This document shows, piece by piece, positions 1 to 64,000 of a stretch of DNA of 64,000 nucleotides. The stretch covers positions 1 to 64,000 of the forward strand of contig JBGTHM010000081.1 in the NCBI GenBank assembly GCA_041746255.1, in the 5' to 3' direction. Made by a program: the position numbers and the translations under genes. The DNA is from Fibrobacteria bacterium (GTDB lineage: Bacteria > Fibrobacterota > Fibrobacteria > UBA11236). The notes below the pieces were generated by a model, which did not search any database, was not told the DNA's origin, and was given only the letters and a program-made list of their open reading frames with translations. Every line of letters starts with the position of its first letter. Within the stretch, counting starts at the first letter, position 1.

Positions 1-3000
1 GGCTACTTCGCCGAAGCCCATGCCAAGAAACCGGCTTTGCTGGCCGGCAAACGCGAACCGATTATTGCGCTCCACGCGGCTAAAAATCACAGGCTTGCCG
101 GTGATTTGGCCGAAATCTATTTGCAGAAAAACGACGGCAACGATAGGGAAATCCTCAGAATACAGGTGGAAAGCTATAAGCAGATAAACGCTCCGCTTCC
201 CAAATTGAAGGCTGCGCTGGTCGCACAGAATAAGTTGGACGGGTCGGATTTGACCGTCCTGGAAGATTTGGCGACGGTGTATCAAAAGGAAAAAAACACG
301 AAAGCCTATCTGGAAACCCTTGAGAGAATTGTCCGACTGGACCCCGGACATAAGGATTTCCTTCTGCGTCTTGCCCGCGAAAAGGATCAGGGAGGCGACA
401 AGGCGGGAGCGCTTTCCCTTTACGAACAATGGGCGGTTCGACATCCCGATGACGAAGCTGGTCTCAAGGCTTATCATAACCTGGCTCGAGCCCAAAAGGA
501 CGTCACCCGGCAGCGAGACGCTTTGGAAATGCTGGTGAAACGGAAGGGATCCGATCCGCGCTATGCCATCGAGTTGGCGGAATTGAACTTTGCCCAAAAC
601 GGGGATTTGGGTGGGATAGAAAGACAGGTTAAGGCAGATCCCACTTGGGAGAAGGGCCGATTGATTTTGGTTCGCGAATACGTGAAGCAAAAGGATTTGC
701 AGAAGCTGCTTCCTCTGGAAATGGACTTGGCGGGTCTGGCTCAAAAAGATGCGCAATATCTGGAACCCCTGGCCGACGTATACGCATTGAAGAAAAACAG
801 TTCGCAGGCCAATGATGCCTATTTCGAATTATTGAAACGCAATCCCAAAAGCCGTCCGCTTTTCGACAAGGTTTATCGCTATTCCAAGGAAAACAATTCA
901 AGGCATCTGGGAGCGATACTGGCATTAGGCGTAAATTCTTTTGGAGAAGATGCCCAACTCAAGCGTGAATATGCCGGAAGCCTGGGTAAGACGCCTAAGG
1001 CGTTGGAAATATATGAGCAACTGCTTGCAAGTGATCCGGATAAAGCGCTGCTTAAAACGGCCCTGGATCTTGCACAAGAGTTGAAAGACGCGGCAGCCTC
1101 CGCTCGGCTCCTGGATAACTGGGTAAAGGAAGAACCTAGGGATGCAAAGGCGTGGGAACAAATGGTGGAGGTGCAAACCCGATTGAAGAACGAAACCCGG
1201 GTAAGGGAGGCGCTTGCCGTTCTTACGGAAATGTATCCGGATAGAAAAGACCTGGCGCTGCGATTGGGCGACTTACAGGAGCGGAATAAGCAGCCTGACC
1301 AAGCCGCGCTCACATATCGCCGTTCGCTCAATGCACATCCAAAGGACAAGGAGCTACAGAACAAGTATCTCCAGGCGGTACGGTCCCTGAATAAGAAGGA
1401 CGAATACCGGGAGGCCTTGGTCCAGGTCGAGTCGAATGACGCCACGGCGCATAACGCCCAATTTCAGCTGGCCCGGCTCTATCTCGGAGAAAAGGACAAG
1501 GAAAGAGCCTATGCCTTTTTGACGAAAGCTTTAAGTAACGAACCAAACAATTCTTCCTATCTGGATCTATTGCCGCTGGTCGTGGAAACCGACGGGCAAA
1601 TCGAGAGGCATTTCCCCCAATTGGAGGCCATGGCCCGAAAACCCGATGCCAAGCCGGAATTACTGGCCCTGGTGGCGCGAGGGTATAGTTTGAAGAAAAA
1701 CCCGACGGCAGCTGCGGATTATTATACCCAAGCCCATCGTAAAAACCCGACGCTGGTGGAAAAACAAAAGCAGCCGGTACTTGATATGTACGCAGCTCGC
1801 GCCTTCCCTTTATCGGCCGTATTGGCCGAGAAATATCTTGCCGGGGTGGATTCACGCGACGGGGAAATCTGGGAAATTTTGGTGAAAGCGACGGAGGAAA
1901 CGGATAAAACCGGACAACAGCTCCGCGCGGTGTTGACGCGTTTTGCGGTGGCCGATCCCGAGCGAGCCCAAAAATACATGATGAAATTGGCGGAATTGGA
2001 CTTAGCCCAGAAGGACACTTCCGCAGCCATTACCCATGCCCGGCGTTTCTTACAGGGGAATCCCGAATCGGTGGCGGGTTACCGGTTTTTGCTTCCCTTG
2101 GTTGCCGCCTCGAACGACCCGAATGGCCATGCTGAGGTATTGGGCCAACTGGCGCGCCTCGACAAATCCAATGCGGGTCGTTACAGCTTGGATTTGGGAT
2201 TGTTGGAATATCGTCGCAAAAATTACGCGGCGGCGAGGACGCATTTGCTCGAAGCCGCGAAAACGCAGGGATCCAATCCAAGACTTTGGTACGCGTTGGG
2301 CGTCAGTGATAACCAAACCAAGGAACCTGGACTGGGCGTGGAAAAATTCCGTAAAGCCTATGAATTGGAACCTGAGAATGAAACCTATGTCCGGGCCTAT
2401 GCACAATCCCTCAAGGAGCCCTCCGAACTCAAGGACAACCTGAAGGTTTTTCAATTTTTAAGCGGCAAAAATCCCAGCGTGGCGGAACGGTTGAAATTGG
2501 CCCAATCCCTTCATCTAAATGGCCAGTTTGCCGCGGCTGCGCGTGAATGGGATTGGTTGGTGCAAGCGGATCCGACCCTGCCGGAACGGATGCCGATGTT
2601 GGCCGAAAGCTACCTTAAGGCTGGGCAACCCGCCAAAGCCCGCGTGCTTTTTGAAAAGCAATTGGAGAAAGATCCCGGTAACCTGGATTTGATGGAGTTA
2701 TTGCTGGGTATTTATGTCCAGGAAAAAAACGCTGCCGGCTATCGGGCTATGCTGGAGCGAATTGTGCGAGGCGATCCTGAACGCAAAGATTATCAATTGA
2801 GTCTAGCCCGCGAGAAAGAGAAGGCAGGAGACCCGGTCTCAGCGCTCGACCTTTATGGACGGTGGGTGAGCCGTAATCGCGACGACCGGGCCGCTTTGGA
2901 GTCGATGCATAAGATTGCGGAAGCACGAAAAGATACAGCCCAACTTATCAACGCATTGGAAATGCTGGTGGGCATCAAGGGAGTGCCCGATACCTACGCT

Positions 3001-6000
3001 TTTCAATTGGCGGAAGTGGATTATGCGCGTACGGGCGATATTGAAAGAATCGAGAAACTCGTGAGAGCGAACCCTGGCTATACCAAGGGAAGACTAATCC
3101 TGGTCAATGTGCATTATTCCAAGCGGACCATGACACGGCTGGTTCCCTTTGAAGACTTTCTGGCCAAGGAGGCTCCTGCGCGACCCGAATTATTGGCTCC
3201 CCTGGCCGACCTGTACGCTTTTCTCAAGAAAACCCGTCAGGCGAACGACGCTTATTTTTCCTTGCTAAAGGCGAACGTTAAAAATCGTGGTATCTTCGAA
3301 AAAGTGTACGGATACTCCCTGGAAAATAACTCCCCTCATTTAACCGAAATCCTGAAGTTGGGTGCGTCCAATCACCCCGGTGATCTGGAAATCAAATTTG
3401 CCTATGCCGGAAGGTTGGGCCAAACAGCGGAAGCGCTTAAGCTTTACCAGGAAATAGTAACGGCTGATCGCAACCATTTGGAAGCCGTGAAGCGTGGCGC
3501 GCCCATCGCAGTCAAGCTGGGTCAACGTGATGCCGCAATTAATCTTTATCAGCGTTGGGCGGGCCTGGAACCGGATTCCAAGGAAGCCTGGACGCAATTG
3601 GCTCTTCTGTACGAACAGTCCAAGGATCATGCCAAGTTGGGTTCGGCCTATGAACGCCTTTTCCAATTGTCCCCCAAGTCGGACGATTTGGCTTATAAGT
3701 CTTCGATGGCGTACCGCGCAGCCAAGCAGAACGAGAAGGCCCTCGACCTGGTTCTCCAGGCTTCGCAGCTCAAACCGGCCAATATCGAATACCAAAGAGA
3801 TTTAGGATTGCTCTTAATGGCTACCGGAAAAACAACCCTGGCGAAGGAACCTCTTATCCAGGTTTCGAAATCGCGGGAGCATGCCCGCAACCCCGAGGTG
3901 TTAGAGGCTCTCTACCGTATTTACACAAGTGAAAACGATAAACCGAATGCCTACATGCATCTCTCTGCGTTGAATAAGGTGCAGCCGCGCAATAAGGCAT
4001 ACGCATTCACGGCTGCGGCCTTGGCGCAGGAATTGGATAAGCCCGCGGACGTAGTGTCCATACTCGAACATCCTGCCCTGCGCGATTCGCTTAATGCGGA
4101 CATGTCGTTTCTGCTGATGGGAGCCTACTTGAAAGCGGGGCAGAAAACCAAAGCGCAGCAACTCGCTCCGGTCCTGGCCAACCGCTTTCCCACGGAGGCC
4201 AAAACCTCTTTGCCACTGGCCATGGTATTTTTCGAAATGGGCGATAAGGCTAAGGCCAAACCGATTCTTATGTCCTTGGTTAAGACCTCTCCTTCCTTGG
4301 ATGCGTATTATTATCTCGGCTTGATCCGTTATGACGAAAAGAACTGGAAAGAGGCCATAGCCAACCTGGAAAAGGCGGATAAGGGAAAGCCTGAGGTTTT
4401 GGAACCCCTTGGCCGGGCCTATTCCGCAGCCGGCGAACCAAAGCGGGCAGCCGCTGTATTGGAAACCCTGTATAGCCTTACCAAAAAAGAGGGGCTCCTC
4501 AAGGACCTGTATTCGCTGTACAAGCAATCAGGCGACAGGGCCGGAGCTTTGCGCACCCTGGAAAGACTCGTCATCGCCTTTCCCAAGGAGGTGGAATACC
4601 TATACGATCTCGCTGTGGTCCATGAAGCGGGCGGCGACATGGTAAGAGCCGAGCCGCTCTATGAACAGATAGTCAAACTCGACCGCAAGCATGCGGGGGC
4701 CAGCATGAGCCTGGGTCTGAGCTATGCCCAACGTGGAGACTTTGCAAAGGCGCTTTCCCTGCTTGAAGTTGGCGTAGCCGGTATCCAACTTGATGCCATC
4801 GCTTGGAAATACCTGGGGCAAGCCTATGCGGAAGCGAAACGCCACCGAGATGCGCTCGGCGCGTTTCAAAAGGCCTTCACCCTCAATCCCAACGACTTGG
4901 AAGTGGCCGTAGGAAAGATGCAAGCCGCTTCCGCATTGAAAGCGGATAAAGAATTGCATGATGCTTATGCCGACGTCGTCCAGCTCGATTCCAACAATTT
5001 GGGAGCGGTATCGGGTCTGGTCGAGATTCGCTATGCTGAGAAAAAATTCGGTGAGGCGGCGGCTCTATACGGTCGCCTGGTTATGGCCGGCCAGACCACG
5101 GATAAACAGGTATGGGCCAATTTCGGATATTCCTTGTTGGAGATCAAGCGCTTACCCGAAGCCAAGCGAGCTTTGCAGGCTGCGGTCGATTTGGGTGAAA
5201 CCGATCCGAAGCTCATGACCTCTCTGGCGCGCCTCTATAAGGAGGAAGGCGATACGGATAAAGCCGAATCGGTTTTGCAGGGAATGGTGGATAAGAATCC
5301 TCGTAATCACCTCGCCTATTTCTGGTTAGGCCAGATAGCCATTGATCGTCAGCAGGAAGGCGTGGCCGAGGATTATTTCAAGAAGGCCATGAGACTGGAA
5401 CCGGAAAATCCCGATTATGTGGAAAGCCTGGCAGCCATGTATTTTGTGAAGGAAGATTTCCTCCAGTCGGCGGACCTGCTTCGACCCATTCGCGCCAAGC
5501 TCAGCTCCAAGGGCAGGATCATGTACGGTGATTGCCTGTTTCACCGTGGGCAGATTGATCAGGCCATGTCGGAATATGGCGAGGCCTATAAAAGCGATCC
5601 CTCGCCGGTGGTGCTGGCTCGCCTTGCCGACGCCCACATTCGCAAAGAAAAACCTCGCGAAGCCTTAAAGTTGGTGGAAGCGTCGAAATTCAAGGATGAC
5701 GTGCAGGTCCGTTTCGCAGCCGCAAAAGCTTGGGTCGCCTTGCGTGAAAATGATAAAGCCCGCGCCGAACTGGAATCCTTGCTTCGGCTGAACAAACATT
5801 TCGCGCCTTATTATTTCAATTTAGGCATGACCTATTACAATCAAAGTGATTTAAAAAAGGCCAGCCGGGAATTCGGACGGGCGTTGAAATACGACGCGGA
5901 CTATATGGACGCCGTTTTTTATACGGGAATGTCCCTGTTACGGACGAACAAGCCCGCCGATTCCCGGAACTACTTCAACGAACTTTCCCAGGATAACCGG

Positions 6001-6546
6001 CCTTCCTGGCGTGCCAAGGGATTTTATGGATTGGGAATATCGTTCGCTGCGGAAGGTAAGCCCGAAGCGGCGGAAAACTTTTTGAAAAAGTCGATTGAAG
6101 TGGTGGAAACTCCTGAAGCACTTGCGGCTTTGGCACGGGCGTACCTGAGAATGGGAAAACTTCCCGAAGCCGACCAGACCATTCGCCAGGCCCAGAAACT
6201 GGACGCAACAGCCCCATTGACGTTAGCCGCTGCCGCCGACGTGCTTTTGGCGCAGGAAAGGAAGAATGAAGCCATGCGAATCGTAAGGAGTGGGCTTACG
6301 GACAATCCACATTCCTGCGACCTGCTGATAGCTTCCGCCAAAACGAATCTGGCGATGGGTAATTTCGAAGCCAGCCGATCGAATAGCAATTTCGCATTGA
6401 CCATCTGTCCCGAGAATCCGATGCCTCATTATTTCATCGGACTGGTATCCGAGAAGAAATACGATAAAAAACAGGCCAAATCATCTTTCCGTACCTTTCG
6501 TAAACAAGGCGGAGAGGTTGAAATGATTCCAGCGGAATACCGTTGA
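1..6546 (+). CDS. Giant tetratricopeptide-repeat (TPR) protein, 5'-truncated by the window (more than 2180 aa)
   Basis: Frame 1 is open from base 1 (GYFAEAHAKKPALL...) to TGA at 6544-6546. It has dozens of TPR-like helical units (A..Y..AL..DP, LG..Y...G) and a large internal duplication. Confidence 0.9.
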   Translation, partial: GYFAEAHAKKPALLAGKREPIIALHAAKNHRLAGDLAEIYLQKNDGNDREILRIQVESYKQINAPLPKLKAALVAQNKLDGSDLTVLEDLATVYQKEKNTKAYLETLERIVRLDPGHKDFLLRLAREKDQGGDKAGALSLYEQWAVRHPDDEAGLKAYHNLARAQKDVTRQRDALEMLVKRKGSDPRYAIELAELNFAQNGDLGGIERQVKADPTWEKGRLILVREYVKQKDLQKLLPLEMDLAGLAQKDAQYLEPLADVYALKKNSSQANDAYFELLKRNPKSRPLFDKVYRYSKENNSRHLGAILALGVNSFGEDAQLKREYAGSLGKTPKALEIYEQLLASDPDKALLKTALDLAQELKDAAASARLLDNWVKEEPRDAKAWEQMVEVQTRLKNETRVREALAVLTEMYPDRKDLALRLGDLQERNKQPDQAALTYRRSLNAHPKDKELQNKYLQAVRSLNKKDEYREALVQVESNDATAHNAQFQLARLYLGEKDKERAYAFLTKALSNEPNNSSYLDLLPLVVETDGQIERHFPQLEAMARKPDAKPELLALVARGYSLKKNPTAAADYYTQAHRKNPTLVEKQKQPVLDMYAARAFPLSAVLAEKYLAGVDSRDGEIWEILVKATEETDKTGQQLRAVLTRFAVADPERAQKYMMKLAELDLAQKDTSAAITHARRFLQGNPESVAGYRFLLPLVAASNDPNGHAEVLGQLARLDKSNAGRYSLDLGLLEYRRKNYAAARTHLLEAAKTQGSNPRLWYALGVSDNQTKEPGLGVEKFRKAYELEPENETYVRAYAQSLKEPSELKDNLKVFQFLSGKNPSVAERLKLAQSLHLNGQFAAAAREWDWLVQADPTLPERMPMLAESYLKAGQPAKARVLFEKQLEKDPGNLDLMELLLGIYVQEKNAAGYRAMLERIVRGDPERKDYQLSLAREKEKAGDPVSALDLYGRWVSRNRDDRAALESMHKIAEARKDTAQLINALEMLVGIKGVPDTYAFQLAEVDYARTGDIERIEKLVRANPGYTKGRLILVNVHYSKRTMTRLVPFEDFLAKEAPARPELLAPLADLYAFLKKTRQANDAYFSLLKANVKNRGIFEKVYGYSLENNSPHLTEILKLGASNHPGDLEIKFAYAGRLGQTAEALKLYQEIVTADRNHLEAVKRGAPIAVKLGQRDAAINLYQRWAGLEPDSKEAWTQLALLYEQSKDHAKLGSAYERLFQLSPKSDDLAYKSSMAYRAAKQNEKALDLVLQASQLKPANIEYQRDLGLLLMATGKTTLAKEPLIQVSKSREHARNPEVLEALYRIYTSENDKPNAYMHLSALNKVQPRNKAYAFTAAALAQELDKPADVVSILEHPALRDSLNADMSFLLMGAYLKAGQKTKAQQLAPVLANRFPTEAKTSLPLAMVFFEMGDKAKAKPILMSLVKTSPSLDAYYYLGLIRYDEKNWKEAIANLEKADKGKPEVLEPLGRAYSAAGEPKRAAAVLETLYSLTKKEGLLKDLYSLYKQSGDRAGALRTLERLVIAFPKEVEYLYDLAVVHEAGGDMVRAEPLYEQIVKLDRKHAGASMSLGLSYAQRGDFAKALSLLEVGVAGIQLDAIAWKYLGQAYAEAKRHRDALGAFQKAFTLNPNDLEVAVGKMQAASALKADKELHDAYADVVQLDSNNLGAVSGLVEIRYAEKKFGEAAALYGRLVMAGQTTDKQVWANFGYSLLEIKRLPEAKRALQAAVDLGETDPKLMTSLARLYKEEGDTDKAESVLQGMVDKNPRNHLAYFWLGQIAIDRQQEGVAEDYFKKAMRLEPENPDYVESLAAMYFVKEDFLQSADLLRPIRAKLSSKGRIMYGDCLFHRGQIDQAMSEYGEAYKSDPSPVVLARLADAHIRKEKPREALKLVEASKFKDDVQVRFAAAKAWVALRENDKARAELESLLRLNKHFAPYYFNLGMTYYNQSDLKKASREFGRALKYDADYMDAVFYTGMSLLRTNKPADSRNYFNELSQDNRPSWRAKGFYGLGISFAAEGKPEAAENFLKKSIEVVETPEALAALARAYLRMGKLPEADQTIRQAQKLDATAPLTLAAAADVLLAQERKNEAMRIVRSGLTDNPHSCDLLIASAKTNLAMGNFEASRSNSNFALTICPENPMPHYFIGLVSEKKYDKKQAKSSFRTFRKQGGEVEMIPAEYR

Positions 6547-6550
6547 GGTA

Positions 6551-7468
6551 CTATGGGATATCGGTAGGACGGATTCGGCGCAACCGGGGATAGGACCAAT
6601 TGCCTTGCTCCGGGGATGCCTGCCAAGTGCGCAGCACGAATTCCTCCAGACGCCTTCGCAGGGTTGGAAGATTTTCCCTTCCTGCGATAAGCGGCGCCTC
6701 AAAGGCCACATGGACCACCCCCGTATCCATCAACCGGGCGGTGACGGGCACCACCCAGGCGCCTCTAAAAAGCATGAATTCCACCGGCTCCCAATTAAAG
6801 GGTCCAATAAGGCTTGGCGATACGGAGAGGACTCCGCCTTTCGCTCTGGATGTCTGGTCAAGCATTACAGCCAATACCTCACGGTTCCGTAAAATCTTTC
6901 TAAGTGCTAGGCCCGCCGAATCAGGTGGAAGAATCTTCGCGCCGAAACGCTCTCTCCCTTCACGCATGAACGCCGTAAGAATCCGTGAGAAAGCGGGAGC
7001 GGTCAGCAATTGCAGAATACGTCCGCTATCCATGGAGGCCGCGGCCACCCGATGCAGGAATTCCACCGGACCGAGGTGATGGCTGACCAGAAGCACAGGT
7101 TTTTGGGAGGACAGGGCTGAATTCCAATGTTGAAGACCGGAAACAGTATATTCCCCTACCTGGAGTGGTCTCCCGTGCAGTTGGAGATTCCGGTGAAAGA
7201 GGCGGAGGCGCATCCGATAATAGTCCCGTAGGTTCAGAGGCCGCGACCAGGGAGTCTGGTTCCACTTTTCCCGCAGCTTTTGCGCGTGAGCTTTCCGTAC
7301 CCTCAGGTAGAGTGGAAGCAGCGTAGTGCCGAGACTAAGGAGAATGGGCTTGGGAGTGATCCGAAAGAGGCGGAGCAAAGCCACGGCGGCATGCCCGGAT
7401 GCCTGCCGTAAAATGGACTCCCTGCCGACGGCAAGGTTGGATTCGTGGCCGAAGAAGCCTCGCTTCAT
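6551..7468 (-). CDS. Lysophospholipid / lipid A biosynthesis acyltransferase (LpxL/HtrB-like)
   Basis: HxxxxE-type motif (SHHLGPVEF), the LAVMLDQ motif and a C-terminal PEQGNW (P.QW.W-like) segment. Overlaps the upstream gene by 4 nt. Confidence 0.7.
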   Translation of the reverse strand: MKRGFFGHESNLAVGRESILRQASGHAAVALLRLFRITPKPILLSLGTTLLPLYLRVRKAHAQKLREKWNQTPWSRPLNLRDYYRMRLRLFHRNLQLHGRPLQVGEYTVSGLQHWNSALSSQKPVLLVSHHLGPVEFLHRVAAASMDSGRILQLLTAPAFSRILTAFMREGRERFGAKILPPDSAGLALRKILRNREVLAVMLDQTSRAKGGVLSVSPSLIGPFNWEPVEFMLFRGAWVVPVTARLMDTGVVHVAFEAPLIAGRENLPTLRRRLEEFVLRTWQASPEQGNWSYPRLRRIRPTDIP

Positions 7469-8856
7469 AGCAACAAGGCATTTCCCTCGGACCTTAGGGT
7501 GGAATGAGACCCGAGGCCCTCGCCCGCATAGGATGTCAGCGGGGAAATTTCCACGGTTTTGCCGGCAAGCGTTTCAGGGGAAATTCCCGCCGACAAGGCC
7601 CAACCCCGATGAAGTTGGGAAATCAGGTCGCGCGCGCTTGCGGGGCTGTCCACTCCTTCGGCATTTTTCACGGGCGCGAACTCATCTTCGCGGGCTACTT
7701 GCAAAATTGCCATGCCTTCTGCCTTGGGAAATAAATCGAACATGAATAATTCGAATTTCCATGCATTGGGCTCGGAGGGGATGACTTTCTCGCCATCTTG
7801 CCCCACATACGCGATTTTTTTATGTGCGGCATGATAGGGAAGCCCGGTGGTGGCATGTGCTTCTAAAAAATCCCGCCGGAAAAGATGCATGGCCGTATTA
7901 GCCGCGCCATAAAGAAGCTTACCCCCTGGACCCCGGGCGGCGGCCATCTCCGGAGTCATTTCCGAATATTCCAAAATGGAAGGCCGTCCGTTGCGGAGGC
8001 AGAATACCCCGACCTTTTCCTCTGGGTCGGTTTTTTCCACGGCCTTTCCCGCGGTAGCGAGGCCTGACTCGATGGCGAATCCGATGAAGGCGGGATCGGC
8101 CACGCGCGCCAAGGCATTGTCGACGCTGTAGAAGAAAAGATATTCCACGCCCCTGGCGCGCATATCCCTAAAGGCGCCGGACTTTTCCAGGGCGGAGAAG
8201 CAGCCACCGTTTCCGTTCGGACCCTGAGAGAGAATTCCTTTTTCCGCGAGCAATATTTTCCCCGCCGTATCCATTACCGGCAATACATCCTGTGTGAAGA
8301 AAAACACGTCGGCTTCGGGCAGGCCGAAAAAACGCCTGGTTTCGAAAAACGCCTTCGTCTCGCCATGATTGTCGGGGCTGGTCATGATATACCAGGGAAT
8401 CGGTTTTCCCGCCCGTCGCGAAAGATTGATCAGCCTTTCGGCCTGCAGCTGAAACAACGATTTACCTGAAGGGAGCCCGATATCGAACGTGCCTTTCGGA
8501 CCCGCATGGCCGAGCCGCGTACCTTGACCTCCGGCAACCAGCAACGCGCCTACGTGGCCGTCCCGCAGGGCGCGCATTCCTTTATTGGCGAAAACCGCAC
8601 GTTCGGCCACCGAGTATCCGGTCCAATCCCGCGCGTATAAGGGAGCTATGCTTTCGCTTTCCCGGGCTTGAGTCGGCATTGAGGCCATGGCGCGCAATGA
8701 CTTGAGCAAATCGAAATCAAGGGCGAGAATCTGCTCTACCAATAGGTGCTGTTCCGGTTCCGGCAGGGTAGGGTAGAAACGGAGCAAGTGCTCCTGCCCA
8801 TGGACTTTCACCAAGGATTCGGCTGCGGCATATCTTGCCTGTCGGCTGTCACTCAC
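7465..8856 (-). CDS. UDP-N-acetylhexosamine pyrophosphorylase (UAP1/UDPGP type 1 family)
   Basis: Motifs LLVAGGQGTRLG..GPKG, PWYIMTS, GPNGNGG, SVDNAL, EKVGV, LEYSE, KFELFMFD and EFAPVKN. Confidence 0.9.
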   Translation of the reverse strand: MSDSRQARYAAAESLVKVHGQEHLLRFYPTLPEPEQHLLVEQILALDFDLLKSLRAMASMPTQARESESIAPLYARDWTGYSVAERAVFANKGMRALRDGHVGALLVAGGQGTRLGHAGPKGTFDIGLPSGKSLFQLQAERLINLSRRAGKPIPWYIMTSPDNHGETKAFFETRRFFGLPEADVFFFTQDVLPVMDTAGKILLAEKGILSQGPNGNGGCFSALEKSGAFRDMRARGVEYLFFYSVDNALARVADPAFIGFAIESGLATAGKAVEKTDPEEKVGVFCLRNGRPSILEYSEMTPEMAAARGPGGKLLYGAANTAMHLFRRDFLEAHATTGLPYHAAHKKIAYVGQDGEKVIPSEPNAWKFELFMFDLFPKAEGMAILQVAREDEFAPVKNAEGVDSPASARDLISQLHRGWALSAGISPETLAGKTVEISPLTSYAGEGLGSHSTLRSEGNALLL

Positions 8857-8869
8857 GCGTGGCCTCCAT

Positions 8870-10021
8870 TCAACGCATCTTGAAGAATATCAGGCTGCAA
8901 ACCAACAAGGCGAGAATGGAGGCCAGGTGGAAGCGCCAGATTATTTTGGAATTGAGAGCCTGCTGGGAATCATACCTGCCTTTCCATTTCAATTGGAAAT
9001 GATGGTGCAAGGGCGCACGCAGGAAAAGCCGCCTTCCGGTTCCGCTTTTGCTGAGGCGGCGGGAAATTTTGAAACCTGATATTTGCATGACCACGGAAAG
9101 GGCTTCGGCGACGAAAACGATTCCCACTATGGGAAGAAAGAGTTCGATTTTAAGCAGAACGAACATCATGCCGATTGCGCCACCCAACCCGATGGAGCCT
9201 CCGTCTCCCATGTAAATTTCCGCGGGAGGGGAATTGTACCAGAGATAGGCCAATACCGACCCGATGATGGCGGCGCAAATGGGAAAAAGTTCGTCTCCGC
9301 CGGGCAGGTGGGGGATCAAAAAGTAATGCGCGAAGATGGCGTTTCCGGAAAAGTAGGCGACCACTCCGGCGAAAAGCGAGGTGGTAATGATGGGAACCGA
9401 AACCAGGCTGTCCAAACCGTCGGTGAAGTTTGCACCGTTCGCGCTGGAAGTCGTGACGAGACAAATCAGAAGTATAAAAGCCCAATTGGGGAGATGGGGA
9501 AACCAGATTTCCGGCTTGACGAAAGGTACGGTTATTTGTCCGGTGAGACCGGGAATGAATTTGTAGGCGAAAACCGCCACTAAAAGCGAGAAGGCCACAT
9601 ACAAGCCCAGGCGCAGACGAGCGCTGATACCATCCGCTTTTTCCTGGTAATCCGCTTTTGAAATTTTTCCCAATGCGACTAATCGCTTGTTGCGCACTTT
9701 GATGATGTCGTCGAAGCCGCCGATGGTGGCGTAGGCTCCCAATATCACCAAGGTTGACAGGGAGTATGCGTTCATTTTCGCGAAAAAAACCGAGGATACC
9801 ATTACCGAGGCCACCAGGAGAAACCCCCCCATGATGGGAGGAGGGGATTTGGAACCGATATTGAAATCGGCAGTGGCATCCAGACGTCGGAGGAAGCGGA
9901 TATACCAGGGCATGAGGAGGAAAACCAGCAATGCCGCCGTTAGGCAGGCGGCTCCCGCCCGGAAAAGCCGGTCGGTGAAAAGTGTAAGATTGGTGAGGTT
10001 GAAAAGGAATTCTGCGAACAT
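8870..10021 (-). CDS. mraY: Phospho-N-acetylmuramoyl-pentapeptide transferase-like protein (MraY family), divergent
   Basis: Multi-TM protein with P.MGG, GFDD..K, NFTDGLD, WYNSPPAEIYMGDGGS and LFLRAPLHHHF. Confidence 0.75.
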   Translation of the reverse strand: MFAEFLFNLTNLTLFTDRLFRAGAACLTAALLVFLLMPWYIRFLRRLDATADFNIGSKSPPPIMGGFLLVASVMVSSVFFAKMNAYSLSTLVILGAYATIGGFDDIIKVRNKRLVALGKISKADYQEKADGISARLRLGLYVAFSLLVAVFAYKFIPGLTGQITVPFVKPEIWFPHLPNWAFILLICLVTTSSANGANFTDGLDSLVSVPIITTSLFAGVVAYFSGNAIFAHYFLIPHLPGGDELFPICAAIIGSVLAYLWYNSPPAEIYMGDGGSIGLGGAIGMMFVLLKIELFLPIVGIVFVAEALSVVMQISGFKISRRLSKSGTGRRLFLRAPLHHHFQLKWKGRYDSQQALNSKIIWRFHLASILALLVCSLIFFKMR

Positions 10022-10028
10022 GCGTCAA

Positions 10029-10997
10029 TCAACCTTCCAACTGGGGGTATTTTTTGAGGCGGATTTTGATTTCCTTGTACAAATCCTTCAGACTATCCTC
10101 CATGGATATGATGGGTTTCCACCCCGACTGCGACATGAGCTTCTCGGGCGATCCGACCAACAAAGGTATGTCGATGGCCCTTTCGCGGGCCGGATCGATT
10201 CGCGTTTCGATGGGGCATCCGCTCAAGTCGATGAGATAGTTTACCAAATCCCGGATGGTGCGCGCCTTTCCCGAACAGATGTTGTAGATTTCACCCTTTT
10301 CTCCACGCTTCGCCAACATGGCGATGGCTCTGGCCTGATCGCGTACGTCGAGATAGTCGCGGGAAACGTCCAGGTTACCGGTATAGACCACGGTTTCGCC
10401 GTTATACATTTCGATATAGGCGATTTGCGCGGCCACGGACGGCAACACGAAATGGCGGGCTTGGAAGGGGCCGGTCGAATTGAAGGGACGGACGATGACG
10501 ATGTCGGATTGATGCGCGCAAATGTATTGGCGTGAAAGCAATTCGCAAGCGGCCATGGCGGTGGCGAATGGGGTGAAGGGAATGGATGGATCGGTTTCCG
10601 GATGGATAATGTCCACGATACCCTTTCCTGCTCCATAGACCTCGGAGGAGCTCACATGGATGATACGCGCCTTGGGGACGGTTTTCCGGGCGGCCTCATA
10701 CAGATTCTGGGTACCGAGAATATGATTATGGAGCACCACATGCGGCTTGGGCTGGGTCATAGCCGAATGGGTTTGCGACATGATATGGTAGATGACGGCC
10801 GGACGTTGTTCTCCTAATACGGCGAGTAGACCCTTGAAGTCGAGCAAATCGCCCTGGATGTAGTTGACGTGCTTGAGGCGGCAATAGACTTCGGGTTGGT
10901 CCGGACTATAGGCTACAATATCTCCCTTTTGGTGGGAAAGCAGCGACATGAGGTGGTATCCAAGGCAGCAGGTCGCTCCCGTGATGAATACGCTCAT
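10029..10997 (-). CDS. Extended SDR of the GDP-mannose dehydratase/Rmd-like family with degenerate catalytic motifs
   Basis: VFITGA, SSSEVYG, VRPFN..GP.Q, GNLDVSRDYLDVRD and YNICSG are present. GxxGxxG reads GATCCLG and YxxxK reads FATAM. Confidence 0.8.
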   Translation of the reverse strand: MSVFITGATCCLGYHLMSLLSHQKGDIVAYSPDQPEVYCRLKHVNYIQGDLLDFKGLLAVLGEQRPAVIYHIMSQTHSAMTQPKPHVVLHNHILGTQNLYEAARKTVPKARIIHVSSSEVYGAGKGIVDIIHPETDPSIPFTPFATAMAACELLSRQYICAHQSDIVIVRPFNSTGPFQARHFVLPSVAAQIAYIEMYNGETVVYTGNLDVSRDYLDVRDQARAIAMLAKRGEKGEIYNICSGKARTIRDLVNYLIDLSGCPIETRIDPARERAIDIPLLVGSPEKLMSQSGWKPIISMEDSLKDLYKEIKIRLKKYPQLEG

Positions 10998-12649
10998 AGC
11001 CTTTCGGCTCCTGGAACGGGCTTCCGCGTCTCCTTATCGATACAATCCAAGGCAGCGAAGGCGAGTTCCTTGGAGACTTCCGAGGTGATGCATACGGAGC
11101 CGATGCGCTCGGGCAGGATGAAAACCCGTTTCCCCTGATCGGCCTTCTTGTCGCGACCCATGGCTTCCCAGGCTTTGGTCGCGTCGAGCTTGAAGGGAAA
11201 AGTTTCGGGCATGTTGAGGGCGGTCAGAAGGGAGTTATGGCGTTCCTCATCGCTTGGGGTCAACATCCCCATGGAAGTCGCCAGGCGTGCGGCGCAGCGC
11301 ATTCCCAGGGCTACGGCCAGTCCGTGGCTGAGTCTGTAGCCGGCCAAAAGCTCCAGGGCATGGGCGAAGGTATGGCCGTAATTGAGAATGGCGCGTTCGC
11401 CGGCCTCCCTCTCGTCCTGGCCCACAACCTCGGCCTTGATGGCGCAGCACTTTCGCACCACATATTGCATTACGGCCGTGTCGCGCCCCAGTAGGGCTTC
11501 TTGATGCGACTCCAGGTAGGTGAAGAATTCTTCATCCCTGATGACGGCGTATTTGACGACTTCCGCCAACCCCGCGAGAAATTCCTGCTGGGGAAGGGTT
11601 TTCAGAGCTACCAGGTTGATGATTACGGCGCGCGGTTGGTAGAAGGCGCCGATCATGTTCTTACCCAAGGGGTGATTGATGCCGGTCTTGCCGCCCACAC
11701 TGCTGTCGACCATGGAAAGTAGAGTGGTGGGGATTTGTACAAAGTCGACGCCACGCATGTAGGTGGCCGCTGCGAATCCCACCATGTCGCCGACCACGCC
11801 TCCGCTGAAGGAAATCAAGGTGGTTTTACGACCGTAATTGTATCGGAGCAGGTAGGTGAAAAGGCGGTTAAGCGATTTCAGGTTTTTTTCCTCTTCGCCC
11901 GGCCGGAAGTAGAAAACCTTGCATCCTCGGAGACTGGATCGGATTTGATCCAATAGGGGCTTTTGTTTCTCCCTCAGGTTCTGATCGGTTATCAGGAGGG
12001 GGCTGCCGTGGCAACCCGTCTTTTCCAGGATGGTGTCGACGTAACCTCCCAGCGACTCTTCGATGTAGATAGGGTAGCTGCGTTCTCCCAGTGCTACCGT
12101 CAAGGGACGCAGTTGCGCCACCTGCAGGGTATGGATGAGGCGGCGTGTCAGGACATGATGAGGGAATTGCTCAGTCGATTCAAAACGGAAATCCGCTTGC
12201 TCGTAAATCGGTTTCCGTTCTTCCAGAAGAGATACTATTTTGGCTTTTTTCTCGGTTTCATCGAGATTTGCCAGAAGGGGGCGTTTGTTTTTCTTACGAT
12301 TGACCCGCGCAAGAATCACCTCGGGGGATGCCCATAGGGCGACTAAAACACCGGTTGATTTCACGATTTCCAAGGCTTCCGGGTTGGTAAGGGTGCCTCC
12401 CCCCAACGAAACGGCGACCTGGGATTCCCGGCTGATTTTTCTCAGGGATTCCAGTTCCAAGTTACGAAAATAAGCTTCGCCCTCTTCCGCGAAAATCTCG
12501 GATACCGTGCGGCCGTTTTCCCTTTCGATTGCCTGGTCGATATCGAAATATTTCCACCCCAACGCGGCGGCGGTCAAGCTTCCGATACGGCTTTTGCCCG
12601 TAGCCATGAAGCCGGTGAAATAAATATTGCCTTTAATTGGAAGCGCCAT
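10994..12649 (-). CDS. aroKB: Bifunctional shikimate kinase / 3-dehydroquinate synthase
   Basis: N-terminal GFMATGKS P-loop, GE..FR..E and RPLL. C-terminal GGVVGD, PTTLLSMVDSSVGGKTGIN, ILNYGHTFAHA and HGLAVALG. Confidence 0.95.
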   Translation of the reverse strand: MALPIKGNIYFTGFMATGKSRIGSLTAAALGWKYFDIDQAIERENGRTVSEIFAEEGEAYFRNLELESLRKISRESQVAVSLGGGTLTNPEALEIVKSTGVLVALWASPEVILARVNRKKNKRPLLANLDETEKKAKIVSLLEERKPIYEQADFRFESTEQFPHHVLTRRLIHTLQVAQLRPLTVALGERSYPIYIEESLGGYVDTILEKTGCHGSPLLITDQNLREKQKPLLDQIRSSLRGCKVFYFRPGEEEKNLKSLNRLFTYLLRYNYGRKTTLISFSGGVVGDMVGFAAATYMRGVDFVQIPTTLLSMVDSSVGGKTGINHPLGKNMIGAFYQPRAVIINLVALKTLPQQEFLAGLAEVVKYAVIRDEEFFTYLESHQEALLGRDTAVMQYVVRKCCAIKAEVVGQDEREAGERAILNYGHTFAHALELLAGYRLSHGLAVALGMRCAARLATSMGMLTPSDEERHNSLLTALNMPETFPFKLDATKAWEAMGRDKKADQGKRVFILPERIGSVCITSEVSKELAFAALDCIDKETRKPVPGAERL

Positions 12650-12655
12650 GTGCCC

Positions 12656-13540
12656 CTATCCGTCCTTGTTGCTTTCCGCATCCCGGGCGGCGCGCAATTG
12701 TTCGCGGGCTTGCGCAAAGAAAATTTCCGCGTCGGGCTCTATGCCCGTCCAGAGCTTGAAGCTTTCCGTACCCTGATGGACCAGCATATCCAACCCCCCC
12801 ACCGTCTTCAAGCCCCTTTTTCTGGCTTCCGTCAGAAAAAGGGTTTGCTCGGGCACGTAGACGATATCGTACGCGGTTTGTCCCGGAAGCAATGCCTTTC
12901 CGGAAACGATCGTTTCCTCTACATGGGGGTGCATTCCCACTGTTGTGGTATTGACCACGATTTGACATTGGGGTGAGATTCCCTGAAAGTCGTCGAGGGA
13001 CCTGACTTCCAGAGACTCGCCCAGCTTGTCTTTGACCTCGTCGGCTATGTGCTGGGCTTTAAGGGGATTGCGAGCCAAGAGGATGAGTTTCGCCACCTTG
13101 GCTTTGAGTAAAAGGGTGAAGGCGAGAGTGCGGGCCGATCCTCCGGAACCCAGCAGCGCTACCGTTCTTCCAGTGAAATCCCCACCGGCCTTGCGGAAGC
13201 CTTCCAAAAATCCATTGGGGTCGGTTGTCGTACCCGATAACCGGCCCTTTTCGTTTACGATGGTGTTCACCGCCCCGATAAGCCGGGCTTCTTCGGAAAT
13301 CTCATCCAGAAAGGGAATAACCGCTTGTTTGTGGGGCGTGGTAACGTTAACTCCCCGGAAACCGAAAATACGCAGCGATTCGATGGCCTCTGGAAGCCGA
13401 TTTTCCTTTACCGGCAGGGGCACGTACATATAATCCAGCCCATAGCGCTCGAACCCGGCATTGTGCATAGCCGGAGAAATCGAATGGGCCACAGGGTCCC
13501 CGAAAATACCGATAAGCCTAGTAGTCCCCTTGACTTGCAT
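12656..13540 (-). CDS. aroE: Shikimate dehydrogenase
   Basis: GDPVAHSISPAMHN, GVNVTTPHK, GAVNT, GSGGSAR and GLDMLVHQG. Confidence 0.95.
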   Translation of the reverse strand: MQVKGTTRLIGIFGDPVAHSISPAMHNAGFERYGLDYMYVPLPVKENRLPEAIESLRIFGFRGVNVTTPHKQAVIPFLDEISEEARLIGAVNTIVNEKGRLSGTTTDPNGFLEGFRKAGGDFTGRTVALLGSGGSARTLAFTLLLKAKVAKLILLARNPLKAQHIADEVKDKLGESLEVRSLDDFQGISPQCQIVVNTTTVGMHPHVEETIVSGKALLPGQTAYDIVYVPEQTLFLTEARKRGLKTVGGLDMLVHQGTESFKLWTGIEPDAEIFFAQAREQLRAARDAESNKDG

Positions 13541-13571
13541 GGAAGGGTGGATTTCTCCTCAGGATGACGGT

Positions 13572-15545
13572 TTATGCAACGGGTTTTCGCCGGAAGCTCA
13601 TGAAAGCGGAAACCAAGCCTTCTGCAAAAAGTAGCAAAATTGCCGCCAGGATAAGTGCTCTCCAAAGGGGAGAAAAGGAGTCTTGTAAAGCTGCCAGGGA
13701 GTCGCGGTAGGGAATGATTTGGACGCGAGCGCCGTATTTCTCAAGCGGCCGAAGGGCGGAATCCCAATCGATGGGTAGCGCGGAGGATGCGCTGGGAAAA
13801 GCGTTAACGGCAAGATGCAGGGTATCGTGGCTCCCGGCAATGGCATATAGCCCCAGGCGGGGAAAGGGCCCCAGGATTAATGTGCCCTGACTGGCGGAAA
13901 CCCCTTGGAAGGGGCGCCCATCCGGATCGGTTACCTTGGGCGGGAAAAATTCCGGGCCGAGTTGCAATTCCATCACCGAATCCGAAGCGGAGGTAAAGTT
14001 TTTCCAGGCATCGCTCCAATGCGAAGAATGGAAATGATGATGCAATAGCGGAGTTACCGGGCTGAGTCCGAGGTTGGTCCATTCCAGGTCGTCGATGTCG
14101 GTCAGCCAGAGCAGAATTCCACCGGCTCCGAAGGTACGGCTAATCACCACGGGCTTGGCCTGGTCTACGCTCAATAAACTGCGGGACTCGGCGCCTGGGG
14201 AGAAGGAAAACAATCGGTTCAGGTAGGTATGCGCGGGAAGCCGTGGCGGCAAAGTCGCGGCCCCCGCCATAGAAGCCAGATGCGTACTTACGGGACCGTT
14301 GCTTTCGATTATTTCGCCGATGCGACCGGCTTCGAGAGGTTGCAGCAAATGCCGGTTTATGAGCGAAATGTCGGAGCGCGAACCCAGGCCGAGAATGAGC
14401 AGCCCGCCCCCTTGTACATATTCCCTAAGCGCCGTGTAGGCCGAGGGAGAAGCGAGGGGGGCATTGGAAAGAAAGAGAAGGCGTAAGTTTTTCTCCTTAA
14501 TCTCGCGCACCAGCCCATCGCCATGAGTGGAATGGATTACCTGTTTGAAAAAGCTGTTGCCTCCCAGGCTGGGCAGGGAACTGAGGGTGGTTCCGGCATG
14601 GCCCAGGTTGAGACGGTCGGGATTGGGAATGCTGAAGTGAAACTCTTTTACGGCATGCGTGGGAGTGCCTTCAAGCCTAAGCTTTCCCTTAAAGCGCCGT
14701 TGATCCGGCAGTTCCAGGTTTACGTAGGGCTGCCGATCGAGGAAGGGAGTATCCTGCAGCAATTGCCTACCCCGAAAGATTTGCAAGCGACCCTCGGCTT
14801 GAGGAATTTCGAGGGCGGGACTTAATTCCGTCCGGAGGGCGAGGAGGGGGGAATCACCAGGTGGTTCGACTTCGACGGCCCGGAATGCGCCGGCGCGGGA
14901 TGCCAGGGGCGAATAGTCAATAATCGCTATGCGCAGGGCGGAGTTATCGTGTAAGGCCCTGATGAGATAAGGCAAGGATTGCACCCATTCGGAATCCGTG
15001 AAAACCGGTATATGCGCTTGTGCGGGAAGATGGGTGGGAATGTCCGCGAGCAAGTCGGCAACCGCGCGCGGATAGTCGCCGAACCTTTCTTCCGGCGGCT
15101 CCGCTCCGCTCCCGAGCGGGTTTCCGGAGGACGGGGCCAGAACGGATCCGATATTCAGGCCGGGGGAGAGGGAATCCAGAAAGCTCAGTCTATTCCGCTG
15201 GTGATTCTCCAGGAGCATGCCGTCGTCAAGGGGAATGCGTCCATACAATCCGTCGTGAAACAAGGCGGATACATGGGTTCCGGCATCGGGATAGAATCCT
15301 TCGCGCTTAAGGACGGGATTTGTCAGCGCCACTAGCAGGCAAAGCAATAATAAAGTGCGCAGCGCCAACAACAGCCAGTTCTTGATGCGGTGCCGGGCCA
15401 TTGATCGCGCGAGGTCGCCTCTTACCAGCAAGAGGCTGGGAAAGGGCATTTTTTTGAGCCGTTCCCGTCCCAAAAAGTGAATGGCGAGGGGAATGGCCAA
15501 AAGGGCCGTGAACCATAGAGTCACAGGGCTGAGAAAGGAGAACAT
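13572..15545 (-). CDS. BatA (aerotolerance regulator N-terminal) domain membrane protein
   Basis: N-terminal F..P..L....IPLAIH....FPSL...R....LLL.LR....L..P pattern and a C-terminal anchor SPLWRALILAAILLLFAEG. Confidence 0.8.
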   Translation of the reverse strand: MFSFLSPVTLWFTALLAIPLAIHFLGRERLKKMPFPSLLLVRGDLARSMARHRIKNWLLLALRTLLLLCLLVALTNPVLKREGFYPDAGTHVSALFHDGLYGRIPLDDGMLLENHQRNRLSFLDSLSPGLNIGSVLAPSSGNPLGSGAEPPEERFGDYPRAVADLLADIPTHLPAQAHIPVFTDSEWVQSLPYLIRALHDNSALRIAIIDYSPLASRAGAFRAVEVEPPGDSPLLALRTELSPALEIPQAEGRLQIFRGRQLLQDTPFLDRQPYVNLELPDQRRFKGKLRLEGTPTHAVKEFHFSIPNPDRLNLGHAGTTLSSLPSLGGNSFFKQVIHSTHGDGLVREIKEKNLRLLFLSNAPLASPSAYTALREYVQGGGLLILGLGSRSDISLINRHLLQPLEAGRIGEIIESNGPVSTHLASMAGAATLPPRLPAHTYLNRLFSFSPGAESRSLLSVDQAKPVVISRTFGAGGILLWLTDIDDLEWTNLGLSPVTPLLHHHFHSSHWSDAWKNFTSASDSVMELQLGPEFFPPKVTDPDGRPFQGVSASQGTLILGPFPRLGLYAIAGSHDTLHLAVNAFPSASSALPIDWDSALRPLEKYGARVQIIPYRDSLAALQDSFSPLWRALILAAILLLFAEGLVSAFMSFRRKPVA

Positions 15546-15601
15546 GGCAGCAAACTATATAATAATGCCGTTTAGGTAAGCGAGCCTAAAAGCCGGACGG
15601 G

Positions 15602-16495
15602 CTAGCGAACTCCCGGGGTGGTTGCGGAAAGTACCGTTTGCAAGGCTTGATAAAAGGGCTGGTCGGTGGAAACCGAGGCGAAGCGAACCCCCGATGCGAA
15701 GCATTCCCGGCGTAGCAGGTTGCGGTGAGCTTCCAGCAATTCCCGGTACCCGTGACGCATGTGGCGCGCGGATACCTTCAACCGGTCTCGCGTCTCCATA
15801 TCTTCCAACTCGACATTGGCGTGGTCGAAGAAACGTTCCTCGGTGGGAGTGAGAATTTGCACGATGGTCATTTCCTGGCGTTGGGCACGCACATTCTTCA
15901 TGCCCGCAATGATGCCGGCTGGCTCCTGCCAGAGATCGGTGAAAAGGTAGGTGAGGCTGTGTGATTTCATCCGCAAGGCGGCGCGATCGAGCAGGGATTG
16001 CAAATCCGTTTGTCCCTCTGCCCGCATGCCTTCCAACGATTCGAAAACCAGCCGCAGATGGCCCGCTCCGGTTTTAGGCGGCAGAAAATCCGGAGCCTTG
16101 CCGCTTCCATGCAGCAAGGAGAGGGCGTCGCGTTGTTGAAAACCCAATAGCGCCACCGAGGCGGTCAGGGCCGCGGCGTAATCCAATTTGCTCATGGCGC
16201 CGTCGACATAACCCATGGAGGCCGAACTGTCCACCACGAGGTATATGGACGCGTTGGTCTCGTCGCGATGCTGCCTGATTACCAGCTGATCCCTTTTGCC
16301 GAACACGCGCCAGTCGATCCGACGCAAATCGTCACCGGCATCATAACGTTTATATTGGGCGAACTCGGACGAGAAGCCGTGGAAGGGGGACAGGTGCCTT
16401 CCCGTGAGGCTTCCCTTGACGATGGTGCGGGCTTTTAAGGCGAGCCCCTTAAGGCGAGAGACGTATTCGGGGGAAAGGGTTCGGTTCAGTTCCAT
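15602..16495 (-). CDS. DUF58 / vWA-domain protein (usually MoxR-associated)
   Basis: G.H.S...G.S.EF.QYKRY..GDDLRRIDW and the MIDAS-like VDSSASM. Confidence 0.9.
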   Translation of the reverse strand: MELNRTLSPEYVSRLKGLALKARTIVKGSLTGRHLSPFHGFSSEFAQYKRYDAGDDLRRIDWRVFGKRDQLVIRQHRDETNASIYLVVDSSASMGYVDGAMSKLDYAAALTASVALLGFQQRDALSLLHGSGKAPDFLPPKTGAGHLRLVFESLEGMRAEGQTDLQSLLDRAALRMKSHSLTYLFTDLWQEPAGIIAGMKNVRAQRQEMTIVQILTPTEERFFDHANVELEDMETRDRLKVSARHMRHGYRELLEAHRNLLRRECFASGVRFASVSTDQPFYQALQTVLSATTPGVR

Positions 16496-16510
16496 TCCCG
16501 TTACCTTTTT

Positions 16511-17647
16511 TCAATCCTGCAAGGCGGGGCTGGGTTTGTGAGCGATACGGGCGTCGTCGTAGATCTCCTCGATGCGGCGGCGCAACACGTCGGTTCCCTC
16601 TTTGCGGGCGGCCGAGATATAAATTCCCTGAGGGTAATGTACCTTCAGGAAGTCGAGCCTTTCGAGAGTAAGCGAATCGATTTTGTTGAACACCGTAAGG
16701 CGGGGAATATCCTCCGTATGCAATTCTTTGAGCACACGGGCGGTGGTTTCCATTTGGTCGACAAAATCCGAGGACGAGGCGTCTACCACGTGAACGACAA
16801 GGGTGGCCTGGGTGACTACGCTAAGCGTGCTTTGGAAGGAGGCCACCAGGTCGACCGGCAGCTTGCGGATGAAACCCACGGTATCGGACATGACGGCCGG
16901 CTTGTCGGGGCTGATGTGGATTTTCCGGGTGGTGGAATCCAAGGTGGCGAAAAGTTTATCCACGGCTTCGACTCCGGCGCTGGTCAGCGCGTTCATCAAG
17001 GTGGATTTTCCGGCGTTGGTATAGCCGACCAAGGCGATGTGGAAAGCGTTTTCGCGGCGGGAGTATTGCGCGTGCCGGATGCTCTCCACTTTTTCCAACT
17101 TGAGTTTGAGATCGGCGATACGCTTGCGCACCATGCGTCGGTCGACTTCGAGCTGGGTTTCTCCCGGTCCGCGCGTTCCAATTCCGCCGACTTGGCGTGA
17201 GAGGTGGGTCCAGGCGCGCGTCAGCCGGGGAAGCAGGTATTGTAATTGCGCCACTTCGACCTGGATTTTGGCCTCGGCCGTTTTTGCGTGGCGCGCGAAA
17301 ATATCCAGGATCACGGCGCTGCGGTCCAGGATTTTCGCGGGAATGTCCTTTTCCAGGCGCTTCAATTGGGAGCCGCTCAGGTCTTCGTCGAAAATGACGA
17401 TTTCCGCGCAATGTTCCCGTACTGCCTCGGCAATCTCCTTCACCTTGCCTGCGCCCACCAGGGTGGCGGGATCGAATGACGGTCTTCGTTGGGAAAGGAT
17501 GGCGCAGACTTCCGCGCCCGCGGTTTCCGCCAGGCGTCCCAATTCCGCGAGATGATCGTTCAGGGTTTTTAGGGAGACTTCCCGGGTGGCGACACCGACC
17601 AATATGGCCTTTTCCGCTGCGGGTAAACCGTTATGCTTCATTCCCAT
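16511..17647 (-). CDS. hflX: Ribosome-splitting GTPase HflX
   Basis: ILDIFARHA...EAKIQVE.AQL.YLLPRL, GTRGPGETQLEVDRR, GYTNAGKST, DTVGFI and NKID. The start could also be the Met at 17641. Confidence 0.95.
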   Translation of the reverse strand: MGMKHNGLPAAEKAILVGVATREVSLKTLNDHLAELGRLAETAGAEVCAILSQRRPSFDPATLVGAGKVKEIAEAVREHCAEIVIFDEDLSGSQLKRLEKDIPAKILDRSAVILDIFARHAKTAEAKIQVEVAQLQYLLPRLTRAWTHLSRQVGGIGTRGPGETQLEVDRRMVRKRIADLKLKLEKVESIRHAQYSRRENAFHIALVGYTNAGKSTLMNALTSAGVEAVDKLFATLDSTTRKIHISPDKPAVMSDTVGFIRKLPVDLVASFQSTLSVVTQATLVVHVVDASSSDFVDQMETTARVLKELHTEDIPRLTVFNKIDSLTLERLDFLKVHYPQGIYISAARKEGTDVLRRRIEEIYDDARIAHKPSPALQD

Positions 17648-19437
17648 TCGATGGTGCCTGGGGGCTTATGTGTGATATCGTAAAGCAGCGCGCCCACCCC
17701 GGCCATGCGCAATTCATCCCAGAGCGCGCGCACACGGGAAAAAGGCAGGGTGGCAAAACGCGCGGTCATGGCTTCGGAAGAAACAACGGGGCGGATGACG
17801 ACCACCGGCTTGTCTCCAAGGTTCAAGGGCAAAAGCACAACGGGCATTTGCCATACACTAGAATACAATTTTTCCGCGTAGAGAAAGGAAGTACAAATCT
17901 CGTCCACCCTGCGAAGCAATTCCAACCGTTCGCGATCGCAATGGGCGCGCACCAGAACATAAGGCGACTCCTGGCTGTGGCCCACTTCCAGAACCACGCG
18001 ATTGGCGCCGCGAAAGCGGTTCGTCAGCGTGGTGGAAAGCGTGTCGAGGTCCTCCCAGGAAAACTCCTTACCCGCCGGCCATCGGACCAGACAAGGATGG
18101 GCGTAGGTGCGGTAGTCGCCTTGCACACCCACGCTTTCCACGGCGAGAATCTCTCCCGCGAATCCTCTTCCCTCCAGAAAGTCCGCTACCTGCTCCTTCA
18201 GCTCGGCGTCGATTTCTCTGGTCGCTTCATTGTTGCATAACAGTCTCACACCCAGGCCCGGGCCGGGAAAGGGATGGCGCCATACCAGCTTTTCCGGTAT
18301 TCCCAGCAATAATCCCAGCTCGCGTACCTCGTCTTTGTACAAATCAGCCAACGGTTCTATGACCAGTCCCTTTTCCAAAAGTTCGCGTACGCCGGCGACG
18401 CGGTTATGGTGGGTTTTGATGACCGCCGCATTGCCGTCTCCGCCGCTTTCGATGGTATCGGGATAGATGGTGCCTTGGGCCAGCAACCAATCGTCGGGAT
18501 TGAGTTCCAATCGCTTCAGCTCGGCGTCTTTCACCTGCAAAAAGGTTTCGCCTATGATGCGGCGCTTTTCCTCGGGTGAACAGGTGAGCGCCAGGGCTGC
18601 GAGAAAAGTTTCGCCGGCATCGCGCACCAAAAGATTGTTGAAGCCTTCCTTACGCAAAAAGGCCAAGACTTCTTCGCTTTCGCGATGGCGCATGAGTCCG
18701 TTGTCGATGTGTAATCCCAGCACGTGTTCCGGGCCCAGAACGCGGTTGAGCAAGGCGAAGCAAACGGTGCTGTCCACACCGCCGCTCACCAGCAGGAAGA
18801 CCTTGCGGTCGCGGCATTTTTCGCGCAGCTGGGCTTCGAGGTCATGCAAATAGCGCGAGACCTGCCATTCGAAACGTGCTCCGCACATCTCCAGGAAATT
18901 GCGGAGAATGCGGTTTCCTTCGGGAGTATGGGTGACTTCGGGGTGGAATTGCAATCCGTAAAAGCGCTGGGTATCCGATGCCACCGCGGCAATGGGGCAG
19001 TCGCGGGTGGTGGCGATGACGCGGAACCCCGGAGGCAGGCGCACGACCTCGTCGCCATGACTCATCCATACCACCGTCCGTTTGGAAAGGCCCGCGAAAA
19101 GGGGATGGGTGGCCTCGGGAGAAAGTTCGGCGGGGCCGAATTCGGATTGGTCGCCGCGTTTTACCTCGCCACCCAGTCGGGCATTGATGATTTGATGGCC
19201 ATAGCACAACCCCAGCAAAGGGATGTCGAGTTCGAACCAGCCGGGATGGGTTTTGGGCGCCTCATCGCTGTAAACCGAAAAAGGGCCGCCGGAAAAAATA
19301 ACTCCGATAGCATCCTGTAAAGCGGTCGGATCACTGCCGGGAAAAACAATTTCGGAATAGACACCCAATTGCCGGATACGCCGGGCGATGAGATGGGTGT
19401 ATTGGCCTCCAAAATCAACTATGGCGATTTTTTGCAT
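17638..19437 (-). CDS. guaA: GMP synthase (glutamine-hydrolysing), long form
   Basis: DFGGQY, GLCYGHQ, QFHPEV, SGGVDS, IKTHHN, RHPFPGPGLG and KPPGTIEWE. Start placed at the ATG of MQKIAIVDFG. Confidence 0.95.
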   Translation of the reverse strand: MQKIAIVDFGGQYTHLIARRIRQLGVYSEIVFPGSDPTALQDAIGVIFSGGPFSVYSDEAPKTHPGWFELDIPLLGLCYGHQIINARLGGEVKRGDQSEFGPAELSPEATHPLFAGLSKRTVVWMSHGDEVVRLPPGFRVIATTRDCPIAAVASDTQRFYGLQFHPEVTHTPEGNRILRNFLEMCGARFEWQVSRYLHDLEAQLREKCRDRKVFLLVSGGVDSTVCFALLNRVLGPEHVLGLHIDNGLMRHRESEEVLAFLRKEGFNNLLVRDAGETFLAALALTCSPEEKRRIIGETFLQVKDAELKRLELNPDDWLLAQGTIYPDTIESGGDGNAAVIKTHHNRVAGVRELLEKGLVIEPLADLYKDEVRELGLLLGIPEKLVWRHPFPGPGLGVRLLCNNEATREIDAELKEQVADFLEGRGFAGEILAVESVGVQGDYRTYAHPCLVRWPAGKEFSWEDLDTLSTTLTNRFRGANRVVLEVGHSQESPYVLVRAHCDRERLELLRRVDEICTSFLYAEKLYSSVWQMPVVLLPLNLGDKPVVVIRPVVSSEAMTARFATLPFSRVRALWDELRMAGVGALLYDITHKPPGTIEWE

Positions 19438-19513
19438 GGGGCATAATATAACATCGTGCTCCCTGCCTGCCATTCAACGGGTGACGGCGAAGCCTGCCCG
19501 TGAGAGGTCGATG

Positions 19514-21031
19514 CTACGAACGCTTTTGCATGGCCCCAGCCAGGCCCCGAGCCACCTGCACCAGGGTTTTGACGCCCCAGCCCGTTGCGCCGGGCTTGTA
19601 GTATTTCCAATTGGCGGTAGTGAATGCGGTTCCCGCGATATCCCAATGGGCCCATTGGGTTTTTTCGGGCACGAATTCCTGAAGAAATAAGGCCGCCGTA
19701 ATGGCGCCGGCTTCCGCTTTGCCGATGTTCTTCATGTCGGCGACCGGATCGTCAAGGTGCTCGCGGTACTCCGCTTCGAGGGGCAGCTCGCAGAATTTTT
19801 CGCTTTCGGCGGCGGCGGATTCCCGGATGCATTGCGCGAATCCGGAATCATTGCAGAACAGGCCGGCCATGGCCGGTCCCAATGCGCGTACGATGGCGCC
19901 GGTCAAGGTGGCCATGTCGATGATATGCGTGGCCTTAAGCGCTCCGGCCTCGGCAAGGCCATCGGTCAAGATTAGTCGGCCTTCGGCATCGGTATTATCG
20001 ACCATGATGCTCTTACCGTTTTTGGCCGTAAAGATATCACCGGGAAGCACGGCATGGTTGCCGGGACGGTTTTCCGCAAAGCATAATACGGCCGAAACTT
20101 TTAGGGGTAATTTCAGGGCGGCGATGGCGCATAAGGCGGTCAGGGCGGTGGCGGCTCCGGCCATATCGCTTTTCATTTCCCACATGCCGTTGCTGGGTTT
20201 GATGCTGATGCCGCCCGTATCGAAGGTTACGCCTTTTCCCACCAAACAAAGATGCAGGTCGGTGGGCGCCCCGGAACCGGGCGGGGGCTCATAGGCCAGA
20301 GTCACCATACGCGGGGGAATATCCGACCCCTTGCCGACCGTCCACAATCCCGTGAACCCTTCGGCCAGAAGCGCTTTCTCATCGCGAACATGGACTTGAA
20401 GGCCGAAATCACGACCCAATTGCGAAGCTTTTTCTGAGAAGGTGAGCGGGTTGAGTTCCGATCCGGTTTCATTGACCAAATCACGGCATTGACCGACAGC
20501 CGACATGACTTTATCCGCTTCTTGCATTTGGATGGCTAGAGGTTCTATGGCGGAATCGCTGGCGATAAAGGCGATTTCAATTTTCTTGTTCTGGCTTTTC
20601 TCTCCGGTTTTATAGCGATTGAAGCGGTAATACCCCAGGTGAAGACCTTCGATCAAGGCTCGCGCATCCTCCGGCACCGCCGCCTGTACCAGGATATGCA
20701 AGGAATCCAGGGAATGGGTTTTGGCGGTTTCCAGAATTTGTGCGCCGGCTAGACGAATGCGGTCATGCCGGTCCAGCCCGGCTTTAGTGGGAACCTGCGC
20801 TACGAGAACCACCCCTTCGTTTCGATGCAGCGCCGTGAGGGACTCGTTCAGGGTTTTCTTATGCTGTCGCCCCAAAATTTTTCGGACCACTGCCATGCTA
20901 AAACCGGACTGCCGCTCAGTGGGCGGCTCCCCCCAAAGCGTTTCGCCTTCTGCCAGAAGAACCAGGTTGCTTATGGGGTTCCAGTCGCAGGTTTTTTCCG
21001 ATTCCAGTCTGGTTTGCAGGTGTTGACTCAT
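19514..21031 (-). CDS. pepA: Leucyl aminopeptidase (M17 family)
   Basis: VGKGVTFDTGG, MKSDMAGAA, NTDAEGRL, ATLTGA and WAHWDIAGT. Confidence 0.92.
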   Translation of the reverse strand: MSQHLQTRLESEKTCDWNPISNLVLLAEGETLWGEPPTERQSGFSMAVVRKILGRQHKKTLNESLTALHRNEGVVLVAQVPTKAGLDRHDRIRLAGAQILETAKTHSLDSLHILVQAAVPEDARALIEGLHLGYYRFNRYKTGEKSQNKKIEIAFIASDSAIEPLAIQMQEADKVMSAVGQCRDLVNETGSELNPLTFSEKASQLGRDFGLQVHVRDEKALLAEGFTGLWTVGKGSDIPPRMVTLAYEPPPGSGAPTDLHLCLVGKGVTFDTGGISIKPSNGMWEMKSDMAGAATALTALCAIAALKLPLKVSAVLCFAENRPGNHAVLPGDIFTAKNGKSIMVDNTDAEGRLILTDGLAEAGALKATHIIDMATLTGAIVRALGPAMAGLFCNDSGFAQCIRESAAAESEKFCELPLEAEYREHLDDPVADMKNIGKAEAGAITAALFLQEFVPEKTQWAHWDIAGTAFTTANWKYYKPGATGWGVKTLVQVARGLAGAMQKRS

Positions 21032-21240
21032 GCTTATTCCGATTCTTTGAGGTTAGGCTTAATTATGCCATTGTAATACGCTTGCGAGACCACTTCTACC
21101 TGGATATAACCGTCATTTTATGCGAATTACCGCCCTATTACCGGAAAGTACAAGTTTTGCGACTTGGATTGTAATTGTTGGTTTGTTTTTTGCTGATTTG
21201 TAAAAAAAGGATAAGTTCGACCACGATAAATTATCATATA

Positions 21241-21295
21241 TTGACATAATTTTACAATATTGGGTAAGTGGAAATTATTTGTCAATTTATGTGAA
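21241..21295. promoter_or_regulatory. AT-rich divergent control region with an imperfect 17-bp inverted repeat containing two facing TTGACA hexamers
   Basis: TTGACATAATTTTACAA (21241-21257) and TTGTCAATTTATGTGAA (21279-21295) are reverse complements at 14 of 17 positions. The repeat lies between divergent pepA and the NifA-like gene. Confidence 0.4.
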
Positions 21296-21304
21296 AGGTT
21301 AGGT

Positions 21305-22897
21305 ATGAAAGACTCCATGGTTCATCAGGCTAGAACCCTGGCGGCCATAACCGAAATCAGTAAACTCTTCAGTTCCTCCCTGGACTACCGGGAAGTCGCG
21401 CATCGATGCCTGATGACGTTGTCCCAGAATCTGGATTTGGAGCGAGGCACTTTATTGATGCCCACTTCGGACAGAATGTTTCTGGTCATCAAGGCGAGCG
21501 TTGGATTCAGTCCGGAAGAAATCCGCGAATCGGTTTACCGTCGGGGAGAGGATTTCGTCGGGAAGGTTTTCAGCATGGGTTTGCCCATGGCTTTGCCCGA
21601 TACGGAAAGCGTCGCGGGTGTGCCCACTCCCCGCGAGGGCGCGGAGGATTTCAATCTCTATCGCATCGGCTTCATCGCCGTACCCGTGGTACTGGACGGC
21701 CGCCCTATCGGCGTTTTGACCGCGCACCGGACCACCCGCTCCAGCACCATGGTGGACGAAGATATTCAAGTGATGAAAATCGTGGCTTCGCTATTGTCGC
21801 AAACATTACGTATCGCGGAAATGATACGGGAGGAGAATTCCAAGCTGGTTCAGGAAAACAAGGAATTGCATGCAGAGTTGGAGGATCGCTTCCATGCGGA
21901 CAACTTAATCAGCAATTCCTCATCGATGGCCAAGACCCTGGCGATGGTCAAGCGGGTGGCGGGAACCGATGCCTCCGTACTTCTGCGAGGTGAGAGCGGC
22001 ACGGGAAAGACCTTGTTGGCGAGGTCCATCCATTACACCAGCCACCGCAAAAAAAATCCTTTCGTTATCGTGAACTGTGCGGCCCTGCCCAGCAGTCTTA
22101 TCGAAAGCGAACTGTTCGGACATGAAAAGGGAGCCTTCACCGGCGCCATTTCCCAGCGCATCGGCCGGTTCGAAGCCGCCGACGCGGGCAGTATTTTCCT
22201 GGATGAAATCGGGGAGATACCGCCGGAGACCCAGGCCAAGATGTTGCGGGTCATCCAGGATGGAACCTTCGAAAGGGTCGGGTCGACCAAGACACTCAAA
22301 GTAGATGTGAGGCTAATCTGCGCCACCAACGCCATCTTGGAGCAATTGGTCAAGGAGAAGTTATTCCGGGAAGACTTGTACTACCGCTTGATGGTGGTTC
22401 CCATCAACGTGCCGCCCTTGCGCAGCCGGCGCGAAGACATACTTCCCCTGGCCTCTTACTTTCTCAAGAAGTTCACCAGCAAATACAGCAAGCGGATATC
22501 CATCAGCCGCGAAGTCATGGATTTCCTGGAAAGCTATCCCTGGCCGGGCAATGTGCGGGAATTGGAAAACACCATTGAGCGCACCGTGGTATTGGCGGGT
22601 TCGGAAGCCTTGTCGGCCAAAGACATTCCCATTTTCAATTCGATGGTGGAGATGCCGGAAGCGGCTCCGCCCTCGCTCCCCACCAACGAAGTGGTCACCT
22701 TTTCTCCAGTGGATAAAAGAGCGCGGGAACGCCAGCCCTACGAGCGCGTGCCCTTGCGTGAAAAAGATATCCGCGAGGCCATGCATAACGCCGGCGGCAT
22801 CCAAACGCATGCCGCGAGGCATTTGGGGGTTTCTCTACGTCAATTACGTTACGCATTGCACCGTCACGGAATCGATGCGGGAGAATTCAAATATTGA
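21305..22897 (+). CDS. NifA-like sigma-54 enhancer-binding protein (GAF, AAA+, HTH)
   Basis: N-terminal GAF, then GESGTGKT, ESELFGHEKGAFTGA, FLDEIGE, FREDLYYRL and WPGNVRELEN, with a C-terminal Fis-type HTH (AARHLGVSLRQLRY). Start placed at ATG 21305. Confidence 0.9.
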   Translation: MKDSMVHQARTLAAITEISKLFSSSLDYREVAHRCLMTLSQNLDLERGTLLMPTSDRMFLVIKASVGFSPEEIRESVYRRGEDFVGKVFSMGLPMALPDTESVAGVPTPREGAEDFNLYRIGFIAVPVVLDGRPIGVLTAHRTTRSSTMVDEDIQVMKIVASLLSQTLRIAEMIREENSKLVQENKELHAELEDRFHADNLISNSSSMAKTLAMVKRVAGTDASVLLRGESGTGKTLLARSIHYTSHRKKNPFVIVNCAALPSSLIESELFGHEKGAFTGAISQRIGRFEAADAGSIFLDEIGEIPPETQAKMLRVIQDGTFERVGSTKTLKVDVRLICATNAILEQLVKEKLFREDLYYRLMVVPINVPPLRSRREDILPLASYFLKKFTSKYSKRISISREVMDFLESYPWPGNVRELENTIERTVVLAGSEALSAKDIPIFNSMVEMPEAAPPSLPTNEVVTFSPVDKRARERQPYERVPLREKDIREAMHNAGGIQTHAARHLGVSLRQLRYALHRHGIDAGEFKY

Positions 22898-23982
22898 GAT
22901 CGTGTCCCGTATCCGCTACGGCGGCCGATTCCAATGAAGAAGCTTTCGTAATACCGGAAAGAGATTTCCGAGATGAGAAACAATACCGCCAGGGATAAAA
23001 ATGTCGCCAGTACCGATGATAGTCCCGTCAAGGTGGGACCGCTTTGGAAAAAAAGATGGTGGACCAAGCCGTTGACCGGCTGGTGAAACAGAAAGATTCC
23101 GTAGGACCTCATTCCAAACCAGATTAAAACCTTGTTTCCCAAAAAGGCGCTGATAAGACCATCCGGTTTGACAAAGGGGATCAGCAAAAAGCAGACGTAA
23201 AGCAGGCTGAAAAGAAAATGATGCGGCGCCCCGCCCAAGTCATTATTCCATCCGGTCAGAACAATGGCGCCCGCAAGCAAAAGGAAAAACAGTTTTTGCA
23301 CGGCATCCCGATGTTTCTTAAGCAAGGGAAGCGTAGCCTCATCGCGGAGCAGGATCGCTAAAGTCCCTCCCGCGAGAATGGAGTCGCATCGGCTAAAGGC
23401 AAATACATAGGCGCCTAGGCCGTCAATTACGATCCGAAGGACCGGGGCCATAAAGATGGTCGCAAGAAAGAGTCGCAACAGAACCCGTGTCGACAGGTAC
23501 CGGACGAGAACCGGGATAAGCAAGTAGAATTGTTCCTCGATGGCGAGCGACCAGGTGATACCCAGCCAATGCGCGCCAAAACCCTGCCGGTGCATGAAAA
23601 AGTTCTGGGTGAAAGTCAGGTAACTTAAAAGAGGCATGGGCTTTGCGAACAGCCACTCACTCTCGAAGGTATTCAATTTGGTCAGGACCAGGAAGGTAAA
23701 GACCATCAAATAGTACAAGGGGAAAATTCTGCAGGCCCGCCGTAAATAGAATACCCTGAAATAGTGGGTTGAACCTTTCGCTTCCAGAAGTATTCCGACA
23801 ATCAGGAATCCCGAAAGCACGAAAAAAAGATCGACGCCGCTCCAGGTGAAATTCAACAGCCATGCGAATCGGGCGAAGATGGAATCCGGCGAGAATCGTG
23901 CCGCACAGGCGAGATAATGCCAGATAAGGACCAGGATTATCGCGATGCCGCGCATCCCATCCAATTCGAGTTTTCTTTTCAT
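22864..23982 (-). CDS. Acyltransferase-3 family (OafA/YrhL-like) membrane O-acyltransferase
   Basis: LDGMRGIA....H, GVDLFFVLSGFLI, FYLRR..RIFPLY, WSLAIEEQFY and SYGIFLFH. Its 3' end overlaps the convergent NifA-like gene by 34 nt. Confidence 0.9.
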   Translation of the reverse strand: MKRKLELDGMRGIAIILVLIWHYLACAARFSPDSIFARFAWLLNFTWSGVDLFFVLSGFLIVGILLEAKGSTHYFRVFYLRRACRIFPLYYLMVFTFLVLTKLNTFESEWLFAKPMPLLSYLTFTQNFFMHRQGFGAHWLGITWSLAIEEQFYLLIPVLVRYLSTRVLLRLFLATIFMAPVLRIVIDGLGAYVFAFSRCDSILAGGTLAILLRDEATLPLLKKHRDAVQKLFFLLLAGAIVLTGWNNDLGGAPHHFLFSLLYVCFLLIPFVKPDGLISAFLGNKVLIWFGMRSYGIFLFHQPVNGLVHHLFFQSGPTLTGLSSVLATFLSLAVLFLISEISFRYYESFFIGIGRRSGYGTRSQYLNSPASIP

Positions 23983-24061
23983 GGGATTAATGCCCGCTAG
24001 CAACCATCTTACCGAGATTACCGCTATTCTACCATTTCCATACCCCCTGCTTCTGCCTTTG

Positions 24062-24077
24062 TGGCAAAAAACCTGCG
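24062..24077 (+). promoter_or_regulatory. Candidate sigma-54 -24/-12 promoter upstream of the cbb3 cluster
   Basis: TGGCAAAAAACCTGCG has GG (24063-64), N10 and GC (24075-76) at the correct spacing, about 90 nt before the first gene of the cluster. Confidence 0.35.
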
Positions 24078-24116
24078 CATTCTGGCACATCTAAACAGAG
24101 GGCAAAGCGATACGCA

Positions 24117-24136
24117 GATGCTAATCTATTGGCATC
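24117..24136. promoter_or_regulatory. Palindromic candidate operator
   Basis: GATGCTAA-TCTA-TTGGCATC, with a 7/8 inverted match, just upstream of the cbb3 cluster. Confidence 0.3.
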
Positions 24137-24166
24137 CGAGAAAAGTTTATGCACCGCCTACACGAT

Positions 24167-24868
24167 ATGAATCCCATTGTGAACCTTTCCGTCCTCTTCC
24201 CGGCGGATTGGACTTTGGTTTGGTGGGCGCTCCCATTGGCGGTAGGGTTGGCGAGTAGTTTCACTCATTGCGCCGGCATGTGCGGTCCCTTGCATCTTTT
24301 CCTCTCCACGCGTTCGAACGGGAAACTTTCCATGGCCCGCTACCACATGGGTAGGCTTTCGGGATATTTCCTCCTGGGCGCCGCGGCCGGCTCGGCAGGG
24401 TTTGCCGTGGCCTCCGTGGAAAGCATCTGGCACGATGCGCGCTTCTCCTATGCGGTCGCCGCGATTTACCTGGTCTTCGGAGTGCTCATGTTGACGGGGG
24501 GCAACCGGATGGAAAAAATATTGGGACATCTCTTTCCGCATCGGCTTTTCCACCGTCTGACTGTGGATTCAGATCGTAGCAAATGGCTTTTCGGTGGTGG
24601 TTTACTGGCAAGTCTCCTTCCCTGTCCCACTACCTTGATGGTTTTACTGTGGAGCTTGGGGCTGCAAAATCCGTTGGCCGCGGGAGTCTCCATGTTGTTG
24701 CTCGGCGTGGGAACGCTCCCCGTATTCGCGATTTTGTCGCATGGCGGAGCGCGGCGGAGGCTGGTAGCGACTCCCTACCTCCAAATGGGATTGGGAGTGA
24801 TTTTACTCGGCTTGGGCGGATTGCGTTTGTTCACTTCGGCCGCGGCCGGCAGTGCTGCCTGTCATTGA
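24167..24868 (+). CDS. DsbD_2 / TauE-SafE-like cbb3 assembly membrane protein
   Basis: HCAGMCGP, YH.GR..GY, LLPC and GTLP motifs; first gene of the cco cluster. Alternative start at 24149. Confidence 0.8.
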   Translation: MNPIVNLSVLFPADWTLVWWALPLAVGLASSFTHCAGMCGPLHLFLSTRSNGKLSMARYHMGRLSGYFLLGAAAGSAGFAVASVESIWHDARFSYAVAAIYLVFGVLMLTGGNRMEKILGHLFPHRLFHRLTVDSDRSKWLFGGGLLASLLPCPTTLMVLLWSLGLQNPLAAGVSMLLLGVGTLPVFAILSHGGARRRLVATPYLQMGLGVILLGLGGLRLFTSAAAGSAACH

Positions 24869-24884
24869 GTACGGAGGAATGGAT

Positions 24885-25403
24885 ATGAGTGGAACAACGA
24901 ACAAATCAGAATGGCTGTTTCTCATGGGGCTTATCCTGGTGGGCACACCTTTTTTCGTTTATCTGGGAGCCTCGCATGGCTATCAAACGGCCGCAAAGCT
25001 TTATGGTGGTTTACAGGCCCCATCCGCAGTGGAGGAGGAAAATCACCAAGGGGTATCCGATGCGCCGGAACCGTTTACGGCGGACAACGTGGCGCAGGGG
25101 CAGTCCCTCTATATGCAATATTGTGTAGCCTGTCATGGCGCTCAAGGGGATGGACGCGGTCCGGCGGCGTCCGCAATGGTTCCGCCCCCCCGTGACTTCA
25201 CGAACGTTAAGGTAAGCTGGACACTCGGCAGCGAACCCGAAAATATTTTCCAGTCCATTTCGCAGGGAACGCCGGGAACCGCGATGATGGGTTTCGCGGG
25301 CGCCTTAAGCGTGTCGCAGCGATGGCAACTGGTCCGCTACCTGCAAGCGGTGCGCGGAGAAAATCCTGGTGGAGAAAAAATCCATCCCGAAACGGGGAAG
25401 TGA
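24885..25403 (+). CDS. Membrane-anchored monoheme cytochrome c
   Basis: N-terminal TM, CVACHG, P.PRDFT and GTAM (Met ligand). RBS GGAGGA at 24873-24878. Confidence 0.85.
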   Translation: MSGTTNKSEWLFLMGLILVGTPFFVYLGASHGYQTAAKLYGGLQAPSAVEEENHQGVSDAPEPFTADNVAQGQSLYMQYCVACHGAQGDGRGPAASAMVPPPRDFTNVKVSWTLGSEPENIFQSISQGTPGTAMMGFAGALSVSQRWQLVRYLQAVRGENPGGEKIHPETGK

Positions 25404-25406
25404 AAG

Positions 25407-25619
25407 ATGTCGGTCATCCTTTTTCTGATTCCCATTTCGCTTTCGCTCTCGGTGCTTTTCGTCGTCCTTTGTTTGCGGTCTATACGCGCCGGTCAGTTCG
25501 ACGATCTCGAAAGTCCCCGCTGGCGCATGTTGTTCGATTCGGAGGAGCCTCCGATAGCGGCTCCCCTCAAGAAGACCGGGCCTCGTCCGGCGCTGATAAA
25601 GGAAATCTCCCATGACTGA
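25407..25619 (+). CDS. ccoS: cbb3 oxidase assembly protein CcoS/FixS
   Basis: MSVILFLIPISL...GQFDDLESP. Confidence 0.9.
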   Translation: MSVILFLIPISLSLSVLFVVLCLRSIRAGQFDDLESPRWRMLFDSEEPPIAAPLKKTGPRPALIKEISHD

Positions 25620-27750
25620 AGTTCGCTACAACGACCGCCTTACGAGAATGTTCCTGATGGCCACCCTCTTCTGGGCCTTTATCGGCATGGCGGCGGGATT
25701 ATTGTTGGCCTTGCAATTGGCCGATGTGCGGTTCAACCTCGGGCTGAAGGAGTTTACCTTCGGGCGGCTCCGGCCTTTCCATACCAATGGCGTGATTTTC
25801 GCATTCAGCGCCAACGCGATTTTTTGCGGTGTCTATTACTCCTTGCAACGCCTATTGAAAGCGCGGTTGTTCAGTGATTTGCTGGGGCAAATCCACTTTT
25901 GGGGCTGGCAGCTCGTGGTTCTCCTGGGCGGCGTCGGCTTCCTGAACGGAATCACCGTCGGCAAGGAATACGCGGAGTACGAATGGTCCGTCGACATTCT
26001 CATGACCTTGATTTGGGTGGCCTTCGCCGTGAATTTTTTCGGCACGCTTTTCAAGCGGCGGGAGAAGCATATCTACGTGGCGATTTGGTTTTATATCGCC
26101 ACCGTGGTCACCATCGCCGTTTTGCATATCGTCAATTCCCTGGCCATGCCCGTCTCCCTGACCAAGAGTTACCCCTTGTATGCGGGCGTACAGGACGCTT
26201 TGGTGCAATGGTGGTATGGACATAATGCCGTGGGATTCCTTTTGACCACCCCTTTTCTGGGGCTCATGTATTATTTCCTGCCCAAGGCGGCGGGTCGCCC
26301 CATTTATTCGTATCGGCTTTCCATCCTGCACTTCTGGTCCCTGGTTTTCCTCTACATCTGGGCCGGACCCCATCATCTGCATTACACCGCTCTTCCGGAT
26401 TGGGCCCAGTCGCTGGGGATGGTTTTTTCCGTGATGTTGTTGGCGCCATCGTGGGGCGGTATGGTCAACGGATTTCTCACCTTGAGAGGCGCCTGGCATA
26501 AATTGCGAACCGATCCCGTTATAAAGTTTTATGTTACGGCGATTACATTCTATGGAATGGCGGTTTTCGAGGGATCGCTTATGTCCATCAAGTCGGTCAA
26601 TATGCTGTCGCATTATACCGATTGGACCGTTGGACATGTGCACTCGGGCGCCCTGGGTTGGGTGGGTTTTCTGGTTTTCGGAATGATTTACTGGTTGGTT
26701 CCCCGGCTTTGGAAAATGCCTCTCCATAGCCAATCCCTGGCCGCGGCCCATTTCTGGGTGGCGCTGGTAGGCATCCTGGTATATGTACTCTCCATGTGGG
26801 TTGCCGGCGTCACCCAGGGTTTGCAATGGAAAGAATTCACCGCCGATGGCGTGCTCGCCTATCCGAACTTCATGGATACGGTAACCAATCTGATACCCCT
26901 CTATTGGGCCCGCGCGTTAGGGGGTGGCCTATACCTTACGGGCCTGGTGCTCATGATTTACAACATCTACCGTACGGTTCGTTCCGCTCCCCGGCCCTCG
27001 GATGAAACCGTGTTGGTGGCGGAAGCCTACAAAGCGCCGGAGTCGAAGCATTGGCATGCGGTGCTGGAAGGCAAGCCGATGGTCATGGCTCTTTGCGCGG
27101 GAGGGGTAATCGCTATCGGTGGGTTGGCCGAACTGGTTCCCACCTTTTTGATTGAAAGCAATGTTCCGACGCTTTCGGCGGTAAAACCTTATACTCCGCT
27201 GGAATTGGAAGGCCGGGATCTCTATGTACGCGAAGGCTGCTTTAATTGCCATACCCAGATGATCCGCCCTTTCCGTGACGAGGTGGCCCGCTATGGAGAG
27301 TATTCCAAAGCCGGAGAATTCGTCTATGACAGGCCCCATCAATGGGGATCGAAACGTACCGGTCCGGATTTGCATCGCCTCGGTGGAAAGTACAACCACC
27401 TTTGGCATTTACGCCATATGGAAGATCCCCAGACGATATCCCCCGGTTCCATTATGCCGCCTTATCCGTTCCTGTTGGAAAATGAACTCGATTTGTCGCT
27501 CGTTGGGCGTAAGATGAAGGCCATGGCCCGCTTGGGTGTTCCTTATAGCGAAAGTGAAATCAACCGGGCGGAAGAAGCCGCGTTGGAACAGGCTAGGGCC
27601 ATGGGCGCGGAATTGGAAAAACAGGGTGCGGCAGGCTATGCCGGAAAAGAAATAATCGCCCTAATCGCTTATTTACAGCGGCTGGGAAAGGATATTTCCA
27701 CGGTTCCCACAATTGCGCCGTCCACCGTCGCGGGGAGTATGCAACCATGA
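25612..27750 (+). CDS. ccoNO: cbb3-type cytochrome c oxidase fused subunits I/II (CcoN-CcoO)
   Basis: FGRLRP.HTN, QWWYGHNAV, WAGPHHLHY and GHVHSGALGW from CcoN, followed in frame by EGCFNCHTQMIRP, WGSKRTGPDL and SIMPPY from CcoO. Confidence 0.95.
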   Translation: MTEVRYNDRLTRMFLMATLFWAFIGMAAGLLLALQLADVRFNLGLKEFTFGRLRPFHTNGVIFAFSANAIFCGVYYSLQRLLKARLFSDLLGQIHFWGWQLVVLLGGVGFLNGITVGKEYAEYEWSVDILMTLIWVAFAVNFFGTLFKRREKHIYVAIWFYIATVVTIAVLHIVNSLAMPVSLTKSYPLYAGVQDALVQWWYGHNAVGFLLTTPFLGLMYYFLPKAAGRPIYSYRLSILHFWSLVFLYIWAGPHHLHYTALPDWAQSLGMVFSVMLLAPSWGGMVNGFLTLRGAWHKLRTDPVIKFYVTAITFYGMAVFEGSLMSIKSVNMLSHYTDWTVGHVHSGALGWVGFLVFGMIYWLVPRLWKMPLHSQSLAAAHFWVALVGILVYVLSMWVAGVTQGLQWKEFTADGVLAYPNFMDTVTNLIPLYWARALGGGLYLTGLVLMIYNIYRTVRSAPRPSDETVLVAEAYKAPESKHWHAVLEGKPMVMALCAGGVIAIGGLAELVPTFLIESNVPTLSAVKPYTPLELEGRDLYVREGCFNCHTQMIRPFRDEVARYGEYSKAGEFVYDRPHQWGSKRTGPDLHRLGGKYNHLWHLRHMEDPQTISPGSIMPPYPFLLENELDLSLVGRKMKAMARLGVPYSESEINRAEEAALEQARAMGAELEKQGAAGYAGKEIIALIAYLQRLGKDISTVPTIAPSTVAGSMQP

Positions 27751-27947
27751 TCCGGAATATTTTGGAAGCTTCGGGGCTCACCTTTTGGCCCGTATTCGCA
27801 ATCCTTGTGTTTAGCGTATTTCTGGTATCGCTGGCGTTGTGGTTATTGCGCTCAGGGGGAACGGAGTTCTACGCCCGCATGGGGAGGATGGTTTTGGATG
27901 AAGACATTCCGGGCGGTAACCGGGAACCGGTAGGAGATGTGCCATGA
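27747..27947 (+). CDS. ccoQ: cbb3 oxidase small subunit CcoQ-like
   Basis: 66 aa single-TM ORF coupled to both neighbours by 4-nt overlaps, between ccoNO and ccoP. Confidence 0.7.
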   Translation: MIRNILEASGLTFWPVFAILVFSVFLVSLALWLLRSGGTEFYARMGRMVLDEDIPGGNREPVGDVP

Positions 27948-28543
27948 AGGATACGCTGCGGGAAGGCCACGATTACGACGGCATAGAAGAATTCGACAAC
28001 CCGTCTCCGAAATGGTTGTTGTATCTGTTTTATGCGAGTATTGTTTTCGCTTTTTGGTACATGGGTTATTATACGGCCAAGGGATACGCATTGGCGCAGG
28101 TCGAAGGGGAAGGCCAGGCGCTCAGTTGGAGCCGGGCGCATTATTTGCAATCGGAGCGCGTCTCAGCGACAAGATTTTCGTCCCTGAAAAAGCCGGAACT
28201 GTCACCGGATGAATTGCGCGCACATCTAAAAAAGCCCGCCGTTATTGCGCATGGCGAGAATGTGTATAAAAGCAATTGCGCCAGTTGCCATGGTGATCAA
28301 GGGCAGGGTCTGGTGGGACCGAATCTGGTGGATGATCATTGGTTGACAGGTGGCCGTCCCGAAGACATTGTGCAGGTGATTTCCACAGGACTGCCCGAAA
28401 AGGGTATGCCCGGTTGGCTTCCCATACTGGGGCAAGACCGGGTCCAGGCCGCCACCGCTTATATCCTAAGCATACGGGGCCGGAAGGTGCCGGGCGCCAA
28501 AGAACCGCAAGGCGAAAAAACTTCGGTACCAGAGGGATGGTAG
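27944..28543 (+). CDS. ccoP: cbb3 oxidase subunit III (monoheme CcoP)
   Basis: GHDYDGIEEFDNP.P.W (FixP N-terminus), a single CASCHG, GPNL.D..W..GG and KGMP.W. Confidence 0.9.
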   Translation: MKDTLREGHDYDGIEEFDNPSPKWLLYLFYASIVFAFWYMGYYTAKGYALAQVEGEGQALSWSRAHYLQSERVSATRFSSLKKPELSPDELRAHLKKPAVIAHGENVYKSNCASCHGDQGQGLVGPNLVDDHWLTGGRPEDIVQVISTGLPEKGMPGWLPILGQDRVQAATAYILSIRGRKVPGAKEPQGEKTSVPEGW

Positions 28544-28547
28544 GGGA

Positions 28548-29954
28548 ATGATATCACCCTTGACCGGCCCGCCCGCTCGGCCCGGAACCAAGGGGCAGTG
28601 GGGGGCCTTTGGACTTTACCCCCGGGAAATAACCGGATTTTTCACCCGCCGTAGAACCGCCGTGGGCTGGGTGCTCATGGTCTTGTTTCTGGGCGTCCCC
28701 TGGCTTAAATGGCAAGGACGGCCTTTTTTACTCTTCGATGTATTCGGGCGAAAATTGAATATCGGCCCCTGGGAATTCTGGCCGCAAGATGTCCGGTTGT
28801 TCCTCCCCGCCGTGTTGGCTTTCGTTTTAGGGATATTTTTCGTGACGGCTAGGTACGGTCGAATATGGTGCGGCTGGGCCTGTCCGCAAACCGTCTTTTT
28901 GCAATTCCTCTTCGCTCCCTTAGAACGGTTACTGGAGGGCCGTTCCTCTGTGCGGCGCAAGCGCGACGGCGAGGGTTTTACCTGGAATCGGGGCGCACGT
29001 AAAATCCTCAAGCATGGAATCTTCCTCGTGTTGGCCGTTATCATCGGAAATTCCGCTTTGGCCTATTTTTGGGGCATGCACAATTTACTCTGGGCCTTGC
29101 AACGTCCGCCTTCCGAGAATTGGGCCGGGTTTGTTTTCATGGGAGGGTTTTCCCTGGCATTTTATTTCGTCTTCGCTTGGTTCAAGGAAAAGGCTTGTAC
29201 CATCGTCTGTCCTTACGCCAAATTTCAGAGCGTGCTTACCGATAGGCGCAGTTTGGTTATCGCCTATGACCCGGGAAGGGGAGAGGCGCGCGGCAAAGCC
29301 AAGGGTAGAGTGCGCGAGGGGTTGGGCGATTGCGTGGATTGCGGATTCTGCGTGCAGGTCTGTCCTACCGGCATAGACATTCGCGATGGGCAACAGCTGG
29401 AATGTATCGGGTGCGCGCGTTGCCTGGATGCCTGCGATAAAATCATGGACGCCTGGAAAATGCCGCGGGGATTGGTGCGGTACGCCACTCTGAACGAGTT
29501 GGAGGGCGAAAAGTCGCGGGGTATCGCCTGGAGGCCTTGGATTTACGGAGCCTTGTCGTTGGGTCTGGCGGTGGTTTTTTTTGCGATTGTCTTGGGTCGG
29601 CCGCCATTTTCCGTGGATGCGAAGCGTATAGGGAGCGAGCCTTTCCTAATCCGGGATGACGGCGCGGTTACCAATCATTTCTCTCTTAAAGTGCATAACA
29701 ATGATAACGTACGGCACATTTACCGGATTATCCTGCTCCAGGCCGCCGATTTCCGGCATAATTGGGAGAGCCGCGACTTTGCGGTGGGCGCGGGACAGAA
29801 TGCGGAAATTCCCATCGATATCATCGTTCCCGAGGGAGCGATAACCGGGGGCAAACGGGAAATCGCCATACGTATCCACTCCGATGGCCATGCCACCCAA
29901 AAAAAAGTTTACCTGATGGGTCCTGAAAAAAGGAAGAACACTCATGAAAAATGA
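28548..29954 (+). CDS. ccoG: cbb3 accessory 4Fe-4S protein CcoG/FixG
   Basis: GRIWCGWACPQTV, C...CPY, CVDCGFCVQVCPTGIDIR and CIGCARCLDAC. Confidence 0.95.
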   Translation: MISPLTGPPARPGTKGQWGAFGLYPREITGFFTRRRTAVGWVLMVLFLGVPWLKWQGRPFLLFDVFGRKLNIGPWEFWPQDVRLFLPAVLAFVLGIFFVTARYGRIWCGWACPQTVFLQFLFAPLERLLEGRSSVRRKRDGEGFTWNRGARKILKHGIFLVLAVIIGNSALAYFWGMHNLLWALQRPPSENWAGFVFMGGFSLAFYFVFAWFKEKACTIVCPYAKFQSVLTDRRSLVIAYDPGRGEARGKAKGRVREGLGDCVDCGFCVQVCPTGIDIRDGQQLECIGCARCLDACDKIMDAWKMPRGLVRYATLNELEGEKSRGIAWRPWIYGALSLGLAVVFFAIVLGRPPFSVDAKRIGSEPFLIRDDGAVTNHFSLKVHNNDNVRHIYRIILLQAADFRHNWESRDFAVGAGQNAEIPIDIIVPEGAITGGKREIAIRIHSDGHATQKKVYLMGPEKRKNTHEK

Positions 29955-30459
29955 ATCGGGAGCGGAAACCCTTTCCCCCATCCCCTCACGTGGTGGAAGT
30001 TGGCTATGGGGCGTGGGAGGTTTTGTTCTCATCGTCCTTTCCGCCAATTCCGTTTTGGTATACCATGCGGTGTCTTCGCATCGACCGTTGGTGCGAGATG
30101 ATTATTATTCCGCGAGCCTGATATATGATGATATTCGGGAGCAACGCCTGCGTGCGGATACCTCCAATTTTATCTGGGATTTGGAAAAGGCGCAAGAAGG
30201 TTGGCAATTGCGTTTGCAAGCCTCCGAAGAACCGCTTGCCTTTCAGGGAGTCCTTCGCTTCTATCGCCCTTCGGATCAATCCCTCGACCGTGAAGTGAAA
30301 ATCCGCTATATGGGCTGGAACGAAAGCGAGGGTTTTGCCTTATACCTAGGTGAGACGGCTCCTTTGGCCCGAGGAGCCTGGGAAATCCAGGTGAGTTTGA
30401 CCGATGATCGGGGTATCAGCATGGAAAAGATATTCCACCGCTTTTTGGAGGAAGGTTGA
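29944..30459 (+). CDS. ccoH: CcoH/FixH family protein
   Basis: N-terminal TM, LVRDDYY, FYRPSDQSLD and G.W, in the expected cluster position. Confidence 0.8.
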   Translation: MKNESGAETLSPIPSRGGSWLWGVGGFVLIVLSANSVLVYHAVSSHRPLVRDDYYSASLIYDDIREQRLRADTSNFIWDLEKAQEGWQLRLQASEEPLAFQGVLRFYRPSDQSLDREVKIRYMGWNESEGFALYLGETAPLARGAWEIQVSLTDDRGISMEKIFHRFLEEG

Positions 30460-30460
30460 G

Positions 30461-32914
30461 ATGATCGCCCGGACGCCCGCGATTTCCTGTTTGCATTGCG
30501 GACAGGATTTGCTGCATTCTCGCCATGAAAACGAGGCGGGCGAATGGTTCTGCTGCCTGGGTTGTTTGCATGTCAACGAATTGCTTGCCGGAAAGGAATG
30601 GAGCCCTTATTACGAACTATTGGAAGCTTCGGGGAAGAAGCCTCCCACAGGTGTCACCGTGGCCGATGCAGAGTTCGCGGAATGGCAGGACCAGGAACAA
30701 CTTGTTTCTCTGGGGCAATGGACCGGCTCCTTGCACCGGTTGGAATTGGGCAGCCCCGACATTTCCTGCGCCGCTTGCGGTTGGTTGCTGGAAAAGGTTT
30801 TACCCGAAGCCGGCGCCCAATATGTCCGGGTGGATTTTTTGCGCGGTCGACTCGAAATCGAATACGATTCGGAGCAAACCAGTCTACGAAAACTGGTTGA
30901 GCGAGCGGCCCGTTTAGGCTATCGTCTGGCCGTGGCTAACCCCGTAGGCGGAGGTTCGTCCTCCGATCGCAGTCATGCGGCCCGGCTGGCCGTATCCGGC
31001 GCCATCTTCGCGAATGTGATGTCCTTTTCACTAGCGCATTATTTCGGGCTTTTTTCAGGTATCGAACCTTCCTGGGTTGCCTTTTTCGGAATTTACGCCT
31101 TCATCCTGACTTTGCCCGCGGTGACTTATTGTGCTTGGCCTTTCTATCGTCGGGCCATTTACGGTATGTGTCATGGAATTTACCATCTCGATACCACCGT
31201 ATCACTGGGCATCTTGATTACCTTCGCGGTTTCGGTAGCTTCCATGGCGAGAGGCCATCTCTTCAATTATTTCGATAGCGTTACCGGATTAATTTTCTTT
31301 CTCCTCATAGGCCGCTGGGCCGTGCGTCGTTTCGAATCCGGTTTGGCCTTCGATTCGGGCTGGACGGGTATCATGCCGGAGGGACGAACCCGCTGTTTGC
31401 GCGATTCGCGGTGGGAGTGGGTTCCCACGGAAACCGTAGCGCAGGGTGAAACGATTGTGGTTTTTTCCGGAGAGACCCTTCCCTTAGATGGAAACCTGCT
31501 TTCCGCAAGCGCCCAATTGGATACCAGCTTATTAACGGGAGAAGCCCGACCAGCCGCTTTGGAGCGAGGCGCGCAGGTTTTCGCGGGGTATAGGAATACC
31601 GGCGGGAAAATCGAAATCGAAGTGAGCGCCACGCTGGCGGAGTCGCGCCTGCAAGGATTACGGAAACAAATCGAAACCTTGCAGGCGGAAAAGTCGAACC
31701 GGCCTTCGCGAGGAGATAAGGTGGCGGCGGCATTTACCCTGGTGATTCTGACTTTGGCCGTGTCCGCGTTTTTCCTGCATTGGAACAGCGGGATTTTCGC
31801 AGCCCTGCTGATTACGGCCAGCGTGCTAATCGTTTCCTGCGCCTGCGCTTTTGCCCTGGCGGTTCCCATCAATTTGGGATTGGGCCTCAAGCGCGCTCGC
31901 GAGTTGGGATTCCATCTTCGCAACGGAGAAGTCCTCCGCGGCTTGGCTCGCGTCCGCTTCGTCCTGTTCGATAAAACGGGAACACTCACCTTCGTCAAGC
32001 GACGTCTGCGGGCTTGGCATTGGTTGGGAGGTTTTACCTCTCGCACCTTCCAAGCAGCATTACTGCCGTCGCTTAAAGCGTTATGTATCGCAACCACACA
32101 TCCCGTGGCGGTGAGTTTGCGTGATTCCCTGCGGGAAACCGATGCTTCCCGGGTAGAGCTCGAAGGGCTGCGGGAAATCCTGCACTTTGGCATGGTCGCG
32201 CGGGAGAAATACGGGGCGCGGCGGGAAATCTGCCTTTGCCGTTATGCCGCATGGAGCGAAAAGCCCGAGACCTTCCTGAAATTAGGCTATTCGCTTCCCG
32301 ACACGGCATCGCTGGAAGCCGGCGCGATGCATCCGGATTCGGCCCTATTTGTAGATGGGGTATTGGCGGCGGTTATTTCTTTCACGGAAGAAATCAAACC
32401 CGGCGTTTCCAGGCTGAACCGGAAACTCGAGACCATGGGAATCGGTAAGACCCTTTTATCCGGAGATCATCCCAAGCGTGTCGCAGCCTTCGCGGAAACG
32501 GCCGGTTTTTCGGAGTTTAAAGGTGGACTCAGTCCCGAGGAAAAACGCGAGGAAGCCCAGTCTCTCCGGATGCGTCATGGAAACTGCCTGGCGGTCGGCG
32601 ATGGCTTCAACGATAGCCTGTTATTCGGCGAAGCGGATTGGGGGTTGGCCATTGCGGGTCCCGCCGACTTTCTCACCGAACAGGCCGATATACTTTTCAC
32701 GGGAGAAGACCCTTCCGCCATAGCGGATCTGCTGGGATTGGCGCGCCGGGTGCGCAGCGGTATCATTTTGGCTTACGGGCTTTCCTTCACCTACAACGCG
32801 GCCGCTTTAACATTGGCGTTTCAGGGTTTGGTGACACCGCTATTGGCCGCCGTGCTCATGCCCTTGAGTAGCCTTACTTTGTGCTTGGCTGCTTGGTTAC
32901 GCATTGGGCGTTAG
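30461..32914 (+). CDS. ccoI: Heavy-metal (Cu) P1B-type ATPase CcoI/FixI
   Basis: CLHCG..FCC.GC N-terminal domain, HMA CAAC, LTGE, DKTGT, HP and GDGFND. The TM motif is CAC rather than CPC. Confidence 0.9.
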   Translation: MIARTPAISCLHCGQDLLHSRHENEAGEWFCCLGCLHVNELLAGKEWSPYYELLEASGKKPPTGVTVADAEFAEWQDQEQLVSLGQWTGSLHRLELGSPDISCAACGWLLEKVLPEAGAQYVRVDFLRGRLEIEYDSEQTSLRKLVERAARLGYRLAVANPVGGGSSSDRSHAARLAVSGAIFANVMSFSLAHYFGLFSGIEPSWVAFFGIYAFILTLPAVTYCAWPFYRRAIYGMCHGIYHLDTTVSLGILITFAVSVASMARGHLFNYFDSVTGLIFFLLIGRWAVRRFESGLAFDSGWTGIMPEGRTRCLRDSRWEWVPTETVAQGETIVVFSGETLPLDGNLLSASAQLDTSLLTGEARPAALERGAQVFAGYRNTGGKIEIEVSATLAESRLQGLRKQIETLQAEKSNRPSRGDKVAAAFTLVILTLAVSAFFLHWNSGIFAALLITASVLIVSCACAFALAVPINLGLGLKRARELGFHLRNGEVLRGLARVRFVLFDKTGTLTFVKRRLRAWHWLGGFTSRTFQAALLPSLKALCIATTHPVAVSLRDSLRETDASRVELEGLREILHFGMVAREKYGARREICLCRYAAWSEKPETFLKLGYSLPDTASLEAGAMHPDSALFVDGVLAAVISFTEEIKPGVSRLNRKLETMGIGKTLLSGDHPKRVAAFAETAGFSEFKGGLSPEEKREEAQSLRMRHGNCLAVGDGFNDSLLFGEADWGLAIAGPADFLTEQADILFTGEDPSAIADLLGLARRVRSGIILAYGLSFTYNAAALTLAFQGLVTPLLAAVLMPLSSLTLCLAAWLRIGR

Positions 32915-32963
32915 CGTAACCTGTGTAATTTCGTCACTTTTTACCTCTTCAAATTCGCCAAGG

Positions 32964-33086
32964 CTAAACGCATCCGATTTCAGTCCATTCGTGGAAAAGG
33001 GGGGACTGGGAAAGGCTTGGCAGCTATTCGGGGACGGAATGGACACCCTGCTAGATGAAGTAAATAACCGGCTTTTGGCCTGCTAA
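32964..33086 (+). pseudogene. hsdR: C-terminal remnant of a type I restriction endonuclease HsdR (EcoEI R C-terminal-like)
   Basis: The translation DFSPFVEKGGLGKAWQLFGDGMDTLLDEVNNRLLA* resembles the PF...GGLGK..QLFG......ELN..L.A terminus I recall for EcoEI-type HsdR. The rest of the gene is absent. Confidence 0.65.
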
Positions 33087-33348
33087 GCGCATCTGACTTG
33101 GGATTGACTGCCAAAATTTTGGGTCAACCTGAGATTTATAGCTGAATTCGGAAAGTTTCCCCGAAATATTCATTCTATTATTGCGGCTATCAACGAAATT
33201 TTCAGTCGAAAATCTCGGTTTCGTGATTACCCCGAAGAATATCGGAGAGCCTTTGAGGTTTCAAGGTGGAAAAAAATGAAGGAGAGTTCCGGGGACAGTT
33301 TTTGTCATATGATGTATTTAGTTTTGGCATTAAAGGGCAAATCTACCG

Positions 33349-34290
33349 ATGTTTTATAGACGCAAAATAATCTTGGCCCTGCTTCAAGCATGGGATAACC
33401 AGTTGTCAAATACAGATTTTCAAAAAATTCTATTCTTGCTTTCCAAGAAGCAGGAGACGCCCTCTTTCGAATTTGTTCCCTACAAGTTCGGCTGCTTTTC
33501 CTGGCAATCGTATGCGGATAAAAGAACCATGACCGGTTATGGGCAACTGGGGGAAAAGGACGATTGGCAGAAAGCCTGTAACGAGGACTATCTTGCCCAG
33601 ATTTCCGAGGCTGATAGGGCCAGCATTCTGGATCTGATTAGGGAAATCGGGAGCCTAGGCGGAAAGGAACTTATCCGCTATGTATACCTGAAGTATCCGT
33701 ACTATGCGATTAAAAGCGAAATAGCCGCGAAAATGATGAGCAAAAGTGAGTTGGATGCCATTGCCAAGGAAATGCCGGTCGATGAATCCATAACCCTCTT
33801 TACAATCGGATACGAAGGGATATCCTTCGATGGGTTTTTGAATGTGCTGATAAAAAACAATGTGCGGGTATTATGCGATGTCCGAAAAAATCCCTTGAGT
33901 ATGAAGTACGGTTTTTCCAAGAACCAATTGAAGGGTGCGCTCACGGAGTTGGGAATCCGCTATTTGCATATTCCAGAGCTTGGTATTTCGTCGGATAAAC
34001 GCCAGAACCTCTCCTCAAGCAAGGATTATGAGATTCTTTTCGAGAAATATGAGAAAACTACCTTGCGACTTCAAAAACCATTTATTGAAAAAATCATGGA
34101 CACTCTGGAGTCGGAAAAAAGAGTCGCTTTGATGTGCTTCGAAAAGAATCCTTGCATGTGCCACCGGGGACGTTTGGCGAACGCGCTTGCCGAACTTTCC
34201 CGTTTTCATTACTCCTTGGCTCATATCGGGAATGGACATGAAAAAAAGAATTCTCATAACGGTCAAAACTTATCCGACCTTTTCGGATAA
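33349..34290 (+). CDS. DUF488 domain protein with an N-terminal wHTH (Panacea/SocA-like) domain
   Basis: C-terminal half: LFTIGYEG, LCDVRKNPLS.K.GFSK, Y.H.PELG and ALMCFE....CHR (DUF488). N-terminal half: FQKILFLL...FEFVPYKFGCFS. Confidence 0.8.
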   Translation: MFYRRKIILALLQAWDNQLSNTDFQKILFLLSKKQETPSFEFVPYKFGCFSWQSYADKRTMTGYGQLGEKDDWQKACNEDYLAQISEADRASILDLIREIGSLGGKELIRYVYLKYPYYAIKSEIAAKMMSKSELDAIAKEMPVDESITLFTIGYEGISFDGFLNVLIKNNVRVLCDVRKNPLSMKYGFSKNQLKGALTELGIRYLHIPELGISSDKRQNLSSSKDYEILFEKYEKTTLRLQKPFIEKIMDTLESEKRVALMCFEKNPCMCHRGRLANALAELSRFHYSLAHIGNGHEKKNSHNGQNLSDLFG

Positions 34291-35044
34291 GTACGAGGAA
34301 TTGGTTTGTACTGCAGGATTCACCGAAGCCGGCGAGTGGATTCGTATCTACCCGGTCCCCTACCGGAAACTGGATTTTGGCAGTCAATACAGCAAGTATG
34401 CATGGGTCGAGCTTGACCTGGTTAAAAATACCGAGGATCCACGCCCCGAATCCTGGCGTCCGACAAACCGGGATGACATAAAGATTGTCGGCAGGATCGA
34501 TACCAGTAACGGCCTGTGGACGGCAAGAAAAGCCATTGTATTGAAAGAGGTTCACACCTCGATGGCTACTTTGATAGCGGATGCAAAAAATCCGGATATC
34601 GCCACTTCCTTGGCTGTTTTCAAACCTAAAAAGGTCCATGATTTCATCTGGGAGGAAGAGCAGGAGAAGGAATGGGATAAGGAAAAGCTATCCATCCTTC
34701 AGCAGGGGAACCTGTTCGAAGAAAAGGGCGCTGAATTCAAAGTGGTTCGGAAGCTGCCTTTCAAATTCAAATACGTTTTTGAATCCGAGTCCGGAAGTAT
34801 CCACAAATTAATGATCGAGGACTGGGAATTGGGTGCCTTATTTTGGAAGGGGTTGGAAAAGACTCAGGATGGAGCGAAAGCATGTGAATACGTCCGTGCA
34901 AAATATTTTGATGCATTCGTTAAAAAGCACGACCTGTATTTTTTCCTGGGTACGACCAAGCTCTGGCATTTCCGGGCACCCAATCCATTTATAATCATTG
35001 GTACCTTTCATCCACTGGCGGATCCTCAAATGACGCTGCTTTGA
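34238..35044 (+). CDS. Uncharacterised DUF488 partner protein (possibly dual-OB-fold-like)
   Basis: Intact 268 aa ORF overlapping the DUF488 gene, with VKTYP..S.KY.E.VCTAG....GEWIRIYP, D.RPES, IEDWE.G.L and FFLGT. Confidence 0.75.
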   Translation: MKKRILITVKTYPTFSDKYEELVCTAGFTEAGEWIRIYPVPYRKLDFGSQYSKYAWVELDLVKNTEDPRPESWRPTNRDDIKIVGRIDTSNGLWTARKAIVLKEVHTSMATLIADAKNPDIATSLAVFKPKKVHDFIWEEEQEKEWDKEKLSILQQGNLFEEKGAEFKVVRKLPFKFKYVFESESGSIHKLMIEDWELGALFWKGLEKTQDGAKACEYVRAKYFDAFVKKHDLYFFLGTTKLWHFRAPNPFIIIGTFHPLADPQMTLL

Positions 35045-35101
35045 TATTATGGCCCAGCAACCTCATCCAAGCATTCTTCAAATATGAATTCTATTAAAAT
35101 A

Positions 35102-35239
35102 ATGGCTACCTGCGATGTGCATACCCTTCTTCGATTGCCGACAGGATCATTCTATGCCCAGTGCGTTAATGTTGAGAACCTGGAGGCGGGGTTGAACAGT
35201 TTCAAGGAGGTTATTGCTTCCTTGAACTGGAAAGCGTAG
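35102..35239 (+). pseudogene. hsdM: Internally deleted remnant of a type I methyltransferase HsdM
   Basis: My translation (below the ORF-track cutoff) is MATCDVHTLLRLPTGSFYAQCVN-VENLEAGLNSFKEVIASLNWKA*. This joins an HsdM core motif (CDLHT.LRLPTG.FYAQGV) directly to an HsdM C-terminal helix (ENLEAGL.SF.E). Confidence 0.7.
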
Positions 35240-35252
35240 TTCGATAGGATTT

Positions 35253-37058
35253 TCACCTCTTACCTGCACAAGAGTAGAGGAATACCGGAGAGTTCTCCAC
35301 AATAATCTCGCAGGCGCCTTCCCGCGCAAGTCGAAACACCTCTTCGAAATAAACCGTGTCGGACAAGCCTTTATACGCCGCATCCTGGATATGCGAGTAA
35401 TGTTCCCGGTAATTGGTGTCCAACAGTAGATAGCCGCCAAAGCTTGGGGATAAACCATGGGGGAAGAGTTGCAGGTCTCTTCTGTTTGTCAGGTGGAGGG
35501 CGGTGTGGCCTTGGGCGATGACTGGGGCTCCGGCAGGGACACTCCGCACCGCAGCCGCCAGTTTTTCCGCTTTTGCGCTGACGGAATACCTTTCCTCCTT
35601 TACTTTCCAAAAACGAAGCGATAGGGGAGATTCCCCGCATACGACTCCGAACATAAGGGTGGCAAATAGCATGGATAGCGCGGTTTTTGCCCGCTTTTCA
35701 GTGGAAAAATTCTTCATGTGAATCACAATCAAATAAAACATCAAAGCCATCGGAGCCACCCAATGGTGGTTGTGCAGGTAAAAATCGCCGTACAATTCCT
35801 TGAAAAGAAAAAGGGACAGTACGAAAAGATATGCGGGCCTCAGGATGGGGATGAAGAGCAGCGGCGCCAGCAAAAAAAGTGCGTTTTCCCAATTCCGGAA
35901 TGTCCATACTTGTTCAAGTACCTTCAAGGGATTAAACAGAATGTAGTTGACCATGGCCATCAGGGAGGCCGGCTCTCCGCCCATGTTATAAAGCGTGCCC
36001 AAGGCCTCGCTGGCTTTTCCCTGATTGAAGTGCGGGATGATCCAAATCATGGATACCAGGAAATACCCCGCCGCCAGGCATAGGAGAAGGGCGTGAAAAC
36101 GAATTCGTTCCGGCTTGACCCGTATAAACCATATCAATAATGGTATCAGGCCTAGAGAGATGTGCTCCTTGGTGGATAGTGCTAGCAGGAAGAACAACAA
36201 GGCGGGGAAGTTTCTACCGAGATGCATGTAATAGAGGAATCCGAGAATAAACCCTCCGGCCAGCACGTCGGAATGAAAATCGTAGAGAAGTCCGTAGTGC
36301 ACCGTGAAGTTGAGTAAAAAAGCCAGGACGATCACACCAACAATGTTTCCATCGCCGGACCAAAGTAGTTCTCCCAGGCGGAACAGGTAGTAGGCGGCCA
36401 TCAAAACCGAAGCGGTGGCGATGAAGTATAGGGTCGCGGGGGAGGGTAGGATCGCGAATGGAAGAGCGAGCAGGTAGAGAATCGGGGACGCATGATCCGC
36501 CCATTGACTGCCGTATCCGCCTGCGATGAGGGCCATCTCCAGGGGGACGCCTTGTATCGTATTCCACAAAGGGTGTAGGTAATAACCCAGATCCATCCAG
36601 TTGCTGTAATAACCACGGAATTTTAGGTGGGGGAGATAGGTGAAGACAAAGAGATAAAGCGATCCCAGTAATGCAATGACGCCGACAGGGGGAATTCCCA
36701 GGGGAAGTTTCCGAGCCAATCCTTGCCCCAGAGAAAATGCCAGGGAAAGAATCATGCAGGTCAGGAGCATTGGGTTGATGAATTGGGGAGGGAGAGGAAA
36801 CTGACGCAGCCATAATCCGGCGAGAGAGAGGGAAAAGAGGAGAACGAAAGTTTTGGGGCCGGAAGGGAATGTTCTGTATTTCGCCAGCTCGGATATTATC
36901 AGGATTATCACTACCCATGGTAGGGAGGCAGAGAGAATGGAGGGAATGGTGGCCGAGAATTTGGTGAAAACGATATTACTTAGGCCCAAAAGCAGGTATA
37001 GGAAGACTCTCACCGGGTAGTGGTCATCGAATCTCCTTGAAAAAAAGGGGGGCGTCAT
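35253..37058 (-). CDS. DUF2079 family membrane protein (putative GT-C glycosyltransferase)
   Basis: Multi-TM protein with DLGYY, DHASPIL, YDFHSD and LSTKE, and a C-terminal soluble domain (VPAGAPV.A...HL..R). Confidence 0.7.
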   Translation of the reverse strand: MTPPFFSRRFDDHYPVRVFLYLLLGLSNIVFTKFSATIPSILSASLPWVVIILIISELAKYRTFPSGPKTFVLLFSLSLAGLWLRQFPLPPQFINPMLLTCMILSLAFSLGQGLARKLPLGIPPVGVIALLGSLYLFVFTYLPHLKFRGYYSNWMDLGYYLHPLWNTIQGVPLEMALIAGGYGSQWADHASPILYLLALPFAILPSPATLYFIATASVLMAAYYLFRLGELLWSGDGNIVGVIVLAFLLNFTVHYGLLYDFHSDVLAGGFILGFLYYMHLGRNFPALLFFLLALSTKEHISLGLIPLLIWFIRVKPERIRFHALLLCLAAGYFLVSMIWIIPHFNQGKASEALGTLYNMGGEPASLMAMVNYILFNPLKVLEQVWTFRNWENALFLLAPLLFIPILRPAYLFVLSLFLFKELYGDFYLHNHHWVAPMALMFYLIVIHMKNFSTEKRAKTALSMLFATLMFGVVCGESPLSLRFWKVKEERYSVSAKAEKLAAAVRSVPAGAPVIAQGHTALHLTNRRDLQLFPHGLSPSFGGYLLLDTNYREHYSHIQDAAYKGLSDTVYFEEVFRLAREGACEIIVENSPVFLYSCAGKR

Positions 37059-37179
37059 TCCTTGCCCATTATACCCTATCTACCTTAGCGAAAATCCCGG
37101 AAACCCCCTAATGTCCCGAGGAGTGTTAAATTGTTTCCAGGCAACCAAGGGTTTTTCAGTCCAGAGGCAAAGTCACCCC

Positions 37180-39264
37180 ATGTCCGAATTCAATAAACTC
37201 ACCGGTGTCGGCCCCAAGCGAAGGAAGGTGCTCGAAGCCGCGGGAATTTTGACCCTACGGGATTTGATTTATCATCTACCCCGTAAATACCTGGATCGAA
37301 CAAAGCTTAAACGCATCGATGAGTTAAGGGTGGGAGAGGACGCCCTTTTCACCGGTGAGGTAGTCCGGGTGGAAGAAGCCTATAACCGCTTGACCGTGTA
37401 TGTCCGCGACGATTCGGGCATGATTCCCTTGGTCTATTTCAACGGCGTGCAATTTCTCCGCAAAAAATTCGCAGAAGGCCGGGTATTGGCGATTGCCGGA
37501 ACTCCCGGATTTTTCCGCGAGGATTTGCAATTGGTGCACCCCGAAACTGATCCTGTGCAACCCGGCGAGGTTGTAAAAGGCTATGTTCTGCCGCGTTATC
37601 CTCTCACCGAAGAAATGGCGGCGGCGCATGTGGAGCATAAATTTCTGCAACGTATCATTCTGGAAGCCTTGGAAAATTTCACCTTCTCGGATCCGATTCC
37701 CGAGGAATTGCACGAAGCGCTGAACCTGGTCCCGGAAATCGATTTACTGCGCGAATTACACGCTCCGGAATCGCTGGAAAACCATGCCGAGCTTCGGCGA
37801 CAGCTCAAATGCCGGGAGCTATTCCCCTTTTCCCTGCGCTTGGAACGGAGGCGATTCGACCGCCTCAAAGTCGGGCGGACCTGGAAACCGGACGCTGCGC
37901 TCACGGCAAAACTCATGGCAGCCCTCCCTTTCGAACTGACCGGCGGTCAACGCCAGGTTATTGCGGAATTGTCCGCCAGCCTGGAAAAACCCCATCAAAT
38001 TCAAGGTTTATTGCAGGGCGATGTCGGCAGCGGGAAAACCGTGGTCTGCCTGTTGGGCGCCGCATCGGTACTCGCTGGGGGTGGTCAAGTCGTCCTTATG
38101 GCACCCACCGAAATTTTGGCCGTACAACATCGGCAAACCTTGGAGCCTTTTTTACGAAGCTCAGGGATCACCTTCGCTTTGTTGATCGGCGATACCCCGC
38201 GGGAAGAGCGGGAGACGATGTTACGGAATTTGCAGGAAGGTAAATTGCAATTCCTGATCGGTACCCATGCCGTTTTCTCGCCGGATGTAAGTTACACCCG
38301 CCTGGGATTAGTCATCATCGACGAGCAGCATCGTTTCGGTGTGGAGCAGCGCGCGAAGCTTATGCAAAAGGGAGATTTCCCCGACGTACTCTACATGTCG
38401 GCCACGCCCATACCGCGCACTTTGGCGCATACGGTTTATGGTGACCTGGAAATGTTCCTGCTGAAAGAGAAACCGAAATACCGTCTCCCCATCAAAACCC
38501 GCATCGTGCCTCCCGCCAAACGCGCCGACATGCTCAATTTTTTGCTCAAAGAAGTACGGGAGGGAAACCAAGTATTCTGGGTGGTTCCGCAAATCGGAGC
38601 TAGAGAGACCCGGAATGAAGATGAAGGCGATGCAGCCGTTGCCTTCAGTTCCAAAGAGGATGTTTGGAATCCCAACCTATTGGACAAGGAAGAAGAAGAC
38701 CTCCTCTCGGTGGAAAGACTGGTGAAAGAGGTGGCTTCGTTTTCCACGCAGTGGAAGGTAGGCTACGTGCATGGCCGCTTGTCCAGCACCGATAAAGAGT
38801 CCGCACTGGCTGACTTTCGTGCAGGCAGGCTGCAAGTATTAGTTGCGACCACTGTGATTGAAGTGGGTATCGACGTGCCGCAGGCCAATCTGATTATCAT
38901 TGAGCATGGCGATCGTTTCGGCCTGGCCCAATTGCACCAATTGCGGGGGCGTACGGGGCGGGGCGCACAACAGGCCTGGTGCTTTCTACCGGAACCTGAA
39001 AAGCCTTGGCCCCCCGAAACAGCGGAAAGATTGCAGCGGTTTTGTGAAACCGAAGATGGATTCGCCATAGCGGAAATGGATTTCGAGTTCCGCGGTGCCG
39101 GAAATTTGACTGGCAGTAATCAATCGGGTTTTGATGGTTTACGCTTCACTGATTTACGAAGCGATTTCCCCTTAATCCAATCGGTGCGGGAATTAGCCCG
39201 CGAAGTGCTTGAAGGGCGCAAAGTCGTATCCTCCGAAACCCTGAATCGCTTCGCATTGAACTGA
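37180..39264 (+). CDS. recG: ATP-dependent DNA helicase RecG
   Basis: GVGPKR, LPFELT..Q, QGDVGSGKT, DEQHRF, SATPIPRTL, QLHQLRGR.GRG and RG.G.L.G..QSG. Confidence 0.95.
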   Translation: MSEFNKLTGVGPKRRKVLEAAGILTLRDLIYHLPRKYLDRTKLKRIDELRVGEDALFTGEVVRVEEAYNRLTVYVRDDSGMIPLVYFNGVQFLRKKFAEGRVLAIAGTPGFFREDLQLVHPETDPVQPGEVVKGYVLPRYPLTEEMAAAHVEHKFLQRIILEALENFTFSDPIPEELHEALNLVPEIDLLRELHAPESLENHAELRRQLKCRELFPFSLRLERRRFDRLKVGRTWKPDAALTAKLMAALPFELTGGQRQVIAELSASLEKPHQIQGLLQGDVGSGKTVVCLLGAASVLAGGGQVVLMAPTEILAVQHRQTLEPFLRSSGITFALLIGDTPREERETMLRNLQEGKLQFLIGTHAVFSPDVSYTRLGLVIIDEQHRFGVEQRAKLMQKGDFPDVLYMSATPIPRTLAHTVYGDLEMFLLKEKPKYRLPIKTRIVPPAKRADMLNFLLKEVREGNQVFWVVPQIGARETRNEDEGDAAVAFSSKEDVWNPNLLDKEEEDLLSVERLVKEVASFSTQWKVGYVHGRLSSTDKESALADFRAGRLQVLVATTVIEVGIDVPQANLIIIEHGDRFGLAQLHQLRGRTGRGAQQAWCFLPEPEKPWPPETAERLQRFCETEDGFAIAEMDFEFRGAGNLTGSNQSGFDGLRFTDLRSDFPLIQSVRELAREVLEGRKVVSSETLNRFALN

Positions 39265-39269
39265 TTCCT

Positions 39270-39938
39270 ATGCTTGAATTGGTGATATTCGATTGCGATG
39301 GAGTGCTGGTCGACTCGGAGCGCATCGGCATTTCCATTTTCCATAAGCACCTTGAGAGCTTGGGAGTGACGATGTCCCTGCAAGAGGCCATTGAGATTTT
39401 CAAAGGGAGATCTGAAAAAGATTGCACCGCCGTCATCGAAACCCTGACGGGAAATCCACTCTCCCCGGATTTTTTTCCGCGCTGCCTTACCGAAACTTTC
39501 GCGCGTTTCGAAAGGGAATTGCAGCCCATTCCCGGTATAATTCCGGCGCTGAAAACCATTCAACAAAAAATCTGCGTAGCCTCCAGCGGCACCCACGAAA
39601 AAATGGCGGTAACCCTCAGGGTAACGGGTCTGCTACCTTTTTTCGCCGGAAGGATTTTCAGCGCTACCCAAGTCGCCAAAGGAAAGCCTCATCCGGATCT
39701 ATTCCTATTTGCCGCGCGGAGTATGGGCATCGCCCCCGAAAATTGCCTGGTGGTGGAAGACTCGGTTCCCGGCATAAAAGCCGCCCGCACCGCCGGTATG
39801 TCCGCCATTGGATATGCCGACCTCACCGAGGCGAAAGACCTGAAAAATGCCGGCGCGCATCGGGTTATTACCGATATGGAGCAATTATCGCCTTTGCTTT
39901 CGCATTTCCGGGAAATTCATGCACCTATAGGCCCCTGA
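39270..39938 (+). CDS. HAD-superfamily hydrolase (YieH/CbbY-like)
   Basis: FDCDGVLVDSE, ASSG, KPHPD and VEDS..G. Confidence 0.9.
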   Translation: MLELVIFDCDGVLVDSERIGISIFHKHLESLGVTMSLQEAIEIFKGRSEKDCTAVIETLTGNPLSPDFFPRCLTETFARFERELQPIPGIIPALKTIQQKICVASSGTHEKMAVTLRVTGLLPFFAGRIFSATQVAKGKPHPDLFLFAARSMGIAPENCLVVEDSVPGIKAARTAGMSAIGYADLTEAKDLKNAGAHRVITDMEQLSPLLSHFREIHAPIGP

Positions 39939-40010
39939 ATGTGATTTCGGCGGTCCACCTTTTGCTACCTTTGGCCCCGTCCTCCCGAATTTTTACCCAG
40001 TAGAGCTAAA

Positions 40011-43000
40011 ATGCCCAAAAGAACCGACCTTAAAAAAATCATGCTTATCGGCAGCGGGCCTATCACCATAGGTCAAGGCTGTGAATTCGACTACTCCGGC
40101 ACCCAGGCCTGCAAAGCCTTACGCGAAGAAGGTTTTCAGGTCGTTCTGGTCAATTCCAATCCCGCCACCATCATGACCGATCCCGACGTGGCCGACGCCA
40201 CCTATGTCGAGCCCATTACCTGGGAAATTTGCGAAAAAATCATCGCCAAAGAGCGCCCGGACGCCTTGCTCCCTACCGTAGGGGGCCAAACGGGTCTCAA
40301 TACCGCCATGGACCTGGCCAAGCACGGCGTACTGGAAAAATATGGCGTGGAATTGATAGGCGCCAACCTGGAGGCCATCAATAAAGCCGAATCGCGCCGC
40401 GCCTTCAAGGCGGCGATGAACAAAATCGGCATCGACACGCCGCGATCCATTGTAGCCAACAATATGGAAGAGGCCCGCCAGGCCATCACCGAAATCGGCC
40501 TTCCCCTGGTGGTCCGTCCCGCCTATACCCTGGGCGGTGCCGGAGGCGGGTTCGCTTTCACCGAAGAAGAATACCTCCGTATCGTCAAACATGGCCTGGA
40601 ACTCAGCCCCACCTCCGAATGCCTCATCGAAGAATCCATTCTCGGATGGAAGGAATACGAGATGGAGGTGATGCGCGACAAGGCCGATAACGTGGTCATT
40701 ATCTGCTCCATCGAAAATATCGACGCCATGGGCATCCATACCGGTGATTCGGTAACCGTAGCTCCGGCGCAAACCTTGACGGATAAAGAGTACCAGCGCA
40801 TGCGCGACGCCAGCATCGCCTGCATACGCGAAATCGGAGTCGAAACCGGCGGATCCAACGTGCAATTCGCCGTCAACCCCGAAGACGGGCGCATGATTAT
40901 CATCGAAATGAATCCCCGCGTTTCCCGCAGTTCGGCGTTGGCCAGTAAGGCAACCGGATTTCCCATCGCGAAAATCGCCGCCAAGCTGGCCGTCGGTTAT
41001 ACGCTCGACGAATTGCTCAACGATATCACGCGCGTTACCCCGGCGTGCTTCGAGCCCACCATCGATTACGTGGTCACCAAGGTACCGCGCTTTACCTTCG
41101 AGAAATTTCCGCAGGCCGAGGCCGTACTCGGCACACAGATGAAGTCGGTGGGCGAAGCCATGGCCATGGGACGCACTTTTAAGGAGTCGCTGCAAAAGGC
41201 GATGCGTTCCCTGGAAATCGGCCGCTACGGTCTCGGCGCCGACGGCAAGCAGGAAGTGCCCGATAATCGCATCGACGCGCGGCTTGATTATAAACGGCCG
41301 GGCATCAATCGTTTGCTGGTTATCAAGCGTGCCTTTGAGCTGGGCTATAGTGTCGAAAAGCTGTTCGAACTCTCCAAGGTCGATCCCTGGTTTCTCAATG
41401 AAATCAAAGACCTCGCCGATTTTGAAAAGAGTGAAATCCAGGGAAAGAACCTGGAAAACCTCGACAAGGATACCTTGGTCAAGGCCAAACGCTGGGGCTA
41501 TTCCGATTATCAATTGGGATTTTTATTGGGCGTGCGCGAAAACGACGTGCGCGAAAAGCGTAAAGCCATGAATGTGATTCCGGTGTACAAAACCGTGGAT
41601 ACTTGCGCGGCCGAGTTCAAAGCCTTCACGCCTTACCACTATTCTACTTATGAGGAGGAGAACGAAAGCGTCCGCTCCGATAAGAAAAAAGTGGTTATCG
41701 TGGGCGGCGGACCCAACCGTATCGGGCAGGGCATCGAATTCGACTATGCCTGCTGCCAGGCGGCTTTCGCCCTCAAGGAAGAAGGCTATGAGGCCATCAT
41801 GGTCAATTCCAATCCCGAAACGGTGAGCACCGATTACGACACTTCGGATAAACTTTATTTCGAACCCTTGACCCGCGAAGACATTCTCAACATCCTCGAC
41901 CAGGAAAAACCGGACGGCATCATCCTGCAATTCGGCGGGCAGACTCCGCTCAAATTGGCCAAGGCCTTGGAAGCCGCAGGCGCTCCTATTTTGGGAACCT
42001 CTCCATCGGCTATCGATGCCGCGGAAGATCGCGAACAATTCTCCGCCCTCATCGATAGGCTCGGTCTAAGGCAACCCCCCAACGGTTTGGCCACCACCCT
42101 GGAACAGGCGGCGGAAATTGCCGACCGCATTACTTATCCGGTGCTCATGCGCCCTTCCTTCGTGCTGGGCGGCCGGGCCATGATGATAGTCTATGACCGC
42201 GATGAATTACGCAATTATATGGAAAACGCCATCGAGGTTTCCGAAGACCGGCCGGTGCTTATCGACAAGTTTCTCGAAGACGCCCTGGAACTGGACGTAG
42301 ACGCCATCTCGGACGGTACGGACGTGGTGGTCGGCGGTATCATGCAGCATATCGAAGAAGCCGGAATTCACTCCGGCGATTCAGCTTGCAGTCTGCCTCC
42401 GCAAACCCTATCTCCCGAAGTGGAAGCCGAGCTTTGTCGGCAAACCGAAATGCTGTCGCGTGAGCTGGGTGTTGTGGGGCTCATGAACATTCAGTTCGCC
42501 ATCAAGGGCAACAAGGTTTTTGTACTGGAAGTCAATCCCCGCGGGAGCCGCACCGTTCCCTTCGTCAGTAAAACGACCGGTGTGGCCTTGACCAAATTGG
42601 CTACCAAGGTATTGGTGGGGAGGAATTTACGCGATTTGAATTTTACCCAACGAGTGGTCCCCCCCTATGTGGCGGTCAAGGAAAGCGTTTTTCCCTTCGC
42701 CAAATTCCACGGGGTGGATACCGTTCTCAGTCCGGAAATGAAATCAACCGGCGAAGTCATGGGATTGGACATCCGCTTCGATCTCGCTTTCGCCAAAGCG
42801 CAAATGGCTGCGGGAAATTCGCTTCCCAAAGGTGGCCGTGTTTTCATTTCGGTCAATAACCGCGACAAAGGCGCTATCGTCGACACCGCCCGACGCCTCC
42901 ACGATCTCGGTTTCGAAATTTGGGCGACGGCGGGAACGGCGGCCGCGCTCGACCAGGCTTCGATTCCCAGCAAGGTGGTAAAGAAGGTTTCGGAAGGGGA

Positions 43001-43265
43001 ACCCAACGTTTCCGACCTGATCGGCAGTCGGTTCTTCTCCCTGCTTATCAATACGCCATTGGATAAAACTTCGAAATTCGATGACGCCATCATCCGTAAG
43101 GGCGCCTTGCTGGCGCAAATACCCTATACCACGACGCTTCCCGCCGCCAATGCCGTAGTGGACGGAATCGGGGCCCTACGCCGTCAGGAATTGGAAGTTC
43201 GGCCGTTGCAGGAATATTACCGGGAATTGAGTCTTCCGGAAATTCCGGTCGCGGCGCTTCGCTAG
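40011..43265 (+). CDS. carB: Carbamoyl-phosphate synthase large subunit
   Basis: [44 protein letters not shown] and a C-terminal MGS domain. Confidence 0.98.
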
Positions 43266-43280
43266 ACGTATCCGGGAGGT

Positions 43281-43310
43281 TTGCGGGCCGGCATGACTCC
43301 CCGGCCGCAA
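43281..43310 (+). terminator. GC-rich hairpin after carB (no clear U-tract)
   Basis: TTGCGG(G)CCGG-N9-CCGGCCGCAA. Confidence 0.3.
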
Positions 43311-43321
43311 CTTGGTACAAT

Positions 43322-45265
43322 ATGACCATGCTTGAGATCCGTCCCATCCGCGCCTGGACACCGAAACGGATGCTCCAAGTCGGGGTGCTTTGCGTGGGAG
43401 CTGCTTACCTGCTCTCCGGTTGCGTGTACTTCAATACTTTTTACAATGCGGAAAAAGCCTATGAGCAGGCGTTGCGCATGAAGAAGAAAAGGATGGCGCA
43501 AAACCCCGAAGATACGATATTGGTTTCTTCCGACGAAAAGTTGAAGTTGGAGCGCAGCATAGCCAAGTCCAGCAAGGTATTGGAACTCCATTCCGACAAG
43601 CCGGAATATCAGCCTCGCGCTTTATTCCTCATCGGAGAAAGTTATTTGCAACTGGGCGAATACGATAAGGCCATCCAAAAATACGATGAGCTTGCCCGCT
43701 ACTATCCCAACGCCGAGGAAATCCCCCTGGCGCGATTTCACCGAGCCAAGGCTTTATTTCTGGATGGGCAATACTCCTTTGCAAAACCCGCATTGGAAGA
43801 AATCGTAGCGTCCACCCAAAATCCCGCCTGGCGAAACGAGGCAATATTGTGCCTGGCACAACTCGAAGCGGCGGAAAACTCGCCTCTGGCCTCACTCGAA
43901 CTTTATGAAAAATTATTGATGCAAAAGAATCAGCCCGCCAAAACCCGGGCGAAGATCCATTTTGAGGCCGCCCGATTGGCATTCGAGGTGAAGCTTTGGG
44001 AACGCGCGCGAAAGCATGCCTTCGCTCCGGAAATACGCAGCTTGCCAAACCCCCTGCCCTTGCGAGCAGACCTGCTCGCGGCACAATGTCTCTATGAGCT
44101 CAAACGATACGGCGACGCGACGGAAGAGTTGCGAGCCCTTCTGGCTATTAAGCGCAATCGCCCCTACCGCCCCGAAATCCAACTTCCTTTGGCCCGGGCA
44201 CTTTTGGCGCACGGTAAGGCCAAGGAGGCCGTGGAGCTGTGGTTGTCTGTGGCTGAGGCTTCGCCGAAATCCGCCTTCTCCGCCGAAGCTTTTTTGCTCC
44301 TGGGGGATCACTTTCTCATAACCGAGCGGAACGAGGAAACCGCCAAGGTTTACTTCGACTCCTCCGCGGCCGCGGGCGACTTCCCCCCCCATACGGTTAC
44401 GGCTCGCGAACGTTCCGAGGCGCTTGCCCGCCTCGCCGAACTCCGAAAAGACACCACGGGGACGGCGGCAAGCCCCCATTACAACGATTTCATGATTGCC
44501 GAACTTTTCCTCTTCCAGCTCAACAATCTCGACAGCGCATTGATGCGCCTCGATCGGATAGTAGAGAATAAGGACGTCGATTCGGTATTCGGAGTGCGTG
44601 CCGCCTACGCCCGAGCTTTCATACACGAGGAGTTCAAGGATTCCAAGGCGAGGGCCGACTCCCTCTATCTTTACGTACTGGAAAACTATCCGGGTACCGA
44701 ATATGCGAAGCAAGCGGAAGTGAACATGGGACTTGCGCCCACGGTGCGAACCGACGAGGACCAAGCGCATGAGCTTTTTCTCCAGGCCGAGAAATTACGT
44801 TTCGACGGCGAGGATCCTTTTACCACCGCCATACCCGCCTATCGTCGCGTGGTTGCGGCCTATCCTCGCACTCGCGCCGCCGCCCGGGCGCAGCTCAATG
44901 TGGCCATGTTGTACGAATCGGCTGCGTCGACGGGGGAGCAGACCTCCACCCATCTTGATTCGGCCAAGGCGGCCTATATCGATTTGCGCGACCGGCATCC
45001 CTCCACTCCTTATGGGTCGTTGGCGCGGGCAAAGCTGCAGGCCGCGGGCATCGTATCTCCTCCACCTGCCAAAACCGGAAGCGCGCCGGCAGATTCGGCT
45101 GCCAGTTCGGCCGATCCTAAAAATCCCGATGACTATGGTTCGAGTTATGATGAGTACGGTGAATATGGGGACGGGTCTGAATCGGACTCCTACGAGGGCT
45201 CCTCTGAGCCGGAATGGCAGGAGTCTCCCAAAGAAATCTTGGAGGGTGGGGCGGACGATTATTGA
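43322..45265 (+). CDS. TPR lipoprotein (BamD/SprE-like) with an acidic low-complexity tail
   Basis: Lipobox LLSGC followed by VYFNTFYNA, TPR units ending in YP, and a D/E/S/Y-rich C-terminus. Confidence 0.75.
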   Translation: MTMLEIRPIRAWTPKRMLQVGVLCVGAAYLLSGCVYFNTFYNAEKAYEQALRMKKKRMAQNPEDTILVSSDEKLKLERSIAKSSKVLELHSDKPEYQPRALFLIGESYLQLGEYDKAIQKYDELARYYPNAEEIPLARFHRAKALFLDGQYSFAKPALEEIVASTQNPAWRNEAILCLAQLEAAENSPLASLELYEKLLMQKNQPAKTRAKIHFEAARLAFEVKLWERARKHAFAPEIRSLPNPLPLRADLLAAQCLYELKRYGDATEELRALLAIKRNRPYRPEIQLPLARALLAHGKAKEAVELWLSVAEASPKSAFSAEAFLLLGDHFLITERNEETAKVYFDSSAAAGDFPPHTVTARERSEALARLAELRKDTTGTAASPHYNDFMIAELFLFQLNNLDSALMRLDRIVENKDVDSVFGVRAAYARAFIHEEFKDSKARADSLYLYVLENYPGTEYAKQAEVNMGLAPTVRTDEDQAHELFLQAEKLRFDGEDPFTTAIPAYRRVVAAYPRTRAAARAQLNVAMLYESAASTGEQTSTHLDSAKAAYIDLRDRHPSTPYGSLARAKLQAAGIVSPPPAKTGSAPADSAASSADPKNPDDYGSSYDEYGEYGDGSESDSYEGSSEPEWQESPKEILEGGADDY

Positions 45266-45295
45266 TTAGTGCCTGACCGGAACTGAATAACACCT

Positions 45296-45868
45296 ATGGA
45301 CTTTGTGTACCGGAATTTAACCCCTTCGCTTTCGTCCCTACTGGCCTTGTCGTTTATGTCGGTATTGATTGCGGGATGCGCTGGGAAAGGGTCCGCAAAA
45401 AAAGTCGACAAACGCCCGCATTACCAACGGGATACCGGGTCTTATGCAGCGAAACCTCCCGAGAAACCTGCCAAGGCCAAGGCCCGCGAAAAAAACGCGC
45501 CTCCGCGCGCACGGACGCCGGCCCGCGAAACGGAAGCGGCCATTATCCGACCGCCGCAAGAGGAAGAATCGTCCGGCGGCATTACCCAGATTGGTTCCAT
45601 TTCCTTTTATGGGCGTAAATTCCATGGCCGTAAAACCGCAAGCGGGGAAAAATTCAATATGCATGACTTGACGGCGGCTCATCCTAAATTGCCCTTTGGT
45701 ACCCGGGTTAAAGTCACCAACTTAAGCAATGGAAAAACGGTGACGGTACGGATAAACGACCGAGGGCCTTTTGCCGGGAGGCGGATTCTGGATGTTTCCC
45801 GCGCTGCGGCCGAGGTATTGGGTATGGTCAACGCCGGAGTGGTGCGCGCTCGCCTCGAGGTTTTATGA
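45296..45868 (+). CDS. rlpA: RlpA-family lytic transglycosylase lipoprotein (no SPOR domain)
   Basis: Lipobox LIAGC, SFYG..FHGRKTASGE, TAAH..LP.GT and RINDRGP...RILD.S. Confidence 0.88.
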   Translation: MDFVYRNLTPSLSSLLALSFMSVLIAGCAGKGSAKKVDKRPHYQRDTGSYAAKPPEKPAKAKAREKNAPPRARTPARETEAAIIRPPQEEESSGGITQIGSISFYGRKFHGRKTASGEKFNMHDLTAAHPKLPFGTRVKVTNLSNGKTVTVRINDRGPFAGRRILDVSRAAAEVLGMVNAGVVRARLEVL

Positions 45869-45886
45869 GTCGGGCTTCCCGCGCCA

Positions 45887-47032
45887 CTAATGCATGCGGC
45901 TGTGGATTTTCTGGTTTTTCCAGGTGAATTGACCGCTCGATCCGAATAACACGGCTCCCACGATCAGAGGAATATGCAATAAAGCTGTGGGGACAAAGGC
46001 TTCCATCAATTCCGGTTTGCCGAAAAAGCGTGTTCCCGCGCGCATGACACGATAATCGGCCAGGGTTTTCACCAGGAAACCGATGACTCCCATGAGACGT
46101 AGCCGTCGCGAGACTAAGCCTCCCACCAAAGCCACAAGAATAAGCGAATAATACCCGAAAATGAGGCTTAAAAAGATCACCTGACGGGGCTGGTAAAATC
46201 CGCACTTGCCCGCCCAGCGCTTTCGTTGCTCCCAGAAATGCCGAAGGTCGTAGGGAGGCGCGGTGAACACTTCGGTTTCCTTCACCACGGAATACTTGAC
46301 GTCCCAATTTCCCAGCTTATGAACGGATTGCAAAAGAAAGTCATCGTCGCCACTGGTGATATGCCCGTGGGACGCGAAGCCCGAGGCCTCCTCGAAGGCT
46401 TTTCTCCGGTAGGCGATATTGCTGGCATTGCCGTGAACGGGAAACCCCAGGCCAACCAATGAGGCGGCTACCACGCTATAGGAGAGGAATTCGAGAGACT
46501 GGATATTCCAGACCCAACGGGAGTGGTTAACGGGTGGATAAAAACTGGCCAACCCCATGACCATCCCGGTATGGGGAGCGAATTGTTCCACCATTGCGGA
46601 GGCCCAATGGTGTCCCATAGAACAGTCGGCGTCGGTGGTGAGGATGATATCTCCCTTGGCCTTCGCCATTCCCAGAGTCAGGGCGTATTTTTTGGGGCTC
46701 AGGGTCGAATCGGTGGTCTCCAGAGTGAGACTTTCAATGCGACCGGGATAGCGGGCCTGGATTTCCGCCAGGATAGAGGGAGTCCTATCCGTGGAACGAT
46801 CATTGACGACAATGATTTGAGTTCTTTCAGTCGGGTAGTCCTGGGCCATGAGCGCCAGGAGACAATCCGCAAGATGCGCCTCTTCGTCACGTGCCGCTAA
46901 CAGGATGGAGATGGAGGGACGGTCAGGATTGGAACGGTTGCGGCTCAAATTGGCCAAACCCCGCAATAAATTACGGTGAAGCAACCAGTAGGCGAGATTC
47001 AGCAGGGAAAAAAGTGCCCAGGAAATTTTCAA
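45887..47032 (-). CDS. Family 2 glycosyltransferase with TM helices
   Basis: AARDEE, VNDRSTD, TTDADC, SGDDD and QRKRW. Confidence 0.88.
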   Translation of the reverse strand: MKISWALFSLLNLAYWLLHRNLLRGLANLSRNRSNPDRPSISILLAARDEEAHLADCLLALMAQDYPTERTQIIVVNDRSTDRTPSILAEIQARYPGRIESLTLETTDSTLSPKKYALTLGMAKAKGDIILTTDADCSMGHHWASAMVEQFAPHTGMVMGLASFYPPVNHSRWVWNIQSLEFLSYSVVAASLVGLGFPVHGNASNIAYRRKAFEEASGFASHGHITSGDDDFLLQSVHKLGNWDVKYSVVKETEVFTAPPYDLRHFWEQRKRWAGKCGFYQPRQVIFLSLIFGYYSLILVALVGGLVSRRLRLMGVIGFLVKTLADYRVMRAGTRFFGKPELMEAFVPTALLHIPLIVGAVLFGSSGQFTWKNQKIHSRMH

Positions 47033-47141
47033 ATTGGAGCGCTCCCTGGTATTTGGGCGGCCTCGGCTTTCGCAAGAACGGCCGGATCCCGGTCCGATGC
47101 CCGGTTAAAGTGGGGAATATAGGAAAAGAAATGGATTTTAA

Positions 47142-47170
47142 TTGACGTATTCGCGCCCCCCGTTTATTTT
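47142..47170 (+). promoter_or_regulatory. Candidate sigma-70 promoter for the yceD-rpmF-fab operon
   Basis: TTGACG-N17-TATTTT, ending 11 nt before the TTG start at 47182. Confidence 0.4.
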
Positions 47171-47181
47171 TCTGCCTCATT

Positions 47182-47733
47182 TTGAAATTAGAAATCGGTC
47201 AACTCGGTTCGGAGTCAAAAGAGCTCCACATCCACGGACACAGCGAAGACTTCCCTGAAGTCCAGGAGTTGGGTGCCGTCGGTAAGATGCACGCAATTGT
47301 GCAGTATTCTCCCATGTCGACGGGTGGGTGGTTGACGGTAGAGGTTAAAGGGTCGTTATCCCTCGATTGCGCGCGTTGCCTGGAAAAATTGACCGGCGAT
47401 TACCGCATAGCGCTCAAATTATTAGTGGAGAAGCGGACGGCGCAGGGCGTCGAATGGGTGGAAGCCGATGAACAGGGGGTAGACGAATATTTGCTGCAAA
47501 TCGGACCCGATGTCACCGAGGTTTCCTTGGAGCATCCCATCGCCGAGCAGATCATCCTGAATTACAATCTGAATCCCTTGCCTACGCTTGACGATGTCAA
47601 TAAATGCCTGCAATGCGGGCGAGACGCCTCCGCATTTTATCCGGGGGCCAAAAAGGCGGATAAAATGGACCCTCGTTGGGCCAAACTATCATCCTTGCAG
47701 AAAAACAGCCGGCCCGAAAACGAAGGCCAGTAG
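47182..47733 (+). CDS. yceD: DUF177/YceD family protein
   Basis: CARCL, CLQCG and DPRWAKL, directly upstream of rpmF. Confidence 0.85.
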
Positions 47734-47767
47734 TCTTGTTTCGATTTCATTACACGGAGAGATAACC

Positions 47768-47947
47768 ATGGCGGTACCCAAACGAAAAACATCCACGGCA
47801 AGGCGCGACAAGCGCCGCACCAATTGGAAGTTGAAGCAGCCGACGCTAACCAAATGCTCCCATTGCGGCACTGTGAAAGTGTCCCATCGCGTTTGCAATA
47901 ACTGCGGCTACTATGCGGGCGTAGAAGTCCGTCAGCCGGCAGATTAG
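47768..47947 (+). CDS. rpmF: 50S ribosomal protein L32 (zinc-ribbon form)
   Basis: [16 protein letters not shown]...CSHCG.....[10 protein letters not shown], with RBS GGAG upstream. Confidence 0.95.
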
Positions 47948-47960
47948 CGGATATCCATCC

Positions 47961-48923
47961 ATGATTCATATCGGTTTGGATGCAATGGGGGGAGACAATG
48001 CTCCCTCAGCGGTGGTCGAAGGAGCGATTCTGGCCGCGAAGGCGGCTAAGGGCGCCTTCCGCATCGTGCTGACCGGTCCGGAAGACACCGTCCAGGCGGA
48101 GCTGAAAAAATTCGGTTACTCGGAACCGGATATTCTGGTACACCATGCCCCTGATTTGGTCGGAATGGACGAGTCGCCTGCCAATGTTTTGAAAACCAAG
48201 CAGAATTCCGGATTGGTAACCTGTGTCGGCTTGCAAAAAGCCGGTAAGGTACAGGCCAGTATGAGCGCCGGAAATTCCGGAGCCATGATGGCAGCCTGTT
48301 TGATGATTCTCGGTCGTGCGGGTACCATCAGCCGACCGGCCATAGCCTGCGTGATTCCCACTTCAGGCCAACCCGCCGTTCTGGTGGATTGCGGCGCCAA
48401 CGTGGATGAAAAAGCCTCCACCCTCATGCATTTCGGTATATGCGGCAGCATTTATGCGGAACAGGTTTTGGAATATACCTCTCCGCGAGTCGGCTTGCTG
48501 AATCTGGGAGAAGAAGAGAAAAAGGGTCCCGAAGTACTGCAAGAGGCGTATCAACTTTTGAAAAACGCTCCCCTTAATTTTATCGGCAACATCGAAGGAC
48601 GCGATATCCTGCGCGGAGCCGCCGAAGTTATCGTGGCTCCGGGATATGCCGGGAATATCGTTCTCAAGCTGATGGAAGGCTTTTACGAGTATCACATGAA
48701 TCTCTTCGGCACTCTCGATTCGGAACCCGGACGTCGTTTCGCCCACGATTGGGATTATTCCAATTATGGCGCCGCCCTGTTATTGGGACTCAACGGCACC
48801 GGCGTCATCACCCACGGTCGCGCCAATGCCAAGGCCATCAAAAATGGATTGGAAACCGCCTTCAAACTGGCCGGAACCAATGTGGCCGAAAAGGTGGCCG
48901 CGAAATTGACGCAGGCAGGCTGA
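47961..48923 (+). CDS. plsX: Phosphate acyltransferase PlsX
   Basis: DAMGGDNAP, SAGNSGA, RPAI, DCGAN, GLLN.GEE..KG and HG. Confidence 0.95.
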   Translation: MIHIGLDAMGGDNAPSAVVEGAILAAKAAKGAFRIVLTGPEDTVQAELKKFGYSEPDILVHHAPDLVGMDESPANVLKTKQNSGLVTCVGLQKAGKVQASMSAGNSGAMMAACLMILGRAGTISRPAIACVIPTSGQPAVLVDCGANVDEKASTLMHFGICGSIYAEQVLEYTSPRVGLLNLGEEEKKGPEVLQEAYQLLKNAPLNFIGNIEGRDILRGAAEVIVAPGYAGNIVLKLMEGFYEYHMNLFGTLDSEPGRRFAHDWDYSNYGAALLLGLNGTGVITHGRANAKAIKNGLETAFKLAGTNVAEKVAAKLTQAG

Positions 48924-48936
48924 GGGCCGTTCTTTC

Positions 48937-49899
48937 ATGGGAGCTTCCATAACCGGCGTTGGAGTCTATCTCCCCGAACAGGTGGTGACCAACGCCGATC
49001 TCGAAAAGCGCGTCGACACCACCGATGAGTGGATCGTTTCCCGAACCGGCATCAAGGAAAGGCGTATCCTGCCGCCCGAATCCGGCATGGTGGCTTCCGA
49101 CATGGGAGCCGCCGCTGCCCGCAGCGCTCTGGAAAAAGCCGGCATCTCCGCGCTGGAAGTGGACGCCATCATTGTTGGCGGCATCAATCCCGATAAACAG
49201 TTTCCCGCCACCGCCTGTTACATCCAGGCGAAAATCGGAGCCGTCAACGCTTTCGCCTATGACTTGACCGCCGCCTGCGCCGGCTTCGTTTTCGGGCTCA
49301 ATATGGCGGGCTTGCTCATCGATTCCGGACAATGCCGTAACGTGCTGGTTATCGGGGCCGAGTTGTTGTCTCCCGTGGTGGATTGGACCGATCGCAATAC
49401 CTGTATCCTATTCGGCGACGCGGCCGGCGCGGTAGTCGTCAGCGCCACTCCGGAGTCCGATCGCGGCATCCTCCGTAGTTTTCTCAAAAGCGACGGCACC
49501 CAGGCGGGAGTTCTCTTTCTCGATTCGCTGGTGTTGCAGCCGCAAGGCGGGCAGCATATCCATATGGACGGCAAGCAGGTATTCAAGCTGGCGGTCAGCG
49601 AAGTTTCCGCCATAGTGAACCGGGCGGTTACCGAGAGCGGATTCCGCATTGAAGATTTGGATTTACTTATCCTGCATCAGGCCAACCGCAGGATCCTGTC
49701 GGCCATCGGGGAGAAGCTTGGGCTTCCCTCCGAAAAAGTTTTCGTCAACGTACATAAATTCGGCAATACCTCATCGGCGTCCATTCCCCTGGCATTGAAC
49801 GATGCTCTGCAGGAAGGGCGTATCCGGCGCGGCTCCCTGGTCGCGCTGGCCGCGGTCGGTGGCGGCATGTCATGGGGTTGTAATATCGTGCGCTGGTGA
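48937..49899 (+). CDS. fabH: 3-oxoacyl-ACP synthase III
   Basis: EWI.SRTGI.ERR, AACAGF, FGDAAGA, HQAN.RI and GNTSSAS. Confidence 0.95.
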   Translation: MGASITGVGVYLPEQVVTNADLEKRVDTTDEWIVSRTGIKERRILPPESGMVASDMGAAAARSALEKAGISALEVDAIIVGGINPDKQFPATACYIQAKIGAVNAFAYDLTAACAGFVFGLNMAGLLIDSGQCRNVLVIGAELLSPVVDWTDRNTCILFGDAAGAVVVSATPESDRGILRSFLKSDGTQAGVLFLDSLVLQPQGGQHIHMDGKQVFKLAVSEVSAIVNRAVTESGFRIEDLDLLILHQANRRILSAIGEKLGLPSEKVFVNVHKFGNTSSASIPLALNDALQEGRIRRGSLVALAAVGGGMSWGCNIVRW

Positions 49900-49948
49900 T
49901 CTCCCCCAAGGGAGAATCGCGGACCCGGCACGGGAAAGGTCCAGAAAC

Positions 49949-50875
49949 TTGAGTTCCAAAATCCTGCTATTCCCTGGGCAAGGCTCGCAATATGTGGGTA
50001 TGGGCCGCTCGCTCGCCGACAACCATGCGCCCTCGGCGGAATTATTACAAAGAGCCGCCCGCGTTCTGGGTTATGATATCGGTGATCTGCTATTCAACGG
50101 ACCCGAAGAGCGGTTGAAGCAAACCCAATTCACCCAGCCGGCGCTTTTCACGGTTTCCATGATGGCTTTCGGCGCGTTGAAGGAAAGGGGCCTGGGCTTC
50201 GACTTTGCCGCCGGCCATTCGCTGGGCGAATACTCAGCGCTGTGTGCGGCCGGGGTTTTCGATTTCGAAGCCGGCTTGAAGCTGGTCAAACTGCGCGGCG
50301 AATTGATGGGCCAGGCCGGAGAACGCAGGCCCGGAGCCATGGCGGCTATTCTTGGACTCGAAGCGGAAAAGCTGCACGGGGTTTTGGCCGAGGCATCGGC
50401 TACCGGCGTGGTGGTCGCAGCCAATTTCAACAGCCTCAGCCAAATCGTGATTTCCGGAGAATCGGCGGCGGTGGAAACTGCCGGTCGTCTCGCTTCGGTG
50501 GCGGGGGCCAAAAAGGTGGTGCCGCTTCCAGTCAGTGGCGCCTTCCATTCGCCTTTGATGGATTATGCGATGGACGGCCTGCGCCTGGGTTTGGAGCAAA
50601 CTCCTTTCGCCAATGCCGAGGTTCCCGTGCTTTCCAATGTGGAGGCGCGCCCGGAAAAGGAAGGAGCCCGGCTCAAAGAGTTGCTGCTGCGGCAAATGGT
50701 GTCGCCCGTTCGCTGGGTGGAATGCATCCGCGCGGCCATGCAATTGGGCTGTAACGAAGGCCTGGAAGTGGGCGCGGGTAAGGTGCTGATGGGTCTGAGC
50801 CGCGGCATTTCCCGCGACTTTAAAGTGACCCCCATAGAAACCTGGGAAGAAGTGGAAAAGGAGTTTCAGGCATGA
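49949..50875 (+). CDS. fabD: Malonyl-CoA:ACP transacylase
   Basis: FPGQGSQ, TQPAL, GHSLGEY, VSGAFHS and PVRW. Start placed at TTG 49949. Confidence 0.93.
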   Translation: MSSKILLFPGQGSQYVGMGRSLADNHAPSAELLQRAARVLGYDIGDLLFNGPEERLKQTQFTQPALFTVSMMAFGALKERGLGFDFAAGHSLGEYSALCAAGVFDFEAGLKLVKLRGELMGQAGERRPGAMAAILGLEAEKLHGVLAEASATGVVVAANFNSLSQIVISGESAAVETAGRLASVAGAKKVVPLPVSGAFHSPLMDYAMDGLRLGLEQTPFANAEVPVLSNVEARPEKEGARLKELLLRQMVSPVRWVECIRAAMQLGCNEGLEVGAGKVLMGLSRGISRDFKVTPIETWEEVEKEFQA

Positions 50876-51609
50876 GAGGACAAACCGCCATTATCACCGG
50901 CGCGAGTCGGGGGCTGGGCTTGGCCATTGCCGAGGATTTAGCGCGCCAAGGCGTCAATTTGCATTTGCTGGCCCGCAATCAAGAGGCCCTGGAGAGCGCT
51001 GCCGACCGCTTGCGTTCCGAGTCCGACGTAAAAACCTATGCCTGGAGTCTGGACGTATCGGATGCGGAACAGGTGCAGAAAACCATGGGGGAGATTCTCG
51101 CGGCAACTCCGACGGTGGAAATACTCGTCAATAATGCCGGAATTACCCGCGACGGCTTACTGATGCGCATGAAAGACGGCGATTTCGACGATGTCATGCA
51201 TATCAACCTGCGTCCGGTTTTCCTGTTTACGCGCGCCCTGCTCCGCCCCATGCTCAAGCAAAAATACGGCCGCATCATCAACATGTCGTCCATCGTGGGC
51301 GTCAAAGGCCAGGCCGGGCAAGCCAATTATGCCGCCTCGAAAGCCGGTATTATCGGGTTTACCAAGAGCTGCGCGCGCGAAGTAGCCAGTCGTGGCATCA
51401 CCTGTAATGCGGTGGCTCCCGGCTTCATCGATTCGGATATGACCCGGGCTTTGAGCGAGGAGCAGCGCACGGGTATTCTTAAGGAAATTCCCATGGGACG
51501 GATGGGAAAGGCCGAAGAAGTGGCGACCCTGGTCCGTTTCTTGGCGGGTCCCGAATCCGGTTACATTTCCGGTCAGGTGCTGTCTATTGACGGCGGCATG
51601 GGAATATAG
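50872..51609 (+). CDS. fabG: 3-oxoacyl-ACP reductase
   Basis: TGASRGLG, NNAGITRD, NYAASKAG and VAPGFI. Confidence 0.95.
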   Translation: MRGQTAIITGASRGLGLAIAEDLARQGVNLHLLARNQEALESAADRLRSESDVKTYAWSLDVSDAEQVQKTMGEILAATPTVEILVNNAGITRDGLLMRMKDGDFDDVMHINLRPVFLFTRALLRPMLKQKYGRIINMSSIVGVKGQAGQANYAASKAGIIGFTKSCAREVASRGITCNAVAPGFIDSDMTRALSEEQRTGILKEIPMGRMGKAEEVATLVRFLAGPESGYISGQVLSIDGGMGI

Positions 51610-51706
51610 GACCTTCCGTGCCGAAAACGCCCTTTCCTCCCGTCGTTGAGTTTGTGATTTAACCTTTTTATCTATATTTTAACCCACCAAACAAGGAGCC
51701 TTTCAA

Positions 51707-51943
51707 ATGTCCGAAGATATTCATCAGAAAATCACCAAGGTAATCGTAGAGAAACTGGGGGTCAGTGAAGACCAGGTCAAGGCCGAAGCCAGCTTTATCG
51801 ATGATTTGGGCGCCGATTCTCTGGACCAGGTGGAATTGGTCATGGCCTTGGAAGACGAATTCGACATCGAAATTCCGGACGAAGAAGCTGAGAAGCTCAA
51901 AAAGGTTTCCGACGTTTTCAGCTACGTCACCTCGAAATCCTGA
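51707..51943 (+). CDS. acpP: Acyl carrier protein
   Basis: DLGADSLD phosphopantetheine site, with RBS AAGGAG. Confidence 0.97.
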
Positions 51944-52000
51944 TAGCCCATTGCCGGCGCCGGAGCGCTCTTTCACGGGTCATCCGGCGTAGCGATTCGC

Positions 52001-52813
52001 ATGATTTTTAAATTCCTGGAAAAAATCCTGCCGAATCGGATTTCCGGTTCCACTCATTCCGAGTTGGAAAAAACCCTTGGATACCGCTTCCAAAATCCCT
52101 CGCACCTGACCATGGCCTTGTCCCACCGTTCCTATGTGAACAGTGTGAGGTCCCAACCCCGACCCGAATCTTTTGAGCGCCTCGAATTTCTGGGGGACTC
52201 CGTGCTCAATTTCATCGTAACCGATTATCTCTACCGCGAATATCCGGAAAACGAAGAAGGCCGCATGTCGAAGATGAAATCGCTGGTGGTCAGCTCCAGG
52301 GTATTGAGTCTTTGCGCCGAGCAATGGAATCTGGGGGAGCATATTCTCCTGAGTCGCTCAGAGGAGAAATCGGGAGGTCGTACCCGACCCAGCATTCTAG
52401 CCGATGCTTATGAAGCCGTCGTGGGGGCCGCTTATTTGGACGGCGGTATTCCTGCGGCCACCCGGCTGGTCTACAACTCGCTGATGCGGATTTTGGACGA
52501 GGTGCTGGTCGATGAGGATTTGGTGAATTATAAGAGCAAATTGCTGGAATATACCCAGGCTTGCGGAATGGGCGCGCCCAGCTATGAAGTACTGGAGGAA
52601 TCGGGTCCCGAGCACCGCAAGATTTTTTCCATTGGCGTTTTCGCCCAAGGCAGGGAATGGGGCAAGGGCGAGGGCAATTCCAAAAAAAGCGCGGAGCAAG
52701 CCGCCGCGCGACTCGCGCTTTCCCACCTGAAGCAGAGACGCAAAAATCCAGTTGACCACGAATCCAAATCCTCGGCTACCGATAGCCGGGATGGCGAGTC
52801 CGAGCGCAATTAG
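52001..52813 (+). CDS. rnc: Ribonuclease III
   Basis: ERLEFLGDSVL, ADAYEA..GA.YLD and a dsRBD (GPEH...G.G.SKK.AEQ.AA). Confidence 0.95.
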   Translation: MIFKFLEKILPNRISGSTHSELEKTLGYRFQNPSHLTMALSHRSYVNSVRSQPRPESFERLEFLGDSVLNFIVTDYLYREYPENEEGRMSKMKSLVVSSRVLSLCAEQWNLGEHILLSRSEEKSGGRTRPSILADAYEAVVGAAYLDGGIPAATRLVYNSLMRILDEVLVDEDLVNYKSKLLEYTQACGMGAPSYEVLEESGPEHRKIFSIGVFAQGREWGKGEGNSKKSAEQAAARLALSHLKQRRKNPVDHESKSSATDSRDGESERN

Positions 52814-53660
52814 CGTGAACTGGCGTTTCATCGACAGTGGTATCCGCTCGGGCGCTTACAACATGGCCCTGGACGAAGCCATATTCCGGGAAGTCCAGTC
52901 CGGCAACTCTCCACCCACCCTTCGTACCTACGGTTGGAATCCCGGCTGCGTCAGTTTGGGGCATCATCAAAATCCCGAGCGTGAAATCGATTTCGATGCC
53001 CTGGCCCGGCGGGGATGGGGTTGGGTAGTCCGTTTGACCGGAGGCCGGGCCGTTTTACACCTGGAGGAATTTACCTACGCGGTGATCGCCCGCAACGATT
53101 CCGCGCCCTGGGCCGCAAACCAGGCGGCTTCCTACGACGCCATCTCCAGGGCCCTGCTGGCGGCGCTTCCCGAAGCGGGACTGGAATTGAGCCGGGAGCG
53201 CGCCTACCCGATAGAGAAGCCTCAAGGTACCGAAAGCGGAGACGCCATGAGCCCCTGTTTTACCACGGCTGCCCGCTCCGAAATTACTTGGGAACAAAAA
53301 AAAGTGGTGGGTTCGGCGCAACGCCGGACACGCGAAGGTTTTCTCCAGCATGGCTCGATACCTTTAACCGGCAAGCATGGCGAATTGGTGGAGGTTTTAC
53401 GGCTCTCCCCGGCCTACGCTCGGCGCTATACCGAATTGCTGGAGAAGAGCGCTGTACCACTGGACCGGATAGCGGGAAGGCAAGTACATTGGGAAGAGGT
53501 GAATAAGGGATTTATGGAAAAAATGGCGGCTGCCTTGGGAATCCAAGGGGAGCCGGGTGAACTCACGGAAGTCGAAACCGAACTGTGCGCCGAATTGGAA
53601 TCCGCCAAGCGGGAGCACCGGCCATTCGCATCCGCTATCGTCAACAGAACGCCATGCTGA
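52791..53660 (+). CDS. Lipoate-protein ligase / octanoyltransferase (LipM/LplA-like)
   Basis: NMALDEA, LR.Y.W....SLG..Q, R.TGGRAVLH, CF, KVVGSAQRR and LQHGSI. The start is uncertain (52752, 52791 or 52815). Confidence 0.85.
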   Translation: MASPSAISVNWRFIDSGIRSGAYNMALDEAIFREVQSGNSPPTLRTYGWNPGCVSLGHHQNPEREIDFDALARRGWGWVVRLTGGRAVLHLEEFTYAVIARNDSAPWAANQAASYDAISRALLAALPEAGLELSRERAYPIEKPQGTESGDAMSPCFTTAARSEITWEQKKVVGSAQRRTREGFLQHGSIPLTGKHGELVEVLRLSPAYARRYTELLEKSAVPLDRIAGRQVHWEEVNKGFMEKMAAALGIQGEPGELTEVETELCAELESAKREHRPFASAIVNRTPC

Positions 53661-54652
53661 CTATCGAGAACCTTTCCATTTCCTTTCGCATCGGCGAGGC
53701 CTTTGTTCCGGTAACGCGCGGAGTTTCTTTGCGGCTGGAAAAAGGGCGTACCCTGGGCATTGTGGGCGAATCGGGAAGCGGAAAATCGGTGACCATGCTG
53801 GCAGCCATGGGATTGCTTCCCAAAGTCTCCAGCCGTGTTGAAGCCGACACGCTGCAATTCGAAGACAAAAACCTGCTCGCCCTGTCCGAAAGCCAGTGGC
53901 GAAAAGTGCGGGGCAAGGAAATCGCCATGGTTTTCCAGGATCCCATGACCAGCCTCAATCCGTTAATGCGTTGCGGCGAACAGATAAGCGAATCTTTGCG
54001 GTTGCACCAGGGAAAATCGCGTTCGGCAGCGCGTACCCTGGCGGTGGAATTGTTGGAGCGCATGGATATACCCAATCCCTCCGACCGCTATTCCAATTAT
54101 CCCTTCGAACTTTCCGGGGGCATGCGCCAGCGGGTGATGATCGCCGTGGCCTTGGCTTGCAAGCCAAAATTATTGATAGCGGACGAACCGACCACGGCGC
54201 TGGATGTGACGGTGCAAGCCCAGATTCTCAAAATCATCCGCGATTTACAAAACGATTTCGGCATGTCTTTGATCCTGATTACGCATGATTTGGGTGTGGT
54301 GCAAGACATGGTCGATGAGCTTGCCGTACTCTATGCGGGTGGGGTGGTGGAAAAAGGCGTCACCCGCGAGATTATGCGAAGACCTTCCCATCCCTATACG
54401 CAAGGGCTCATCGACTCCATTCCCAGTTTGGAAAAAAGAGTGAGTCGCCTGCATTCCATTGAAGGCGTTGTGCCGGCGCCTACGGAAATAGTCGCGGGAT
54501 GCCGCTTCCATCCCCGTTGCCATTTCGTGGAACCGGTGTGCCACAGCCGCGTTCCGGAACTGGTCGGTAAGACTTCCCAGCAATCGGCCTGCCTCCGACG
54601 CGAAGAGTTTCTCGCTCGCATTCCGTCGGTCTCGCCTTCGCCATCCCTTTAA
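53654..54652 (+). CDS. oppD: Oligopeptide/dipeptide ABC transporter ATP-binding subunit (OppD/DppD-like)
   Basis: [39 protein letters not shown] and GCRFHPRC. Confidence 0.9.
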
Positions 54653-54805
54653 AATACGCCAAAGGTGAGTCTCCAGCCGGTCTTTTCCCCAATGGGGGCG
54701 CGGATTGCTTCCGGTTGCCAGTCTCAGGGGAAAAAAGCAAATTCCCTTGTTTATGATATTTGAAATCATTCCCTGAATGAAACCAACAGTGAGTTAAGGC
54801 ATTCC

Positions 54806-55942
54806 ATGGTTACCGAAACGAAAACGCAAAAATCCGCCCAGCAAAAAACCCTCGAGGCGATTCTTACCCGCGGAGATATCCGTGTCGGCGGAGACCGGCC
54901 TTGGGATATTCGCATCCATAATCCAGGCTTGTACGCCAGAGTGCTGGGCAAGGGTTCGGTGGGTTTGGGCGAGGCGTATATGGAGGGATGGTGGGATTGC
55001 GAGGCTCTCGACGAATTCTTCGTGCGCGTCTTGGAGGCGCGTCGGGGTTTTCAGCCCAAGCTGAGCCTGGAGCTCATTTCTTTCGCGGTCAAAGCCAAAT
55101 TGACCAACCGCCAAACTCCCGCCCTGTCCATGAATGAAGGGAAGAGCCATTACGAAATCGGCAACGACTTGTATAAACGGATGTTGGATAAGCGCATGAT
55201 GTATTCTTGCGCATATTGGAGGGAGGCAAATACTCTCGACGAGGCCCAGGAAGCCAAGCTCGATCTCATCTGCCGTAAATTACGGCTTGAGCCAGGGATG
55301 CGCATACTGGATATCGGCTGCGGCTGGGGAGGCTTCGCCCGCTTCGCTGCGGAACGCTACGGGGTGCATGTGGTAGGGATTACGGTAGCCGAGAACCAGT
55401 TGGAGCTCGCCCGGGAGAATTGCCGGGGTTTGTCCGTAGAACTTCGTCTCCAAGACTATCGGAATTTGAACGAGCAATTCGATCACGTGGTTTCCATCGG
55501 CATGTTCGAGCATGTGGGCCCCAAAAATTATCGCGAGTATTTTCAAGTAGCGCGTCGCTGTCTCAAAGACAGAGGGCTATTCCTGCTGCATACCATTGGC
55601 GAAAACCGGACGGAAATCAAGATGGACGCCTGGATGGACAAGTATATCTTCCCCAATGCCAAACTTCCGTCCATAGCCGAAATCGGAACGGCCATCGAAA
55701 ATCTCTTCGTGATGGAAGATTGGCATAATCTCAGCACCGATTATGAACGCACCTTGCTGGCTTGGCTGGACAATTTCCAACGGCACTGGCCCGATCTCTC
55801 CGGAAAATACGACGAGGTTTTCCGCCGCATGTGGCGCTATTATCTGCTGATGTGCGCCGGCGGTTTCCGGGCGCGTAAAACCCAGCTCTGGCAAATCGTG
55901 CTGGCTAAAAATCCCAAGACCCAATACCTGTCGCTGCGATAA
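54806..55942 (+). CDS. cfa: Cyclopropane-fatty-acyl-phospholipid synthase
   Basis: LGEAYMEGWW, HYEIGNDLY, YSCAYW, LDIGCGWG, SIGMFEHVG, KYIFP and RMW.YYL..C. Confidence 0.93.
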   Translation: MVTETKTQKSAQQKTLEAILTRGDIRVGGDRPWDIRIHNPGLYARVLGKGSVGLGEAYMEGWWDCEALDEFFVRVLEARRGFQPKLSLELISFAVKAKLTNRQTPALSMNEGKSHYEIGNDLYKRMLDKRMMYSCAYWREANTLDEAQEAKLDLICRKLRLEPGMRILDIGCGWGGFARFAAERYGVHVVGITVAENQLELARENCRGLSVELRLQDYRNLNEQFDHVVSIGMFEHVGPKNYREYFQVARRCLKDRGLFLLHTIGENRTEIKMDAWMDKYIFPNAKLPSIAEIGTAIENLFVMEDWHNLSTDYERTLLAWLDNFQRHWPDLSGKYDEVFRRMWRYYLLMCAGGFRARKTQLWQIVLAKNPKTQYLSLR

Positions 55943-55946
55943 AACC

Positions 55947-55984
55947 CGCCCGAAAAAGCGGGCAGAGCTTTCCTTTTCCGGGCG
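55947..55984 (+). terminator. Hairpin(s) downstream of cfa
   Basis: A short stem GCCCG/CGGGC (55948-55963) followed by T-rich sequence, or a longer alternative stem CGCCCGAAAAAG/CTTTTCCGGGCG. Confidence 0.4.
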
Positions 55985-55989
55985 CAAGA

Positions 55990-56005
55990 CCTTATTTAAA
56001 TAAGG
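55990..56005. promoter_or_regulatory. Perfect 16-bp palindrome, candidate operator
   Basis: CCTTATTTAAATAAGG, an AT-rich site in GC-rich DNA about 70 nt upstream of the FAD/Rieske gene. Confidence 0.35.
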
Positions 56006-56076
56006 GGCTGTGTTCCGGAGGTGAATCCTCCGCAAGCGCAGCTTCCGTGCAAACTCAAGGCGGAAGGGGGGGGCGT

Positions 56077-57597
56077 ATGCATGAGGGATCCATCTGGCGG
56101 CAAACCGCGGAAACTAAACGTTATGGACGATTAACGGGAAACCACGAAGCCGATATCGCCATTGTGGGAGCCGGTATTACCGGTCTAACCCTGGCGCATG
56201 AGTTGTCGCGTTCCGGTTTAAGGGTGGTGGTTTTGGAAGCCGGAACCGTGGGCTGCGGAGCCACGGGCCACTCGAGCTGTCACCTCACCACCCAAATCGG
56301 TTTCTCCTATCGCAATCTGGCGAAAAAATTCGGTAACGACTGCGCAGCGAAGGTGGCCGACTCCCGCCAGCGGGGGATAGCCTACATCGAGGAAAAAGCC
56401 CAGCAGGGAATCTCTTGCGATTTCCAGCGGGTACCGGGCTATCTCTATGCCGAAAAGGCTGCGAAGGAGGAAGAATTGGTAAAAGAAGCGGAGGCCGCCG
56501 CACAGGCGGGACTCGCCGTGACCTTGGAGAAAAAGGCGGTATTACCCTTCGCCCAGGCGAAATCGATTCGTTTCGAAAACCAGGCCGTATTCAACAGCCA
56601 ATCCTATCTCTTGGGAATGGCCCGCGGCTTGGAAGCAACGCGTTGCGCCCTGTACGAAAAAAGCCGCGTGGTGGATATCCAAGAGGATGGAAAGCGGGTC
56701 ATTACGGAATCCGGTTCAGTTAAAGTGGATAAAACCGTGATGGCTACGCATTTACCTCCCTTCCTGAATTTACTGCAAACCCTGGCGGCGCCCTACCGAA
56801 GTTATGTGTTAGGGGTTACTCTTAAAAAAAATTATCCCGCGCATGCGTTATACTGGGATAATGAAGATCCGTATCACTACACGCGGCTTTACGAAAAGTC
56901 GGGCCGCAAGTGGTTGATTGTCGGCGGGTCCGATCATAAAACGGGCCACACCCCCACCGAGCCGGATCCTTTTGCAGACTTGGAAAATTACGTCTATGCC
57001 CGCTATCCCGTTGCTTCGGTGGATTTCCGATGGTCCGCCCAATTTTATGAACCGGCCGACGGTCTGCCTTATATCGGCTTGTCCCCTTTTGAAAACCTTT
57101 ACGTGGCCACGGGCTTTTCGGGAGATGGCCTGGTCTATGGTACTCTGGCGGGCATGCTCTTGGCCGACAGGATACAGAACCGCGACAACGATTGGTCGGA
57201 AGTCTATAACGCCCGCCGTATCACTCCGCGGGCTTCGGGAGCCCATTTCGTGCGTGAAAATGCGGATGTCGCCAAACACTTATTGTGGGATAGAATTCGC
57301 GGCGCGCGGGAACTCGAAGAGATTGAACCCGGCCAGGGTGCGGTGGTTGAAGTGGAGGGTAAACGTCTGGCCGTTTCCTCCGAAGCGGAAGGAGATTGGG
57401 CGGCGATTTCACCCATCTGCCCGCATATGGGGTGCGTTTTGCAATGGAACGGATCCGAAAAAACCTGGGATTGTCCCTGTCATGGAAGTCGATTTCACCG
57501 AAAAGGTGAATTATTGGAGGGACCCGCCACGTCCTCGCTCCCCGATAAAACCGAATCGGTCCTCAAAAATTTACGGAATCTCGCAAAAACGCCCTGA
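56077..57597 (+). CDS. FAD-dependent oxidoreductase with a C-terminal Rieske 2Fe-2S domain (YhfW-like)
   Basis: IVGAGITG, DGLPYIG and ATGF.G.G, with Rieske CPHMGC...WDCPCHGSRF. Confidence 0.9.
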   Translation: MHEGSIWRQTAETKRYGRLTGNHEADIAIVGAGITGLTLAHELSRSGLRVVVLEAGTVGCGATGHSSCHLTTQIGFSYRNLAKKFGNDCAAKVADSRQRGIAYIEEKAQQGISCDFQRVPGYLYAEKAAKEEELVKEAEAAAQAGLAVTLEKKAVLPFAQAKSIRFENQAVFNSQSYLLGMARGLEATRCALYEKSRVVDIQEDGKRVITESGSVKVDKTVMATHLPPFLNLLQTLAAPYRSYVLGVTLKKNYPAHALYWDNEDPYHYTRLYEKSGRKWLIVGGSDHKTGHTPTEPDPFADLENYVYARYPVASVDFRWSAQFYEPADGLPYIGLSPFENLYVATGFSGDGLVYGTLAGMLLADRIQNRDNDWSEVYNARRITPRASGAHFVRENADVAKHLLWDRIRGARELEEIEPGQGAVVEVEGKRLAVSSEAEGDWAAISPICPHMGCVLQWNGSEKTWDCPCHGSRFHRKGELLEGPATSSLPDKTESVLKNLRNLAKTP

Positions 57598-57636
57598 TTA
57601 TTGCATACGGTTGCGGATGGATATATTTTGGGGAAC

Positions 57637-58500
57637 ATGTTCGGGCTCCCCTCCACCTGCTTCCGTATTCCCGCTTTCGGTTATTTGCTCCTACTCTGCC
57701 TTGTGAGTAGGGGTTATTCCCAAGACACCATGGACCGCGTGGTTCTCGGTGATAATCTGGTGATCCCTGCCGGCGAAACCGTGACGGAGGCGGTGGTCAT
57801 CGGCGGTAACCTCGCCGTTTACGGAAAGGTTTTGGGAGACGCGGTAGTCGTAGGCGGAAACCTGGTGCTGGGATCGATAGCCGAGGTGGGAGGCAATGCC
57901 GTTGCCGTAGGGGGTCGCATTACCCGGGAAAACGGCGCGCAGGTTGCCGGCAGCGTTACCCAGGTGACCGTTCCGGGGATCTCCACCCTCTTACAGGCTA
58001 TTCCCAGGCAGGGCCGGGATCTCTTCATGTGGCCGGTGCGCATTTTCACCTTCATCGGTTTTCTCGCCCTGGGCTTGCTCATTGTAGCGGTTTTACCGAC
58101 ACCGGTGAACAGATTGGCGGTCGTCATCTACGCCAACCCTCTGCCTAGCTTACTCTGGGGCTTATTGGGAACGGTGCTTATTGTTCCCGTTACCCTCATT
58201 TTGATTATTTCCCTGGTGGGAATCCTGTTGATTCCGCTCCTGTTCGTACTGATTGGTTTGGCCGCCCTTATCGGCTATATCGCGGCCGGGCGTGAAATAG
58301 GCCGACGCATTTCCGAAGCCACAGGAAAAATCGACACCTCCATCTTTTTGGATACCGCCGTAGGTCTGGTGCTCCTGTGGTTGGTGGGCTGGGTTCCCCT
58401 TCTCGGCTTTGTGATAAAAACCGTGGTAGGCTTGGCCGGATTCGGTGCCGTGTTGATTTCTCTTCCTCTGCTGCGGAAGCAACCCGCTTCGCTTTCGTGA
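57637..58500 (+). CDS. Membrane protein with an N-terminal beta-helix (bactofilin-like) repeat region
   Basis: Signal-like N-terminus, repeated (V)GDAVVVGG.L / GGNAVAVGG.I units, then several TM helices. The start is uncertain. Confidence 0.65.
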   Translation: MFGLPSTCFRIPAFGYLLLLCLVSRGYSQDTMDRVVLGDNLVIPAGETVTEAVVIGGNLAVYGKVLGDAVVVGGNLVLGSIAEVGGNAVAVGGRITRENGAQVAGSVTQVTVPGISTLLQAIPRQGRDLFMWPVRIFTFIGFLALGLLIVAVLPTPVNRLAVVIYANPLPSLLWGLLGTVLIVPVTLILIISLVGILLIPLLFVLIGLAALIGYIAAGREIGRRISEATGKIDTSIFLDTAVGLVLLWLVGWVPLLGFVIKTVVGLAGFGAVLISLPLLRKQPASLS

Positions 58501-58672
58501 AGCTTAATTCTGCCCGATAGGTGGCTAGGTTTCCCTACTCCTCAGAGAACGTTTAATTGACGGATCTGTCGTTTTCGGTCCACTCAAGGCTGGATATTGG
58601 CATACATTAGGCATTTATAGGCGATCGACTCGTATTAACCCAAGAAAAAATCCCAGGAAATATAAGGTCGGT

Positions 58673-61492
58673 ATGAATCGTTCCATTGTCTCAATATTGG
58701 TAACCGCTTGCTCCTGGGGGCTTCTCGTCAGTGTGCAACCCGACTCCCTGTTTGCCCAGGCTTCGACCGCCACGCTCAATTTGACCGGCAAGGTGGCCGG
58801 TTCCGATTCCGTTCCCCATGCGGGCGCCACAGTGCGGCTCCTCAAATCCGGTTTGACTACGAGCACCGATGCCCATGGCCGTTTCACGCTTATCGGGCCG
58901 TTGTCGCTGATTCCCGGGAATAAGCATGGCTTCGGGACAGTATCCCCATCTATTCGTTTAGGAAATTTGATTTTCAATGCTCACGGTGGCGTGCCCATTG
59001 AAGTGGAAGTACTGGATTTGCGTGGACGCCGCCTGGGTCATGGTAGTTTTCCTGCATTGGAGTCGGGATCCTATCAATTGCATTTGGGAGCCCTGGTTCC
59101 CGATGCCGGTTCCATGGATGTTCTGGTCCGATTGCACAGCGGAAGCGAAACCACCTCCTGGAAAGTACCCGGGTTGTTACTGCGGACCTCGTCCGGCGGC
59201 GGCCGGAACCCCGTGCGCCAAACCTATCTTGATGCATCTCTAGCCAAGTCGGCGGCGGCCGCGGTGGATACGTTACGGGTTTCGGGGGTGGGATTCGAAG
59301 AACGTGATTTTCCCGTCACGGCATGGAACGGGGATCTCGGAACCCTGGTGGTTCAGCCTCAGGGAGCCGGCAAGACTCTGGCCATTGCCTACCGTCGCGC
59401 TTCCACCCAAGTGGAATTCGGAGTGAACCGATTGGCTGCCGCCTTGCGTAAGCTTGGGTATACTCCCGTATTCCAGGACCTCACAGCGGCGAATTTGGAA
59501 ACCGCCATACTCGTTCGCGCCGGCGCCGACGATAAGCCTCCGGCCGCCGAATTCTCGGGGTTACCGGCGATTCCCAGCGGCTTGCGTGCGGAGGGTTTTC
59601 GCATTGGCGCGGTGCCGGCCGGAGGGCGATCCCTGCATGCCGTGGACGGCGCGGATGAAAGCGGGGCCATGTACGGCCTTTTGGAATTGGCGGAACAGAT
59701 TTCCATGAACTCATCGGTTACCCATCTTCCGGTAAAGCAGGTAGACGCTCGCTTCCCCTTTCGGGCCGTCAAGTTCAACCTCCCCTGGTCCACCTATCGA
59801 AACAGCCCCTTCCTTTCCGAGAATACCCCCATCGTGCGCGACACGGTGTATTGGGCAAAGTTTCTCGACATGATGGCCGAGAACCGTTTCAATACCCTCA
59901 CCCTCTGGAATCTGCACCCCTTTCCCTATCTGGTGCGCGCGAAAAGTTTCCCCAAGGCCTCGCCCTTCTCCGATGCCGAGTTCGCCGAGTGGACGGTGTT
60001 CTGGACCCGTCTCTTCCGCATGGCCAAGGACAGAGGCATTGCGACCTATCTGGTAAATTGGAACATTTTCGTCAATCAGCAATTCAAGACGAATTACGAT
60101 GCGGGAGCCAAGATTGATAATCATCACATTGGCGATGGAAAAACCTCCGCCCAGATAGAGGCCTATACGCGGGAAAGCGTGACCCAGGTGCTGGATGAAT
60201 ATCCCGACCTTACCGGCCTGGGCGTTTCGCTCGGTGAGATGATGGGGGGTATGACCCCGAACCAGCGCGAAGATTGGGTTTTAAAAACCGTGGTCGCCGG
60301 CATGAAGGCGGCCAAGCGACCTTCACGGCTCATCCATCGGGCGCCCTTCTCAGCGGGTACGGGATCGGGAGGTTCGGCCAGCCGCGAAACCGAGACCATG
60401 ACCCGCAACGCTTTGGAGACGATTGATCTCCCGGGGCCCATTTGGGTGGAAGCCAAGTTCAACTGGTCGCATGGCCATAGCACTCCCAAGCTGGTGCATA
60501 CCCATGGAGGCGAGCTTACCGACGCCTATTGGAATCCCAAACCCAAAAATTACTCCATGACCTGGATGATCCGTAACGAGGATTTTTTCATCCTGCGTTG
60601 GGGACAGCCGGATTTTATTCGCGAGCATATCGCCCTTAACGGGCAGGATTACGTGGGAGGTTATTTCGTCGGATCCGAAACCTACATTCCGGCCAAGGAT
60701 TTTTCGCATAAGACCGGACATGCCCACCTTACCTGGTCCTACGCCTTCCAGAAACAATGGCTGTTTTATAAACAATGGGGCAGACTCTTATACGATCCAT
60801 CCGTTCCGGACAAGGTTTTTGCGCATGGTTTCGATTCGCGGCATGGAGGCAACGATGGTGCGGCGATGGTTAAAGCCTATTCCCTGGCTAGTCAGATGCC
60901 TTTGCGCCTCGCCTCCTTCTTCACCAGCAGATGGGATTTCACTCTCTATTCGGAAGGCTTCTACGCCCTTCCTGATTTTATCACTCTAGAGCGCCTCATC
61001 AATCAGAAAACGCTTGATCCCGATTACCTCGACATCAAGGCCCATGTGAACAATGTTATAGCCAAACGGTCGACTCCCGCGGGAAAAATCGATCCGATAA
61101 TGCTGGCGAATAATCTGGAAGCGGACGCTAAGGTTTCTCTCTCCCAGGTTGCTTCCATCAATGCGGGGTCACGGCAGGCCCTGCAATGTGAGATGGAAGA
61201 TATTCGCGCCTGGTCGGCTATGTCCCTATACTTCGCGGCCAAGTTGCGAGGTGGCGTTGCTCTACAAACCTTCCGGCGAAATGGAGTCGCCGGGGAAAAG
61301 GTCAAGGCGGTTGACTTCATGAAAACGGCGGCGGGGCATTGGAAAGAACTCGTGGCGATTACCCAAGCCCATTACCAGCCCATTCCGCTGGTCCATTTCA
61401 CCGAAAATGGTGTTTATCAGCACAAAAAATTTTCCTGGGATTTGATGCTGCCGGCGGTGACGAAGGATATTGCTGTAGCCGAGGGAGGATGA
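58673..61492 (+). CDS. Large secreted protein with accessory beta-domains and a putative glycoside-hydrolase-like (beta/alpha)8 domain
   Basis: Signal peptide, a carboxypeptidase-regulatory-like segment, a VEVLDLRGRRL CTD-like segment, a GH20/GH67-type N-domain (EGF.I....G.D..G.MYG..EL) and a barrel (FLDMMAENRFN.L.LW..HPF). Confidence 0.65.
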   Translation: MNRSIVSILVTACSWGLLVSVQPDSLFAQASTATLNLTGKVAGSDSVPHAGATVRLLKSGLTTSTDAHGRFTLIGPLSLIPGNKHGFGTVSPSIRLGNLIFNAHGGVPIEVEVLDLRGRRLGHGSFPALESGSYQLHLGALVPDAGSMDVLVRLHSGSETTSWKVPGLLLRTSSGGGRNPVRQTYLDASLAKSAAAAVDTLRVSGVGFEERDFPVTAWNGDLGTLVVQPQGAGKTLAIAYRRASTQVEFGVNRLAAALRKLGYTPVFQDLTAANLETAILVRAGADDKPPAAEFSGLPAIPSGLRAEGFRIGAVPAGGRSLHAVDGADESGAMYGLLELAEQISMNSSVTHLPVKQVDARFPFRAVKFNLPWSTYRNSPFLSENTPIVRDTVYWAKFLDMMAENRFNTLTLWNLHPFPYLVRAKSFPKASPFSDAEFAEWTVFWTRLFRMAKDRGIATYLVNWNIFVNQQFKTNYDAGAKIDNHHIGDGKTSAQIEAYTRESVTQVLDEYPDLTGLGVSLGEMMGGMTPNQREDWVLKTVVAGMKAAKRPSRLIHRAPFSAGTGSGGSASRETETMTRNALETIDLPGPIWVEAKFNWSHGHSTPKLVHTHGGELTDAYWNPKPKNYSMTWMIRNEDFFILRWGQPDFIREHIALNGQDYVGGYFVGSETYIPAKDFSHKTGHAHLTWSYAFQKQWLFYKQWGRLLYDPSVPDKVFAHGFDSRHGGNDGAAMVKAYSLASQMPLRLASFFTSRWDFTLYSEGFYALPDFITLERLINQKTLDPDYLDIKAHVNNVIAKRSTPAGKIDPIMLANNLEADAKVSLSQVASINAGSRQALQCEMEDIRAWSAMSLYFAAKLRGGVALQTFRRNGVAGEKVKAVDFMKTAAGHWKELVAITQAHYQPIPLVHFTENGVYQHKKFSWDLMLPAVTKDIAVAEGG

Positions 61493-61541
61493 GTGTCCGT
61501 CCCCTCGGACCATGGAAGCGCCGCTTCGGCTTCGCTGGACA

Positions 61542-62069
61542 TCAACCGTTGCCGCGACGCAGCGGTCGGGAGTTGTCTATCAATTCGGGAGAGCGGCTGC
61601 GCGCGAAATAAACCCTAGTGGTCAAATCGATTTTGAGATCCGCCAACTCCCGCCAGGGAAGTAATACCGCGTAACCGGCTTCGAAACTATCGCGTAGTCG
61701 ATCCGGCAGCGCCGCCTGCGAAGGAGCCGCTTCCGCAGCGGGATTGGTGGGAAGCACGATCCCGATCAGACCGTTTTTGCGGTCCAGGGTAGCCTTGATT
61801 TCCCAATCCACGAATTTGCTTTGATGGGTATGGGCTCCGCATAAAACCACGGTGCAGCCCGCGTCTCCCATTCCGCTCTCATTAAGGTGATGGAAAAAGG
61901 GCCCTTCGTTCTGGGTATCCAATTCGCGGTCGAGGGAATTGTCCCGCACGATTTCATATTGCGACGCATAAAGGCGCGAGAAGGCCTCATAGAAATTGCC
62001 GTCGCTATAGTGGTCATAGCTGACGAAAAGGCGGTCTTTTTTCTTTTGGAATAAACCTTTACCAGACAT
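61542..62069 (-). CDS. Stand-alone TIR domain protein (MTH538/DUF1863, ThsB-like)
   Basis: LFVSYDH..D, TVVLCG..T..SKFVDWEI.ATL...NGLIGI and LP.RL. The putative catalytic Glu in WEI is retained. Confidence 0.8.
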   Translation of the reverse strand: MSGKGLFQKKKDRLFVSYDHYSDGNFYEAFSRLYASQYEIVRDNSLDRELDTQNEGPFFHHLNESGMGDAGCTVVLCGAHTHQSKFVDWEIKATLDRKNGLIGIVLPTNPAAEAAPSQAALPDRLRDSFEAGYAVLLPWRELADLKIDLTTRVYFARSRSPELIDNSRPLRRGNG

Positions 62070-62164
62070 GCTGACAATATCCTAAAATTCCGCGTCGACT
62101 TCTAAGCCCCCTTTCCAGAGCTACCGCAGTACCCTTGGCGTTCGCATTTGAGTACCTTTTTGGG

Positions 62165-62944
62165 ATGTCGAAGCCTTTGCTCCAAATCGAAAATCTCCGC
62201 GTCGAATTCACCTCGGGAAAGCAGAAGGTGGTTGCCGTCAAGGACGTAAACCTGAATATCGGCGAACATTCCACTTTGGGTTTGGTCGGCGAATCGGGTA
62301 GCGGAAAGACCACGGTGGGGCGCTCCATCATCCGGCTGGTCAAGGCCCAGGGCGGAAGCATCCGTTATAAGGGCGAAGAAATCCTGGGAATTTCCGAAGG
62401 CCGGTTTCTGCCCTTCCGGAAAAAAATCCAGATGATTTTCCAGGATCCCTATTCCTCTCTCGATCCCCGCCTCAACATTCGCGGCAGTTTGCGCGAGGCG
62501 CTTTCGCTGGGACGGCCCGATGAGCCCAAGCATTGGGAAGACGTCATGGCCGAAAAGATGAATCTGGTGGGACTCGACCCGGTTTATCTCTCCCGCTACC
62601 CTCACGAATTTTCCGGCGGCCAGCGGCAGCGCATCGGCATTGCCCGCGCTCTTTGCGTCGAGCCTGAGTTCCTAATCTGCGATGAGCCGGTATCCTCGCT
62701 GGACGTTTCCATCCAGGCCCAGATTCTCAACTTAATGATGGAATTACAGGACAGGCTGGGTCTCAGCCTGCTTTTCATCAGCCACGACTTACGCGTGGTG
62801 AAGCATATTTCCCAAACGGTGGCGGTGATGCGTCGCGGTGAAATCGTGGAGTATAGCGAAACCGAAGAGCTGTATGGGGATCCGCGCCATGAGTATACGC
62901 GCGAGCTCTTGGCCGCCATACCCGGACGCATCCTTTCCGCCTGA
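62165..62944 (+). CDS. oppF: Oligopeptide ABC transporter ATP-binding subunit (OppF/DppF-like)
   Basis: GESGSGKT, FQDPYSSLDPR, YPHEFSGGQRQRIGIARAL, CDEPVSSLDVSIQAQ and HEYT. Confidence 0.9.
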   Translation: MSKPLLQIENLRVEFTSGKQKVVAVKDVNLNIGEHSTLGLVGESGSGKTTVGRSIIRLVKAQGGSIRYKGEEILGISEGRFLPFRKKIQMIFQDPYSSLDPRLNIRGSLREALSLGRPDEPKHWEDVMAEKMNLVGLDPVYLSRYPHEFSGGQRQRIGIARALCVEPEFLICDEPVSSLDVSIQAQILNLMMELQDRLGLSLLFISHDLRVVKHISQTVAVMRRGEIVEYSETEELYGDPRHEYTRELLAAIPGRILSA

Positions 62945-62965
62945 CCTTGATGATGGGTCCGACTT

Positions 62966-63973
62966 TCAGCGCCAGGCTTTGTGTAATTCCTGCGTGAGCA
63001 ACTTCCGTCCCCCTGCATCCAGGTGAATGCCGTCGGAATAGGTGTAAGCCACCCCTGGCGGCGGCCGGGAAAGGTCCAAGAAGCGAATGCCCAATTGATC
63101 GCATCGCGCCCGGAAGGCGGACATGTACTTGACATGCGCCTCCGCTCCGTCCAATAGGCTGTCCGCGGGTGGGCAGGGGAGCCGCAGCATCCACAACTCA
63201 ACTCCCGCCGATTGCGCCAGTTCGGCTAATTCCTCCAGTCCGGAATCGAAGCCGCCTGAACCCCCTTCCGCGTCATGGCCCCCGCCGTGAGCTTCCAAGG
63301 CGTCCTCGGCCCAGCGGGCGAAAGTCGCTTCCGCTCCGGCGGCCATGCGAAAGGGATTGAAGGCGGTATCGGGGGCGAAAGTCTGCGGATGGCCGGAGGG
63401 AATCCATGCCGCCACCCTTTCCTGAATCCGGGCCTGGGTTTCGAGGCGATGGTGATAACCGTACCAGTTCTTATGCAGAAAAAAGCGGAATTCTTCCATC
63501 CCGGAAATTCGGCCCCCACGTAGACGCAGAAAATCGTCCCGGGTCATCGAATCGATCAAGGCCAGAGAGGTCCTTTCTTGGTTTTGCAGAGGATCGAATT
63601 TTTCCTCCGATCGGGCGTAGGGGAAGAAACCGGTTTCCACTACCAATTTCTGTGGTGTTCCGTTCGGCAGGACATGGTTCTCGAAAATAAGGCGATAGGC
63701 CGATTCTCCCTTCAATCCCGCGAGGGCGAGGTTGAAGTGGCGCGCTTTCGGCCCGGCGCCCGCGAGTGTATCCAACAGAGAGACGTCCACCCCGGCATCG
63801 GTGAGGGAACTGCCCAAGAACACGGTGTGGGCAGCGGGAAGAGGTGGCTGATAGCGCGCGAGCACCTGGCGGGGCAAGGTGGTTTTCACCGTATGCCGCG
63901 TGTAAAGCTCCGCCGCCAGTAGACTGGATAAAACGATAAGCCCCAGGGCGGCGAGGTTGCGGCCCGGGCGCAT
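62966..63973 (-). CDS. SGNH/GDSL-like periplasmic protein (AlgJ/DltD/DUF1574-like)
   Basis: N-terminal TM, FLGSS, FNLALAG and DGIHL. The frame stays open to the window end, so the true start may lie outside it. Confidence 0.65.
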   Translation of the reverse strand: MRPGRNLAALGLIVLSSLLAAELYTRHTVKTTLPRQVLARYQPPLPAAHTVFLGSSLTDAGVDVSLLDTLAGAGPKARHFNLALAGLKGESAYRLIFENHVLPNGTPQKLVVETGFFPYARSEEKFDPLQNQERTSLALIDSMTRDDFLRLRGGRISGMEEFRFFLHKNWYGYHHRLETQARIQERVAAWIPSGHPQTFAPDTAFNPFRMAAGAEATFARWAEDALEAHGGGHDAEGGSGGFDSGLEELAELAQSAGVELWMLRLPCPPADSLLDGAEAHVKYMSAFRARCDQLGIRFLDLSRPPPGVAYTYSDGIHLDAGGRKLLTQELHKAWR

Positions 63974-64000
63974 GCGCCGTGAACCGCGCGCCACTTCGTA

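Follow-up and report, generated by a model that had tools for sequence, protein, structure and literature searches.

An intact two-gene cassette among remnants of a type I restriction-modification locus matches the candidate anti-phage system PDC-M19

Why do two intact, overlapping genes sit among scraps of a type I restriction-modification (RM) locus, and what might they do? The window considered here is a 64,000-nt stretch of DNA from a Fibrobacteria bacterium (GenBank assembly GCA_041746255.1, contig JBGTHM010000081.1, positions 1 to 64,000, forward strand). Its genes A and B (Table 1) were originally predicted, from the letters alone, to form an undescribed defence or toxin-antitoxin (TA) system. 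We examined the identity of both genes, the DNA around them, and their relatives in other genomes, plasmids, and phages.

Identity and setting of the cassette

Both proteins match PADLOC profiles of one named system over their full length. Gene A corresponds to PDC-M19A (PDLC04505; E 1.4e-118, residues 1-293 on profile positions 1-294 of 294) and gene B to PDC-M19B (PDLC04508; E 1.5e-115, profile positions 3-268 of 269), and the genes are adjacent, A then B on one strand, with a 53-nt overlap. This assignment uses the PADLOC HMMs only, without PADLOC's system rules. On these matches, the locus carries the catalogued candidate anti-phage system PDC-M19 in intact form. PDC-M19 is one of 145 putative "phage defence candidates" (PDCs), cassettes that by definition lie within type I RM, BREX, or DISARM loci and that come from a guilt-by-embedding screen (Payne et al., bioRxiv 10.1101/2024.01.29.577857). 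The system is therefore not undescribed; the original prediction had itself held that it would no longer count as novel if it matched a system with an existing name, and such a match exists. Our literature search found no experiment on PDC-M19.

The ORF map contains two overlapping plus-strand reading frames, 33349..34290 (gene A) and 34187..35044, both open. Windows of 400 nt across positions 33000 to 35199 have a GC content of 0.427-0.477, compared with 0.50-0.59 in the flanks. The overlapping, intact, lower-GC ORFs noticed at the outset are thus real, with 43-48% GC over 2.3 kb. On one side of this low-GC islet lies the stop of a ccoI-like P-type ATPase gene (30404..32914), and on the other that of a membrane-protein gene in convergent orientation (35253..37058, minus strand). 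DNA similarity to a same-genus genome (G001) stops at window position 32918, at the ccoI stop, and a different gene follows there; with another gene after that stop and recG on other contigs, synteny with G001 does not fix the insertion boundaries. Contigs of three DNA sequencing runs contained no joint skipping the islet. A 17-nt direct repeat flanking the cassette (33164-33180 and 35080-35096, 88% identical) is about at chance level by estimate. In the spacer preceding gene A, the expected place of a promoter, the promoter scan found no plus-strand sigma-70-like site, and promoter and terminator scans performed no better than shuffles. The spacer is single copy in the window's own genome and has no Rfam match; the sole Rfam match between 32800 and 35400, Ysr283, is at chance level (20 bits versus 58).

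Table 1. Positions of the features of the locus in the window
Feature	Positions	Strand	Evidence
Low-GC islet, about 2.3 kb	32915..35252		GC 0.43-0.48 versus 0.50-0.59 in flanks
Putative hsdR C-terminal remnant, last ~35-55 codons only	32919..33086	+	Pfam EcoEI_R_C; tblastn
Spacer upstream of gene A, 262 nt, expected promoter place	33087..33348	+	promoter, copy-number, and Rfam scans
Gene A (PDC-M19A), 313 aa	33349..34290	+	PADLOC PDLC04505; Pfam DUF488
A/B overlap, 53 nt (likely start 34238), run of seven A at 34240-34246	34238..34290	+	stop/start map
Gene B (PDC-M19B), 268 aa, predicted tandem OB-fold, DuOB-like	34238..35044	+	PADLOC PDLC04508; AlphaFold2; Foldseek; hhalign
Internal hsdM fragment, 27 codons	35096..35176, inside 51-codon ORF 35084..35239	+	PADLOC MTase_I; tblastn

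The two RM scraps differ in how firmly they can be named. Upstream, ORF 32904..33086 matches Pfam EcoEI_R_C with E 0.0025 and 18.4 bits, below the 24-bit cut-off, on profile positions 130-162 of 163. By tblastn it matches four plasmid records, with E from 5e-5 to 4e-3. In two of the records the match lies under a gene annotated as DEAD/DEAH helicase, and one of these two also lists a restriction subunit S there; identification as an hsdR tail is moderately supported. Downstream, PADLOC MTase_I matches over 27 residues with E 2.4e-8 (profile positions 323-349 of 487), and tblastn finds 33 plasmid records, among which the 10 listed comprise eight annotated as N-6 DNA methylase, one as class I SAM-dependent DNA methyltransferase, and one without annotation. 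Identification of this piece as an hsdM fragment is well supported, and the predicted bracketing of the cassette by hsdR and hsdM remnants holds with those two degrees of support. An intact type I RM system (hsdR, hsdM, and hsdS) is absent from the locus, where we saw the two scraps only and no hsdS; in a search of the whole genome, N6_Mtase matched once, weakly, on another contig.

Domains and conserved residues of the two proteins

Gene A encodes an N-terminal domain (N-domain, residues ~1-150) followed by a DUF488 domain (residues 161-280, nt 33829-34188); at the C-terminus it ends in a tail of 20 aa, which overlaps gene B. The DUF488 match far exceeds the Pfam gathering cut-off (PF04343; 97.5 bits versus 22.2, profile positions 3-121 of 121), and D177, R179, S184, K186, C263-F264-E265, and C271-H272-R273 are invariant in an alignment of 61 sequences; the domain, with invariant Cys, His, and Arg, belongs to the Rhodanese-phosphatase superfamily. 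Pfam DUF488-N3a (PF22751) is matched by all 61 A homologs at E<=1 (best 4.3e-7), and the window's gene A falls below its gathering cut-off (22 bits versus 27, profile positions 64-116 only). In the N-domain, Q25, K26, F42, P44, G48, and S51 are invariant in the same alignment. DarG models match residues 4-76 (PADLOC E 0.0022, NCBIfam E 0.007), and DarG NF048014 scores 15.7 bits against a cut-off of 250, with residues 12-75 on DarG positions 180-243; no Macro domain was matched in gene A by profile search. SocA_Panacea (PF13274) is matched in 22/61 A homologs at E<=1, all sub-threshold (best 0.0019), the window's own A having no match to it at E<=1 in Pfam, and an atlas comparison of the N-domain with SocA_Panacea gave leads of only 0.81. 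The N-domain thus weakly resembles the Panacea/DarG C-terminal antitoxin domain, and the early description of gene A as a DUF488 protein with such an N-domain is borne out with that weak likeness. In a sequence search of the PDB, neither A nor B had a match at E<=0.3.

Gene B likely starts at ATG 34238 (MKKRILITVKTYP), with GGGA 6 nt upstream; an alternative ATG lies at 34232. In the long ORF 34187..35044 the PADLOC profile sets in at residue 19-20, and the nearest relative (P0002, 79% identical) opens with MKKR. In 71/73 related loci, the B ATG lies -1 to +6 nt from the A stop, and the nearest A relatives (P0272, 315 aa and 71% identical; P0274, 314 aa) are similarly long as the window's A, P0274 aligning with its C-terminal extension. 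Across 28 B sequences, K10-T-Y-P13, V23-C-T-A-G27, W34, R36, P39, D67, R69, E71, and E194-D-W-E197 are invariant, and R36, D67, R69, and W196 remain so across 124. The motifs singled out in both genes by the original prediction therefore coincide with invariant columns of their families (61 A and 28 B sequences). Given the invariant D67, E71, E194, D195, E197, and C24, B may be an enzyme and not only a binder.

No function had been assigned to gene B, and structure prediction now gives it a fold. AlphaFold2 modelled B with pLDDT 94.2 and pTM 0.91 (a run without alignment, pLDDT 35, was set aside). The best Foldseek matches are all tandem-OB DNA binders, namely RPA70 (E 7e-5), HIN-200 (probability 1.0), TEBP-alpha, and CST; VIA-align places the AIM2 HIN domain first (Z 5.9, rmsd 6.8 A over 173 residues), and a viral structure library yields the baculovirus ssDNA-binding protein LEF-3. 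These matches are modest, with TM 0.25-0.45 and Z under 6, a range that the tool calls common, and a shared fold by itself gives B no function. On this confident model B is a tandem OB-fold protein, and it probably binds DNA.

Profile comparison adds a candidate family. The window's own B has no Pfam match at E<=1, so it does not reach the gathering cut-off of DuOB (PF22557), and the window's own genome has no DuOB match; among 124 B homologs, two match DuOB at E<=1, and phage and archaeal-plasmid B homologs do so at E 0.002. By hhalign, the B family aligns with the DuOB alignment over 187 columns (E 1.9e-5, probability 78%), pairing VCTAG of B with CVAG of DuOB and WIRIYP with WVRPVS. B is thus distantly related to DuOB. 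Separately, the invariant Cys, Arg, and acidic cluster of B-type proteins lies in part at positions common to M19 B and DuOB.

Linkage, neighbourhood, and a sister system

In 77/80 B loci the gene immediately upstream, in the same orientation, is an A homolog, and the other three are cut at a contig end (77/77 evaluable loci); one A-B fusion protein is known (P0391, 595 aa). Among the 25 pairs listed per gene from related loci, dN/dS ranges over 0.036-0.147 (A) and 0.019-0.145 (B). The predicted self-contained unit is accordingly a strictly co-occurring module under purifying selection (A upstream of B in 77/77, dN/dS 0.02-0.15). The intactness of the window's own copy suggests that it was kept under selection after RM decay, and this stranded copy may illustrate how an embedded cassette persists after loss of the host RM system.

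Placement of the module inside type I RM loci, as predicted for the window, recurs elsewhere. Type I RM genes occur within two ORFs in 10/77 loci, and intact parallels to the window's arrangement include L063 (hsdR-A-B-hsdS-SIR2), L075, and L076. Any RM, Abi, or TA family is found within two ORFs in 23/77 loci and none in 54/77, as raw counts with no control gene set. The module is also patchy and mobile in its distribution: B is present in 2/41 related genomes, the window's own included, and its homologs occur on 22 plasmids (11 typed conjugative, Sulfolobus conjugative plasmids among them) and in seven Gordonia temperate-phage records, where they adjoin the immunity repressor near the integrase. 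A lysogeny module beside the repressor is the usual place of prophage defence genes. Here the place of A before B is taken by an HTH "immunity repressor" of 316 aa, which is ruled out as an A homolog (hhalign probability 0.07, no PADLOC match). Plasmids of Rhizobium and Streptomyces carry a short DUF488 partner that has no N-domain and is oriented convergently to B, and that is therefore not co-transcribed with it. Most close B homologs are chromosomal, stand-alone, and away from transfer genes.

Canonical DuOB genes, for their part, are flanked by DUF488 and DUF488-N3a genes in 4/4 loci scanned with Pfam, and the trios of two loci (L087 and L090) match PDC-M45A/B/C in a PADLOC scan. DuOB with two DUF488 genes is PADLOC's PDC-M45, and M19 and M45 are therefore sister systems; the partnership of DUF488 with a DuOB-type protein recurs in both. 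In the three long proteins scanned, DuOB is fused to RecQ-type helicase domains, and the best-scoring models for the RecQ part are those of the defence helicases DpdF and PsyrT. Work by Burroughs and Aravind in 2023 is probably where the Pfam names DuOB and DUF488-N3a/i come from.

Candidate functions and known systems

The defence or TA function first proposed for the pair is plausible. We favour PDC-M19 as an accessory DNA-directed conflict (defence) module, with a probability of roughly 0.6. B would bind invading or replicating DNA where it is single-stranded or at its ends, and the DUF488 domain of A would work on a nucleic-acid terminus or adduct presented by B, by cysteine-dependent phosphoryl transfer or hydrolysis. 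The N-domain of A would tether or restrain B, and the two proteins would together form an accessory conflict module able to persist once the RM system that carried it is gone.

Other readings account for parts of the same evidence. A TA pair with DarTG-like logic, giving defence, if any, via abortive infection, seems doubtful; B would be a DNA-directed toxin that sequesters or chemically alters ssDNA, and A, as an antitoxin with two layers, would bind B through its N-domain and reverse the damage enzymatically through DUF488. The DarG-model matches on A residues 4-76 and the SocA_Panacea matches among A homologs agree with this reading, as do the tight coupling or overlap of the genes, fusion P0391, and the stronger conservation of B than of A (97% versus 85% identity between L004 and L006), and the repressor that stands before B in Gordonia phages fits a regulator or neutraliser with its effector. 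However, those domain matches lie far below curated cut-offs (DarG 15.7 bits versus 250), the window's A has no Panacea match at E<=1, and DUF488 partners without an N-domain occur both on the Rhizobium and Streptomyces plasmids, where they are short and convergent to B, and in PDC-M45. We consider it very unlikely that the pair is instead a DNA-repair or DNA-end-processing accessory outside conflict, with OB and DUF488 proteins tidying damaged ends alongside RecQ-type helicases. Such a role would suit the DuOB-RecQ fusions, the 54/77 loci without RM, Abi, or TA neighbours, the many housekeeping or metabolic neighbours, and the photolyase or glycosylase-type H2TH gene that adjoins some loci (L030, L023), but it sits poorly with presence in only 2/41 related genomes, the low-GC islet, occurrence on plasmids and within the immunity region of a prophage, repeated embedding in RM loci, and the affinity of the fused RecQ part to DpdF and PsyrT.

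Least probable of all is a mobile-element establishment or anti-restriction factor, in which an SSB-like protein and an enzyme protect incoming ssDNA or counter host restriction and RM loci are merely insertion hotspots. The 22 plasmids, 11 of them typed conjugative, the temperate phages, and the resemblance of the B fold to single-strand-binding proteins point this way; against it, most close homologs are chromosomal, alone, and away from transfer genes, and in phages the copy sits next to the repressor in the lysogeny module, not among early leading-region genes. A bolder reading strikes us as quite unlikely, namely that PDC-M19 and PDC-M45 are a DarTG-like write-and-erase defence in which phosphoryl transfer replaces ADP-ribosylation. 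In this undescribed DNA chemistry, a catalytic DuOB-type OB protein would cap or modify ssDNA or ends, and DUF488 would install or remove a phosphate-linked group.

Recognition of a first-stage "novel system" as a catalogued candidate saves effort. In the literature examined we did not find B described as a tandem OB or DuOB-like protein, the DUF488 and DuOB logic of M19 and M45, or the occurrence on plasmids and within the immunity region of a prophage. The B family is large (7646 homologs at E<=1e-3), highly conserved, and part of a candidate system, and therefore one bench study could assign function to two widespread domains.

Among known systems, PrrC and RloC genes in type I RM loci offer the same nesting of an accessory cassette among hsd genes (as in L063 and L075, the latter with an AAA_21-RloB pair beside A-B), whereas A and B are unrelated to them and lack ABC ATPase and anticodon nuclease domains. 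DarTG is similar in architecture, with an enzymatic domain and a DarG-C/Panacea-type domain, which the N-domain of A weakly resembles, in one protein, encoded beside a DNA-directed partner; A and B differ in lacking a macrodomain and an ADP-ribosyltransferase, in their reversed domain order, and in matches that are sub-threshold (15.7 versus 250 bits). RPA70 DBD-A/B, the HIN-200 proteins AIM2 and IFI16, and telomere end-binding proteins share two consecutive OB barrels that match nearly the whole B model, at 7-13% sequence identity, TM 0.25-0.45, and Z under 6. Unlike these matches, B contains an insert of helical structure (residues 196-230) as well as invariant acidic and Cys residues, neither of which is known from classical SSBs.

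The closest likenesses are within the catalogue. PDC-M45 (DuOB PF22557, DUF488, and DUF488-N3a) also partners an OB-pair protein with DUF488 enzymes and conserves the Cys-x-A-G and W-x-R-P motifs in that protein, but its DUF488 proteins are two short paralogs that lack the N-terminal domain, a RecQ-type helicase is often fused to its DuOB, and kinship of the window's B with it is at profile level only. Compared with PDC-M19 relatives, in which the gap between A stop and B start is mostly -1 to +6 nt, the window's copy has a 20-aa C-terminal tail on A and a 53-nt overlap, and the RM genes around it are only scraps. Otherwise it agrees with PDC-M19, in the full-length match of both proteins, in the adjacency of the genes on one strand in the order A then B, and in a type I RM setting like that in which PDCs were discovered.

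PDC-M19 in a low-GC islet

The two-gene cassette of the window is a copy of PDC-M19. Gene A matches PADLOC PDC-M19A (E = 1.4e-118) and gene B matches PDC-M19B (E = 1.5e-115), both end to end. The original prediction of an undescribed system is therefore not sustained: it re-derived an already named and catalogued cassette from raw sequence alone, and its defense or toxin–antitoxin interpretation survives in part, without the novelty. Payne et al. (bioRxiv 10.1101/2024.01.29.577857) describe PDC as "phage defence candidate" and 145 single- and multi-gene candidates that were curated and entered, untested, into PADLOC. A literature text search did not find PDC-M19 by name, and no DUF488 title among the matches listed concerned defense. 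This further instance of a known, named, untested candidate is ordinary for a specialist; the family itself is large, conserved, and of unassigned function.

As read earlier from the sequence, two intact overlapping ORFs lie on a stretch of lower GC (0.427–0.477 across 33000–35199 in 400-nt windows vs. 0.50–0.59 on either side; Table). Gene B most likely starts at ATG 34238 (GGGA 6 nt upstream; alternative ATG 34232), which is where the PADLOC profile, the family alignment, and the nearest relative begin as well; its overlap with gene A is then 53 nt. A C-terminal tail of 20 aa on A accounts for this overlap; its closest homologs (P0272 and P0274) are likewise longer, and P0274 aligns with the tail. 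Homopolymer slippage in a seven-A run within the overlap is a conceivable route to a frame shift of the tail. Genes on either side of the islet look like core genes (translations read by eye). A 17-nt direct repeat around the cassette is, by rough estimate, no more than chance would produce in 3.2 kb of AT-richer DNA. Within the spacer preceding gene A, a 151-nt stretch (Table) occurs once in the window's own genome and matches nothing in Rfam; a contig identical to it (depth 27) stands in run X3 of another study, a hydrothermal vent metagenome, and contigs break within the spacer in the probable source run.

Table. Coordinates of the cassette, its surroundings, and selected comparison loci
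Feature	Coordinates	Strand	Details
Gene A (PDC-M19A)	33349..34290	+	open frame of 313 aa
Gene B, open frame	34187..35044	+	from ORF map of the window
Gene B (PDC-M19B)	34238..35044	+	268 aa
Low-GC islet	32914 to 35253		~2.3 kb; bounded by stops of ccoI-like P-type ATPase gene and convergent membrane-protein gene
Upstream flank	within 27944-32914		ccoP-, ccoG-, and FixH-like cbb3 oxidase maturation genes; ccoI-like P-type ATPase
Downstream flank	within 37111-43265		recG, HAD hydrolase, carB
17-nt direct repeat	33164-33180 and 35080-35096		88% identical
Stretch of spacer upstream of gene A	33139-33289		
Contig breaks, probable source run	33192-33264		
Seven-A run	34240-34246		at gene B start
A residues 28-126	33430-33726		resembles specificity-subunit model
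Macro-domain gene	L011:6384-6914		E 5.6e-49; directly upstream of A, after cation-efflux gene
Gordonia phage Nymphadora genes 44 and 43	L098:3024-4828		B homolog overlaps immunity repressor stop
Canonical DuOB + two-DUF488 trio (PDC-M45)	L087:401-3592		directly adjoins cas1 and cas2

Domains of the two proteins

Gene A carries a DUF488 domain at residues 161–280 (Pfam, 97.5 bits vs. a cut-off of 22.2), and Pfam DUF488-N3a scores under its own cut-off. Across 61 homologs D177, R179, S184, K186, C263, F264, E265, C271, H272, and R273 are invariant, and Q25, K26, F42, P44, G48, S51, D57, Y113, P117, and Y118 of the N-terminal domain are strikingly conserved; the motifs quoted earlier for both genes proved to be invariant columns of their families. 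DUF488 was reportedly placed in the Rhodanese-phosphatase superfamily by Burroughs & Aravind in 2023, who are also said to have predicted a role for it in DNA-end processing. Enzymes of this superfamily are described as metal-independent, taking terminal phosphates onto an active-site cysteine (PMC9503650).

The N-terminal domain of A, which had been likened to Panacea/SocA and DarG C-terminal domains, matches DarG models (E = 0.0022 in PADLOC, 0.007 in NCBIfam) just past their macrodomain, and 22/61 homologs match SocA_Panacea at E ≤ 1 (best 0.0019). The likeness is recurrent but weak, and since every match is sub-threshold we do not call the domain a member of either family. With residues 1–150 as query, 529 proteins were retrieved at E ≤ 1e-3, and DUF488 is present in 120/120 of those listed. 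Part of this region also resembles the C-terminal end of a PADLOC type I specificity-subunit model (positions 437–548 of 554, E = 6e-4), so some HsdS proteins may carry the domain as a fusion.

For the family of B, near-length candidates include 7646 proteins at E ≤ 1e-3, and cluster representatives at the 50% level number 2070. The 120 matches listed carry neither a Pfam domain nor a name more specific than "hypothetical protein". AlphaFold2 (124-sequence alignment; pLDDT 94.2, pTM 0.91) predicts two beta-barrel halves and a helical insert at residues 196–230. The top Foldseek matches in the PDB are all tandem-OB DNA binders (TM 0.25–0.45), among them RPA70 (E = 7e-5), HIN-200 domains (probability 1.0), telomere end-binding protein alpha, CST, and Teb1. 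VIA-align, independent of Foldseek, ranks an AIM2 HIN domain best (Z 5.9, rmsd 6.8 Å, 173 residues) and gives RPA 5.7, a range that the tool rates as common, and a viral structure library returned baculovirus LEF-3. It is the uniformity of these matches, not their strength, that suggests a tandem OB fold. With its many invariant acidic and Cys residues, B may itself be an enzyme.

Linkage, neighborhoods, and mobility

A genome-collection scan confirmed at least 580 B-encoding stretches, of which the best 80 were kept, a sample leaning to close relatives. The expected co-occurrence is borne out: in 77/80 an A homolog lies directly upstream of B on the same strand, and in the other three (L017, L020, L044) B begins ≤30 nt from a contig end. 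The A stop and B ATG are −1 to +6 nt apart in 71/73 loci measured. Two of the 77 cassettes are damaged, with A split in two frames in L009 and reduced to its DUF488 half in L060. Full-length A and B are fused in one 595-aa protein (a single cluster with one member), which may be an error. Far from the value near 1 that was to count against the original prediction, dN/dS (Nei–Gojobori, locus pairs with dS < 2) is 0.036–0.147 for A and 0.019–0.145 for B among the 25 pairs listed of 50 and 59, respectively, which reflects selection at the level of the family, across related loci. Between L004 and L006/L007, amino-acid identity is 97% for B vs. 85% for A (dN 0.021 vs. 0.095).

Neighbors were the two nearest ORFs of ≥120 aa per side (our own crude caller), scanned with Pfam (E ≤ 1e-5 for L001–L040, E ≤ 1e-8 for L041–L080) and classed by our own sorting; three loci lacked neighbors, leaving 77. 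Type I RM families occur at 10 loci (L004, L006, L007, L032, L053, L063, L075, L076, L077, L080), other RM-type or BREX-like genes at 8 (L002, L027, L035, L043, L062, L067, L069, L072), and Abi, TA, or ABC-ATPase types at 5 (L020, L029, L042, L045, L054). In total, genes of these three classes flank 23/77, an uncontrolled raw count over loci not all independent (L006/L007, L022/L023, L001/L005/L073), and are absent within two ORFs per side from 54/77; many of the 54 lie among ordinary metabolic genes, and some adjoin prophage genes, transposases, or a group II intron. In L050 the gene immediately preceding A is a cation-efflux gene that clusters with that of L011 (Table), with no Macro ORF ≥120 aa between. 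Intact parallels to the window are L063 (hsdR-A-B-hsdS-SIR2_2), L075 (AAA_21-RloB-A-B-DUF559-hsdM), and L076 (hsdR tail-A-B).

In the window itself, hsdR and hsdM remnants bracket the cassette as proposed, the hsdR side being the weaker. The downstream 51-codon ORF, a solidly supported hsdM scrap, contains 27 residues that match MTase_I, the PADLOC model of type I methyltransferases (E = 2.4e-8, positions 323–349 of 487), and matches 33 plasmid records, 8 of the 10 listed being annotated N-6 DNA methylase. The upstream 60-codon ORF, a putative hsdR scrap with moderate support, weakly resembles the final 33 positions of the Pfam EcoEI_R_C profile (below cut-off, E = 0.0025) and matches four plasmid records by tblastn (E = 5e-5 to 4e-3); in two records the match falls under genes annotated DEAD/DEAH helicase, and in one of these also under restriction subunit S. 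No intact hsdM was found in a whole-genome search with Pfam N6_Mtase, which gave one weak match on another contig. B is present in 2/41 related genomes, the window's own counted, and was not found in the same-genus genome searched. On the simplest reading, transfer would have brought in a type I RM locus already containing the cassette, given the low GC and the absence from relatives, and the hsd genes would then have been deleted and the cassette retained with every family-invariant residue, all of which are present. Decay of host system or cassette happens elsewhere too, as in L032 (an hsdS fragment beside A-B), L009, and L060.

More distant B homologs (~30% identity) occur in 7 records of Gordonia temperate phages and on 22 plasmids, of which 11 are typed as conjugative. 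Among eight plasmid or phage loci inspected, a DUF488 gene is annotated beside B in five (plasmid loci H22, H26, H27, H28, and H36; convergent and short in H28 and H36) and not in phage Nymphadora, Sulfolobus pSOG2, and Calothrix. Nymphadora B (PDC-M19B, PADLOC E = 2.5e-48) lies opposite cro in the lysogeny module, close to the integrase and just after a 316-aa "immunity repressor"; profile comparison and PADLOC rejected this repressor as an A homolog.

Function and kinship with PDC-M45

The analysis shows what domains each protein has, how tightly the two genes are linked and conserved, the recurrence with helicases, and a distribution that is mobile and RM-associated. Beyond this, we read A-B, in general terms, as a DNA-directed conflict module (probability about 0.6). 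B would bind ssDNA or DNA ends; through its DUF488 domain A would carry out cysteine-dependent phosphoryl chemistry on a nucleic-acid terminus or adduct, and through its N-domain it would tether or restrain B. A DarTG-like toxin–antitoxin pair, which would recall the DarG matches of A, sub-threshold as they are, seems unlikely and would be compatible with defense through abortive infection. That the pair is a plain repair accessory is improbable. Still more doubtful is a plasmid or phage establishment factor.

A protein atlas lead for B was Pfam DuOB (PF22557, paired OB folds; score 0.83). DuOB domains from 10 loci of the window's phylum (match in 10/296 genomes) were aligned and compared with the B alignment by hhalign (probability 78%, E = 1.9e-5, 187 columns), which paired VCTAG of B with CVAG of DuOB, WIRIYP with WVRPVS, and two acidic positions. 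One phage and one archaeal-plasmid B homolog match DuOB directly (E = 0.002); the window's own B falls short of the Pfam model, and we therefore term it DuOB-like rather than a member. Together with AlphaFold2 and Foldseek, this replaces the earlier verdict that gene B had no assignable function with a predicted tandem-OB, DuOB-like identity.

A DUF488 gene and a DUF488-N3a gene adjoin DuOB in 4/4 Pfam-scanned loci (L087, L088, L090, L096). Judged from N-terminal sequences, L091–L093 seem to have the same trio, L089 has one such gene, and L094 and L095 show no DUF488-type gene in the 1.5-kb flanks. The trio is PADLOC PDC-M45A/B/C (scanned on L087 and L090). DuOB recurs with helicases, fused at the N-terminus to DEAD, Helicase_C, RecQ_Zn_bind, and RQC in 3/3 long proteins scanned (L090, L092, L094; ~700–1000 aa) and, judged by size, to a RecQ-type helicase in L089, L091, L093, and L095; in L090, the one long protein compared with PADLOC models, the best scores of the helicase part are to DpdF and PsyrT. 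PDC-M19 and PDC-M45 thus embody the same logic, DUF488 partnered with a DuOB-type protein and linked to DNA helicases, in two versions, a kinship that with the tandem-OB/DuOB link leads to a concrete bench program.
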